From contig CM060731.1 in the NCBI GenBank assembly GCA_030704615.1, positions 94,798,001 through 94,862,000 on the forward strand: a DNA stretch of 64,000 nucleotides, read 5' to 3'. Below are positions 1 to 64,000 of this stretch, in pieces. This DNA comes from Takakia lepidozioides (taxonomy: Eukaryota > Plantae > Bryophyta). The notes beneath the pieces were generated by a model, which saw only the letters and a program-made list of their open reading frames with translations, had not been told where the DNA came from and did no database searches. Within the stretch, counting starts at the first letter, position 1; the number at the start of each line of letters is the position of its first letter. The translations under genes and the position numbers were made by a program.

Positions 1-571
1 TTGAGGATGATCGTGCAATGTGTCCACACCTGCCACTTCTCCCTCCTGGAAAATCTGATTTCTTGTGCCGCCAAACCTATCCCTCTGCACACGCACATAT
101 GGATCAACACGTCGAGAAGAGCAGGCAGCAACATAGCGGGGAAGCCGACCAACGATAATGTCAGGACTACAAGTAGGGGAGGAGAAGAAAATGTTGCACC
201 CGTGACAAGATAAAAGCACTGGAGTCCTACCCTAACCCCACGCATGCTCTACAATGGTACGTACACCCACCCGCCCCGCGTAGCCGCCACACTCCTTCCA
301 ATAATTTGTCCTCCTACTTCCTCAGATCGTGAAAAGACGGCTTGAAGAATTCACAACGCAGTGACAGCAGAACGCGCACAAGTCGGGGATAGCAGCAAGA
401 GGCCGCCCAGGAAATGGCAGCGTGGTGCGGGTCAAGCAGCGAGGTCGGCAGGCAGCAGCTAGGGTGCAGCCCGTGCTTGCCTCTCCTCTTCATCCATCGC
501 ACTTCCATCCTCATTCTCATCGGTAGACGCAGGCGGCGTATAGAATCGCCTAGAAATTTCCTTTGTTAAAA

Positions 572-2225
572 TCGTAAAAACCTACGGGATTTTTCCCTTT
601 GTATTTGTAGGGACCTTATTTGACAGAATATCACGTCAACAGCTGGTAGGGGCATTACGGCGTGTGGGCTGGGGATCTTATGCGTAATGTCCCGTGGGAT
701 ATTACTAGTGTTGGGAGGGTATTGGGTACCGAGAGGGTATTAACACAGGTATCAATGTGGGTATGTGGACCCGAATCCGCAGGGTACATTGTTGGACAAT
801 ACCAGGTTCATAACCTACCCGTCGGTTAAGTGCTCAGCTCATATTGATGCTGAGACCCGGACCCTTGGATAATGCTTCAGTGATATTGATATTTATGAGG
901 GCTAAAAAAAACTAGATTTCTCACATATCAATATCAAGTGGCTAGACATGTCACATTTTAGTTTTTGATTCCCCATCGCTTCAAGGATTTAGCACCCCCT
1001 TAAAAAAATATTAAACCGAACTAATACTCAAACGTTGTCAAACATTGCCCAAATTTACACACCTTATCTTAAGAAATTCAAACTACTTAGAGTACTTAGG
1101 AATACTAACTAACTTTATAATTCTAGCCACCTAAAGAAGTACATTAGTATTAATATTAGTTAGTAGATAACATTTTGATTTTAATTAGTTAGTATTCCTC
1201 ATCACTTTGATAAGTTCGGATAAATTTTACATGGACAGGGCGCTCTTAAAAAATGGTTGAAGAATTTTTTTTTAACCCCGGCCCCGGGTTGATAATAGTA
1301 GGTTATCATCCATGTTTGATTGTTATTGATATGTTGTCTAATAATTTTGATAATGGGCTTGATTGATAACCCCCGGGTATGTAAAATCCTAAATAATTCT
1401 AGTATTAGTCTCCGGCGGGTATGTCCCACAACCTCACCCAGCCAATACCCGGAACCAGCGGGTCTTACAAAAGATAATAACCTCCCAACATTGGATATTA
1501 CGCCCTGTCATCTTTTCCTTTCGAAATTCATTTCCTTTATTTGATCCTAGGGATACGAGCCATTCACGCAAATCTTCAAGAGATCTCAGCCATCAGATCT
1601 CAACCATCCACCGCGGGAAAGATCCCTCTGTCTTTACGCAGGGAAAGTACCCCCGTCTTTATGCAGGGAAAGTACCCCCGCCTCGGGCCCACCTTGGTGC
1701 TCGGGTCCTAGTGCCTCTGTCTTTACGCAGGGAAAGTACCCTCGCCTCGGGCCCACCTTGGTGCTCGGGTCGTAGTGCCTCGGGCTACGCCCTCGGACTA
1801 CTCCCCTCACACCGCGGTACATCCTTGGAGGGGGGACTTTACCCTATACGTTACCTACCTTCTCAAACGGGAAGTTTTCATTGTGACAGGAGGAGGTATC
1901 ATCCGTAAGGCGTAAAAACCTACGGGTTTTTTCCCTTTGTATTTTCAGGGAGCTTACGTGACGGAATGTTAGGTCAAAGAGGGGACCTTACGCGTAAGAT
2001 CTCGTAGGACCTTACGCACTGTCATCTGTTCCTTATTAATCTCATTTCTTCTATTCCAGTTGTAGGAATCTCAGCCATCCAATCCGAAAAAAAACCCTAT
2101 GTCTGGTAAGTCCCCTAACCTAAGGCCCACCCGGTCGTACTGCCGCTGGCTATGCCCTCGGAGTACTCCCCTCACACCGTGGTATGCCCTCGGTTGGGGG
2201 ACTTACCCTATACGTAAGACACCTA
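572..2225. repeat. Two related copies of an unclassified non-coding repeat (572-705 plus 1502-1860, and about 1911-2225)
   Basis: Both copies begin CGTAAAAACCTACGGG..TTTTCCCTTTGTATT (572, 1911) and end with TACTCCCCTCACACCG.GGTA...GGGGGACTT(T)ACCCTATACGT (about 1799, 2164). The first copy is interrupted by the MITE at 706 and has internal CAGGGAAAGTACCC repeats at 1639-1740. Confidence 0.6.
706..1493. mobile_element. hAT-type MITE
   Basis: TIRs TAGTGTTGGGAGG (706) and CCTCCCAACATTG (1481-1493). Perfect 8-bp TSD GATATTAC at 698-705 and 1494-1501. AT-rich non-coding interior. Confidence 0.9.
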
Positions 2226-2285
2226 GGGCCTACGAGATTTGTAAGATGGCGATGTGGGGAGGCCGATGAAGGGGAGTTGGTTTTT

Positions 2286-2550
2286 TCACGCCCGGTGAAG
2301 GGCAGCTGATGTTGCAGACCTATCATGTTGCAAAAGAGTATGGACTTCGCTACAAGATAGCGTGGCCTGGTGAATGTATTGGTCTCTTTTGGGGTCACAA
2401 CACATCCAGCGTAAAAATATGTAGTACAGGTGCTTGCATGGAATCCACTTCCTCTTCTTTCCCAGACTGGCCTCACGCATGTACATGAAATCTGGACAGG
2501 TGCAATCCGGGAAATTACCAACCGTAACCTGATACACCTTGTTTTGAAGA
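2286..2550 (-). pseudogene. C-terminal SWIM zinc-finger fragment of MULE family A transposase
   Basis: YQVTVGNFPDCTCPDF...WIPCKHLYY is a CxC-xn-CxH SWIM motif, highly similar to the 16353-17066 ORF. Confidence 0.85.
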
Positions 2551-2554
2551 ACAG

Positions 2555-3140
2555 AGCCTGAATTGACTTTAAAGATTTTTATTTTTTATTTTTTATTTTT
2601 TTGGTTCAATATGCGAATGTCATGACCGTCGACGATCATGACATTTCAACATGAGCCCGAATCGGCTTTTGAAGAAAGAAAAAAAAGTTTTCTTTTTCTT
2701 TTTCTTTTTCATTTTCTGGTTCGATATGCGAATGTCATGATCGTCAACGAACCCATGAACCCGAATTGACTTTTAAAAAGAAGAAAAAGAAACTTTTATT
2801 TTTTATTTTTTTATTTGTTCTGGTTTGATACGTAAATTGACATGATCGTTGACGATCATGACATTTCCCCATGCCCACTGCACGTCTAGATTGCTCCACA
2901 TGCTTATTCGATGGACATCATTTTTTTTACGGACAACCATATACTACTATAGAGAATGCAACACCATACTATCGTAGAAGGTAGGGAAAATGTCATGTTC
3001 GTTAACGATCGTGACATTTGCCTCCATCTCGAACCTGTTCAAAACAAATCTAAGGATTTTTCTTTTTTTTCCCTAGTTTGATATGCAAATGTGATGATCG
3101 TTGACGATCATCACATTTCCCCATGCCCACTGCATGTCTA
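2555..3140. repeat. Degenerate repeat cluster with about five 30-bp palindromes
   Basis: AATGTCATGA-CCGTCGACGA-TCATGACATT at 2616-2645, with variants near 2731, 2835, 2989 and 3088, separated by A/T tracts. Confidence 0.75.
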
Positions 3141-3520
3141 GATTGTGGTGATTGGTCTGTAGACTATGATGTTTGATGCAAATTGCATCTCTAGGATTTG
3201 TAAAGAATTTGCTTCTTTTTTTATCAGGAACTTTCAGATCTATGATATGGGGTGCTTCATTGATTGTATAGTGGACCTCAAGTGGACGACATGCTCTATA
3301 AGTATATTCAAACTGGAGTTTGAGGAGGTCCAATGATGCTATTTGGAGATGGGCTCAAGAGAAAACCTTGTTACCTTGTTGTATTCACTACAGTTTCGAC
3401 CTTCAAATGCTTTGTAATTTTTAACAAAGTTTGGTTCACCATGGTGATACATGTCTGCACCACAATTGGGCAGTCAGCTTTGTCACCATTGTTTCTATGT
3501 TGGAAGCTTCTTTGAATAGT

Positions 3521-3890
3521 CTTATTTCCACGGAAATGGGTGGTTAACCACGGTCATAGGCCCTACATCTTCGACCACTTTCATGCCAGCTGGACTGGGC
3601 TCACAGGCTCACGGGGCTGGGCTCACGATCTAGTTTCCCCTTGCGACCTCTAGGGTAGCCTGTGCCGTTGGCCCAAGTGTCCACTGTCATCTAGGCCCAA
3701 GTGTTCACTGTCATCTAAGCCCAAGTGTAAGATCTTATATGTATCCCCGTGCGTCTCATATATTGTCGAGGCCCAAGCGCGACGGGGGATGCTAGAGTGT
3801 GAGCCTAGCCACGTGAGCCCAGGAGTCTATGAGCCCAGGACACGTGGCATGATTTTGGGAAAGATGCGGCGTCTATTTCCGTGGAAGAGG
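3521..3890. mobile_element. Putative MITE of a GTGAGCCC-motif family
   Basis: 12-bp inverted repeat TTCCACGGAAAT (3526-3537) / ATTTCCGTGGAA (3875-3886), with GGCTCAC and GTGAGCC motifs in opposite orientation on the two arms. 3643-3666 is the exact reverse complement of GGCACAGGCTACCCTAGAGGTCGC near 24580. No clear TSD. Confidence 0.55.
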
Positions 3891-4452
3891 ATCCATTACC
3901 GCAGAAACACGTCTTCATCCATATTAACCCTGCAACCCCAAATAGAAACCCTAACCCTTGTCAGCCTTAGGGACCCACCTCAACCCCAACAGTGAACCTC
4001 GCCATCCTGCCCCTGTGCATGATACTGCGCACTGACATCATCCATGGGACCATCCATGCATGCAACATTCATCCACAGTGTACATCCAATCGGGGTTCAT
4101 CCATCCAAAAACATTCATCCTCCATCCATCCAACCAAATATTGGTGTGATGGCATATGTCGAATGACTGTCTACTGGACTATGCACATATTCATCTCTGT
4201 TGAAAAACTTTTATTGAATGCACACAGTTGAATTTGAGAGCAATGATTAGAAGGAAAACACTTTCAAATTCGACTGTACTGACTGTTATGAAGTCATGCT
4301 TTTTGCACTGCCTGAATTGAGTGCTTCAGCGCACTCAGTTATGGCGGTGCATGAGCAATGACTCTAAACCAGTTCCATCCAGAATGGGTCTGCACTCCCA
4401 CCCAGATGTGCTATGAAACATTCCTCACTAATTATTGTCCTCTTCATCGCAG

Positions 4453-5405
4453 ACCCGTCTATTTGAGGCCGTCTGTCTCGTGAGGGTACATCCACTGTCG
4501 ACTCCCACCATAGTGGTGGAGTTCGAGCTTCATGGGGGATGATGTTTCATAAACGAGAGGTTCGATCCTGTCGTCGATGACATGCACTACAACTATGTCG
4601 ACTCCAACGTATGTTTGCGAAAGCCAAATGGAACGCCTTGGAGAGGGGCCCGTGAAAAAAGCCCGGCTTTTATCCAAACGATCATTGAGAGTTGTTCTCG
4701 GCTAGGGGCCCACATCATAGATCTCACTCTCGGCACATGTTTCTCTTCTTGCATTTGTCATCGATTTCTTTTCTTCTGCACCTTCTTTACTCAATATTCT
4801 AAAACTCAAATTCCTTCAATTTGTCTCTTGCAGGCGCTTCTTACCATGCTTGCAAGGCAGATGGCAGGCACTTGTTTGGTATGGAAGGAGATGCAGATAT
4901 TTTCACTGGCCTCCTCGCTGAGTTGCAATGGGGCGCGTCTACCTCCAATGTCAAGGATGTCACTGCGCAAATTGATATCCTCAACGGTGACGGCAAAGAC
5001 CTGGACCATGACTTTTCATGTGAGTAAATTCATTTTCTGTCTATTTGATCCCTGTGTATATGCTCTGTCGCGTCCCCTTATGTTGTCTGATTGTTACCCA
5101 AATGGTGCATTTCTAATTGCAGGAATGTGAACACACTCTTGTGGCCCTTGTCTTCCATATACTTGAGGGACTTGTGCTTGAGCCCACCTCCTAATTATGT
5201 CCTTCCCGATTACGCGGAAGACATTGCTCGTGTGCAAGCAACTGTGCTTTCTCCCCTACCCTTGCGTTGGAGTTCCAGGAAGACGCTCAGGCACCTCTTC
5301 ATAGATGATAGTGCAGCAGTTTCAAGTGGTAGCAGTACTTCTAGCAGTTCAGCAGATTCAGGTGGTAGTAGTAGCAGTGTTGACACCACCTACGGATGTA
5401 CTTGA
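4453..5405 (+). pseudogene. 3' remnant of a spliced beta-class N4-cytosine/N6-adenine DNA methyltransferase-like gene
   Basis: Exons about 4453-4738, 4834-5023 and 5123-5405 with GT-AG introns. The spliced product PWRGAREKSPAFIQTIIESCSRLGAHIIDLTLGT(C)ASYHACKADGRHLFGMEGDADIF matches motifs X-I-II of N6_N4_Mtase (xEKP..l...i..ss..G..vlD.f.GsGt...a....gR..iG.E.d). Catalytic motif IV is not present; in-frame stop at 4540. Confidence 0.75.
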
Positions 5406-5720
5406 GGGCATTCATTTATGGAACATGAGGGGACACACTCTCCGTTTTCCGTTGCACCACCATTTCTCTTCCCACCGTCCGTTGTAATGAGCACGGACTA
5501 CAATGAAATTCACATCCCTGAATTGAAACATTCTCTCCCCCTTCAACAAAGAAGGAATAAAAACGAAGTATTTGAAACCCACCTTCTACCCTGGCCAATC
5601 CCCTTCGTCAGATATAGGCTGTTGACATAGTTCCAGGTCTTTATAATCCGCATCCCTGAGGCTTTCAAGTAGCTTGCCAGCTCCCGACGACATCTCATCG
5701 TGACAGATTGTATGATAACC

Positions 5721-5721
<1 letters not shown>

Positions 5722-5757
<36 letters not shown>
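5722..5757. repeat. (TA)n microsatellite
   Basis: Perfect TA run of about 17 units. Confidence 0.95.
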
Positions 5758-5760
<3 letters not shown>

Positions 5761-5984
5761 TTCCCTCTCCTCCCCCCTCCCCCCGAGAGAACTGAGTGCG
5801 TCAACGCACTCAATTTCTTCATGATCATGATTTCAGGATGATCATCGACGACAGGTGCGGGTCCGGATTTTCACCCCGGGTACCCGACGGGTTTTGGGGG
5901 AAACCCAACCCCCCCCCCCTTGAGAACTGAGTGCGTCAACACACTCAATTTTTTCATGATCATGATTTCAGGATGATCATTGAC

Positions 5985-6468
5985 GAATTGGAGATGGGCA
6001 AGTTGGAGGACGCTAGCTTTCGTCTGCACCGATCTGTGGCGTCGACTCTTGGTGGCCTTGCTGCTATGGTGCCTCCTCCAGACGATACTTCGCATCCCAC
6101 AAGAAGGAATGGCAAAACAGTGCATCGGGTGGCTTCGGGGCCTGATCACGATGCGAAGGTGGAATCGGCCAGACTACTTCAGGCTCGGGTAACAGGAACT
6201 ATGGAAGTACCTTCACCTGGGTATGGACGGGTTTATACTTCACATCTGGGTCTGTTTTGCATGACAGGGCCTATCAGGTGACGGTGGGAAATTTTTCGGG
6301 GTGTACCTGTCCCGACTTCGTGTGCATGCGTGAGGAAGCTCTAGGAAAGAGAGAGAAATGGGTTCCCTGCAAGCATCTTTACTACATCTTTTTGCGCAGG
6401 ATGTATTTTGATCCCAAAAGAGACCAAATCATTCACCAGGCGACCCTAGGTCCTGGTGAGGTACGGAC
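5985..6468 (+). pseudogene. MULE family A C-terminal fragment (pre-SWIM and SWIM), cut by hAT insertion
   Basis: SHPTRRNGKTVHRVASGPDHDAKVESARLLQARVT and CTCPDF...PCKHLYY, collinear with 16353-17066, with a frameshift near 6250. Confidence 0.85.
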
Positions 6469-6894
6469 CAGTGTTGTGCGGTTCTTGCCATATTGAAGGA
6501 ACCGCCGGTTCCGGTTCCTTGATAGATTTAAAGAGGCGGTTCCGGTTCCGGATCCGGTTCTTTTTTATGAAGCGGTTCCGGTTCCGGTTCCGGTTCCAAA
6601 ATTCATGAGCAGATGCTGGTTCCGGTTCCGGGTATTTTTTGGGAAGGATCCGCCGGTTCCGGTTTCCGGTTCCGGTTTTGTATTTTTTGAATTTATATAT
6701 ATATAATTTTCTTATCTTTTTTTATAAATCTGAAAATGATTTGTGAATCCCCATTAGTTATATCTAATATTTTGACCATGTTGAAAAGAAACAACACAAC
6801 ATTCATAAACAAATTTATGAAATAATAATAATCCAAAGTAACCAAGTGTAAATCAATGTGTGTAGAGTAGTGTACTATAGAGTACACAAAGAAA

Positions 6895-9237
6895 TCATTC
6901 TATCTCAAACAATTTGGCCTCTGCAATCAACTCCTCGTTGTCATCTAAGAAGACTTCCTCACTGTTCAAAAATTCGCTCATGGAAGAGCTCATGCAACCA
7001 ACACGAGCATCATTCGGCCAATTCTTGACAATGCTCACAATCATATCAAGGTTCTGAACACCTAACTTGCAACGTCGCAAGTTTGTAATAACACCTGCAA
7101 TGCTAAAAACCCTCTCACATTCAATCTGAGACCCAACAATGCCCAACAGGAGATGTGCCAAATACCCCACATATGGAAATACAGATTCGTGCTCCTTCCA
7201 CCATTTCAAATGAGCACTGCACTCAGTGTCAGTGACTTTTTGCCTTCGGAAATGCGCAAGCTGATCTCTCACCACCGTCAATGCCATATCCTCACATGGC
7301 TCCTCCAAACCAAACAATGACATGTCATCCTGAGTGGAATCTGGCTCCGGCTGGGCCGTAGTATCCGGGTGAAGGATCTTGAAACATTTGACCAAAAGAG
7401 GCTCCAACACCAAGGTGTCATATTGCCGAACAATGATATGTCCTTGTTCTCTGCCCATATATTGTGTCACCAAGGACAATCCCTTGAAACGCGGATCAAG
7501 CATCAACACCAACATATTGTGGGCTTTCAATGGTTGAACTCCTTCCAAAAATGAAAGAAATGGCCCCAATACATGCACCACCTCCTGAGCCATCCGCCAT
7601 TCTAACAATTGCAACTCTGCATCAAAATCGCCAATGCAATAATCCACTGTACCCAACCTTCGAACATTCTCTGCTCGCATGCGTACACAAGTTGTAATTG
7701 CTGCAGCAAGAGCATCAGACAACAGCCAGTATCTGCCTGACTGGTTCATAACACACTCATGAACCACAGGTCCAAGAACCGTGGAAATAGACTTTGCAAT
7801 TGCCCACACTTGTGGGCTTGGTATGCGAGATTGCAAAGATAGTGAAGCATGCCTAGAATAACAAGTAATGATGGCTTGCCGAAATTCCAAAGTTTCTTGA
7901 AAGATGATCACTTTCGAGCAAACCTGGTTTTCACTGGAGTCTTCAGCTTGCGAGGATGAATGCCACTATCAACACATGCTGCATTCCATTCTCGCCTTCC
8001 TTTTCCACTCTTCTTGGTCCAAGTGATGGTCTTCTGTAACTCTGATTGAGCATCCTTTAAAGACACAACCCTCATATCCATGCACACCTTTGCATCAGTC
8101 GTGGCATACTGACAACACTTGGACATTGCATGTCCAAAGCAACTTCCCACAAATGGTGCAGACAGTCCCAATGGGGCACAAGACACGACTGCATTCAAAG
8201 CTGCAGTCAAAGTACCCAAATTACCTCCTTCATCTTTGACATAAGCTATGATGCGCGAATTCAAACCATATTTTGTCAAAAGGTCATTCACTTGTCGTGC
8301 CATGGCTGCCCCCGATGTATCAGGTGCCTCAAACATTCCCAATGTCACATGGCATGGTTCCCATTGCTCATTAAGAAAGTGCGCTATGATGACAAAAGTA
8401 TATGTTCCTCCTCTTGACATCCACAAATCAAAACTGACAGTACAAGTTACATAACTTGATATCAATGGGGACATGTACAAGTCTTGTGTTTTTGCTACCA
8501 CTGATGGGAGCGTCTCATTCACAAGTGTGCGTCGAGAGGGGAAAACTAGACGATCATTTTGTCTCCCCACTACCCTTCGTAGCCATGGAGATTCGACCAA
8601 AGACAATGGCAACAACTCTTTTGCAATGAACAGGACCAAATCCTCGTTGAACCTTTTCTGTTGTTCATCATCTTTCTTGTATGGAGTTCGACTGCCAAAG
8701 AAAGAAGATATGTTCCCTGGGGTAGGGCCAAGCCTCTTCTTCGCAGGTCTACGAGCATCCGACCCATTTTTTTCCATTTCAATCCACTTACTAAACCAAA
8801 GCCCCATGTTTCTGATTCACATGCTTGTGAAGAACAGAGTTTCCATGGTCTTTGTTGTAAGTCATACATCCTGGCATCTTTTCAAACACAGGAGCAGGAT
8901 GACAAAACACACACCTCATATATTGCGGGTGTATTGCATCTACTGGACCCGCGTTGGCAACTGCATAAAATGCCCATGATGAAGCAGTGCGATTGTAAGG
9001 TTTCCAAAAATCACGTTGTTTGCTTAGGATGGAAAACTGCTCTTCCTCGGACATTGAGCTGCTTGAATATTGTGATATTGTGGAAGACCCACCGACCGCT
9101 GAAGTGAGAGGAATTGATGAAGAAGACGATGCACATAGCGTAGGGCAAGCTTCCATAGCTCCCGCATTGTTGACATTGGTGTCATGAACAACACCTCTCT
9201 CCAGTTCTTCAAAGATATTGGGCTCCATGTGATGCAA
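6895..9237 (-). pseudogene. hAT transposase (BED finger, DDE, dimerisation domain) with two frameshifts
   Basis: BED finger RCVFC...LHKHVNQKH; VSFDLWMS, YVKDEG, CFGH, TRFA, LDPRFK; C-terminal LKWWKEHE...SQIECERVFS. Split over ORFs 8791-9237, 7908-8807 and 6895-7911. Confidence 0.93.
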
Positions 9238-10662
9238 ATGGCTGGATACACTCCCTGAATCAAATTATTCTCAATCCAAGCTCTTGAGTGGCACAAGCAC
9301 TCATACATTCAAAGTAGAACACATATATATAAATGTAAAATAGGTCATTTCAGTCATTCAGCCCCTTTAGACACCATGACAGATCCTCAAATGTGGAAAT
9401 TCAGTTTTCAGGTGTCATGAGTGGCAATCAAATGCACACTACGTAGACCTCTTTCAGATTTCCTAATGCTATCATAAGCCATTGGCAACAGTAGACCAGC
9501 CAAGAGAGCATGTACATTGCATATTTTCAGATCTCCTAATGCTAACACAAGGCATTGGCTACAGTAAGAAAGGAAAAAGAGAGAGAGAGGGAGGGCTAAA
9601 GGCCCTAGCAGAAGCTTCTCGGCTGCACAATTTTGCCATGAAAGGACCAAAAAAAATAAAAAATGAGGGGTAACCTCCACGGAGGTTGTGCTGACTGCAC
9701 TGCTCCCTCCCCCGTACTCGTACCCAGCTGCTCCCCCTGCGCTGGTGTGCTGCTCCCTCCCCCGCATTGATGCTCGCGCTGCTACAGTAGGAGGAGGTGA
9801 GAGACGATACAACGTGGGAAAAAAAACAAAAACAAAACCATGTTGCCTACGCTGCTATCTCCCCCTCCTGCGCTGGTTTGGCCTCCCCAATGGGCTGAGG
9901 CGATGCTCCCCTTCCCGCGCTGATGTTGGAATTCCATCTCAGTGCCAGAGATCCACTTCATCCCTACATCTGCTCTGCCCCTCTCGGGCCTTTTGAATGT
10001 TACATGGGCGTTCCCGAGGACGGGCATTTCGGGGACTTGGTTTCAGAGACCAATTCCTTGACCATTATAAACTTATGCTCATTCTCCACCCTCCTGCTCT
10101 GTCCAAACTACAAGCAGGCTATTTACCTACGAATATCCAGAATCAGTTGTCTGCCCTACAAGTCTACATGTCTGCAAAAGGTGTGAAACAAAGAGATGTT
10201 GCAAAAGTCTCGTTGAAATGACAAAGAGAAATCAAACACTGGATCTAAATTGCACAAACAAAGCATATCTTGACCGTCTTCCTCAACCCAGTATCATCAG
10301 GGACCTGCAAACTGCAATCTGCAAACCAATTAGAGCTTTAAAAAGCTTTACAGAATGCCCAACAACTTTTCCTCCACACCAGTCTGATCATACTTACTTT
10401 TCGCTGCCCTAGATGTGGGGCAAAGTTGAACACTGTAACTGCACTCAGGTGCGCGCCAAGTAGCACTCAATGTACAAACATCTAAGCGGAGCCTCATTAG
10501 TCTGTCACTCCACCCCTAGACCCGCTCTCTCCCCTTTCTTCAACCGTCTGTTCGCAGGGAAACTACAGCCACATGTGTCACATTTGTTGCAGGCTAGACA
10601 TGAAGAGGACCAGTGATGTAAGCAACCTATATTGCAGCCAACCCCCGACCGAACACTCAATT

Positions 10663-12012
10663 GTAGTGCCTTGCTCTATCAATTGCGTTGTTGCCGCTGT
10701 TGTTTCCAGTTGACCATCCACCCACATTGTCCCACCATTGACTGGGGTCAGAAAAGTGTCTCATTCCAAAGCTTCTCTTCATCTCTATTATCTGTTTTTG
10801 TGTACTTTCCTGCTGCCACCTCGGCAGTAACTTGCAAAGTCACTCCAAACCACCACAGATCATCCCAACAAGCTAATGAGTCTGATGAAAGGGCAAAACA
10901 GGCTGAAATAGGTCGAAGAAGAAGGTGCCCTCACCACAAATGTGTTGAAGAAGGTACCTTCATCAGTAATGCCTTGCTCTATCAATTGTGCTACTGCCGC
11001 TGTTGTTTCCAGTTGACCATCCACCCACATTGTCCCACCATTGACTGGGGTCAGAAAAGTGTCTCATTCCAAAGCTTATCTTCATCTCTGTTATCTGGTT
11101 TTGTGTACTTTCCTGCTGCCACCTCGGCAGTAACTTGCAAAGTCACTCCAAACCACCACAGATCATCCCAACGAGCTAACTTACAGAATTCAATATACAA
11201 ATTCAGGGCTGAGCCTGATGAGAGGGCAAAAGAGGCTGAAACAGGTCGAAGAAGAAGGCTGAAATGTGTTGAAGACGGTACCTTCATTAGCAGTGCCTTG
11301 TTCAAATTGCACTGCTACCGCTGCTGTTTCAGTTGACCATCTACCCACATTGTCCCACCATTGACAAGGGTCAGAAAAGTGTTCATTCCAAACTTCTCTT
11401 TATCTCTGTTATTAGTTTTTGGGTACTTTCTGGCTGCCACATTGGCAATAACTTGCAAAGTCACTCCAAACCACCACATATCCACCCAACGAGCCAACTT
11501 ACAGAATTCAATATGCAAATTCATGGCTGAGCCTGATGAGAGGGCAAAACACACTGAAAGAGGTCAAAGAAAATGGTACCATCAGGCTGAAATGTGTTGA
11601 AGAAGGTACCTTCATTAGCCGTGCCTTGTGGTGTCAATTGCGTTGCTACCGCTGCTATTCCAGTTGACCATCTACCCACATTGTCCCACCATTGACAAAG
11701 GTCAGAATAGTGTTCATTCCAAAGCTTCTCTTTATCTCTGTTATCAGTTTTTGGGTACTTTCCGGCTGCCACATTGGCAATATCTTGCAAAGTCACTCCA
11801 AACCACCACATATCCCCACCCAACGAGCCAACTTACAGAATTCGATATGCAAATTCATGGCTGAGCCTGATGAGAGGGCAAAACACACTGAAACAGGTCA
11901 AAGAAATGGTACCATCAGGCTGAAATGTGTTGAAGAAGGTACCTTCATTAGACGTGCCTTGTGGTGTCAATTGCGCTGTTGCCGCTGCTGTTTCCAGTTG
12001 AGCATCTACCCA
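10663..12012. repeat. Tandem repeat, about 300-330-bp unit, four copies plus a partial, inside the hAT element
   Basis: GTGCCTTG...CAATTGCG...TTTCCAGTTGACCATC.ACCCACATTGTCCCACCATTGAC recurs near 10666, 10968, 11293, 11621 and, partially, 11954. Confidence 0.9.
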
Positions 12013-12836
12013 GGCAGATTTCTTGTAGGTATTGATCCACAGGGAATTAGACGTAATCTTGTGTGTGAAATTCCGCCCTCTTAGATGAATCTGGACCTCT
12101 ATCCCTGGTCTTCAGCTGTGCCTGGGTGCCTCACCACATTGTCCTTGACCTTCTGTCATGACCCATGGAGATTGACTGATCATCAACCCAAGAGGACCTC
12201 TTGTGTGTGCTTACTTGTGTCTGTAGTCAGGTAATGCGGATTGGTCAGTGAGAACCACCACGGTGCAGCTGAGCGGCAGAGATTGAAACACGGCCTGCTA
12301 AGAACTCCCCCGTTACCCTAGTGAACCTGCTAAGCAAAAGGGGGGAGAGAGAGAGGTGCAGAAAAGGAACAGCAAGAGGCCCAGGCAGTCCAAAAACAAC
12401 CTGGAACTAAGCAAGGAGAGAGGGGGCCTTTATGCAAGGTAAGGAAGATGGACACTGAAGCAGCATTCTAAAGCGTAAATCGTGGAGAATCGAAGCTGCG
12501 AAGGAGGTGAGGCCTCGAAGCAGAGCCGCAGGTATTAAAATCAGAACTTGAGCTGAGTTCTCGACCATGTCAACTCCATCCATTCAATCATGCGGGCCGC
12601 TCGGATCCTCTGCCAGCTGATGCCATTCTTTCACAATCCAACACCCTGCAAACCTACCTATGTCTTCTTCCTCACTCTCATTCTTCCTCCCTTCTACAAA
12701 TGCTCCATGCCTTCCTCTATAACACCTAGTCCAACTCTTGTAACGTATCCCTCCCCCACGCTGCTCCCCTGTAACCAAACCCTCCCCCGCGCTGAAGTCG
12801 CGCTACTGCAGCAGATCGCGCGTGAGAGACGACAGG

Positions 12837-12867
<31 letters not shown>

Positions 12868-12895
12868 CTAGTGCGGGAACCGGAACCAGAACCGC

Positions 12896-13086
12896 ATACA
12901 CGGTAAGGTAAATTGATAACATGAAGGCAGGAAGGAATACAAATAGGAAGCACAACCACGATTCACTAGTTGCAGATCATGACTGATTGTTCTGAGCGGG
13001 CTGAGTGCTTAGAGATATCCAACTCTTCTATTTAGGAGTTTCCACCTCGGATAGCGAAGGGATGGGTGAGTAAAAGCCGCTCGACA
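12896..13086 (+). mobile_element. Displaced 3' part of a gypsy LTR, followed by TSD CAAGT
   Basis: Matches 35285-35475 of the 5' LTR and ends ...GCTCGACA. It is followed by CAAGT (13087-13091) rather than the PBS; the same pentamer precedes the 5' LTR (34469-34473). Confidence 0.9.
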
Positions 13087-15950
13087 CAAGTAGGGGATCT
13101 TTTCCAAGAAACGAGTTTTTTCAGGAACCAAGGATTCACTTGCACCAAAGCCGAGTATCCAGGGTTGAGGGAAATTGGCCAGGTACTAAATATTATGTTT
13201 ACTTGTAAGGCAAAAACGGGTAACACGAGAAATGCGGGAGGATCCCCAGAGAGAAACACGGGAGACGAAGCACGTAGGGTTTTTGGGGGCTCAAGGATGC
13301 AATGAAGTCGCGATTTTTCATTCAAACATAGATTGAGTACCAAATGAATGACGAGTTGGCAGAGGGATGAAATGTGAGAGAATGATCGATTTATCATTGC
13401 TGGGATGAAACCGCGGAAATAAAGGAGATGCAGCAGTAATTTAGGAACAGGGTGACCATATTAAATATTAGCAAGTGGCATGCACCTAAAAGGGTGGTTG
13501 AGAAACAAAACACGTAGGTATAGTATGTTTTTAGAAGTTGATGGGCATGTGGCACAGAGGGGGATAAGACCCGGTGGCCGCCATACTTGATGTCCAAAAG
13601 CTATAGGGTCTTAAATATTGTTGGCTTGCTACTAAATAATCACGTGAAGGAGGCGGCGGGATAAGGTGGAGTTAGGGATCAGCCCAAGTATAAGATTAGT
13701 GGAGACCGGATGGCCATCTCTCTCCTTTTGTTCTAGTTTTCGGCTCTGAAGTAAAGACTGAGTTCACCGTGATGAAGTGTGGGGGCATGTGAATCATTTT
13801 AGATTTGAAGTAGGAATGTAGCAACTAACATTGAGGCGATGGTCATGTTTAGCTAGCATCAGAATGGATGATAAGGACCATTGAGAATAGGATCCAGCAT
13901 GCGAGTTGTATTCACGTAGAATGCAGCTTGAGCGATTCCACTAACATGTCGGGAAGATTAGAAATAGAGGTTGATCACGGGAAGTAGAGGGCAAGTCGTC
14001 CACCAGATTGTCTGCTTAACCATGTAAGATCAAGTTATTAGCATTGAAGCAAAGCATGATCGCACCTGAAGTATGAAGTAAGCAGCACTGCAGTGTCATA
14101 TGCGAACAATAAATGATGCAAATACATAGGCAGAAGAAGTAAGGGGAAGGATCAAAGGAATGCGACCACCTACCTGGGATGATAGTTAAGAAAAATAGTT
14201 AGCATGTTACTTCAAAACAAGAAGTCAAATAATCCATTTAGACCAGGTTTTCTCTTCCGCTGCAATCTGGGATAGATGGAGTACTAATGGGTTGTACTGG
14301 CATGGGCCTAGGACCTTTATTTTTACTTACATGCCATGAAACAGAACCAACAATATCTTAGCAGATCTTTTACGGAGGAGGTTTTGAAAGACTTGAGAGG
14401 AGAGGATGTAGCTTGGGCAAAGATGATGCATAGTGGTCTGGTGGAGGAGATGAAACGATTACAGACTACTGCTGCCAAGTCCCCAATCATTGTGTCTGGC
14501 CCAATTATTGCACAGATTATCTTTGATTCTTGCTTGCTTGATGCACAAGAACGCAAGGTAATGGGGGTGTTTGAGGCAGCCACAACTGCAGTTGAGGAAC
14601 AAGGCTCTTCACAAGGTGAAGGAAGATTAGAGAGACAGCACCACTCCAAGCGACAGAGGAGGGAAGCAACTTTAATGGCGGATCCACTTGCCACAAGGAA
14701 TCCATACGATGATGGTTCCATAGCTCCTGCACAAGATGGGATGCAGCAGCACAATGAGTTGTTATTACTGGAAGCACGGCCATTAGAGAGGGAGACAGAA
14801 GTCACTTCAGCACCACGGCCAGCACAGCAAGCTGACCAAGTTGCCCCAGTGGTAACTCAGACTGGACTTGCTGTTACACCGGAGCCTTTTACTGTGGAGA
14901 GGGAAGGATTGGACATCCCCACAGAGCAAGTAGTGGCAGAAATTGAGAAGGGCAATCTTCTCTATGAAAACTCTGGTATGGTCGGAGACCCCATGGTACC
15001 AAAGGTCTGTCAGCCCAAGGAAATCCCTGATGTGCACGTTGTGCCCAAACCTGTGACAGAGGTTGAAGGAGTAAAGGGCAAGGGTACTGCAGCACCTGTG
15101 GAAGATGAGGTTGCTCAGGAACAAGATCTTGTGGGATCATGGCCTGATTGGTTTGTGAAACATCAAACTGTTGAGAATCAGGAAGAGCAGCAGCAGGTTT
15201 TCCATAAGGACCCACAACAGGCCATGGTTATGAGTTCCATAAGCAGGACTCTCAACCTGTTGGGCACCTATTTCAAGACTCATATTCCTTCCACTCAGTT
15301 GGCAGCATTGCGGGAGGAGCTCAAGCAAGAGCTTGAGGCAAGAATTGTCACTGAGTGTGCAAACAAGGTGGAAGTGGAGGCCAACCTAAAGTTGTAGAAC
15401 GAGTTGGAGGACACTAAAGCTGCCCTATAGCTTGCGAAGAAGAACTTAATTGGGGCGAGTCTTGAGCAGGAGAAGTTGCATGAAGTGCATAAGCAGCAGC
15501 TATACCAAATGCAGGTTCAGCATGAAGACAAGTTGCATGAAGTGAAGTTGCTTCATACGGAATTGGAAGCAGTCAATCAGAGAGTTCTCATACAGTGTGC
15601 CACACTAACGACTAATTTGGAGATGGCTGCAATGGAGGTCAAGAAGCAAGCTGAGCGATGTATAACGGTGGAGACAGATGTAATGGAACATGGGAAACTC
15701 ATTGCTGACATGAAGAATACTTTCTGTCGCAATGAGGATACCATTCAGCAGCTGCACCAGGTCGATGCCCAGAAAAACAGGTACATCTTTGAGTTGTAGC
15801 AAACAATCACAGTACGGGAGAATGAACTTTCTGTGAGTGAAAGGGCCTGGAAAGAAGCCAATAATCTGTCAGCTGCCTATGCAGCTCTGGTTGAGCCTCA
15901 TGCAAAATGCATGGAGACTTTACAACAACTGTTGGAAACATACAGGCTCA
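13087..15950 (+). pseudogene. Remainder of the 3' extra ORF of the older gypsy copy, interrupted by a solo LTR
   Basis: QVGDLFQETSFFRNQGFTCTKAEYPGLREIGQVL then MKQNQQYLSRSFTEE... is homologous to about 43465-45200 and continues exactly where the older copy stops at 34473. In-frame stops present. Confidence 0.9.
13204..14331. mobile_element. Solo LTR (1128 bp) of a different family
   Basis: Termini TGTAAG...CTTACA. Removing it restores the host ORF. Flanks TACT and TGCC look like a 4-bp TSD with two transitions. Confidence 0.75.
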
Positions 15951-16100
15951 AAAAGCAGCGTAGCTACGGCGTGAGCCCAGCCCCGTGAGCCTGGGAGCTG
16001 AGCTCACGTTGTAGCTGCAAAGCGTGAGTGGCACAAATTTGCTGGAGAAGCAGGTCCTATAGACGAGGATTGCAGGAAGAGGACCTATTACCGTGGACAA
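15951..16100. repeat. Fragment of the GTGAGCCC-motif family
   Basis: AGCTACGGCGTGAGCCCAGCCCCGTGAGCC...GGAGCT..GCTCACG is a near match to 24613-24660 in the same orientation. Confidence 0.65.
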
Positions 16101-16352
16101 AACAAAGGGGGCCACCATGCACCATGTCTGCAATGCCTGCACAAAAAGAGGAATATGAAAATATGGCAGATTTGAGCTCAAAATGATTGACACACTTTAT
16201 TTCAATTCACAGATAGACGCTTATAATGAATGGCATGTGCATTTGCATTTGCCCTGGTTCTGTGAACGAAATGTATATGTTTGTCCTAAATGCAAAGTCT
16301 TCACACGATAACCTGGAAACCGGCATGGGAAGCGGGCATGGCTCGTATGTGT

Positions 16353-19300
16353 TCAAAGAGAATCTGGCGGAGCCCTACGTGAGGTGTCCCACTGCAGAAG
16401 GGTGATGACTTCTCCGTAGCCTAGTGTGGCTTGGTGAATGAATTGGTCTCTCTTACCATCGCAGCACATAATTACAAGGTATATGTAATATTGATGCTTG
16501 CAGGGGACCCACTTCCCTCTCATGCCAAGAACGCCCTCACGCATCGTTACAAAATCCGGACAAGTGCACGTAGGGAAATTCCCCACGGTAACCTGATATT
16601 CTTTGCCATGAAGAACTGAGCCAATAGACATCACTGTGTAAATCCGTCCATACACCGGGGCAGGGACTTCGGTGATACGAGTCACCCGAGCCTGCAAAAT
16701 TCTAGCCGATTCCATCTTGCAGTCGTGATCTGCACCCGAATCGACATGGCGCACTGTTTTTCCATCTCTTTTTGTTGGGTGGGAGTCGGCACCGGGTGGA
16801 GGCATTGCCGGAGCATGTGGCACATCTGTGCCCACAGTACATGAGGGCACCACCTGGGACCGTGCAAGACGGAACCCTCCCTCCTCCAGCATGCTTATCT
16901 CGGTTGATGACAGCGACGTCCCAAGTTTCACAGGCCAAATTGCGGGGGGAGGGGCCTTCATTATCACCAAAGGATGAATTGTTCCCTTGACGCATCGTGC
17001 CATATCATCTGGGCAGAACCAAAACTTGTGGTCCTTTGACTCCCCACTATGATAAAGTCGGAGCAACCCTGTGAATGTTGGAGCTGGAGTCCCCCTGGAG
17101 CCTTTGCATATTTTTTATTTGCATTTCTTGAAAGAGGGGGTCCGAATAGCCATGCAAGCCACTCTCGATCCTGGTGGGGTGCGTTCTATATGCCACTCAC
17201 TGTCAATGCAATCAGATTCATGCACCAAGGACACCACCTCCTCCAATGGGATTCCTGCTGTTGTGCTTGCATGATCTGCACCTGCTCCACTGGAAGAGGT
17301 CCCACCTAGGAAGGGGCGGGCACACGACTTAGTCTGCACTGGAGACACCTTTGCTACAGAGAAATTGACCCTGTCCGGCCGATAAAAAACTCCATCCGAC
17401 CCTGGAGGAGTGTTCAATTTCCTTTTGCATGATCCAAATCTTTCCTCGCCTTCCAAATGGGGGACCCTGGATTGCAAAGGGGAGCCTTCAATGCACCTGT
17501 TCAGAGCTCTGGCCATCTTCGATGGGTCTCCGGACCTACTCGCAGCCCTTAGCATCAACAAAGTTGTATCAGGGCCCTTGCCTCCGTCCCGTCCCATCAG
17601 AAAATTGCGGTATCTGGTTTGTTGTGTAAGTGCCCGCACCATGTCATCAGTAGTGGCCACATACAAGTCACGTCCTGCTTTGGTAGACTGCTGCATCCAG
17701 GCGTTGTGAACAGTCTCCGCCAAATTACAGGATGGCATGTCGGCCAAGTCCTCCAAGGACATGTCCTGCAGGAGGCATTGCATGCAAATGTGAGGAACGA
17801 AAGGAAATGGAAGAGGTTCTGCAAGTGACAATCCAACAACCCCAAACGAATAGGCACGATGCAAAGTGAAATTTGTGTTTCTGGGATTGAAGAGGCTTAC
17901 CGTCGTCATGAAAGCTCCCCATTGTCTATACCTGAAGTGCCAGAAAACCAACCAGTCCTCCAACTCCTTCAGGTGGATACCAGTAGCAGCACCAGAGGAG
18001 AACCACCAAGCCCGGAATGCTTGGTAAGTGCTCTCAGCTTCTCCCATTGAGGTGGCATTTTTGTACTTGAGGCAGAGCCTTCTGTGCTCCAACTGAAGGT
18101 CAGGGCAAATGCAGCGCTTTGTATGACGTGCCAGAGATTGACTCCAATGGAAGAGGCATGTGCGCTCCCTATTTTCCACTGGGACCTTAGGATCCCCCGA
18201 ACCAAACACGCGCCGCACTGCATTGAAATTTGCCTGTGCACTATCAGCCATGAAGCCCGCAAAATTTGTGTTCTGCATTCCATTGCGCTGCATGACGGCC
18301 AGGAGCGAATTCCACATGAACATCTGGGATTCAGTGTCCTCCAACTACATATCACAAATTGTTATGGAGAGCACATGCTGGTACGCTGGATCGTACACAT
18401 GGCACGCCATGGTTGTCCAACCCTTCACCCATTTGCAGTGATCAAACATTAACCAACATTTAGCCAAATCTCCTCCAGGTTGCATTCGGCGGACTATGCT
18501 CACACCACTGCCTTCGCCCACTGTGGACATCTTGAACAAATACACCTTAGACGAGCCCTGGCCAGGGAAGATACTGTTTTGAATGAATTCATAGCGACTC
18601 CTCCGTTTGAGGTCCATAATGTTGTCCATGAATCCAGCACTACCTGTGCCCATTCTGAGTGCATTCACCTGGTTTCGAATATTGGGAGAGCTCAACACAG
18701 AGAAATGGTCCATCACTGCATCAAGCGAATCTGCATCCAGCATTGGTTGTGTCGCATCCCCTTCACCCAGTATGTGTTTTTCCAAGAATGCCTTGCTAGC
18801 TGCAAGCGCTATAGCAGAAGGTGTTGCACAAGGAGCATTGTGGAACTCCTGCTTCAGCAGATTTCTAGTGATGTCCACGTTATCCTTGCAACTTCCTTTT
18901 GACACAGGATGCTCATGTGTACCCATATGAATGCAGGCACGAGTCATTGTCTTGCATCGGTGTGCCACCTGGTACATATGAGTGTGGCACACAGAAACAC
19001 AGGACGGGGAAAGTTTGCAGAACCTGCACACAAAAGTATTGGTCTTGGGAGGGGCAAGCCTTGGGGTGAAATGATTCAGGGGCACACCTTCCCACTCACT
19101 TTTGTTTGGTTTAGCGCTGTTTCTCAGGCGAGGACAAGAAATATTCACGCAATTAAAATGCCCAACGCAAACCGACCTTCAAAATTTCAATCCAATGTGG
19201 TTGTGGATGTTCGATGTTTTTGTCATGCACCAAGGGTGTCCGTCATATTTCTTGTCCATGCCCTGCAGAAGCCCACCTAGTCCACTGGAAGATGTGGGAG

Positions 19301-19919
19301 GGTTGAGCTCAAACAAGATGTCCCCATCAAACTCTGCCGGCACATATTGAACCCGCTACACCCGAAGGAACTCCCAATCAGCAAAACGCAGCTCGCTCTT
19401 GCACCCAGGCACCCCTGCGAGGACTTTCAATTTCAGAATGACACTCGTTATCTCCTGCAATTCATCATCCAAGAATGGAGTCTGCACTGGTGGAGGAATC
19501 TCATAAACATCCTCCAAGGACGAGTCTGAAAGAGTCACGACTGTAATGGATGTGCTCACCTCTTGTTTCACATGAACTGCGCCCTTCTGCTGCACGATCG
19601 ATGCTGCAGTGCCAGGGGTAACTACTGATCTTGCTGATTGTCTTCTCTCTTTTCCAAGGACCCGGTATGTGCCTGGAAAGACTCTCCACTTCCTTCCACA
19701 CTCGCCAACCAATGGTTTCTCCAAGTGCCCATAATCCAAATTCCCATCCTCGTCATACACCTCTTTTTGAACAAGCAGAGAACCCAATTCCAGAGGGAAC
19801 ACTGTAACCAGCTCATCGTCATGAGCAACTGCAAACCCATCGTCATTTGCAGTGGCAGTCAGTGGAAGACTACCTGCATTGGAATGAAATCGAGCGAGTC
19901 TATCTCCCTCCCTGGACAT
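16353..19919 (-). pseudogene. MULE family A transposase: GCM-like Zn domain, MULE DDE, SWIM
   Basis: DGHPWCMTKTSNIHNH...SVCVGHFNC and CRFC..C...C...HMGTHEHP form the Zn domain. Catalytic core LMFDH, FMADSA, RTCLFHW (CxxH), SCNLAETVH. SWIM CTCPDF..PCKH. Probable GT-AG intron at 17766-17900. Stop at 18345 and several frameshifts. Confidence 0.88.
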
Positions 19920-21103
19920 GTTTTCCTACACTGACCCAAAGTTGCGATCCACAAAGGGTCCCCCGAACTGATAGCCCGTAATTCTCGAAAGGGGATCCAC
20001 CCCAAACGAACTGAGGTGAATAAGGGTAGCACTGACCCAAAGACTGCGGGCAATGCATGCAACGGATGTAAGAATGACATGCACGGCAAAAGTCTGCACC
20101 GAACTTCGCAGTCAGCCACACTGAGAGACACCAACCAGAAAAACTGTTTTCAAAGACAATAAGCCACAAGAAGCCGTGCTGTATTTGGATGAAAAGCAAA
20201 CCATGAACATGACATGAAACCATCCATTATGGAAAGACGGCAACGACCGTGGAGACCAGTAAACAGGAAACCCCGAATCTAATGAGGTTGTGTTGTGCCA
20301 AAAGAACACAACACTAACACTAACACTCCGGGGGACACCTCGCACGAATGTGTGCAACACATCACCATTGCCGACACAAACCTTTATACCGAATGACCCC
20401 ATTGCGACGGTGACGGCGAAATGCAAACCGCAGGGTAGGCAGTACAACATACGTGGATGCATATGTGAAGCATCACAATTATTGCGAATCTGCAAGTACT
20501 GCTCGAAATTGAACTAGCAATAGATTTTTACGGCACTTCCGAATTTGAAAGAATGCAAGAAGGCTGCCATGTATTGGCAGCCGGCAAAGTACATCTGACA
20601 TATATCAAAAGTACATGCAACAGCATAGGAAGTGCCACCACTTTTTTTCTTGGATAATACAAAGACGCAGAAATGGATGAATTCCGTTCACACATTGATG
20701 ACACCCGCATCCAAATACGGTAAACAATGTCCAATTTTTATTTTGGATACATGCCAAAGCAACCCTTGTTGCAAATGTCAAACTGGAGAGCTCTAGAGGC
20801 AGCATGGGGAGCCCTTGTTTCCACCGGAGGAGGAAGAGAAGGAAGTCGTTATACTTTACGAGCACTAGGGACAGGAATAGAGCCAGACATAGAATGAGGA
20901 TGGAAAGAGTAGACGAAGAGGAAGAGGAGGAAGAAGAGGGCAAAGAGGAAAGTTTGGCGATGGAAGAGCAGGATTTTGGAGAAGAACAGCAGCCCGCCAT
21001 ACTTCCGAGAACAGGCGAGGAGGAGACTGCATCCGAAGGAGAGACGGACGCCAAAGATGATGTTGATGCTGGCCTCACAAAGAAGGAGATAGTGGAAGTC
21101 TTT

Positions 21104-23925
21104 TGATATCAAAATCGCCTACATACGGCATCTTTGTCTGGTTAAATCCACCCGTATTTAGAAGCTCAAACAGTGTGCGGCAACGCACACTCCTTGAGCC
21201 CCAACTTTGTGCTTGTTTTTTGATACAAAAATCGGCCCCAAACGGGCCTATCTGTCTGGTTCAATCCACCACTATTTGGAAGCTCAAACAGTGTGCGGCA
21301 ACGCACACTGCTTGAGCCCCAACTTTGTGATTGTTTTTTGATACGAAAATTGGCCACAAACGGGCCTGTCTGTCTGGTTCAATCCACCACTATTTGGAAG
21401 CTCAAACAGTGTGCGGCAACGCACACTACTTGAGCCCCAACTTTGTGCTTGTTTTTTTATACAAAAATCGGCCACAAACGGGCCTGTCTGTCTGGTTCAA
21501 TCCACCACTATTTGGAAGCTCAAACAGTGTGCAGCAACGCACACTGTTTGAGCCCCCACTTGACATTATTTTTTCATGTTAAAATCGGCCACAAATGGCA
21601 TCTCTGTTAGGCTCAATCCACACTTACCTGGGAGCTCAAACAGTGTGCGTCAACGCACACTGTTTGAGCCCCCCTTTTGCCTTGTTTTTTGGTGTGAAAA
21701 TTGTGCACACATGGCCTCTCTGTCTGGTTCATTCCACCCCTATTTGGAAGCTCAAATAGTGTGCGGCAACGCACACTATTTGAGCCCCCACTTGACATTA
21801 TTTTTTCATGTTAGAATCGGCCACCAAGGGCATCTGTGTCAGGTTCAATCCACACTTACCTGGCAGCTGCGTGCGTCAACACACACAGTTTGAGCCCCCC
21901 TTTTGCCTTGTTTTCTAGTGTGAAAATCGTGCACACAGGGCCCTCTGTCTGGTTCATTCCACCCCTATTTGGAAGCTCATACAGTATGCGGCAACGCACA
22001 CTGGTTGAGCCCCCACTGGACATTATTTTTTCATGTTAAAATCGGCCACAAAGGGCATCTCTGTCAGGTTCAATCCATACGTACTTGTTAATTCAAATAG
22101 TGTGCGTCAACGCACACTGTTTGAGCCCCCCTTTTGCCTTATTTTTTGGTGTGAAAATCATGCACATAGGGCCTCTCTGTCTAGTTCATTCCACCCCTAT
22201 TTGGAAGCTCAAACAGTATGCGGCAACGCACACTGGTTGAGCCCCCACTTGACATTATTTTTTCATGTTAAAATCAGCCACAAAGGGCATCTCTGTCAGG
22301 TTCAATCCATACTTACCTGGCAGCTCAAACAGTGTGCGTCAACGCACACTGTCTGAGGCCCCCCTGCTCATTGTTTGTTTCATGTTAAAATTGGCCACAT
22401 GGGGCATCTCTGTGAGGTTCAATCCACACTTACCTGACAGCTCAAACACTGTGCGTCAACGCACACTGTTTGAGCCCCCCTTTTGCCTTGTTTTTTGGTG
22501 TGGAAATCGTGCACACAGAGCCTCTCTGTCTGATTCAATCCACCCCTATTTCGAAGCTCAAAGAGTGTGCGGCAACGCACACTATTTGAGCCCCCCTTGT
22601 CATTGTTTGTTTCATGTGAAAATTGTGCACACAGGGGCCTCTTTGTAAGCTTCATTCCACCCCTATTTGGAAGCTCAAACAGGGCCACTCTGGTAGGTTG
22701 AATCCACCCCAAATTGGAAGCTCAAACAGTGTGCGGCAACGCACATTGTTTGAGCCCCCTTTTTTGTTTTTTTTTTAATGTGAAAATCGGGCACATAGGG
22801 CCACTCTAGCAGGTTGAATCCACCCCGAATTGTAAGCTCAAACAGTGTGCGGCAATGCACATTGTTTGAGCCCCTTTTTTTGCTTGTTTTTTTAATGTGA
22901 AAATCGGCCACCTTGGGCCCACTCTGGCAGGTTGTATCGGCCACATATGGCCACTCTGGCAGGTTGAATCAACCCCGAATTGGAAGCTGTGCCGCACACT
23001 GTTTGAGCCCCCTTTTTGGTTATTTTTTGATGTGAAAATCGGGCACCTAGGGCAACTCTGGCAGGTTGAATCCACCCCGAATTGGAAGCTCAAACAGTGT
23101 GCGGCAACGCACACTGTTTGTGCCCCTTCACTGCCTATTTTTTGATTTGAAAATCGGCCACTGAGGGCCACTATGCCATGTTCAAATCACCCCTTATTGG
23201 AAGCTCAAACAGTGTGCGGCAACGCACACTGTTTGTGCCCCCTTCACTGCCTATTTTTTTATTTGAAAATCGGCCACTGAGGGCCACTATGCCATGTTCA
23301 AATCACCCCTTATTGGAAGCTCAAACAGTATGCGGCAACGCACACTATTTGAGCCCCCTTTTTTGCTTGTTTTTTATGTGAAAATTGGGCACCTAGGGCC
23401 ACTCTGGCAGGTTGAATCCACCCCTTATTGGAAGCTCAAACAGTGTGTGGCAATGCACACTGTTTGTGCCCCCTTCACTGCCTGTTTTTTTATTTGAAAA
23501 TCGGCCACTCAGGGCCACTATTCCATGTTCAAATCACCCCTTATTGGCAGCTCAAACAGTGTGCGGCAACGCACACTGTTTGAGCCCCTTTTTTTGCTTG
23601 TTTTTTTATGTGAAAATCTGGCACCTAGGACCACTCTGGTAGGTTGAATCCACCCCTTATTGGAAGCAGTGTGTGGCAACGCACACTGTTTTGGGCCCCC
23701 TCTCTGCTTGTTTTTTGATGTGAAATTGGGCCAAACAGGGCCAGTATGCATGCTCAAAACACCCATAGTTGGAAGCACGAACAGTGTGCGGCAACGCACA
23801 CTGTTTGTGCCTCCTTTTTAGCCCCCTCTCTGCCTGTTTTTTTTATGTCGAAATGTGCCACATAGGGCCAAATGTCATGTTCAAAACACCCCTATTTGGA
23901 AGCTCAAGCAGTATGCGCACACTGT
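21104..23925. repeat. Tandem array of about 23 units of about 118-120 bp, each with a 28-bp hairpin
   Basis: AAACAGTGTGCG-G/TCAA-CGCACACTGTTT in almost every unit, flanked by TTGGAAGCTC and GAGCCCCC. Inter-hairpin sequences are mutually related and form subfamilies. Confidence 0.95.
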
Positions 23926-23942
23926 CTGTGTTATGGGGAATT

Positions 23943-24464
23943 GGGGGTTGAAAATCCATGAGCAGCGAGCAGGTTTTGCCGAACGTCACCGAACCGTCCG
24001 GACCTGTTTGCCGAACCACTTCTAGGTTCGGGATAGGTTCGGTTTGTCGAATATTCCCATTTTGGATTCCAAATGAGATTCTTACTAAATTTATATTGCA
24101 TATAACCCCTCAAATGTTGAAGGTTCGGCACCGAACACCATTTCATACACTAAAAAAAAAATTAAGGAAAAAAAGAAAAAAAGAAAAAAAAAAATTGTTT
24201 CTTAGAAAACGTAGGTTCCGGTATTGTTCGGCGCTGAACAGTGCCATAGGTTCGAAAGTGGTCCGAACTCGTTCGGCATAGGCTCGGCACAAGTTCGGAA
24301 GAATATTCCTCGACAGAATATTCCTCCACATAGGCTTGGCACTGGTTCAAAAGAATATTCTTTGGATATTTGGTATATTCTATGAATATTCCCTTAAGTT
24401 CGGCACTGTTCGGCAAAACCTGCTCACTGCTCATGGAGTTCTGCTCATGGAAAACTCAACCTCT
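23943..24464. mobile_element. MITE, probably hAT-type
   Basis: Inverted ends GGGGGTTGA...CCATGAGCAGCGAGCAGGTTTTGCCGAAC and GTTCGGCAAAACCTGCTCACTGCTCATGG...TCAACCTCT. Direct flank GGGGAATT at 23935-23942 and 24465-24472; boundary ambiguous by 1 bp. Confidence 0.8.
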
Positions 24465-24489
24465 GGGGAATTGTGACGGCAACGGATTG

Positions 24490-24762
24490 GCAGACGCACT
24501 GGGGTACATAGGAGACACACTGGGATACATAGGAAATTGCACTTGGTCTTAGATTTCAATTCTTCACACATGGGCCAAAGGCACAGGCTACCCTAGAGGT
24601 CGCGCTTGAGTGCAGCTACGGCGTGAGCCTAGCCGCGTGAGCCCAGGAGCTCGGCTCACGCTTTGCCCTCTAAGCGTGAGCCCAGGGGTTTAGTGGAGGA
24701 AGAAGCAGGCCCCATACCCGAGTCATCTGTTTAGAGAGGGTCCTATTGTCGTGGAAGCAGTA
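24490..24762. repeat. GTGAGCCC-motif family fragment
   Basis: Inverted homologue of about 3525-3760 and direct homologue of 15960-16100. Confidence 0.65.
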
Positions 24763-24779
24763 ATAGCGCTTAAAAAAAG

Positions 24780-25681
24780 AGGTATAGAAAGAATGGAATG
24801 GTCATTGTGAAACTTACTGAGGTTTTCTTATTGAAGAAGAGGTGAAAAAAAAAGGCTAGGTGAGTCGTCATGAATCTTATTTAGGGATTCTTGCATGAAC
24901 AAGAGGCAAGAAAAGTTTGGATGCTCATTGTCAAGCTATCTGACGTTTCCAGTATTTCATCCATAGTGGATGGATGATGGATGGATGAAATATAGAAGGA
25001 GAGGTTAAAAATAATGAGGATGGGCAAGAACAGGCCCCAAAATATGACCCCTCATTGTGAAACAGGCAATGGTTTTTATTAATGTAGATGAGGTGAAAAT
25101 AAAACAGATGGTCATCTTCAAGCTTATTTAGGCTTTGTTTGTGAAGAAGATGTGTAACAAAATGAGCGGTTTATTGTGGAACTTGTTCAGGTTTGTGTTA
25201 TTGAAGATGAGGTGAAAAAAAATACATGGTCATTGTGATTGCTTATTTAGGGTGTGTTTGTGAAGAAGAGGTAAAGAAAAACATTGAGCTATCATTGTGA
25301 AACTTGTTTAGGATTCTGTTATTGAAGAAGAGGTGAAAAAAAAGTTAAGCTCTATCATTGTCAAACTTGTTCAGGTTTCTGTTATTGAAGAAGAGGTGAA
25401 AAAAGAAATCAGATGGTCATTATGAATGTTTATTTAGGGTTTGTTTGTGAAGAAGAGGTGAAAAAATTGAGCTCTCATTCTCAAACTTGTTAAGGTTTCT
25501 GTTATTGAAGAAGAGGTGAAAAAATATTAGATGGTCATCATGAATGCTTATTTAGGGTTTGTTTGTGAAGAAGAGGTGAAAAAAAAAGTTGAGCTCTATC
25601 ATTGTCAAACTTCTTCAGGTTTCTGTTATTGAAGAAGAGGTGAAAAAAAAACCAGATGGTCATCATGAATGCTTATTTAGG
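24780..25681. repeat. Degenerate tandem array of about 60-bp monomers arranged as about 120-bp dimers
   Basis: GAAGAAGAGGTGAAAAAA alternately followed by ...TCATTGTCAAACTTGTTCAGGTTTCTGTTATT and ...AGATGGTCATCATGAATGCTTATTTAGGG. Units are more homogeneous toward the right. Confidence 0.9.
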
Positions 25682-27230
25682 GAATAAATTAGGGATTGTG
25701 GGCATCATGTTCCTATGATCCACCGCTACATTCCCAATAAACCGCATTGGGAGCAGTGCACGTTGGCCATCTCCTGACTGCCATTCCGGCCTGTAGGATG
25801 TCGTTTCCTCCCAAAAGTCCAGGGTAAATCCCATGGGGTATAACACCGCCCCACCAACAAGCACATCATAAGACATCGCGTCCGTAACAATGGCTTTAGC
25901 TCTCATGACTGAGCCGTCCGTATGATGGTCCGGCTGCAATCGAATGAAGAGCTCATGGTGTGTAATCCCTCGTGTCTGCTCTGAACCGCCCAAAGATGTT
26001 TGAATTTGGAAAGGGCAAGGCTCCAAATCCGCCTCTATAAGGCCCAAGCCTGCAATTGCTGCTCTTCCCAACATCAATGGTTGTGCTCCCGAGTCCAACA
26101 AGACCCGCAGTGGCCTATACCTCCTCCCGGCTAGGCCACCCAACTGAAACACACCATCCTGATTGTCCACCAGGACTACCCCAGGAGTTACCATACTGCG
26201 CTCAATGGCTGGCCTAGTTGGCAACTCTTGCAACCTTGCAGCTGCCGCTTGCCATGGCGCAGCTGTGGCTGTCTTCACCCTTGAATCCAGGGCATTCATG
26301 CATTGCACCTTATCTGCTATCCCCGCAGATAGTGCTGATGCATCACCACTATCACAGAGTGCAGCTGCCAGTCTAAACACTGCAGGTGGTCGCATTCCCG
26401 ACATTGCAATTGTCGTGGCAGAAAATAATGGAGCTTGGCAAACCGCCGTAGCCGCCCCCAACAATGTACTGGCTGCACCTTGTTTTGCAGCACCTCCCAC
26501 TGGCATATCCCGAGCCACACCAGCTCTCCCCAATGGCACTTGTGGCTCTACCTCTGACACACTTGGGCGAGCGGGTGCCATCGATGGCATAGTTGGCACT
26601 GTCTCAGCCAATGTGAAAGACTGTGGAAGCTTTGTCTGTCGACTTGCTTCCCCCCTTTGTGGATCAAAATCCACATCTGCTCCTCTTGGCTCAGGAGCAC
26701 GCGTTGTTGCTTGAGTGACAGCAGCTGCAGAGTCCATATGCAATGGTCCTGCAAGTGCGGCTCCACACATGAAGCCCATACCAATCTGGTCTTCCCTAGG
26801 CATAGGAGGTTGTGCAGGTGGGGCTTGAACCTCAGGCCTTGGAACTGGTGCAACATGCGTAGTGGCCATGGTAGCAAGACGTCGCTCTAGCTGGGCAAGC
26901 CTATCCACCATGCCTTGGTCAGGACCTTGACCTTGACCTTGTGCTCCCTGGTTTTGGTTACGACCTCCACCGCGACCTCTGCCTCCTCTACCTCTCTGGA
27001 CTACATTGCCTCGTCCTCGGCCACCATTGTTCCCTTGGAATTGGCCTGGCCATAGCTGAAGATGCAAATCATAACAATGCGCCTCCTCATGCCCATACTT
27101 ACCACAATGCCCGCACTGTAGTTGTGTAGGCTGTGCCTGTGTCGGCCCTTTGCCTCTCTCCGGGCAATCTCTCTTAACATAGGGTCCTCCACAATCCCAA
27201 CATGTCACACCCAACTGTTGTTGCTCTGGG
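25682..27230 (-). pseudogene. Gag zinc knuckles and aspartic protease fragment of a second gypsy family
   Basis: CWDCGGPYVKRDC, CGHCGKYGHEEAHC, an RG-rich stretch, protease VLLDSGA and YDVLVG. Open frame but truncated at both ends. Confidence 0.85.
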
Positions 27231-30200
27231 GGGACAGGGAATGTGGGAGGTAGTGCAACTGGAGCTGAGGGTACTGCAAGTACAGGGGGGCCAGTAGCAG
27301 AGAGTGCTAAAGGGCCAACACCTGGTGGGAGTTCCACCACTACAATAGTAGGTCCTCAAGGACCAGCACCTACAGGAGGACCAACACCTATCAGTGGGCA
27401 GGGTATAGGGCCACAGATGGCGGTACCTCCAACACGGGCAATGCCACCTTTTCCAATATATGAAGGAAAAGGGGATCATGATGTACACATCAGCCAATTT
27501 GAGCACATGTGTATGGTGAACAATGAGAATGGCGATGATGCCAAATTGAGACTATTTCCTTGTTCACTTATCCAGAAAGCAAGTGAATGGTATGCAAGGT
27601 TTCCTAATAATCATTTCCTAACCTGGAATGGCCTTAGTACAGCATTCCGAAACAGGTTCAGGACAAACTAAACTGAGGATGAAGTGTATGGGAGTTTACA
27701 ACAGTTGAGGCAAAAGAAGCATGAAACTGTTGAAGAATATATGGAAAAGATGGAATTAATGATGAAAAAGCTGGCTGCTGTACCAGCACCAGGATTACAG
27801 AAGACTTGGTTTGTGAGTGGACTAAGACCTGAATTACAAAAGAAAGTGGATATGCTACCCCATAATATAGTGGAGGAGGCATTCGAAACAGCCAACATAA
27901 TTGAGCAATTGGGAATGCTCAGGAGAGATAAGAGGGATGATGATGACTCTGAAGATGAGTCAGCTGAGGAAGAAGAGCAAGAGCTCAGGAGGAAGAGCAA
28001 GAAGAAGGAAAAGTTGAAGAGGGACAACTATGAAAAAAGATTGGAAGAAATCTTGAAAAAATATGCCATAGAGGCTGCAACACATTGGAGGAAGGGTGTT
28101 TGGTGTGCAAAGTGCCAAAATAAAGGCCATACCATAGCTGAATGCCACATAAAGGAGAAACATTGTACTATCTATAAAATGGATAACCATTCTACTGAGA
28201 ATTGTTATAACAATAGAAGGACAGCTACAAGAGAACCTAGGCAAGTGAGGGTGCATCAAGTGCAACCCCAGCCAAGAAGTAATAATGACCAGGACCACTA
28301 TGGTAGGCCTGGTGGATATAACAATGTTATGGCAAGAAGAGGTAATCCAAGAGGGAATTACCAAGGCAATCCCAGAGGCAACTATCAGGGTAATCCAAGG
28401 GGGAATTACCAGCCAGGGAATCAGGATTTAGAAATAATCCCAGAATAGACCAAGGGCGAGGACCCAATGGTAAAGAACTGTGTTACTATTGTAACTAGAC
28501 ATCGCAAAGCAGCCTGTCCATTCTGGATCAGACACCAGAATGAGATGAGAGCTCCTGTGAATGAAGGCCCAATAGTGGCAGCTCACATGGTTATGCCATG
28601 TTTTGTACCAGAAGTAAGTACAATGATAGTTACCAGAAGCAAAGCTAAAATGTTACCTCCAGTGGATGAGGAAGAAGATGTTAATGAGGATGACAGTGAT
28701 GTGCCTAAAGATGATGAGGCATGGAGAGATTAGAAGGAACTGCACAAGGAAGTGGCTGATACCATAACGGAAATACAGAAGGATACTGATATCCCTATGG
28801 CAGATTCTTCTGATTCTGAAAGAGAAGATGAAGAAGGTGAAGATGAAGTGAAGCAAGAGGCTTCACATGTGCAGGATAATGAAGGGGCTTTGGCTGAAGT
28901 AATATGCCAGTCCAAAGCTGAGATTACAATTGGGCAGCTATTGGCTGTGGCACCCCATTGTAGACACAGGCTGTATCAAGCAATCAATCAGATTGCTCAT
29001 GTGACAGAGAATACAGACCTGAACAGCAAGGTGACAAGTTATAATGTGAAACCTGAAGGGCCAAAAACTGTCATGGACTTTGATGATTCCATGCCAGTAA
29101 TCCAAGTGAGAATTGGAAGCATAGACCTGACTGATGTACTGATAGATGGAGGCTCATGAGTGAATATCATGACAAACCAATTAAGGCAGAAGCTTGGACT
29201 GAATAACATGAAACCAGCCCCATTCATAGTAACAATGGTAGATCGAAGGAGTGTACAGCCATTGGGCTTGATAAGAGGAGTAAAGATACAGATTCAGAAG
29301 ATGATCTTTAAGATCATAGTGACTGTGTTGAAAATGGATGATGTCATGGAAGCTTACTCCTTATTGCTGGGTCGACCATGGCTGAAACAGGCCAGGGTAT
29401 TCCATGACTGGAATTCCATATTACTGACTGTGCATGATGGGAAGCACAAGATACAGATCCCCACTAAGAAATCTGGTAGGCTATCTGCTACCAGAAGACC
29501 TCGAGGAGTCGGGGAGTATGACTGGAGGGGAGGACTTGATGAAGAGCAGGAGGCTACTCTTTTTGCTGCACACCCAGAGTGGGAGCATGTTGCAGAAATG
29601 CAACTGGGAGGACTAAGCTGTTTCAAGGGTATATGATGTGGTGCAGTAACAACAACACCAATTGAGGGGGAAACAAGTAGTTGCCCACCACATTTCTATG
29701 AAGAAAAAGAGGGAGAAATATAAATCCTAGAGGAACCAGCCACTGTGAGTTTACAGGATGAAGTAGTGGCTGAATGGACAATCACAGCTAAAGAGCAAGT
29801 GAGAGAAGTCAATGTGGGAACTGAGGAGGAACCAAGAATGGTGAAAGTTGGGGCTGATTTGGAGCCAAAATTCTTGAAGAAACTAAGAGTCTATTTATCA
29901 AATATAGGGATGTATTTGCTTGGAGTTATGAAGACCTGAAGGGGATACCCCCTGAAATATGCCAGCACAAGATTGAGTTGGAACCAGGTTCCGTACCAAT
30001 CAAACAGGCAAGATACATGATGAATCCCAACTATGCACAGAAGGTTGGAGAGGAGATAAAGAAGCTGGCTAAGGCTAAGTTTATATACGCGATAGAGTAT
30101 ACAACTTGGCTATCACCCATCATGATAGTTCCCAAGAAGAATGGCAAACTGTGAACTATAAGAAGTTGAATGATTGTACAAAGAAAGATCTCTTTCCTTT

Positions 30201-33200
30201 GCCATTCACAGAAGCTATACTGGACACTATGGCAGGCCATGAGATGTACTCATTCATGGATGGCTTCAGTGGATATAACCAAGTACAAGTAGCTGAAGAG
30301 GATCAGGGAAAGACAACTTTCATTACTGACTGGGGTGCTTATGCATACAAATTCATGCCTTTTGGACTTTGTAATGCACGAGCAACTTTCCAGAGAGTGA
30401 TAAGTGAATCTTTCCATGACTACTTGGATGATTTCATGCAAATGTTCTTAGATGACTTCAGTGTGTATAGCTCTAAGAATGAGCACTGTCAGTAATTACA
30501 GACCCATTGCATTGGCCAACACCCCATATAAGTTATTCACCAGCACGCTCACCACAATGTTGTCAAGCTATGGTGAACAACACCAAATTCTCAGCGACCC
30601 CCAAGAAGGATTCCGAACCACACGTAGTACAACTTGACAAATCCAATATGTTCTATCCACCCTCGAAGACGCAAAACTTACAAAGCAAGATATATATCTA
30701 CTATATATCAACTTTAGGAATGCCTTTGGCTCCCTAGATCACGCTAGATTATTCGCCATCATGCTTGATCTTGGGTACCCCACTGACGTCGTTCAACTTA
30801 TAGGAGATATATACACAAACAGCACCACCGAATACTTTGGTGCATACTGTGGATCCACCCCACCTATTTCCATTCTCCAAGGCACTATCCAAGGGGATAC
30901 CTTAAGCCCATACCTCTTTGTTATCTTTTTAGAACCCCTACTCAGATGGCTCGCTCGTGGTCAACTAGGATATCAATACAAAACCTCTGCCAGTGACATC
31001 TCAGCCGCAGCATATGCAGACGATCTCGCCATCCTTGCACATATACCACAACACCTACACCGACAAGTTACCAAACTATCCAGATTCAATCTATGGTCAG
31101 GTATGGAGCTCAGCTTACACAAGTGCGCTATCACAGCCGCAACGCATCAAAGCCGGCTTACTAAAATTGCCATGGCTTCGCATTGTAAACTCTACATATA
31201 CTATTTTGGGACACATTGTGTGTAAAAAAGGACTGCTTGTAGATCCTAGAAAGACAGAGGCTATTAAAGCCTCACCACCACCAAGTAATGTTAAGGCTCT
31301 AAGGAGGTTCCTTGGACAAACCAGTTATTACAGAAGGTTTATCAGACGATATGCGCAGAAGGCAACACCATTGAGCAAACTCTTGAAGAAAGATGTAGTG
31401 TTTGCATGGATAGCTGAATGTCAACAGGCCTTTGAGGAATTTACATTGTCAGTAACAACTACCCCTATGCTGATTTACCCTCATTGGCATATGGTATTTC
31501 ATGTACACTGTGATGCCTCATGAGAAGCATTGGGGGCTGTGTTAGCCCAAAATGTCACAGGAAACATAGATTCACCTGTGTATTATGCTAGCAGACTGTT
31601 GAACAGTGCTGAAATGAACTATAGCACCACCAAAAGAGAAGCTTTGGCAATGATTTATTCAGTTAAGAAGTTCAGGCATTATTTGATGGGAAGAAAGTTT
31701 ATGTTCTATGTGGATCATCAAGCTCTGATTTATTTGGTGAACAAGCCTTTGATAAGTGGACGGATAGCAAGATGGCTGATTATACTGCATGAGTTTGAAT
31801 TCAAAGTTGTTTACAAACCTGGACGTTTGCATCTTGTGGCAGATCACTTATCACGCCATTCAACAGGAGAGCCCACCACAGGAGTAGACGATCAACTGCC
31901 TGATGCAGGTTTATTTGCAGTAGAAGTACAGGGAGCAGATGACTGGATGGATTTGCAGTGGCCAATCAGATATTATTTGACTCATGGACAGTGCCCACCC
32001 AGTTATGGGAAGGAGCAGAGGAAAAGAATAGTTATCAAGGCATTACCATACACTATGATAGGAGGAAGATTGTAGAAGCTAGGACCTGATGGAGTTCTTA
32101 AACGATGTTTGTACCACCATGAGGTAAATAAAGTTTTGGAAGAAGTTCATAAGGGAGTGGCTGGAGGCCATTTTGGAGAAGAGACTACCAGTAGGAGAAT
32201 ATTACTTGTAGGTTACTGGTGGCCTACCTTGTTTAGAGATGTACACAAGTATTGTAAGAGCTGTGATGAGTGCCAGAGGCTAGGACCATTGCAAAGATCG
32301 GGAAAGATGGCTTTGCATCCTACAATGCCTACTAAACCATTCCATAAATGGGGATTGGATTTTGTTGGACCAATCAATCCACCAGCCAGGAATACACAGA
32401 ACAAGTATATAATCACAGCCACTGATTATACCACAAAATGGGTGGAAGTTAAGGCTCTGAGACAACACAGCTAAGTCCACAGCAAGGTTCCTATATAAGA
32501 ACATTATCACAAGATTTGGCTGTCTCCAGGAATTTATCAGTGACCAGGGAAGTCATTTCATTAATGAGACCATTGAACTGTTGACTAAGGAGTGGGCAAT
32601 GGGCAGGCAGAGGCCACCAACAAAATACTATGCATTATTTTGGCTAAGATAGTCAATACGAACATGACAGACTGGGATACAAAGCTGTTGACAGCTTTGT
32701 GGTCATACAGGACTTCATATAAGGTCACCACCAAGTATACACCATTCCAATTAGTTTATGGCATGGAAGCTTTACTTCCAGTGGAATTCTTATTACCTAC
32801 CATGAGAACTGAATGAGGGAGGAGAATGGAATTGGAGGATTCAATTAAAGTAAGGAAACATAAACTATATCATGTGGAAGAAGTACGTGCTGATGCAGCA
32901 GATAATATGGCCAGAATTCAGATGAAGAGGATGGATCAGTTTGATGAAGGTAAATTGAAGACTTTTAAGACATGCGATTTGGTACTGCGGTTGCAGAAGA
33001 AGGGAAAGATTAAAGCTTCTAAGCTTAAATCACCATGGAAAGGACCCTATGTCATACAGAAGATGTATGATAACAACACAGCTATGTTACAAACCATTAA
33101 AAAAGAGATGCTTCGTAGAGTTAATGCCAATAAGTTGAAGTGATACAGTGGTATCCATGATAGACCATTGCAGCATGATTTGCATCTTGAAACACAGATG

Positions 33201-34473
33201 CAGTCACAGACTACATCAGTAGCACCAGCGGAGCATGAAGCATTTGTCATAAAGCCAAATGTGTATGGCCATAGCAGGGAACACAAGTGTTCACATAGCC
33301 ATCACAGCCCACCACAGTCTATTACAACATATCACAGCCTACCATAGTCTGTCACAGCCCAACACAGGCGACATAGCCCACACAGGTTGCACAGTCCATA
33401 AGGGCAGTGACAGGTGGACACGGGTTAACGTCAGTAAAGTGGCCGATAAGTGTAAAGATAGTTTGGAAGTCAAACTCGGAGAATGTGCCACGCGGACAGA
33501 AGGAGATGGGAGAGTGTTTGAATTCAAACACGTGGCCTAAAGGGCAAAGTACTCCGCATTGCATGTACTGCAATAACGAGCGTCATCACACAAGAAGACA
33601 AACAGGGCCATCAAAGTACCTACCCGGTACATCAGCCGAAACTTATTATGAGCCCATTAATGCATCAAGAGGACAGGTAATAGAACACTTTACGCATCCG
33701 GCAAAGGGGAACCTTTGCCACATATGCAGTCCTAGTGGTCATTCCAAGATGGAATGTGAACAGATTAGGGTAAAAATGAGAAGTTACCTAATGAGGCAAC
33801 GGCCAATCAGCAACGTGAATTTTGTGTAAGAGACTTCATCCAAGAAACAAGAACAAGAAATTAAGAAGATTATGAGCGGAAGAATAGGTGTTATTCCGGA
33901 TAACCAGTGTCTCGACAGTAGGGGCAATCAAAGCTATAGCTTTGTAACTATGGCGGATATCACGGACTATACACTAGCTCTATTTCTTACGCAGTGGCGC
34001 AAGGAAGGGCAGGTCGAAAGTACTTTCTCTCTCACTCACTATTTGCAAGCCCCGCAGGCTTACACCCACTTGCATGTTCCATTCTGTGCTAATCACACTT
34101 TCATGCTATACACATTACAAGCTTTCCTACAGTTATTCCAAACAAGGCCTTCTTGTTTGTCCGGGATGAAGCGAATTAGAGAGATGGAGGATCTACGAGT
34201 GAAGAACACGACGATCTTACAGAGGCAAACAATCGCCACACCACAGGCAATGCAGCTGCTGAATGAGTTGCGGTTGGAAGGATTGTTGCGCAAAGAGTGG
34301 TTTTTGCATCATCGGGATTTGATGATCCAGTTCATCATGAACTTTGAGCCAAAGACGGGAGTTACCCAGGTGAAGGGTGTAGATATACAAGTTATTCCAT
34401 AGTATTTGCAACAGCTTTTTGAATTACCATCTGGTAATGTGAGCGTGGACGAGCACAGGGCAAGATTGCAAGT
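27225..34473 (+). mobile_element. Older, 5'-truncated copy of the large gypsy family (gag-PR-RT-RH-INT, start of 3' ORF)
   Basis: Collinear with about 36725-43465. Motifs VLIDGGS, FMDGFSGYNQ, FLDDF, VHCDAS, HHCC, WGLDF, KGPY. Many stops and frameshifts. Confidence 0.95.
30488..31203 (+). mobile_element. Internal non-LTR (LINE) reverse-transcriptase fragment
   Basis: NYRPIAL, QEGFR, INFRNAFGS, GTIQGDTLSPYLF, AYADDL and KC motifs. Replaces 93 bp (equivalent to 39984-40076) of gypsy RT; no TSD or poly(A). Confidence 0.9.
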
Positions 34474-35475
34474 TGTTAGAGGGCTGCTTGGGACTTAGAC
34501 GCTTTTACGGGTTCTGTGGGGTACCCTTGATTTTTGCGCAGACTGAGACCAACAGGAGCCTTAAGGGTGGCAGCAGTAGGCTTTAGGGGGGTTATACAGC
34601 CCGACACAGCTTTACACAGCCCGCCACAGCTTCGCACAGCCAGTCACAGCCCGACACAGCTTTATACAGCCCGCCACAGTTTCACACAGCCAGTCATAGC
34701 CCGACACAACTTTACACAGCCCGCCACAGCTTCGCACAGCCAGTCACAGCCCGACACAGCTTTACACAGCCCGCCACAGCTTCGCACAGCCAGTCACAGC
34801 CCGACATAGCTTCACACAGCCCGACACAGCTTGACACAGCCTGTCACAGTACATGCGGAATAGTTATAATTGACAGGGAACGACTGTGAGGAAACGACAT
34901 CTGCAGAGGGAACGTGTTACTTCAGGGGTGACGGTTAGTTAGTTAGGTGGTTAGAACAGCTTGCGGGTAGATTAGGAAGGCGGCAACGGGAAGGGGATCA
35001 CTTATGGAGGAGGGCAACTTGTTGAGGAGAGGAGGAGACGTAACGGAGAGTGGAAAACAGTGTAGAGGAGATGATGACTTGAATGAGGCTTAGTTCATGC
35101 AAGCTATAGAATTATACAGAAGGATAGAATAGAGACACCATGGCATAGGCATGGTACATGATTAATCTTAATCCGATACTGAATCGATACAAACATACTG
35201 TGTAGAGAGACGCGAGAGAAGCTGTGGAATGAATGCATGATTAACTGGAACTTAGTAGATACTGAAGCGATCCGACGCTTCAGTATACACGGTAAGGTAA
35301 ATTGATAACATGAAGGCAGGAAGGAATATAAATAGGAAGCACAACCATGATTCACTAGCTGCAGGTCATGACTGATTGTTCTGAGCGGGCTGAGTGCTTA
35401 GAGATATCCAACTCTTCTATCTTGGAGTTTCCACCTCGGATAGCGAAGGGATGGGTGAGTAAAAGCGGCTCGACA
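34474..35475 (+). repeat. 5' LTR (1002 bp)
   Basis: TG...CA termini. Matches 46739-47291 and 12896-13086. Contains 10-bp ACACAGCCCG-type tandem repeats (34595-34850). Confidence 0.93.
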
Positions 35476-36063
35476 TTTGGCGACCATACTAGGGATCTGG
35501 GTCATGAACAACCAAATGTGACAGGCATCTGGTGGGATCATGGTGGTTGGAGAATTAAAGAATTTGATGTGAATCAAATTCCTTGTGAAACTGAGAAGGA
35601 AAGATTGTCCAAACAATTCTTTCAGAGGTTCTTGGAATTGCCAGACGGTTGTAAAGAAAACATTCTTAAGAGAGTGCATGATGCTGACCCTGAGTGGGGT
35701 CTGGAGAAAGGAGTGATAAAGATTTATCAGGTGGCCTGTAGAGGAAGAGCACGTTGGTTACCAACACTGGTTTATGTGATAGCATTGTTATCCATTAAGC
35801 GAGTAGAGTTTGAAGGCTGGGAGGAAAGGAAGGTGAATGTTTATATTCATATGCATGAGGAGCTTGTTCTGGTAAAGAATTGGATTCCAAAGGATATTAT
35901 GTGGATCAAACTCACACCAAGAACAACTTTCCAGACTTGTTTGCCATATGGTTATATGGTAACAGAGACTTCTAGTATAGCCAAGGGTGCATTGAAGCTT
36001 GAAAGAAACCCAGGCATATACGAGAGATACTACAGAAGAGAGTTTTGGTTATTGCCACATTAA
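35368..36063 (+). CDS. Extra 5' ORF (231 aa) upstream of gag, unknown function
   Basis: Stop-free ORF that starts inside the LTR, runs through the PBS and ends 20 nt before the gag ATG. Confidence 0.5.
   Translation: MTDCSERAECLEISNSSILEFPPRIAKGWVSKSGSTFGDHTRDLGHEQPNVTGIWWDHGGWRIKEFDVNQIPCETEKERLSKQFFQRFLELPDGCKENILKRVHDADPEWGLEKGVIKIYQVACRGRARWLPTLVYVIALLSIKRVEFEGWEERKVNVYIHMHEELVLVKNWIPKDIMWIKLTPRTTFQTCLPYGYMVTETSSIAKGALKLERNPGIYERYYRREFWLLPH
35478..35495 (+). promoter_or_regulatory. Primer-binding site (tRNA-Arg-like, tentative)
   Basis: TGGCGACCATACTAGGGA begins 2 nt after the LTR end. The tRNA identity is from resemblance only. Confidence 0.75.
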
Positions 36064-36083
36064 AGAAATGAAAGACATGGGAC

Positions 36084-38200
36084 ATGAGTGATGAAAGGGA
36101 AGCTAGACTCCAAAGATATTCAACAAAAAGAGAAAGTTATTTGAAAGCTAATTATCCATATCTTTGGGAGAGAGGAATAGACATAGGGGAATCATCTGGA
36201 CCTCTCACACCATTAAGATCAGAGAGTACATCACCCATACCGGAAGAACTAGAGTTGGATGCCACTCCTTCTTTTTCTTTGCAAGAAAGATTAAGGGAAT
36301 TGGTACAGGAAGAAGATCAACCACAAGGTGAAAGATCTGAGGTACATCCCTGGATAAAAGATTTGACAGAAATCTTTGATAAGAGTTGGTATGGAACACC
36401 AAAAGCAGGAACTCCAGTTTCTGAGACGGAAGACGAAGAAGGAGGAGAGGATGTGACAGAACCAACGGAGAGTTCAAACTCTCCAACACCATTGCAATTG
36501 AGTTATATGAGTGAAGAAGAAGAAACCCAAGGGCAGAACTTGGAAGATGAAAACAGAGAGAAGAAATTGGAAGAGGAAGAGTATGAAGAAGTAGACCCAA
36601 CAACTGAGGTTGAGACTACAACCAGGACATCCCAACCCGTTGGACCTGGATCAAGTGGAGCACTTGGATCACAGGCCAACGAAGGTGTCGGCTCAGGGGG
36701 ATCAGGCGGGCAGCCTGGATCTCGCTCTGGGGGGACAGGGAGTGTGGGAAGTAGTGCAACTGGAGCTGGGAATACTGTGAATATAGTGGGGCCAGTAGCA
36801 GGGAGTGCTCAGGGGCCAGCACTTGGTGGAAGTTCCACCACAACTACAACAGGTCCTCAAGGACCAGCACCAGCAAGGGGGCCAGCACCTGTCAGTGGGC
36901 AGGAGGTAGGGCCACAGATGGCGTTACAACCAACACGGGCAAAACCACCTTTTCCAATATATATTCAGGAAAATGGGATCCTGATGTACACATTAGCCAA
37001 TTTGAGCACATGTGTATTGTGAACAATGAGAATGGCGATGATGCCAAGATGAGACTGTTTCCTTGTTCACTTATAAAGAAAGCAAGTGAATGGTATGCAA
37101 GATTCCTTGATAATCATTTCCTAACCTGGAATGGCTTGAATACAACATTCCGAAATAGGTTCAGGACAAGTAAAACTGAGGATGAAGTGTATGGAAGTTT
37201 ACAACAGTTAAAGCAAAAGAAGCATGAAACTGTTGAGGAGTATATGGAAAAGATGGAATTGATGATGAAAAAGCTGGCTGCTGTACCAGCACCAGGTTTA
37301 CAGAAGACTTGGTTTGTGAGTGGACTAAGACCAGAGTTGCAAAAGAAAGTGGATATGTTACCCCATAATACAGTGGAGGAGGCATTTGAAACAGCGAACA
37401 GAATTGAGCAATTGGGAATGCTCAGGAGAGAGAAAAGGGATGATGAGGACTCTGAGGATGAGTCAGATGAGGAAGAAGAGCAAGAGCTGAAAAGGAAGAG
37501 TAAGAGGAAGGAAAAGTTGAAGAGGGAAACTATGAGAAAAGATTAGAAGAAATCTTGAAGAAGTATGCCACAGAGGCTGCAACACATTGGAGGAAGGTGT
37601 TTGGTGTGCAAAGTGCCAGAATGAAGGCCATACCACCACTGAATGCCACATGAAGGAGAAACACTGTACTATCTGTAAAATGGATAACCATTCTACTGAG
37701 AATTGTTACTACAACAGAAGGACAACAGCAAGAGAACCTAGGCAAGTAAGGGTGCATCAAGTGCAGCCCCAGCCAAGAAGAAACAGTGATCAGGACCACT
37801 ATGGTAGGCCTGGTGGTTATAACAATGGCATGGAAGGGAGAGGTAATCCAAGAGGGAATTACCAAGGAAATTCCAGAGGCAACTATCAGGGTAATCCAAG
37901 GGGGAATTACCAGCCAGGGAATCAGGATTACAGAAACAATCCCAGAACAGACCAAGGGCGAGGACCTAATGGGGAAGAACTGTGTTACTATTGTAATCAG
38001 GCAGGACATCGCAAGGCAGCCTGTCCATTCTGGATCAGACACCAGAATGAGATGAGAGCTCCTGTGAATGAGGGGCCAGTGGTGGCAGCTCACATGGTTA
38101 GGCCATGTGTTGTACCAGAAGTAAGTACAATGATAGTAACGAGAAGCAAAGCCAGTAGATGAGGAAGGTGATGATAATGAAGATGGCAGTGATGTGCCTG
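36084..38200 (+). pseudogene. gag (frameshifted)
   Basis: RLFPCSL..KASEWY, LKQKKHETVEEY (major homology region), and three CCHC knuckles. Split across three frames. Confidence 0.9.
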
Positions 38201-38281
38201 AAGATGATGAGGCTTGGAGAGATGAGAAAGAACTGCACAAAGAAGTGGCAGATACCATAAGGGAAATGCAAAAGAGTTCCT

Positions 38282-41200
38282 ATGGCAGATTCCTCTGATT
38301 CTGAAAGAGAAGAAGAAGTGAGTGAGGATGAAGGGAAGAAAGAAGCTGCAGAAATGCAGAGTAATGAAGGGACTTTGGCTGAAGTAATATGCCAGTCCAA
38401 AGCGGAGATTACCATTGGACAGCTATTGGCTGTGGCACCTTATTGTAGACACAGGCTGTATCAAGCAATCAATCGAATTGCCCATGTGACAGGGAACACA
38501 GACCTGAACAGCAAGGTGACCAGTTATAATGTGAAGCCGGAAGGGCGAGAAACAGTCATGGACTTTGATGATTCTATGCCAGTAATCCAATTGAGAATTG
38601 GAAGCACAGAACTAACTGATGTACTGATAGATGGAGGCTCTGGAGTGAATATCATGACAGACCAATTAAGGCAGAAGCTTGGTCTAAGTAACATGAAACC
38701 AGCCCCATTTACAGTAACAATGGCAGATCAAAGAAGTGTACAGCCATTGGGATTGATAAGAGGAGTTAAGATACAGATTCAAAAGATGATCTTTATGATC
38801 ACAGTAACTGTGTTGAAAATGGATGAAGTCATGGAAGCTTACTCCTTATTGTTGGGACGACCGTGGCTGAAACAGGCCAGGGTATTCCATGACTGGAATT
38901 CCCAGTTACTAACTGTGCATGATGGGATGCACAAGATACAAATCACCACTAAGAAATCTAGTAGACTACCTGCTACGAGAAGACCTCGAGGGGTCAGGGA
39001 GTATGACTGGAGGGGAGGACTTGATGAGGAGCAGGAAGCTACCCTGTTCGCTGCACACCCAGAGTGGGAGCAGGTTGCAGAGATGCAACTGGAAGGCCTA
39101 AGTTGTTTAAAAGGTATCTGCTGTGGTGTAGTGACAGCAACACCAATTGAAGGTGAAACAAGCAGTTACCCACCACATTTCTATGAAGAAAGAGAGGGAG
39201 AAATGGAAATCCTAGAGGAACCAGCCACTGTGAGTTTACAGGATGAAGTGGTGACTGGTTGGACAATCACAGCTGATGAGCAGGTGAGAGAAGTGAATGT
39301 GGGAACTGAAGGGGAACCGAGGATGGTGAAGGTAGGGGCTGATTTGGAGCCAGAATTCTTTGAGGAAGCTAAGAGTCTGTTCATCAAATACAGAGATGTA
39401 TTTGCTTGGAGCTACGAGGATCTGAAAGGGATACCACCTGAGATCTGTCAGCATAAGATTGAACTGGAACCAGGGTCAGTACCAATCAAACAGGCAAGGT
39501 ACAGAATGAATCCCAACTATGCACAGAAGGTTGGAGAAGAGATCAAGAAGTTGGCTGAGGCTAAGTTTATATACCCGATAGAGTATACAACTTGGTTGTC
39601 ACCCATTGTGATAGTTCCCAAGAAGAATGGTAAACTGAGAGTTTGTGTGAACTATAAGAAGTTGAATGCTTGTACGAAGAAAGATCCTTTCCCTTTGCCA
39701 TTCACAGAAGCGGTATTGGACACTGTGGCAGGCCATGAGATGTACTCATTCATGGATGGCTTCAGTGGTTATAATCAAGTGCAAGTGGCAGAAGAAGACC
39801 AGGGAAAGACAGCTTTCATCACAGACTGGGGTGCTTATGCATACAAAGTCATGCCTTTTGGACTTTGTAATGCACCAGCAACCTTTCAGAGAGTGATAAG
39901 TGAATCTTTTCATGAGTATCTGGATGATTTCATGCAGGTGTTCTTGGATGATTTCAGTGTGTACAGCTCTAAGAATGAGCACTTGCATAAATTGGAGTTA
40001 TGTTTGGCCAGATGCAGGATGAGAGGTCTGGGCCTGAATCCAGAGAAGTGTACTTTCTGTGTGAACTCAGGGGTGCTTTTGGGACACATTGTGTGTAAGA
40101 GGGGACTTCTTGTGGATCCCAAAAGACAGAGGCCATTAAAGCCTCTCCACCACCAGTAAATGTTAAGAGTCTAAGGAGATTCCTTGGACAAACCAGTTAT
40201 TACAGAAGATTTGTCAGACGGTATGCACAGATAGCAGCACCATTGAGCAAGCTTCTGAAGAAAGATGCAGTGTTTGCATGGACAGCTGAATGTCAACAGG
40301 CTTTTGAGGAACTTACATTGTCAGTAACAACTACACCTGTGCTGATTAACCCTCACTGGCATGTAGTATTTCATGTTCACTGTGATGCCTCAGGAGAAGC
40401 GTTGGGAGCAGTGTTAGCCCAAAATGTTACAGGAAATATAGATTCACCTGTGTACTATGCTAGCAGGTTGATGAACAGTGCTGAAAGGAACTATAGCACA
40501 ACTGAAAGAGAAGCACTGGCAATGATTTATGCAGTCAAGAAATTCAGGCATTACCTATTGGGAAGAAAGTTTATGTTTTATGTGGATCACCAGGCTCTGA
40601 TATATCTGGTGAACAAACCTTTGATAAGTGGAAGGATAGCAAGGTGGTTAATAATCTTGCACGAGTTTGAGTTCGAAGTTGTTTACAAGCCTGGCCGTTT
40701 GCATCTTGTGGCAGATCACTTGTCACGCCTATCAACAGGAGAGCCCGCCACAGGAGTAGACGACCAATTACCTGATGCGAGTTTATTTGCAGTGGAGGTG
40801 CAGGGAAGTGCAGATGACTGGTTAGATTGGCAGTGGCCAATCAGATACTACCTTACTCATGGTCAGTGCCCACCTAGTTATGGTAAGGAGCAGAGGAAGA
40901 GAATCGCTATCAAGGCTTTACCTTATACTATGGTAGGGGGCAGAATGTATAAGCTAGGACCTGATGGAGTACTTAAACGATGCTTGTACCACCATGAAGT
41001 AAATAAAGTTTTGGAGGAAGTTCATAAAGGAGTGGCTGGAGGTCATTTTGGAGAAGAGACTACCAGTAGAAAGATACTACTTGCAGGTTACTGGTGGCCT
41101 ACTTTGTTCAAGGATGTACACAAGTATTGTCAGAGTTGTGATGAGTGTCAGAGGCTAGGACCATTGCAGAGATCTGGGAAGATGGCTTTGCATCCTACGA

Positions 41201-42168
41201 TGCCTACTGAACCATTTCAGAAATGGGGACTAGACTTTGTTGGACCAATTAACCCACCAGCCAAGAATACACAGAACAAGTATATAATCACAGCCACTGA
41301 TTATACTACAAAGTGGGTGGAAGCTAAAGCTCTGAGGGACAACACAGCTAAGTCCACAGCAAGGTTCCTGTATGAGAACATACTTACACGATTTGGCTGT
41401 CCCCTGGAATTTATCAGTGACCAGGGAAGTCACTTCATTAATGAGACCATTGAACTATTGACTAAAGAGTTCATGATTGTGCATAGGAAGAGTACAACAT
41501 ATTACCCACAGGGTAATGGGCAGGCAGAGGCTACCAACAAAATACTATGTACTATCTTGGCTAAGATAGTCAATGCAAACAGAACAGATTGGGATACAAA
41601 GCTGCTGACAGCTTTGTGGTCATACAGGACTTCATATAAAGTCACCACTAAGTATACACCATTCCAATTAGTTTATGGTATGGAAGCTTTACTTCCAGTG
41701 GAATTCTTGTTACCTACCATGAGAACTGAATGGGGAAGGAGAATGGAATTGGAAGATTCAATTAAGGTCAGGAAACATGAATTATACCATGTGGAAGAAG
41801 TACGTGCTGATGCAGCTGATAACATGACCAGAATTCAGATGAAGAGGAAGGATCAGTTTGATGAAGGTAAATTAAAGACTTTTAAGACGGGAGATTTGGT
41901 ACTGTGGTTGCAGAAGAAGGGGAAGATTAAAGCTTCTAAGCTTAAATCACCATGGAAAGGACCTTATGTCATACAGAAGATGTATGATAATAACACCGCC
42001 ATGTTACAAACCATTAACAAAGAAATGCTGGGAAGAGTCAATGCCAATAAGTTGAAGGCGTACAGTGGTATCCATGACAAACCATTGCAGCACGATTTGC
42101 ATGTTGAAACAAAAACAGTCACGGGCTGCGCCAGTGATACCAACGGAGTATGGAGCACTTGTCGCTAA
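38282..42168 (+). pseudogene. pol: protease, RT, RNase H, integrase
   Basis: VLIDGGS; KLRVCVNYKKLN, FMDGFSGYNQ, MPFGLCNAPATFQR, FLDDF; CDAS, TTEREAL; HHCC, WGLDF, SDQG, NGQAE, GPY. One frameshift near 40125. Confidence 0.95.
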
Positions 42169-42211
42169 GCCGAGCGTGTATGACCAGGGCGGGAAGTACA
42201 AGTGTTTGCAT

Positions 42212-42376
42212 AGCTATCACAGCCCAACACAGCCTATCACAGCCCATCACAGCGTGACACAGCCTATCACAGCCCATCACAGTGTCACACAGCCTATCAC
42301 AGCCCATCACAGTGTCACACAGCCTATCACAGCCCACCACAGTGCCACACAGCCTATCACAGCCCAACACAGCCTA
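42212..42376. repeat. 30-bp (3x10) CACAGC minisatellite between pol and the 3' ORF
   Basis: CACAGCCTATCACAGCCCATCACAGTGTCA repeated about five times; a decayed equivalent lies at 33290-33390. Confidence 0.9.
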
Positions 42377-45300
42377 TGCAGGTTACACAGTCCATTAGGT
42401 CAGTGACAGGTGGACGCGGGTTAACGTCAGAAAAGTGGCCATCAAGTGAAGAAGAAGTTTGGAAGTCAAACTTGGAGAATATGCCACGCGGAGAGGGGAA
42501 GTCGGGGGCATGTCTAGAAATGGACACGTGGCCACTAAGGCGAAGCACACCGCACTGCATCAATTGCAAGAGTGGGTCTCATCATGCAAGAGGACAAATC
42601 GGGCCGTCAAAGTACCTACCCGGTACATCAGCTAAGACTATTTGTGGGCCCATTAATGCATTCAGAGTAAGGGTAACGGAACCCTTTCCGAGTACAGAAA
42701 AGAGGGACCTATGCCACATGTGCTGTCCTACTGGACATTCCAGGTGGGAATGTCCACGGAGGGGGGTGGAATTAAGAAGTTACCTAAGCAGGCAACAGCC
42801 AATCAGGAGTGCGAATTACATGCAGGTGGTTCCCTCCAAGAAACAAGAACAAGAAATAGGAAGTGTTATGAGCGGAAGAGTCGGGGTGGCTCCGAATAGC
42901 CAGTGTCTCGACGGTAGGGGCAATCAAAGCACTAGCTTTGTAGCTATGGCGGATGTAACGGATTACACACTCGCTTTACTTCTCACGCAGTGGCGCAAGG
43001 ACGGACGAATTGAGAGTACATTTTCTCTCACTCGATACTTGCAAGCCCCACAGGCTTACACGCACTTACCTGTTCCATTCTGTGCCAACCATACCTTCAT
43101 GCTCTGTGCCCTGCAAGCTTTCCTTCAGCTGTTTCAAACAAAGCCTTTTTGTTTGTCTAGAATGAAGAGAGTGAGGGGAATGGAGGATATCAGGGTGAAG
43201 AGCACCACGATTCTGCAGAAGCAAACAATTGCAGCACCGCAGGCAGTGCAGCTGCTAAGGGAGTTGCGATTGGAGGGGCTGCTACGCAAGGACTGGTCCT
43301 TGCATCATCGGCAGTATATGATTCAATTTCTTCAGAACTTTGAGCCTCGGACGGGAGTTACCCAGGTGAGGGGAGTAGATATAGAAATTACTCCCCAGTA
43401 CTTGCAGCAATTGTTTGATTTGCCATCAGGTCATGTGGATGTGGATGAGCACAGGGCAAGATTGCAGATAGGGAATTTGTTCCAAGAAGGGAGTTTCTTT
43501 AAGACTCAAGGTTACGCTTGTACCAAAGCCGAGTACCCAGGGCTCAGAGAAGTTGGCCAAATATTGAACGTTCTGTTTGCCATGAAACAGAACCAACAGT
43601 ATTTGAGCAGGTCATTCACAGAGGAGATCCTGAAAGCTTTGAGGGGAGAGGATGTAGCTTGGGCGGAGTTAATGTACAATGGTCTGGTGGACGAGATGAA
43701 GAGGTTACAGGGCACTGCTGCTAAGTCTCCGATCATTGTGTCTGGTCCAGTCATTGCCCAAATCATTCTTGACTCTTGCATACTTGATACTCGGGAACGT
43801 AAGGAGATGGGAGTGTTTGAGGCAGTAACCACTGCAATTGAAGAGCAGGGCTCTTCACATAGTGAGGGTGGACTGGCAGGGCAACACCAGTCTAAGAGAC
43901 AGAAGCGGGGTATGACTGTAGTGGCGGATCCACTGGCTTCACGGAAACCGCAAGATGATGTTTCCCAAGCTCTTGTGCAGGATGGGGCACAGCAGCACAG
44001 AAGGCTGTTATTATTGGAAGCACGGCCTTCGGAGAGGGAAGAGGAAGTCAATTCGGTACCACAGCCACCACAGCCAATTGACTCAGTTGTCTTAGAGGTT
44101 CCACAGTTAGAACATGCTGTGACACCACCCCCAATTGCTCTGGACGGAGAAAGGTTGGACATTCCCACTACAGAGCAGGTCGTGGCAGAAATTGAGAAGG
44201 GTGACCTTCTCTATGAAAACTCTGGCTTGGTAAGGGAATCAGTGGTTCCAGAGGTGCAGCGTTTGTCCAGGGAAAACCCTGCTGTGCATGTAATACCCAC
44301 ACCTGTGACGGAGGTACCAGGGGTAGAATATAAGGACACTGCAGCACCTGTGGAGGATGAGGTGGTTCAGGAAGAGGATCTGGTGGGGCAATGGCCTGAA
44401 TGGTTGGTGAGGCATCACACTGTGGAGGATCAGGGAGAACAGCAGCAAGTTCACCATGATGACCCCCAGCAGGCCATGCTTATGAGTTCCATAAGCAGGA
44501 CACTTAATTTGTTGGGCACTTATGTGAAATCCCATGTTCCATCTACCCAATTGGCAGCTTTGAGGGAGGAACTCAGGAAGGAGTTTGAGGCTCGAATTGC
44601 CACTGAGTGTGCTAACAAGGTAGATGAGGAGGTCAATCTCAAGTTACAGCAAGAGTTGGAGGACACAAAGGCTGCCTTGCAGTTGGCCAAGGGACATTTG
44701 ATTGAAGCAGGCCTCGAGCAGGACCAGTTGCATGAAGCACATAAGCAACAGTTATACCAATTGCAGGTGAAGCATGAGGGCAAGTTGCAAGAAGTGAACG
44801 TACTACATACAGAGTTGGAGGCAGTACATGAGAAGATGACCATACAATGTGCTACACTCACAACTACTCTAGAGCAAACTGCATTAGAAGTTAACAGACA
44901 AGGGAGAGATGTATGAGGGCAGAAGCTGAGATAATAGAGCAAGCAAAACTCATTGTTGATATGAAGAATACAATCTGTCGCAATGAGAATACTTTCAAAC
45001 AATACAGACAGGTTGAGGCTGACCAGGAGAGGTACATCCTGGAGTTGCAACAAACAGTCATGGTCAATAGAAATGAACTCTCTGTGGCTAACAAGGCTTG
45101 GAAGGAAGCCAATAATCTGGCTGCTGCCTATGCGGGCCTGGTTGAACCTCATGCAAAGCGCATGGAGGCTTTACAGCAGCAGTTAGATGTGTACAGACTC
45201 ACGGAGGAGCAGACTCTCAGGGGTGCCACACAGGACTTGGTGGATAACCACCTTATGCAGGTCTGGTTAGCACAAGGGCCGGTAGAAGGCAAAGCACCAC

Positions 45301-46700
45301 GGAAGCTCACCCAGGGCGAGATGAATGAGCTCAGATTGCAGGTGCAGAACATTGCCACAACTACTATAGACAATGTCTATAGTAGGATAGCGGAGCTACA
45401 AGAGGATGTGGAAGGCCTGCAGACTCAAGTGGATGACCTGAGTTCAAATATTGACAAGAGAGTCTTTGTTCCTGAGGAGCAGCTGATGGCTACTTATTTA
45501 CATGCCAGGACTCTAATTTTTCAGTCTTCTTCGCAGGAGATGCCAGTGGTAGAAGGGCCAGTGGTACCAATACCACAGCAGGTGGATGTGCAGGTAGCTG
45601 ACCCTGTTGTTACTACAGCCACACCACAGCCTGAGGTATGGGGGGATGCTGCTTTTAACCCACCTAGGACTCCTGCTGCACGGGAGTACAGTCGGGCTAT
45701 GATTATGCCCTTCAACCAAATTCCCATTGTGCTGGATTTGGCTTGGAAGGAATTTAGTCCTCCGCAGTCGTTGGCACATTACTACCAGATCATGCGCATT
45801 TGGTTGCCGGTGGCAACTCGGACTAAGGTTCTTCCGAACAATCGACCCATTGAGGATCATCACTTTGCAAGGTACTGGTCTGAGGCAGGTACCATGCTGA
45901 AGGAATTAATTGCCTTCCAGGTTGTACATGGGTACATTTATACCAAGACCAAGGAGGTATCTAGTATTGTCATGGGCTGTGGATTATACTATGTTGCTTG
46001 TTTTCTGGCACGTTATCACATTGAGCAGCAGAGGATGCAATCACGATTTCTGAGTTATTCCAGTGGGGATCATTGGGTCTTACCTTCAATGCCACCTCAT
46101 ATGTACCTATATGATGCAAAAGTTATGATGCAGAAGGATTCCCAACTTCGTTCATGGTTTAATTCGGCTTGGAACAATTTGACAACATAGAAATTTGGCC
46201 CTGAGGATATTTTCTTTAAGGGACATGAAGCCTGGAAATACTTACACTGTTCCAAAGTCATTGGCACACCTCTCACCTATACGGATAAGGAGTTCAGGGT
46301 GTTCACTAATTTTGCTTGCAAGCGCTTACAACAAGTTATACAGTTTAAACTTCCAGACATGGTGGGACCACATTGTATGCCACACAGGATTCCACTTAAA
46401 GTTCGGCCGTTAAAACACCTAAGGGGGGACGAGGATTCTGATACTACTGTTTCTTCATAGGACTCTTTTGACATGGCAGAGGACTATGCACTTCAGATGG
46501 CAGAGAAGAAACGACGGGGATCTCCTATGCCTGAGAGGTTACCTCGTTATCAGCCAAAGGAGGGTCAGACATTTCCAGGTAGTGCTCAATCATCTCCATC
46601 AGCCAGTGACAGGACTCGGGCTCGCACACGGAGTCCTTCACGCGACTCTCACCGACAGAAGGGTGCTCGCTCACAAAGGTTTGCTGATCCCAAACAGTAA
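42376..46700 (+). pseudogene. Large sense 3' extra ORF (846 aa + 425 aa + tail, frameshifted)
   Basis: CHMCCPTGHSRWEC knuckle; VRGVDIEITPQYLQQLFDLP resembles the plant-transposon-protein motif of Athila-like extra ORFs; long E/Q/L coiled-coil stretch. Conserved in the older copy. Confidence 0.75.
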
Positions 46701-46721
46701 ACCGTGAGGACACGGCTTTTT

Positions 46722-46735
46722 GAGAGGGGGAGGGG
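46722..46735 (+). promoter_or_regulatory. Polypurine tract
   Basis: GAGAGGGGGAGGGG ending 3 nt before the 3' LTR. Confidence 0.9.
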
Positions 46736-46738
46736 TAA

Positions 46739-47291
46739 TGTTAGAGGGCTGCTTGGGACTTAGACGCTTTTACGGGTTCTGTGGGGTACCCTTAATTTTT
46801 GCGCAGACTGAGACCAACAGGAGCCTTAGGGGTGGCAGCAGCAGGCTTTAGGGGGGTTACACAGCCCGACACAACTTTACACAGCCCGCCACAGCTTCGC
46901 ACAGCCAGTCACAGCCCGACACAGCTTCACACAGCCTGTCACAGTACATGCGGAACAGTTATCATTGACAAGGAACGACTGTGAGGAAACGACATCTGCA
47001 GAGGGAACGTGTTACTTCAGGGGTGACGGTTAGTTAGTTAGGTGGTTAGAATAGCTTGCGGGTAGATTAGGAGGGCGGCAACGGGAAGGGGATCACTTCT
47101 GGAGGAGGGCGACTTCTTGAGGAGAGGAGGAGACATAATGGAGAGTGGAAAATAGTGTAGAGGAGATGATGACTTGAATGAGGCTTAGTTCATGCAAGCT
47201 GCAGAATTATACAGAAGGATATAATAGAGACACCATGGAATAGGCATGATACATGATTAATCTTAATCCGATACTAAATCGATACAAACAT
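46739..47291 (+). repeat. 3' LTR, 5' portion only
   Basis: Matches 34474-35196 with scattered transitions and fewer 10-bp repeats, then breaks off at ...GATACAAACAT. Confidence 0.93.
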
Positions 47292-47800
47292 GGCCAGTGT
47301 GCATCAGGTGCGGTCTTGGATTGGATCGGCGGTGCTATTGGATGTAGTAGCGGTGGGATCACGCGTGCATCGACCTCGATTGTGGTGGACCAATCTTGCA
47401 CCATCAGAGCTGCTCAAGAGAGCATACGATTCCATTCAACGGCCATCCAATCTCACGGTTGAAGGCATTTTGGACTAAGGGAGGCAACCACAGAGAGTGC
47501 GACATGATGATCGTACACCTCTAGCAGTGGTCAATCGAGTGGGGCAGCCACGTGCGGCCTTATCTACGCTCATGAGCTTTCCTCGTCTCATGCTTTCCGA
47601 GACAATGGTCCTGGGTTGATTTGGGATAGTGTGCTACAACAATTGGTGGAGCACAATACGGATGAGCGAGAACGGGCAATGGGTTTTACCACGGGCACTA
47701 CAGATGTGTCAGCTCTGTCAGAGGTATCACGCCGCCAAGTGTTGGGTCAAGCAATGGATTTAAATTGCTTGACATGGATAATTGGCTTGTGCATGGCTGA
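47292..47800 (+). pseudogene. DNMT3-like C5-cytosine methyltransferase C-terminal half within a gypsy pol
   Basis: LLDVVAVGSRVHRPRLWWTNL (motif VIII; compare DNMT3 IDAKEVSAAHRARYFWGNL), ERERAMGFTTGTTD (motif IX; compare EMERVFGFPVHYTD), RRQVLGQAM (motif X; compare RQRLLGRSW). Confidence 0.8.
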
Positions 47801-49145
47801 GCAAGGAGATTGCAAGCATTGGTGGCTACTTTTGTACTCCCATTGGATAGTGCATCCTCCCTGCCAACCGGGACGGTTGAGGCAGTGAGTAGGGGCGAGC
47901 ACAGGATCATGGGTTGCAAACACCCATGGCAGATGTGGGATGAGATGCGCAAAGAGAGAGTCATTGGATCTCTCAAGCAGCAGTATGAGGAGTGGGGAGA
48001 GCCACGGACTAATGATCAGTTGGAGGCCAAGGTGGCCAAGGTTTTTGAAGAGGTGAGAATATTTCTTGCTCAGAGGATATTCTCAAGGTGGCTATGGCGG
48101 AGCAAGTACAGACTACGCCACAGTCAGATTGGGCGGACAAGGCCTAAGAGGTTGCTATCTAGCAACCAAAGGATTCGTTCTCCTACCTCCAAGTCTGGTG
48201 TACCCGGTTGCAGTCATAGGGACAATTGGGAACCAGATGTTGGACCTACAGTCACCGGAGGAGAGATGGAGGATCCAGCAATTTCAAAGGGGCTTATATA
48301 AATTGTTTTGCCTTCAGTTTGAAGGATTTGGGGAATTGAAGGGTCAGGAGATTTGTAATGATTTGGCAAGTGACACGCCAATCTTTCAAAGGCCCTACCG
48401 GTATAGTGACATGGAGAGGTCATTGATCCAGTCACGGACTATGGAGTTGTTCAAAGCTGGATTGGTGGAGTTGTCAGGCGGGGAGTATGCCTCTTCAACG
48501 GTGATGCCAGCTAAAAAGGAATCTATGGCAATTGGACAGAAAGAAGGATGTGTGGGGACTATCGTCCTGTGAACCGTCAGACTAAGTCCGATAGATATGC
48601 CATGCCAAACTCCAGAGGAGATCTTTGATGCTATTGGACATACAAAAGGTTTAGCACATTGGACTGCGATCCGGTTACCACCAGTTGCCAATCAAAGAGG
48701 TGACAAGCAAAAGATGGCATTCTGGGGGATTGACCAACAGGGAAGGAGGATTGGTTGTACCAATGCGGTTCTTACCGTTTGGGTTGAAGAAGAATGCTCC
48801 TGAGAGTTTCAGAGGGTCATGGATAGGATTCTCGCGGGCTAGACTTCGCCTGGGTGCTACATTGATGACATCATTGTCTTTAGTGCTACGGTTGAGGAAC
48901 ATGAGAGACACTTCATGTGGTATTTGGACGCTTGAGAGCGCACGGGTTGAAACTGCACCGGAGAAAGTGCAAGTTCTTCCACAATCAGATTGAGTATCTG
49001 GGCCCCATGATATACCCTGGAGGATTGGGTGTTCAACAGACAAAGTGGAGGCCTTGCATGCATTCACGCCCAGAGTGTGAGCAGAGTTCTGCTTTCATGG
49101 GATGGCCAAACTACTATCGACGGTTGTCAAGGGATTTCATTGCAA
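47800..49145 (+). pseudogene. Linker and gypsy RT of the DNMT-bearing family
   Basis: PIFQRPYRYS, RRMCGDYRPVNRQTKSDRYAMP, SGYHQLPIK, LPFGLK, YIDD, KCKFF..IEYLG. Many indels. Confidence 0.9.
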
Positions 49146-50240
49146 GGAGCTTCAAGACCTGGGTCAGAGTGGCTCTGCTATTTCATGAGTATGACAAGGC
49201 ATGACATAGTAGTCAATGTTTTCATGCAGTTAGTAGTAAGGTTTGAAACATGAGAGGACAGTTCTTAGCAGTATTGGTAGTGAGGCGGAGGCAGTGTGAA
49301 AGGGAGGTAGTAAGGCACAGCGGTTTACAGTGAGAAGTATCAGGAAAGTGCGCAAAAGTACAGAGTTAGTATCAGTACTAATGCAGTATGTATCAGTGAT
49401 ATAGTATAGTAAAAGGAGTATAATTAAGGGTTGTGAAGGAGTAAACAATCAGAGAAAGCAGTAGTAGAGTTTGTTAGGAGGTTGTCGACTAGGATGAGTA
49501 TGTTAGAGTAGTGCAAGTGCAGATTTGTGCTAAGAGTATGGGGATTTGGCGACTAGTCGTAATAGAATAATGACGGTAAGTTCGTAAGATGATTAGCAGT
49601 CTAGGGTCTAGCCGAACAAATAATGGAAAGTGTCCGTGCATAGTGTGCAGGTGAGTGAAAGGTAGTGTCGGAGAGGTAGGATTTGGAAATGGGTAGTGAG
49701 TGGCATGAGCGGCATGAGAGGTCTGAGTTGGATGTAAAATGAGTGAATGTAAGCAGTAGTAGTTAGTACCGTCATTCAGTGAGTACACAGTGGAAGTACA
49801 AATTTCGAAATAAAAAACAATTAAAAAACACTTAATGCAATGTGTCAAGAAAAACAATTTATTATTCGGTCCTTGAAGGGAAACTGCAGTTTTGACAGTT
49901 GTGCATGATATTTCGTATTCCGCTCATGCAATTCCAGCGACATGTGCAAATGGCGCCGAATTCGCGGTAATATGGTCCGTAACCTGAAAAAACGGCAACG
50001 TATTCGCAGTAATAGGTCCTCTGGCAAAATTGGTGCCGAAAATTCGCGGCTATAGGCCCTCATGACAGGTAATCGGCGCCATTTTTCCAGAAATGGCCCA
50101 ACAACTGATTCTGTTGGATCCAATTTGAATGGAATATTTGCCTCAGTCAGGAGTTTGGGGTGCATGTCATTACACTGCAAAAAAAATATGATACAGCAAA
50201 ATGCATTGACAAAATCAATTGGAGGATTCCCTTTGCCCCA

Positions 50241-53200
50241 TCAATGATTCTGGAATCCAAAGGAGGAGTTTGTGAGCGCGTTCACGCTCAACGCGAGTGC
50301 ATGAATAAAGTCATCAATAGTCACGTTCATCCTCAACCTCTTCAGGTAAATGTAATACAGATGCTTGCACGGATAATACTTCGAACCCTTCTTTGCTTCC
50401 ATCAACGACAAGTCCGTACAATTGCAAGTCGGCTCCACTCCAATCGTAATTGTGTATACATCGTCGCTTACAAGCCGAGCCGGCGTTGCCATCCGATTAC
50501 ACACGCCCAAGGGCGGGTGGGGGTACGTCCACGGAGTCTGAATAGTGCAAGCCATCCCAAGAGCATTGGCAATCCGAGTCTCATTCAACTTGTTGGGAGG
50601 GTGTCGTCTCTTCACTCTTCGAAATCGCATTGTGGGATGTGCAGAAGAATGTCCAATCCGTCTCTACTGGACCGAGCAGTCTGCAATGGCTGGGTCTGAG
50701 GACCGGAAATGCGTTGGCCGGGATGTCTGTGCGTTGCACCATTCGAAATCCCCCTGCTGCAGAAAGAGCATCCGCCTCATTTGAGAGAGGCTGCCAAACC
50801 CGGTGCAACAGGCCGATGCCCGGAGGCTCCGGCATTCCCTGAATCACGTACTTGGGCTTGCGCCAAATACACAGGTCATTATGTCGTGCCTACAGAACAC
50901 AAAATGTCTGCGTTGTGGCGTGAGCAAAGGTGGGAGTCAAAACTCTGCCGCTGATGTTGAAACAAGGTGCAGGTACAACACTGTGTGGGTTCCTCCGAAT
51001 CATCTCACCACAACGTGCTCTCGTATCCACCCGGATGGCGCAGTACTTCCCTTGAAATGCCGGCAATGTCCTTGCAATTCTCCACTGTGGACTCCAACAC
51101 TCTTGTCTCCACAATGGGAATGTTGTACTGCTTTATTACAGATGGCTCGTTATGTTGCGGGGCACGCGCCCTGTGCTCGAAGGAGATGGCGATCTTGAAC
51201 GTGCAGGACTTGCGGTGCTCGACGAGACCTCCTGGGCAACATCACCGGACCACGAGGGAGCGTGCAAATATCTTGTCGCTCGCCATGAAATCTCTCCCGC
51301 CAGGTGCTCGTCAAGTCTTGTCTCACTGGAGGGATGAACATATCCTTCCAAATGTTGGCCTCTCGCAGCAATGGCGTGTCCCGAAGGCCCTCTCGCAAGG
51401 CGCCGCCCACTTCCGAGGATTCTTCGATCTAGAGGCAGTCCGCATCAGCATTTCCTGCCTGTCCGGCCCCAAAGCCCCACTGTTTCCCTTTCAAGAACTC
51501 GTTGTATCTGCATTGCTGATAATTGACCTCACAATGTCATCCGTTGTGGCAGTGAGGATGTCCACCAGATGTGCCGCGCAGAGGAGGCACGCCAGGAAGA
51601 GTGCATGATTCGGCATGTTTTCGTGGGCATGTCGGTGTCGGGAGGTCAAGACACATTTCCTGCACAAGCACATGTTGAGGTTACAAGCAAGTTACAAATA
51701 TGGCCAAGAATAATATTCAACGGGACGCGAATTCGTGCAATTCACCTCCCGCATATAGTCGCCGACCTGGAGGAAACGATAATGCGCCATGCTAGCCACT
51801 GACCATTGCTCCCTCGTCTGATTCCTTACAGCACCTGACGATGTCCACCAAGCCCGTATGCATGCAAACTGTGTCTCTGCATCATCCAGGTGGGAGCGCG
51901 CTTCCACGCAAGGCACATGGAAACGGTTGCTCTCTCTGAAATCTGCGCCACGAGCCTGGTTGTGTACTGCGAAAGCTCTGCAGAAAATGGAACCCACAAG
52001 ATCTCTCCTTGCCTTCTATGGGAACATTGGGGTCTTGCCCGTACACCCTTCGGATGGCAGCCCAATTGCTTGTGCGTTGTCCGCATGAAACCACGGAAAT
52101 GGGAGGGGGCAATCCCGCCTTGGCCATCTGTTCGTTATTTTCCCTGCCAAAGAGCATCCAATTGTGTGTCCTCTCCTTTCATCTCACAAATAGCAATTGT
52201 CATGTGCATCCTGCAGTGGGGTAGTAGAACATGTGCACCCATTGTCACCCACTGGTGATTATAATTCGCTTGATATGGTCGAACATGACCCAACTGTTTG
52301 ACCAGTTCCCACTCGTCATCCTGTCGACCAGTTCGACGCCGCTGCCAGGTACACGTGGACATTTTGAATACGAAACAACGATCTGCCTCAGTCCCTTGTC
52401 CTGGAAACCTACTTCCATGAATATAGTCATATCCACATCGTCGCTTCACCTCCAGAATGGAGTGCATATCCGAGCCACGCCCAATTTTCTGTTTGCATGA
52501 GACAATGTGGTTTCGGACATTCGGTGAACATACGTGGGACACCGACTCCAGCAATGCCTCCATTCCTTCTCGTCGAGGAGGAACTCTATCGGAGCCGTCT
52601 TCCGACATAATTCTGGCCAATGCCATCTTATGGGCGGCTTGGAGCTGTATCTGTTTGGGTTTGGCACCCGGTCTCAACTTAACCTCCTCCTGAACGAGCT
52701 GTCTGCTTCGTGGGCAGCCTCCGCGAGTTCCCCCTCGCCAATTTGTGACAATGGGAAACCAAACGTGTATGCAAGCTCGGGTGAGGTCAGGGAAACGGTG
52801 CAATTGCCAACACATAGAATGATTGGCATTACAAACAGACATGCAGTGTGGTGGTTCTTGCAATGCGCACACTAAATGTGGAGTTCGGAACCTTCTCCCG
52901 AGCTCGAAATGGTTGATGAGCTTGTGCCTGTCCAATCGGTCTCGTCTGTGACCTTGGATTAAAGTGAAGCAAGTTGGAGAGAGAAACACCGCAACGAGCG
53001 CACCGCACAAACAACGTAGTGCACCCGCACACCATCGAGCATCTTCATGCTGGTGGTTTTGGTAACGCACCAAGGATGACCGTCATGTTTTCTATCCAAT
53101 CTGTCAACATTCCGGACGCCCTCGAGTAGTCCGCCCGAGGAGGGAAACTCAAAGAAGATATTCCGTCGACGTCGGCGGGGAGGAAGGATGTAACCGATTA

Positions 53201-53820
53201 ATTGCGAACTTGCGTAGTCCAGCCCGGCCAGCTCGACCGGTGTCCTCCATGTGAAAGCCCTCGCAGAATTTCAAGAATAGATCGAACTGCGGTGCTCGTG
53301 CGGGAATATGACTCCCTCCTCCACTGACGTCCATTGAGGACTTGCCTGATCTCCAGGACGACCTCGGAACTTCCATGACCTCGTCTGAGTCGGACAGGGT
53401 GTGTGAACAACCCGGTTCTTGCTCGTCTTCATGGATGGGTTTGGCTCTGGATTTACTTCGTTGCGGACTTCTCTCTTTGAGGTAGCCACTCTCTGATTCG
53501 CGGATGTTTCGTGGAAGGCGCCAGGATAGAAGGTGCATTTGGCGGGCAAATGAAGTCCCCAACAGCCCTGTATATGACGTGGTCCGATGGTGGAACTCGC
53601 CATCCCTGCCATCGCCAAAATCATCGGGAGCACAACAATAATCTCGAACAACAAGGCCGTTAGAGTTCCTTCCTTTCCTCCTCAAAAAAACCGACCCCGG
53701 TTTCAGGTGGTATCGAACGCACAGATATTTCTCCTCACCCGGCAGATGTACTCTGCACGGAAATGAAGCTCATAGCTCGTGAGGAGGGCAGTACAGTGTA
53801 GCGCTCGGGTTTTCCGCCAT
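50241..53820 (-). pseudogene. MULE family B transposase (same architecture as family A), indel-rich
   Basis: HGSRFPGQG...FVFKMS, WVMFDH, AICEMKGED, CTCTD-like SWIM (PTCNCTD...YPCKHLYY). Collinear with 16353-19919 but diverged. Confidence 0.85.
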
Positions 53821-53832
53821 GGGAGATGTGCA

Positions 53833-54678
53833 GCTTTGCCTTCAGTTTGAAGGACGTGGGAGCACTGAAGGGTCAAGAGATCCGTATTGAGTTGGCCACT
53901 GACACGCCAATCTTCGGAGACCCTATAGATACAGTGACATGGGAGGTCTTTGATTCAGATGAGGACTCAAGATCTCTGAGGAGGCAGGGTTTGGTGGAGC
54001 TCTCTGGTGGAGAGTATGCTTCAGCCCAGTGATGCCAGCCAAGAAGGATGTTATGCAATTGGGGATGGAAGAGAGAGACGTATGGTGCGGTGATTACGGC
54101 CTGTAAATCGTCAGACCAAGTCCGATAGGTATGCCATGCCGACACCAGAGGAGATCTTTGATTGCCACTGGGCATTCCAAGGTCTTTAGCACATTGGATT
54201 TACGATCCGGATATCACCAGTTGCCAATCAAGGAGGCGGATAAGCAAAAGACGGCATTCTGGGGGATCAATGAGCACGGGGAAGGATTGCCTTATACCAG
54301 TGGCGGTTCTTACCATTTGGGCTTAAAAATGCTACCGCTGAGTTTCAAGAGTCATGGACAGGATTTAGCAGGGGTGGAGTTTGCTCGGTGCTACATAGAT
54401 GGACATCTCATCTTTAGTGCTACGGGGGAGGAGCATGGAGAGACACCCTTCAGGGGGTATTTGAGCGATTGAGGACGGCACTGAGTGAAGTTAATCTGGG
54501 CAAGTGCAGTTTTTCCAACAACCAGATTGAGTTATCTGGGTCACATGATATATCCTGGAGGATTGGGGGTACAGCAGACTAAGGGTAGAGTCCATTGACA
54601 GGTTCCACGCCCCGGATGTGACGCCGAGTTCGGCTTTATGGGGTAGCAAACTATTACAGCCGGCTTTGTTAAGGGATT
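53833..54678 (+). pseudogene. Second gypsy RT fragment of the family seen at 48.3-49.1 kb
   Basis: FAFSLKDVGALKGQEIRIELATDTP, ELSGGEYAS, VFSTLDLRSGYHQLPIKEADKQKTAFWG, CYID. Confidence 0.9.
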
Positions 54679-55178
54679 NNNNNNNNNNNNNNNNNNNNNN
54701 NNNNNNNNNNNNNNNNNNNNNNNNNNNNNNNNNNNNNNNNNNNNNNNNNNNNNNNNNNNNNNNNNNNNNNNNNNNNNNNNNNNNNNNNNNNNNNNNNNNN
54801 NNNNNNNNNNNNNNNNNNNNNNNNNNNNNNNNNNNNNNNNNNNNNNNNNNNNNNNNNNNNNNNNNNNNNNNNNNNNNNNNNNNNNNNNNNNNNNNNNNNN
54901 NNNNNNNNNNNNNNNNNNNNNNNNNNNNNNNNNNNNNNNNNNNNNNNNNNNNNNNNNNNNNNNNNNNNNNNNNNNNNNNNNNNNNNNNNNNNNNNNNNNN
55001 NNNNNNNNNNNNNNNNNNNNNNNNNNNNNNNNNNNNNNNNNNNNNNNNNNNNNNNNNNNNNNNNNNNNNNNNNNNNNNNNNNNNNNNNNNNNNNNNNNNN
55101 NNNNNNNNNNNNNNNNNNNNNNNNNNNNNNNNNNNNNNNNNNNNNNNNNNNNNNNNNNNNNNNNNNNNNNNNNNNNNN
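54679..55178. other. Assembly gap (500 N)
   Basis: Run of exactly 500 N followed by a (CT)n tract. Confidence 1.
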
Positions 55179-56637
55179 CTCTCTCTCTTTCTCTCTCTCT
55201 TGTCCCTTTTTCCAATGACCCATCGCTCAAACAGCTCTCATCTCTTTTGTCAGACTTCAACCCAAATACCCCAACATCCCTCTTTTCCCTTCAACTGTGG
55301 AACACAGTTGTTCAGATCCTGATCCCATAGTGAAATCACCTTATCCTTTCCATTGTTTTTTTTGCAACTCCAGCTAACCATCATTTGATCTCTCCAAACA
55401 AACAAGCCAGATCTACATTGGTTCCAGGTTATCACTACACACAGGCAGCATGGGTGTCCAGGTTTATGACACTGAATCAAAATGCAAGAATGAAGACAAC
55501 AGTGGACCATTCTGAATTCAGTGACGAACAGGCTCTCTCTTTCTCTCTCTCTTCACTTATTTCTCTCACTGTCATCACAACATCAGGTGCATCCATCCTT
55601 CCACGTTCTGGTCTGAAGTCCAGAGTCTCCATTCCCATTTCAAAAACTTTTTTTGTCACATGTCTCTACCTTTTCTCTTCTGCCAAGATGCAGTCCTAAA
55701 TCTACCAAAGCAATTTCTAAGTCCTGGCAAAAGAAGCCTCTGTTCATCGACTTATCTGTTTTTTATCCACTAGTGAAGCGGCGGTGTCTGCCTGTCAAAG
55801 TGGGCCACCTTGCCATCGCCCCGTCAGCAGCCACTTCAACCCTTTCTCTTTGTCTTGATTCCAGACCTTATGACGCCATGATGGCTCCCCTTCTTCACTT
55901 GGACCATCCTGTGGCTTGACAACCAGATTACGCTATGCAATTCTCCTCTCGAATTGGCCTGGTCCTATAACAAGGAGAACAAAGCAAGCTAGAAGCTTAA
56001 TGACAGAGAACCCGAGATACCATACAGCCAGAACTCCACATGCTTTACCTTCCCCCCATTGATTGTTGGTCCAGACTCTCTTCCCTGTGCTTTCAGCAGC
56101 TGGCCTTTTCCTTGCTTGCTCATCTGCCCATAACTATCATCTTCAAGGCACTGGCGGCAGTGGTGGTGCGCCGCTTTCCTTACATGCTTCTATCTCTTGG
56201 AATTGATCATCACTACAGAGAGAGGCGGCACCGCTTCTTTCTACACAGAATACCAAGCAGAGGCGTCTTAATGCCGCTTCCTAAGCCAAGCAAGATCCCA
56301 CCGCGCAGTACAACCTCCTAACACAGGCTGGCCCTGCCGACACCACTCCTTTGCAACAGCCGCTACGAGCCATCCGTCATCTTCCTCTTCGTTTTTCTCA
56401 ACCCGCGATCTTTTAGGTCAAGAATCAGTGATGAAAACGTTCATCGCATGGATGAAAATGTGTACCGTCATGACTTAGCCATTTTCTCCTGGCAAAGCAT
56501 AAGTTCAGTGCGCTCATGAAATTACCTTCATGAAGGGATACATCCTTTCTGCAGTTGGGATGACGCGGCAACCCGTCATAGTGATGTAGGTCGTAATGGT
56601 AAACATATGTAATGTTCTGCCCTGCATTCACACTACA

Positions 56638-57388
56638 GATGACCGTCATGTTTTCTATCCATATCTGTCAACATTCCGGACGCCCTCGAGTAGTCCGCCC
56701 GAGGAGGGAACTCAAAGAAGATATTACCGTCGACGTCGGCGGGAAGGCATATAACCGATTTAGTTGCGAACTTGCTGTAGTCCAGCCCGGCCAGCTCCGA
56801 CCGGTGTCCCTCCATGTGAAGCCCTCGCAAAATTTCAAGAATAGATCAAACTGCGGTGCTCGTGCTGGGAATATGACTCCCTCCTCCACTGACGTCCATT
56901 GAGGACTTGCCTGATCTCCAAGACGACCTTGGAACTTCCATGACCTCGTCTGAGTCGGACAGGTTGTGAACAACCCGGTTCTCGCTCGTCTTCATGGATG
57001 GGTTCGGCTCTGGATTTACTTCGTTGCGGACTTCTCTCTTTGAGGTAGCCACTCTCTGATTCGCGGATTGTTTCGTGGAAGGCGCCAGGATAGAAGGTGC
57101 ATTTGGCGGGCAAATGAAGTCCCCAACAGCCCTGTATATGACGCTGTCCGATGGTGGAACTCGCCATTCCCTGCCATCGCCAAAATCATCGTGGAGCACA
57201 ACAATACTCTCAACAACAAGGCCGTTAGAGAACTTCCTTTCCTCCTCCAAAAAAACCGACCCCGGTTTCAGGTGGTATCGAACGCACAGATATTTCTCCA
57301 TCACCCGGCAGATGTCCCCTCTGCATGGAAATGAAGCTCTATGCTCGTGAGGAGGGTAGTACACTGTAGCGCTCGGGTTTTCTGCCAT
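56638..57388 (-). pseudogene. 5' part of the MULE family B gene, near-identical to 53075-53820
   Basis: MAENPSATVYYPPHEH... through ...EFPPRADYSRASGMLTDMDRKHDGH, truncated at 56638. Confidence 0.85.
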
Positions 57389-57619
57389 GGGAGATGTGCA
57401 CACAAGACTGCCAGGATGGCGTGCGGGGAAGCTCCCTGGATGCAGCGATGGGAATGAATTAGATGCCGATTTGTCCGAGCGACGAAGCCTGATCCAAATC
57501 CAGGGAGCCAACTATCTCAAAAATCCACAGTCAGAGTGTTAATGAACCTTGTCTCCGGAATGCGGCCCCTGGTCTTTGCGCAATAACTGTCAACGGTATG
57601 CAGTCAGAAAGTGGGGGGC

Positions 57620-59135
57620 CGTCCGGATGATGTCGGCTGAAGGGGAGAAGTCGGCACCGTGCCGTCACATTACTACCCCCGAATGGAAATTCGGCACCCA
57701 ATATCCAACAGGGGAAGCCCGGATGAAGTCGCCTCGGGCGCAGAGGCCGGCGCGTGTGCGACAGAGAACATCCCCTGGATGGAGATTCGGCGCCGAATTT
57801 CCATCCGGGGCGGTTCGGATGCAGTCGGGGAGGGGGGAGAGGTCGGCACTTGGCCGTCACATTTCAACCCCCGGACGGAAATTTGGCACCGAATATCCAA
57901 CAGGGGACGCCCGGATGAAGTCGCCTCGGGCGTAGAGGCCGGCACGTGTTCGACAGAGAGCATCCCCTGGATGGAGATTCGGCGCCGAATTTCCATCCGG
58001 GCCACCCCAAAGGAAGTCGTGTCGGGGGTCAGACCGAAAACTGGCCGACATAAAAACCTCCCCAGATGGAAAAACGGCGCCGAATTTCAATCCGGGGCCG
58101 TTCTAATGCAGTCGGGGAGGGGGGAGAGGTCGGCACCTGGCCGTCATATTTCAACCCCCGGACGGAAATTCAGCACCGAATATCCAACAGAGCGGCGGAG
58201 AGGCCGGCACCTCTCCGACAGAGACCATCCCCCGGATGGAAATTCGGCGCCGAATTTCCATCCAGCAGGTAAGTGGAATCCCGGATGGATGGAGATCCGA
58301 ATTTCCATCCTGCAGGTAATTCGAATCCCGGATGGATGGAGATCCGGCGCCGAATTTCCATTCTGCAGGTAGTTCGAATCCCGGATGGATGGAGATCCGG
58401 CGCCGAATTTCCATCCAGCAGGTAAGTGGAATCCCGGATGGATGGAGATCCGGCGCCGAATTTCCATCCTGCAGGTAGTTCGAATCCCGGATGGATGGAG
58501 ATCCGGCGCCGAATTTCCATCCAGCAGGTAAGTCGGATCGCTGGCGTATGGATATTCGGCGCCGAATTTCCATTCGCCAGGTATTTCATCGCTCAGAATT
58601 ACCTTCCTGCAGGTAATTCTGATCGATGAATTACCTTCGTGCAGGTAATTCTTATCGATGAATAACCTTCCTGCAGGTAATTCCGAGCGTAGGAAGGTAA
58701 TTCATCGCTCAGAATTACCTGCAGGAAGGTAATTCTGAGCGATGAAATACCTGGCGAATGGAAATTCGGCGTCGAATATCCATACGCCAGCGATCCGACT
58801 TACCTGCTGGATGGAAATTCGGCGCCGAATTTCCATCCATCCGGGATTCGAATTACCTGCAGGATGGAAATTCGGCGCCGGATCTCCATCCATCCGCTCT
58901 CCGCCCAACCTTGCGGATGGAAATCTGGCCCCGGATTTCCATCCATCTGCCTCCGAATTACCTGCTTGAGGGAAATTTCGTGCGCCGCCCTACCTGCGCG
59001 GATGGAAATCCGGCGCCGGATTTCCATCCATCCGCTTCTGAATTACCTGCTTGAGGGAAATTTCGCGCGCCGCCCTCCCTTCTGGATGGAAATTCGGTGC
59101 CGGAATTACCTCTACGTTGGAAATTCCGGGCCTCT
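57620..59135. repeat. Array of GGAAATTCGGCGCCGAATTTCC palindromes with a central inverted repeat of about 188-bp arms
   Basis: Perfect 30-bp palindrome GGATGGAAATTCGGCGCCGAATTTCCATCC at 58234-58263; about 54-bp tandem units; arms about 58435-58622 and 58709-58896. Confidence 0.95.
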
Positions 59136-60054
59136 TTCCGTCGATTTTCATCCGACATGGAGGGCTTTATCCGACATTTAATTGCGCAGTTGGGCAATAA
59201 ATGTCCACCGCCGTCGGTTTTCATTCGGGCTGGCGACACATGGCTTCCTGGATACGTACCCTAAATCTCATGCTAATCTTGGCTTAACATGCTATTCGAG
59301 GCATGTACCCCAAAAACGGAGATCTTTTTCCATTTTGGCTGGGACTTATGCCGCCTGAAGGGCGTGGCTCTCCCGAGAGAGACCTCACATCCAGACCGCA
59401 GCGGAAGTTGAAAGCTCTGTACTACGGACGACGGCCAATCTCTCGCATGGCCAAACTGAAGCTCCAGCAGGAGATTCCAGTGTCTTGCTCACAACCCGCG
59501 CCAACTGAAGCCGAGTACTCTCAGGCAAGCCACTTCTGCTTTTGCTTTGTTCGATTTCTTTTTGGCTTTCGCTTTGTTGCCTCGCTTTGTTTTTGCATCT
59601 TCATCCTGGCTTCGCTGGATGAGTGAACTTTAGATAGTTGAGTGAACCTTACATTGTTTGCAATGCGTGTGCAAATCCGGCAGCTGTGGAGAAGGCTGCT
59701 TGTGCATGTCATTCTCAGGCAATTGTTGCATTTGTTTTCATTGTTGTTGCATGGCTCTCCATACTTCCTAAACTTGTTATGTTTTCATTTTTGTTACACG
59801 ATTGTTGCTATGGTGGTTGCGCTGCTCGTTGCGATGCTGGTTTTTGCACCGATGTTGGTTTTCACGATTTTTGGGAATCACAGAGTGACGACGAGCCCGG
59901 CACGCTGGTGGTATCATTGACAGCTCCAACTCATCGCATGTTTGAATCGCCCAACTTGGGGCGAGAGGGCAAACTTCAACCTTTTGTTGGTGGACGGGAG
60001 GACTTGCAACGACAGTACGACAGAATAGGCATTGGGGAGGTTGGTGCAGGCGGC

Positions 60055-63000
60055 ATGGCAGGTGAAGGGCGTGAGGACATGAGGACAGCAGATCCGGCAA
60101 TGGAGGTTGTTCATGCACATGCAGTAGGGCCCGCCCACGCAAAGAAAAAGAAGAAAGCTAAGCACATGCAATCCCCGGCGAGAGAGCCGTCACGGGCTGC
60201 GGAGGGGGGAGTGAGCAGTGCGCGCGAGGGTGTCAGTTCGCCTCAATCAAAGGTGGTCGTCCTGGAGGGCTCCCCTGCTGCTAGCCCTAGTAAGAAACAG
60301 AAAGCCCGTGAGAGGGCAAAAGAGAGGGCAAAAGAACAGACGAGACAGAATGCTAGCCAGGAGGAAAGAGAAAAGGCCACTGAAGAGGCCAGGGGTGCCC
60401 AAATGACAGATGCCAATGTAAGCGAGGGACGCACAGAGACGGTGGATCCCTCCAAGACACCACAGAGAGGCAGTAACACACCGGTTAGACCATCGCGGGC
60501 AAGAGCAGCCCCCGCAATTACCCATACGGTGGAGAGTGGAGGAGAGGAAAGAACACCAAAAGAGCACGGATTGTGCAAGTTCGAGGTGAAGCCAGGGAGA
60601 GGGCAGTAGAGACGGGGAGAGTGCTGGAGGTGGTTTCGCAGGTGGCTGACCCTGTTGAGGAGGACGACAGGGAGCTTTCTGACCAGGATGACATCCTCCC
60701 GGACATCCCCAGGCCCCAAACCCGGAGCATACAGGCTGGATTTGGCGGTCCTGGTGGGCTGCCGGAAAACCCCTCTGCAGCAGACGTCATGTCTGAGGCG
60801 GATATGAAGTTGGCCGCTGCCAAGATGTTGGAGGCAACCCACAGCAACATTGGCAGGGTGCTGGGGGGCATGGTGTACCCGGCCAAGCTTCGAATTCCCC
60901 TTTGCCGCTTGGTGTCATTGCAGGTGGTGAGACCTGCCCTCCCAGGCGATATCGACAAGCTGAAATTCTCTTTCCGGGATGGATATCGAATGGGGTCTGC
61001 CGCGTTTTACGTTTCCATTGAGAACGACCACGGAGCTTCCCGTGCCCACACTTCCGATGAGGTGGACAAATGGGGTCCCCATTGGCAAACGCGAAATGAG
61101 GAGTTCGAGAGATCGATTGCTAGTGATCCTCTTTTCCAGCACTTGTCCGGTAAGATGTTCTACGTGTGGGACGGCAATCATCGCCTCCTGGCATGGATGG
61201 AGCACATTGCCCAAGCCCACCCCAACGACCTCGATTGGCATTTCGCCGTGGATTGTGTTGTGCTGAAGGTTGCGGGGCCCAAAGATCGCAGTCTTCTCAA
61301 AGCTGCAATGGCCGACATCAACTCGTAAGCTACAACCCCTCTCGCTTTTGGACTTTGAATTTGGAAGTCATTTCATTGCGAATCCTCATATATGATGAAA
61401 ATTCCCATTTCAGTATTGTTTGATGGAAATGTGGCACTGCAGGGTGACTGAGAATGCCTTCATTGCCACCAACTTGTCCCATATGCTCTTCCGAGTGAAG
61501 GATGTCGGGAAGCAGGGGGTGCAAGAGTTTGCCAATTCCCTCAGTGCCGACCTCCTGCGCAAGTCGGAGGCAAAGGCAGACAGAACCTGGTATAGGCTGA
61601 GCGTCGACGCCATGGTGGACTACATATTTCGGGTAAAGCTCCTGACAGTTTTGTTGAGCTAATCTGTCTCTCCTCCCCCAATAGAAGAAATTGTGTTGAG
61701 CAGGATCTCTAATCTTATGTGCGCATTCTTGACAGACGAAAATACAGCAGGATTTGGCACATGCGCGGAGGTTCTACATGGAGTCAGAGGAGAAGAATCC
61801 AACCCTCCCGGAACTCGAATCGTATGTCAAAGCTGCGGAGGTGAGGGCCCGCATAAAGTACAAGTCGCGGATGGTAAAGTAAGTGGCCATAGCTGATCCC
61901 GCCCTTGGTGCCGACTTTCTGGTGGAGGTGGGGAAGCACTACTCTCGCGCTCTGAAGCCCACGATGACATTGGAGAAGCTCCATCGTCTAGCCACATCCT
62001 GTGTGGATGCAACAGAAAAGGTGATACATTCTTAACCAAATTGTGGTGGCAACAACTCTTTTTTGTGGTGTTTGGCGCTTACGAATATGCTGGGTGGTTG
62101 GACAGACCCGGTGGCTCCAAATCTGGAATGGTTCCCAAAGTACCAGGGACATGTGGAGCTTCCCCAAACCGGACAAACTCTCTGACCCCACATTCGACAT
62201 GTGGATGAACCGCATGACATGGTGGTTTCAGGTACTTCCCCACGCTTCGTTTGGGGCTTCTACTCTAGTAGGGGGTGGATTCATTGTATTTTTGAAGGAA
62301 AGCGATCTGATGGAGAATCTCCACAGGTGACGACGAATGCGCAAGAGCAGCTGGACACACAAGCACATCAGTTCAAGATGGAGATATCTCCTGCAGCAGA
62401 GAGCCTACGTGACTATGTGACGAGGTACTTTCTGCTCTACAAAACCAACCTATTCTTTCGGGAGATAGCAAATGCTCGCCGGAGCCACGAGTTCACCGAC
62501 CAGCCGAACGCGGACAAAGCAGCAATGCGCCTTCTGTACAGGTACATACGCGCTGCCTTTCTTTCAAGTCCTTGCATTTCAGGATGTTAGAAGCCTCATG
62601 TGGTGTTAGGGAAAATGGCGCCGAATTTCCAGTCAGGGCTCCGAAAATGGCTAAGTCCCTAGACTGGCTGGCCCGGAACTGGAAATTCGGCGCCATTTTC
62701 CAGTTCCAGGCCCTATTGCCGTTCAGGGACTTGGCCATTTTCGGGCTAAGTCCCTAGACTGGCTGGCCCGGAACTGGAAATTCGGCGCCATTTTCCAGTT
62801 CCAGGCCCTATTGCCGTTCAGGGACTTAGCCATTTTCGGGCTAAGTCCCTAGACTGGCTGGCCCTGAACTGGAAATTCGGCGCCATTTTCCAGTTCCAGG
62901 CCCTATTGCCGTTCAAGGACTTAGCCATTTTCGGGCTAAGTCCCTAGGGTGGCTGGCCCCGAAGTGGAAATTCGGCGCCATTTTCCAGTTGTAGGCCCTA

Positions 63001-63969
63001 TTGCCGTTCAGGGACTTAGCCATTTTCGGGCTAAGTCACTAGACTGGCTGGCCCTGAACTGGAAATTCGGCGCCATTTTCCAGTTCCAGGCCCTATTGCC
63101 GTTCAGGGACTTAGCCATTTTCCGGGTAAGTCCCTAGGGTGGCTGGCCCCGAAGTGGAAATTCGGCGCCATTTTCCAGTTGTAGGCCCTATTGCCGTTCA
63201 GGGACTTAGCCATTTTCGGGCTAGATCCCTAGGGTGGCTGGCCCGGAACTGGAAATTCGGCGCCATTTTCCAGTTCTAGGCCCTATTGCCGTTCAGGGAC
63301 TTAGCCATTTTCGGGCTAAGTCCCTAGGGTGGCTGGCCCTGAACTGGAAATTCGGCGCCATTTTTCCAGTTCTAGGCCCTATTGCCGTTCTGGGACTTAG
63401 CCATCTTCGGGCCAAACCGGGAAAAATGGCGCCGAATTTCCAGTTCAGGGCTCTCAAGATGGCTAAGTCCCTAGGGTGGCAGTCACCGAAAACCGAAATT
63501 CGGCGCCATTTTTCCATTTCTAGGCCCACTCACATCCGCCCCAACCTGGGAAAATGGTGCCGAATATGCATTTCAGGGACCTCATTGTGTTTTTCATGAA
63601 TGCAGGTACTGCAAGTTCCCCTTTTGGAGAAAGGTCATCTGTCTTTCGAGCCACCATTCTTCCTGGCATGGAGGAACCTTGGGGCTGACTCCATGTACAC
63701 TGACGATATTTGTGAAGGAGTGGCATCTGGAACATTTGCGTGATTGCCCTTGGTATGTGGACCTTCCGCCCGGCTCGCTCGACCCATCCGAGTTTCAATT
63801 GAAGCTGGATGCTGAATTCCGACGAAACCGGGCTCTGCTGCCTCCGTTGGGTGCAAAAGAGGCAAAAGCGCTTGCGAACTCCAGGAAAGCGGCAGAGCTT
63901 GCTCAGGCAGGAATTCAGGAGAAATTGCATGAGAAGAGTAAAGGCCAAAGGAAAAGGACAAGAAAACAG
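60055..63969 (+). pseudogene. Multi-exon gene for a ParB/Srx-fold protein, continuing beyond the window
   Basis: RIPLCRLV..VRP, FYVS and FYVWDGNHRLLAW. Frame-compatible GT-AG exons: about 60055-61324, 61443-61632, 61736-62020, 62106-62231, 62327-62541, 63606-63969. One frameshift near 60570 and one TAA at 61880. Start codon uncertain. Confidence 0.8.
62584..63566. repeat. Tandem array of about 95-bp units (about eight) inside an intron of the ParB-like gene
   Basis: GGCTAAGTCCCTAG...GGAAATTCGGCGCCATTTTCC...AGGGACTTAGCC units, flanked by the 11-bp direct repeat TGCATTTCAGG (62573-62583, 63567-63577). Confidence 0.92.
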
Positions 63970-64000
63970 GTGAGTGCAGTAACACCCAAAAAGAAGAAAA

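Follow-up and report, generated by a model that had tools for sequence, protein, structure and literature searches.

A probable dead copy of a land-plant DNA transposon family pairing a Mutator-like transposase with a divergent ParB-methylase-like gene

A 64,000-nucleotide stretch of the Takakia lepidozioides genome (here, the window) is a patchwork of nested transposons, and the region in Table 1 is probably a rearranged and no longer functional member of a land-plant family of two-gene DNA transposons, in which a Mutator-like transposase is paired with a divergent ParB-methylase-like gene. The first gene would encode a divergent transposase of the Mutator-like type. The second, on the opposite strand, would encode a ParB/sulfiredoxin-fold domain with a DGNHR motif of the phosphate-binding type, then a helical middle region and, at the C-terminus in relatives, an N6_N4 methyltransferase-like domain, which in the window copy would fall past 64000. 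Lineage-specific palindrome tandem arrays would occupy the element's non-coding parts, chiefly the spacer between the two promoters. By analogy with ParB at parS, the accessory protein may load on the palindromes of its own element and then modify or protect element DNA or chromatin, which would help to keep the element active. A sequence-only reading had drawn attention to this region; its observation as a whole is confirmed, and its interpretation is partly supported.

Table 1. Features of the candidate element and its surroundings (window coordinates).
Feature	Position	Strand	Basis or remarks
Short degenerate array, GGCGCC palindrome core	49940..50100		~4 motif copies; next to copy 1 on its 3′ side
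Transposase copy 1, near full length, decayed	50241..53832	-	Family-profile hmmsearch, tblastn, stop-to-stop frames
Ty3/gypsy reverse-transcriptase fragment, outside element	53835..54678	+	RVT_1 E 1.2e-4; adjoins copy 1 5′ end
Assembly gap	54679..55178		Unrelated flanks; transposase copies overlap in profile positions; estimated length
Transposase copy 2, 5′ fragment only	56638..57400	-	~250 codons from ATG 57388; truncated at 56638
Divergent intergenic spacer, palindrome tandem arrays	57615..59110		~1.5 kb; 12-bp core TTCGGCGCCGAA inside 22-bp palindrome
Putative N-terminal low-complexity exons (Lys/Glu/Ala-rich)	59303..60606	+	Stop-to-stop frames; model uncertain
ParB/Srx-like domain exon	about 60489..61324	+	Family alignment, AF2, Foldseek
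Four further exons, middle region	61443-61632, 61736-62020, 62106-62231, 62327-62541	+	tblastn/tblastx to P0001/P0004/L001/L002
Array-bearing intron or insertion, ParB-like gene	62546..63605		Array of 95-bp unit x 8 containing half-palindrome GGAAATTCGGCGCCATTTTCC
Last exon in window	63606..64000	+	Frames compared with L002 11226-11930

Because the transposase frame runs on the minus strand from its ATG and the DGNHR exon lies on the plus strand, the genes are head-to-head: a transposase fragment on one side and, on the other, a multi-exon DGNHR gene extending from about 59300 to beyond 64000. The sequence-only reading had described this pairing and had placed the transposase 5′ end, the array and the ParB-like gene on one side of the assembly gap. 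Both points hold, the copy beside the array being only a fragment; the supposed fuller copy of that gene lies left of the gap and is a distinct copy riddled with frameshifts. Copy 1 contains at least four frame changes and a C-terminal SWIM-like CxC...CxH, and was matched by hmmsearch with family profile A2 at 53270-51695 in several frames. Copy 2 covers family-profile positions 24-247 and is 94.2% identical over 760 bp to 53075-53832 of copy 1. Since both pieces span the same N-terminal profile positions, they are two copies and not halves of one gene; a single gene split by the gap is ruled out by this overlap and by the unrelated gap flanks. The left flank is the Ty3/gypsy fragment, 77% identical to 48307-49136, and the right flank (55179-56637) is CT-rich DNA; no element gene reads through the gap. 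A scaffolding or haplotype artefact could have duplicated the transposase 5′ part, the true locus being one complete transposase beside the array, and the duplicate does flank a gap of estimated length in an assembly with many single-base frame changes. This is nonetheless improbable, as the two copies differ by 6%, with indels, and join different DNA at both ends (reverse-transcriptase fragment versus array, coding continuation versus unrelated sequence).

The first gene is best explained as a divergent Mutator-like transposase, a label that rests on motifs. In family members the N-terminal zinc finger is of the WRKY/GCM1 type, the DDE core includes CxxH and N..E..HN.W motifs, and the C-terminal finger is SWIM-like. 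The order is MFDHV (first D), CDMQSED...W..L, GFMADSAQANWNAV (second D), C..H 29 residues later, SCNLAETVHNAW (third acidic residue) and finally the CxC...CxH finger. These motifs fit the earlier label of a GCM-DDE-SWIM MULE. In Pfam, MULE, Transposase_mut and DBD_Tnp_Mut matched none of nine members of 700-800 aa, and the only Pfam match to the transposase was a sub-threshold SWIM (E 0.04-0.08; 0.058 in copy 1). Such results, together with a PDB sequence search that gave no match, the lack of long TIRs and of a firm 9-11-bp TSD, and the Bostrychia precedent of mislabelling via accessory-gene or motif resemblance (bioRxiv 10.1101/2025.02.11.637652), leave some room for another superfamily, e.g. 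Plavaka/CACTA, Zisupton/KDZ or Sola. We consider this rather unlikely: the motif order fits MULE/IS256, the Transposase_21/24 and DUF4218-type domains expected for CACTA/Plavaka were absent from the same nine members, and the array insertion is bordered by a single 9-bp near-duplication.

The DGNHR domain of the second gene is predicted to adopt a ParB/sulfiredoxin fold. It had no Pfam or PDB sequence match, and Pfam ParBc matched no family member. The AF2 model of the 251-aa ORF has a mean pLDDT of 72 (71-94 per 10-residue block in the core, residues ~100-250) and locates DGNHR, residues 200-204, at a strand-to-helix junction. Among the first 20 Foldseek matches in the PDB, all were Srx, ParB, Noc, PadC or KorB (probability 0.63-0.98, mostly at least 0.9; E 0.02-0.2), and structure matches in BFVD were phage ParB-like proteins, one a ‘DNA methylase’ (probability up to 1.0). 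The earlier ParB/Srx assignment, once modelled, thus drew only ParB/sulfiredoxin folds. The family comprises 1,146 cluster representatives at E<=1e-3, with Riccia sorocarpa and Adiantum nelumboides among its named members. Its alignment contains 22 invariant residues, with the conserved core of the window exon at about 60870-61324, and a dN/dS of 0.21-0.30 between copies of this exon indicates purifying selection on the ParB-like domain.

In relatives the gene ends in a beta-class N6_N4_Mtase-like domain. The PF01555 motif-I region was matched in Riccia P0163/P0161/P0164 (E 5e-5 to 9e-6), and the last exons of three related loci, L001-L003, match PF01555 at E 5e-6 (27.0 bits against a cut-off of 26.7), 1.4e-4 and 8.7e-4. 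A canonical [DNS]PP[YFW] motif was not found in this domain of the Riccia homologues; a D-x-P-x-G motif lies upstream, where DPPY is expected, and AF2 gave no usable model of the domain (pLDDT 43). The sequence-only reading had predicted such a domain downstream, and it is present at the C-terminus of homologues. The window copy leaves the window at 64000, ahead of the expected position, and is visibly decayed before that. A frame change within 60489-60606 is needed to reach the ParB exon from the N-terminal exons, a part without conservation among homologues. The splice sites of the four middle exons were read from sequence, and an in-frame TAA stands at 61880-61882. The last exon has two frame shifts relative to homologues (about 63606-63740), and 63712-63798 matches L001 11837-11923 by tblastx. 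The window element is dead: its transposase is cut short, one codon is nonsense and the reading frames are broken by shifts.

Across genomes, sequence comparison shows conserved linkage and orientation of the two genes. Of 20 non-redundant loci in which the sequence ahead of the ParB-like gene runs to 8 kb or more, 13 have a transposase of this family upstream, in opposite orientation, and none has one on the same strand; the other seven have no transposase within 8-10 kb. The same order and orientation recur in a liverwort, in at least three contigs of another genome and in many plant-like metagenome contigs, the ParB domains of linked metagenome contigs being 30-50% identical to that of the window. 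By tblastx the window, copy 2 included, is collinear with L001, which is ~80% identical to L003 over both genes and the spacer. The 13 linked loci include two Riccia sorocarpa copies from separate chromosomes, which match each other at 97.5% identity across ~10.8 kb and are unrelated in their flanks. The L002 spacer contains the same TTCGGCGCCGAA core in an array of 73 bp x 4, and L001 and L003 carry CpG-decayed variants (8-9 sites versus 0.1-0.3 expected); the core is conserved in these nearest relatives. Riccia, L007, L016 and L027 spacers hold different, lineage-specific inverted-repeat arrays. The claim that transposase, array and ParB-like gene form one element family is therefore upheld by a recurring head-to-head layout with a repeat-bearing spacer. 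Of the signs of joint mobility that had been anticipated, co-occurrence was found, as was a common sharp left boundary in four copies; TIRs and TSDs were not found at the element boundaries that could be defined. The nested mosaic and the seven loci without a nearby transposase might suggest that the adjacency stems from a single Pack-MULE-style capture of a host gene, or from chance proximity where repeats abound. That reading is very improbable and largely refuted by the recurrence in so many contigs, the conserved core and the low dN/dS.

Within the window, the 22-mer GGAAATTCGGCGCCGAATTTCC occurs 18 times at <=3 mismatches (0.00 expected), the half-site form GGAAATTCGGCGCCATTTTCC 13 times and the 11-mer core AATTCGGCGCC 33 times (0.44 expected), the last all within 49952-63507. 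TRF units of 96/192, 53, 32 and 85 bp all fall between 57642 and 59104, and a 95 bp x 8 array spans 62649-63412. The spacer also contains a 560-bp near-perfect inverted duplication (58384-58947) and a 255-nt inverted repeat, 92% complementary, centred near 58665. In the copy 1 3′ flank, the core matches at 49952, and exact 15-18-bp identities to the intron-array core lie at 49948-49962 and 50073-50090. The palindromes earlier reported between the genes, just 3′ of the transposase and in the ParB intron are thus all real. The intron array is bounded by inverted motif copies, flanked by a 9-bp direct repeat (TACAGGTAC / TGCAGGTAC, 8/9 matching) and absent from the same position in L001-L003.

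A second member of the transposase family, at 16353-19925, has its own 2.7-kb inverted-repeat array (116-bp x ~23) directly upstream, with no ParB-like gene nearby and no further ParB-like domain elsewhere in the 64-kb window, so arrays may go with the transposase or its promoter and not with ParB. Past this array, however, the region is overrun by LTR retrotransposons, which may have cost it a ParB-like gene. A less probable reading is that the genes travel together while the palindromes are transposase-binding or promoter/enhancer repeats, comparable to the subterminal repeats in many DNA transposons, and that the ParB-methylase acts elsewhere, e.g. on host chromatin, RNA or the transposition complex. 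The WRKY/GCM1-like finger could read such sites, the motif also occurs 3′ of the transposase gene, and the ParB-like protein yielded no HTH or other DNA-binding module. Against this, tandem palindromic sites are the classic ParB substrate. Red-algal Plavaka arrays, moreover, adjoin the ParB-like gene (bioRxiv 10.1101/2025.02.11.637652).

An element whose own ParB-like protein may mark its palindromes belongs to a kind published for algae (Ectocarpus Sola1, red-algal Plavaka), and the window holds a new land-plant member. The earlier description as a new mobile system is too strong; a literature search for land-plant ParB-fused transposon accessory genes found no report. In brown- and red-algal transposons, DNA-modifying accessory genes fused to ParB run divergently from the transposase and have inverted-repeat arrays next to them (PMC12477816; bioRxiv 10.1101/2025.02.11.637652). 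The 1104-aa accessory protein of Sola1-1_Ec32 from Ectocarpus, compared here by description, resembles the plant family in its ParB-like and DNA methyltransferase domains and in its strand opposite the transposase, but belongs to a brown-algal host and a Sola1 transposase; its authors propose binding to, and epigenetic modification of, the transposon that encodes it (PMC12477816). In red-algal Plavaka, PAG3 has an N-terminal ParB-like domain of HHpred-level similarity only, beside tandem inverted-repeat arrays, and PAG2 carries PF01555 (bioRxiv 10.1101/2025.02.11.637652; Curr Biol 2025). Unlike in the plant family, ParB is fused there to a 2OG-oxygenase, the methylase is separate and SET-fused, and the transposase is CACTA/Plavaka; the same work reports homologues from Mutator, Zisupton and Fanzor elements of Chondrus (bioRxiv 10.1101/2025.02.11.637652).

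Phage and plasmid ParB-N6_N4 methyltransferase fusions are mobile-element-linked, some bind ATP rather than CTP, and they share the plant family's domain order, with a PF01555-type methylase placed after a ParB-CTPase fold (PMC12704722). They are prokaryotic, intron-less, canonical in DPPY and Pfam-recognised, whereas the plant proteins, at about 1,000-1,200 aa, have an extended middle region and the D-x-P-x-G motif. Chlorophyte and chytrid ParB-HTH fusions to Dam-type methylases are eukaryotic and derived from phage ParB-terminase loci, but their methylase is of group 2 (Dam/DpnM type); the part of that source covering them lists no land plants among hosts and states no transposase linkage (PMC4738411). 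Marchantia MpDN4MT1a/b, bryophyte beta-class N4/N6-type DNA methyltransferases of prokaryotic ancestry, have a canonical TSPPY, unlike the Riccia homologues, and are described with no mention of a ParB domain or transposon link (bioRxiv 10.1101/2021.02.12.428880).

Bacterial ParB-parS resembles the plant system in fold, in an arginine-containing motif at the strand-helix junction and in clustered palindromic sites; in the plant system, by contrast, no HTH, dimerisation domain or ParA partner was identified. The VANC anti-silencing proteins of Arabidopsis VANDAL (Mutator-like) elements are not known to have a ParB or methylase domain. As reportedly found by Fu in 2013 and Hosaka in 2017, they recognise short, tandem-clustered motifs in the non-coding regions of their own element and alter its DNA methylation through loss of 5mC, and protein and motif are said to co-diversify between lineages.

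The transposase and the divergent ParB-like (DGNHR) gene form one dispersed unit, as argued by their opposite-strand linkage, dispersed near-identical copies, a common boundary and the dN/dS of the ParB exon. By tblastx, the window is collinear with a 21-kb locus of another genome (L001; GC 39%), in which ∼4–5 kb separate a minus-strand transposase from a plus-strand ParB-like gene. Two more contigs of that genome share this layout, and across both genes and their spacer L001 and L003 have ∼80% identity. JGI metagenome contigs, when scanned, yielded 80 loci, to which two further Riccia sorocarpa loci were added. Among the 20 non-redundant loci with at least 8 kb of upstream sequence, a transposase lies upstream on the opposite strand in 13 and on the same strand in none. 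In the liverwort R. sorocarpa, two copies on different chromosomes, CM100801 and CM100799 (loci L004 and L089), are 97.5% identical over ∼10.8 kb and sit in unrelated flanks. Each copy contains the transposase, a spacer array, a ParB-methylase gene and, downstream, a second array; the L089 copy is left-truncated and carries an insertion of 1.2 kb. One of the two is annotated with a continuous 1207-aa ParB-methylase product. UniRef labels fragments of this accessory protein ‘Trimethylguanosine synthase’. Between copies, the ParB exon evolves with a dN/dS of 0.21–0.30. The head-to-head co-occurrence that the sequence-only reading had proposed to check is seen in most of these loci, among them two dispersed Riccia copies, and comparative evidence supports its view of the parts as one element.

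Four copies in the L001 genome have a common, sharp left boundary, which starts with AGCGACCCTATAAAAGGAGCCGTGAG, holds a hairpin (CCATGAGCA...TGCTCATGG) and is more conserved (84–88%) than the coding sequence (72–77%). Terminal repeats and target site duplications (TSDs) were sought by self-blastn of L001–L003, local alignment of ends and a fuzzy search for the shared left terminus and the right terminus of the Riccia copies. Within the DNA of the loci, neither terminus has an inverted match, and no long terminal inverted repeat was found. The element's real opposite ends may be located beyond the loci, and Mutator-like elements (MULEs) without terminal inverted repeats exist. No TSD was found at the ends of the Riccia shared block, whose left edge is a truncation, since the transposase last-exon match falls outside the block. 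The sole TSD candidate is an 8/9-matching 9-bp repeat around an array insertion in the window. Long terminal inverted repeats and TSDs of 9–11 bp are the structural hallmarks of MULEs.

Within the window, the transposase piece with the ATG at 57388 and the fuller piece across the assembly gap are two separate copies and not one gene that the gap divides: 53075–53832 and 56638–57400 are 94% identical and align to one and the same N-terminal stretch of the transposase profile. The gap has a reverse-transcriptase fragment on its left and unrelated CT-rich DNA on its right, and no part of the element runs across it. The 5′ transposase fragment, the spacer array and the ParB-like gene are contiguous to its right, as had been claimed.

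Features of the window and of related loci (rc, reverse complement)
Feature	Position	Strand	Remarks
SWIM-like transposase fragment	2415–2558	−	
Exon-like ORF	4582–5130	+	Similar to methylase motif-I exon of L001–L003 (tblastn E 9e-11); no Pfam match
SWIM-like transposase fragment	6242–6391	+	
hAT transposase remnant	6895–8807	−	Dimer_Tnp_hAT E 1.3e-9
Better-preserved transposase of the family	16353–19925	−	3 in-frame stops, no frameshift; 47% identical to homologous protein P0223
Array directly upstream of it	21111–23819		2.7 kb; 116-bp units; every unit has an inverted repeat with 15-bp arms, CTCAAACAGTGTGCG-GCAA-CGCACACTGTTTGAG
Ty3/gypsy element and the two ORFs after it	35368–46190		Element has protease/RT, RNase H and integrase ORFs
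Long ORF after Ty3/gypsy	42376–44916		846 aa; no Pfam match
Long ORF after Ty3/gypsy	44913–46190		425 aa; no Pfam match
Transposase copy 1	50241–53832	−	At least 4 frame changes
Reverse-transcriptase fragment	53835–54678	+	RVT_1 match; 77% identical to 48307–49136
CT-rich DNA	55179–56637		Unrelated to left flank of gap
Transposase copy 2	56638–57400	−	Ends after ∼250 codons
Spacer array	57642–59104		TRF units of 96/192, 53, 32 and 85 bp
Spacer inverted repeat	58384–58638, 58693–58947		255-nt arms, 92% complementary
Conserved ParB-like exon	60489–61324	+	11 relatives, 39–53% identity
Downstream exons	61443–61632, 61736–62020, 62106–62231, 62327–62541, 63606 onward	+	Homology and splice sites
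9-bp direct repeat	62537–62545, 63597–63605		TACAGGTAC / TGCAGGTAC, 8/9 match
Array in ParB-like gene	62649–63412		TRF, 95-bp unit × 8
Shared left terminus	L001 755–860, L002 814–915, L085 (rc) 5381–5480, L087 7116–7144		
Riccia copies	L004 5031–15791, L089 3688–15764		
Riccia spacer array			ATTCCGGCGAG-G-CTCGCCGGAAT, 127-bp units
Riccia second downstream array			CCAGCGG-ACC-CCGCTGG, 66-bp units
L007 spacer array			GAGGTGCC...GGCACCTC
L016 and L027 spacer arrays			Own units

The transposase family is large and well conserved, with 126 relatives at E ≤ 1e-3, and is Mutator-like at the level of motifs. In Pfam, it has a sub-threshold SWIM finger only (E 0.04–0.08, CxCxnCxH present). The MULE, Transposase_mut and DBD_Tnp_Mut families gave no match to the window pieces, the L002 and L003 ORFs or nine relatives of 700–800 aa, and those nine had no significant match anywhere in Pfam. 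PDB sequence and profile searches with the family alignment (A2) returned nothing useful. In the same alignment, a candidate N-terminal WRKY/GCM1-like finger has the conserved Cys/His pattern C..GH..C.N..C...C..C. It is followed by MFDHV, CDMQSED...W..L, GFMADSAQANWNAV, a C..H 29 residues on, SCNLAETVHNAW and a candidate C-terminal CxC...CxH finger, an order taken from A2 and the better-preserved copy elsewhere in the window. At the motif level, a DDE core can be read by eye: CxxH comes after its second D, and its third motif is of the N..E..N type. We accept the Mutator-like assignment, at this level only, because this order is that of Mutator/IS256.

The accessory gene belongs to a large family as well: a profile search returned 1,146 cluster representatives, with annotated members in R. 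sorocarpa and the fern Adiantum nelumboides. Its conserved exon, in the window and in homologues, has no match in Pfam, ParBc (PF02195) included, and the domain has no PDB sequence or profile match at E ≤ 10. The AlphaFold2 (AF2) model, with a core pLDDT of 71–94, shows the alpha/beta N-terminal fold of ParB/Srx. All of the first 20 Foldseek matches in the PDB are Srx, ParB, Noc or PadC, with probabilities mostly of 0.9–0.98 and target-normalised TM scores of 0.3–0.65. The probabilities are high and the E-values modest (0.02–0.2); KorB is also among the structural neighbours, and in BFVD the model matches ParB-like proteins of phages (E 1e-3 to 0.1). These neighbours of the model point to the ParB/Srx fold that had been suspected. 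In the family alignment, the G, N and R of DGNHRLxAW are invariant, and at least 90% of the sequences keep its D and H. The phosphate-binding Gxx(x)R of the ParB/Srx fold (GERRxRA in ParB, GGCHR in Srx) sits at a strand-to-helix junction; in the model, DGNHR, its candidate counterpart, lies at the junction of strand 196–200 and helix 202–215. Past the ParB-like domain, where a canonical ParB would have its HTH DNA-binding domain, comes a conserved helical region. The loci showed no ParA-like gene.

The window copy is dead. In addition to its damaged transposases, the DGNHR gene needs a frame change within 60489–60606, has an in-frame TAA at 61880 where L002 has a sense codon, and goes out of frame and back again between ∼63606 and 63740. 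It leaves the window at 64000, short of the position homologous to a methylase domain. The sequence-only reading had looked for an N6_N4_Mtase domain beyond 64000, and in homologues this prediction holds. The last exon of L001 matches PF01555 with 27.0 bits, past the gathering cut-off of 26.7, and those of L002 (22.3 bits) and L003 (19.7 bits) fall below it. So do the Riccia protein (P0163, 1207 aa) and fragments, which match over the SAM-binding motif-I region, at the C-terminal end of the domain, with 23.7–26.2 bits. The canonical catalytic motif IV, [DNS]PP[YFW], expected upstream of motif I, is absent from the Riccia and Adiantum proteins, and a six-frame scan of L001–L003 found just one unrelated site; the position aligned to DPPY reads DLPTG in Riccia, DVPFG in Adiantum and DHPHG in L002 and L003. 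The predicted methylase activity is thus uncertain. An AF2 model of the methylase-like region (A5; P0163:900–1207) has a pLDDT of 43. By BLAST, neither the window nor L001–L003 resemble the middle and C-terminal regions of the Riccia protein. A connection with Marchantia DN4MT1 was rejected: its motif is the canonical TSPPY, that of the plant ParB-like family is D-x-P-x-G, and the paper on DN4MT1 speaks of no ParB domain (bioRxiv 10.1101/2021.02.12.428880).

The palindrome arrays of the window are borne out by counts far above chance. With three mismatches or fewer, the 22-mer GGAAATTCGGCGCCGAATTTCC has 18 occurrences (0.00 expected); its half-site form has 13, and the 11-mer core has 33 (0.44 expected), confined to 49952–63507. 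Inside the spacer array, 58384–58947 is a 560-bp near-perfect palindrome with a 54-nt centre; this inverted duplication is recent, and it could form a cruciform or be a fragile site. The array-bearing ‘intron’ of the DGNHR gene has no counterpart at that position in L001–L003. The 9-bp repeat that bounds this insertion could be the target duplication of a non-autonomous relative now spliced as an intron, introner-like; it could also be plain splice-site consensus.

Inverted-repeat arrays also lie next to the ParB-like gene in L002 and in more distant lineages (the two Riccia copies, L007, L016 and L027). The L002 spacer has a 73-bp × 4 array with the same 12-bp core, TTCGGCGCCGAA. L001 and L003 have a TG/CA-decayed core at 8–9 sites (0.1–0.3 expected) in spacer, introns and downstream DNA. 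These copies (for example L001 3216, 9168, 15910 and 16376) are mostly TTCGGCACCGAA or TTCGGTGCCGAA, CpG-to-TpG/CpA changes of the core, as would result if methylated CpG had been deaminated in old copies. More distant loci lack the exact TTCGGCGCCGAA core, which is specific to a lineage rather than universal. Judged from sequence, such lineage-specific arrays would be the pattern given by a co-evolving protein and site, with no indication of which protein. The arrays might instead serve the transposase or its promoter, and the best evidence for this is the better-preserved transposase at 16353–19925, which has its own array and no ParB-like gene, the 64-kb window holding no second ParB-like domain. 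Retrotransposons fill 27.6–46 kb, so a partner gene may have been lost there. Recognition or marking of its own palindromes by the accessory protein is a reasonable candidate mechanism.

For the window, the practical outcome is its annotation: the region consists of nested, dead transposon copies and is no cluster of host genes. The exon-like ORF at 4582–5130 and the nearby SWIM-like fragments probably represent what is left of other elements of this kind. The DNA is repeat-rich and of a land plant, probably a non-seed plant, and not human: a Ty3/gypsy integrase ORF has its best named matches in liverworts (Riccia, Calypogeia, Marchantia), conifers (Cryptomeria, Taxus) and a fern (Adiantum), at 44–50% identity. 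Rfam has no family in 49000–64000.

A far-reaching proposal, which we consider unlikely, is that land plants harbour a large unannotated Mutator-like family that encodes a parS-like system. Under NTP control, a protein with the ParB fold would be loaded onto the element's lineage-specific palindrome arrays and spread, and the fused non-canonical methylase domain would write 6mA or 4mC on element DNA. Such a self-directed epigenetic mark would work against 5mC silencing by the host or license transposition, and protein and palindrome would co-evolve between lineages.

The Riccia copies offer a concrete system in which to examine possible 6mA or 4mC marking of plant transposons by themselves, and possible retention, by a ParB fold in a eukaryote, of its action as a site-specific, nucleotide-gated DNA clamp. 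The family itself is abundant and invisible to Pfam in both its transposase and its ParB-like domain.

The closest described systems are accessory genes of algal transposons. In Ectocarpus, Sola1-1_Ec32 carries an opposite-strand gene for a ParB-like and DNA-methylase protein, proposed to bind and modify its own transposon (PMC12477816). In red-algal Plavaka elements, PAG3 joins a ParB-like domain to a 2OG-oxygenase and adjoins tandem inverted-repeat arrays, PAG2 joins PF01555 to SET, and Mutator, Zisupton and Fanzor elements of Chondrus carry homologues (bioRxiv 10.1101/2025.02.11.637652). ParB-methylase fusions are common in phages (PMC12704722) and known in chlorophytes and chytrids (PMC4738411). 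Our literature search found no report of such a system for bryophytes or other land plants. The concept behind the ‘candidate new mobile system’ of the sequence-only reading has already been published for algae. By description, the plant family is like the PAG3/Sola1 type in its divergent, transposase-linked accessory gene, its dispersed multi-copy unit and the tandem inverted-repeat arrays beside its ParB-like gene. Among systems of this kind, which were described only recently, it is a new member from land plants. It would extend from algae to land plants a class of transposon accessory systems in which cognate inverted-repeat arrays go with a protein that joins a ParB fold to a DNA-modifying domain.
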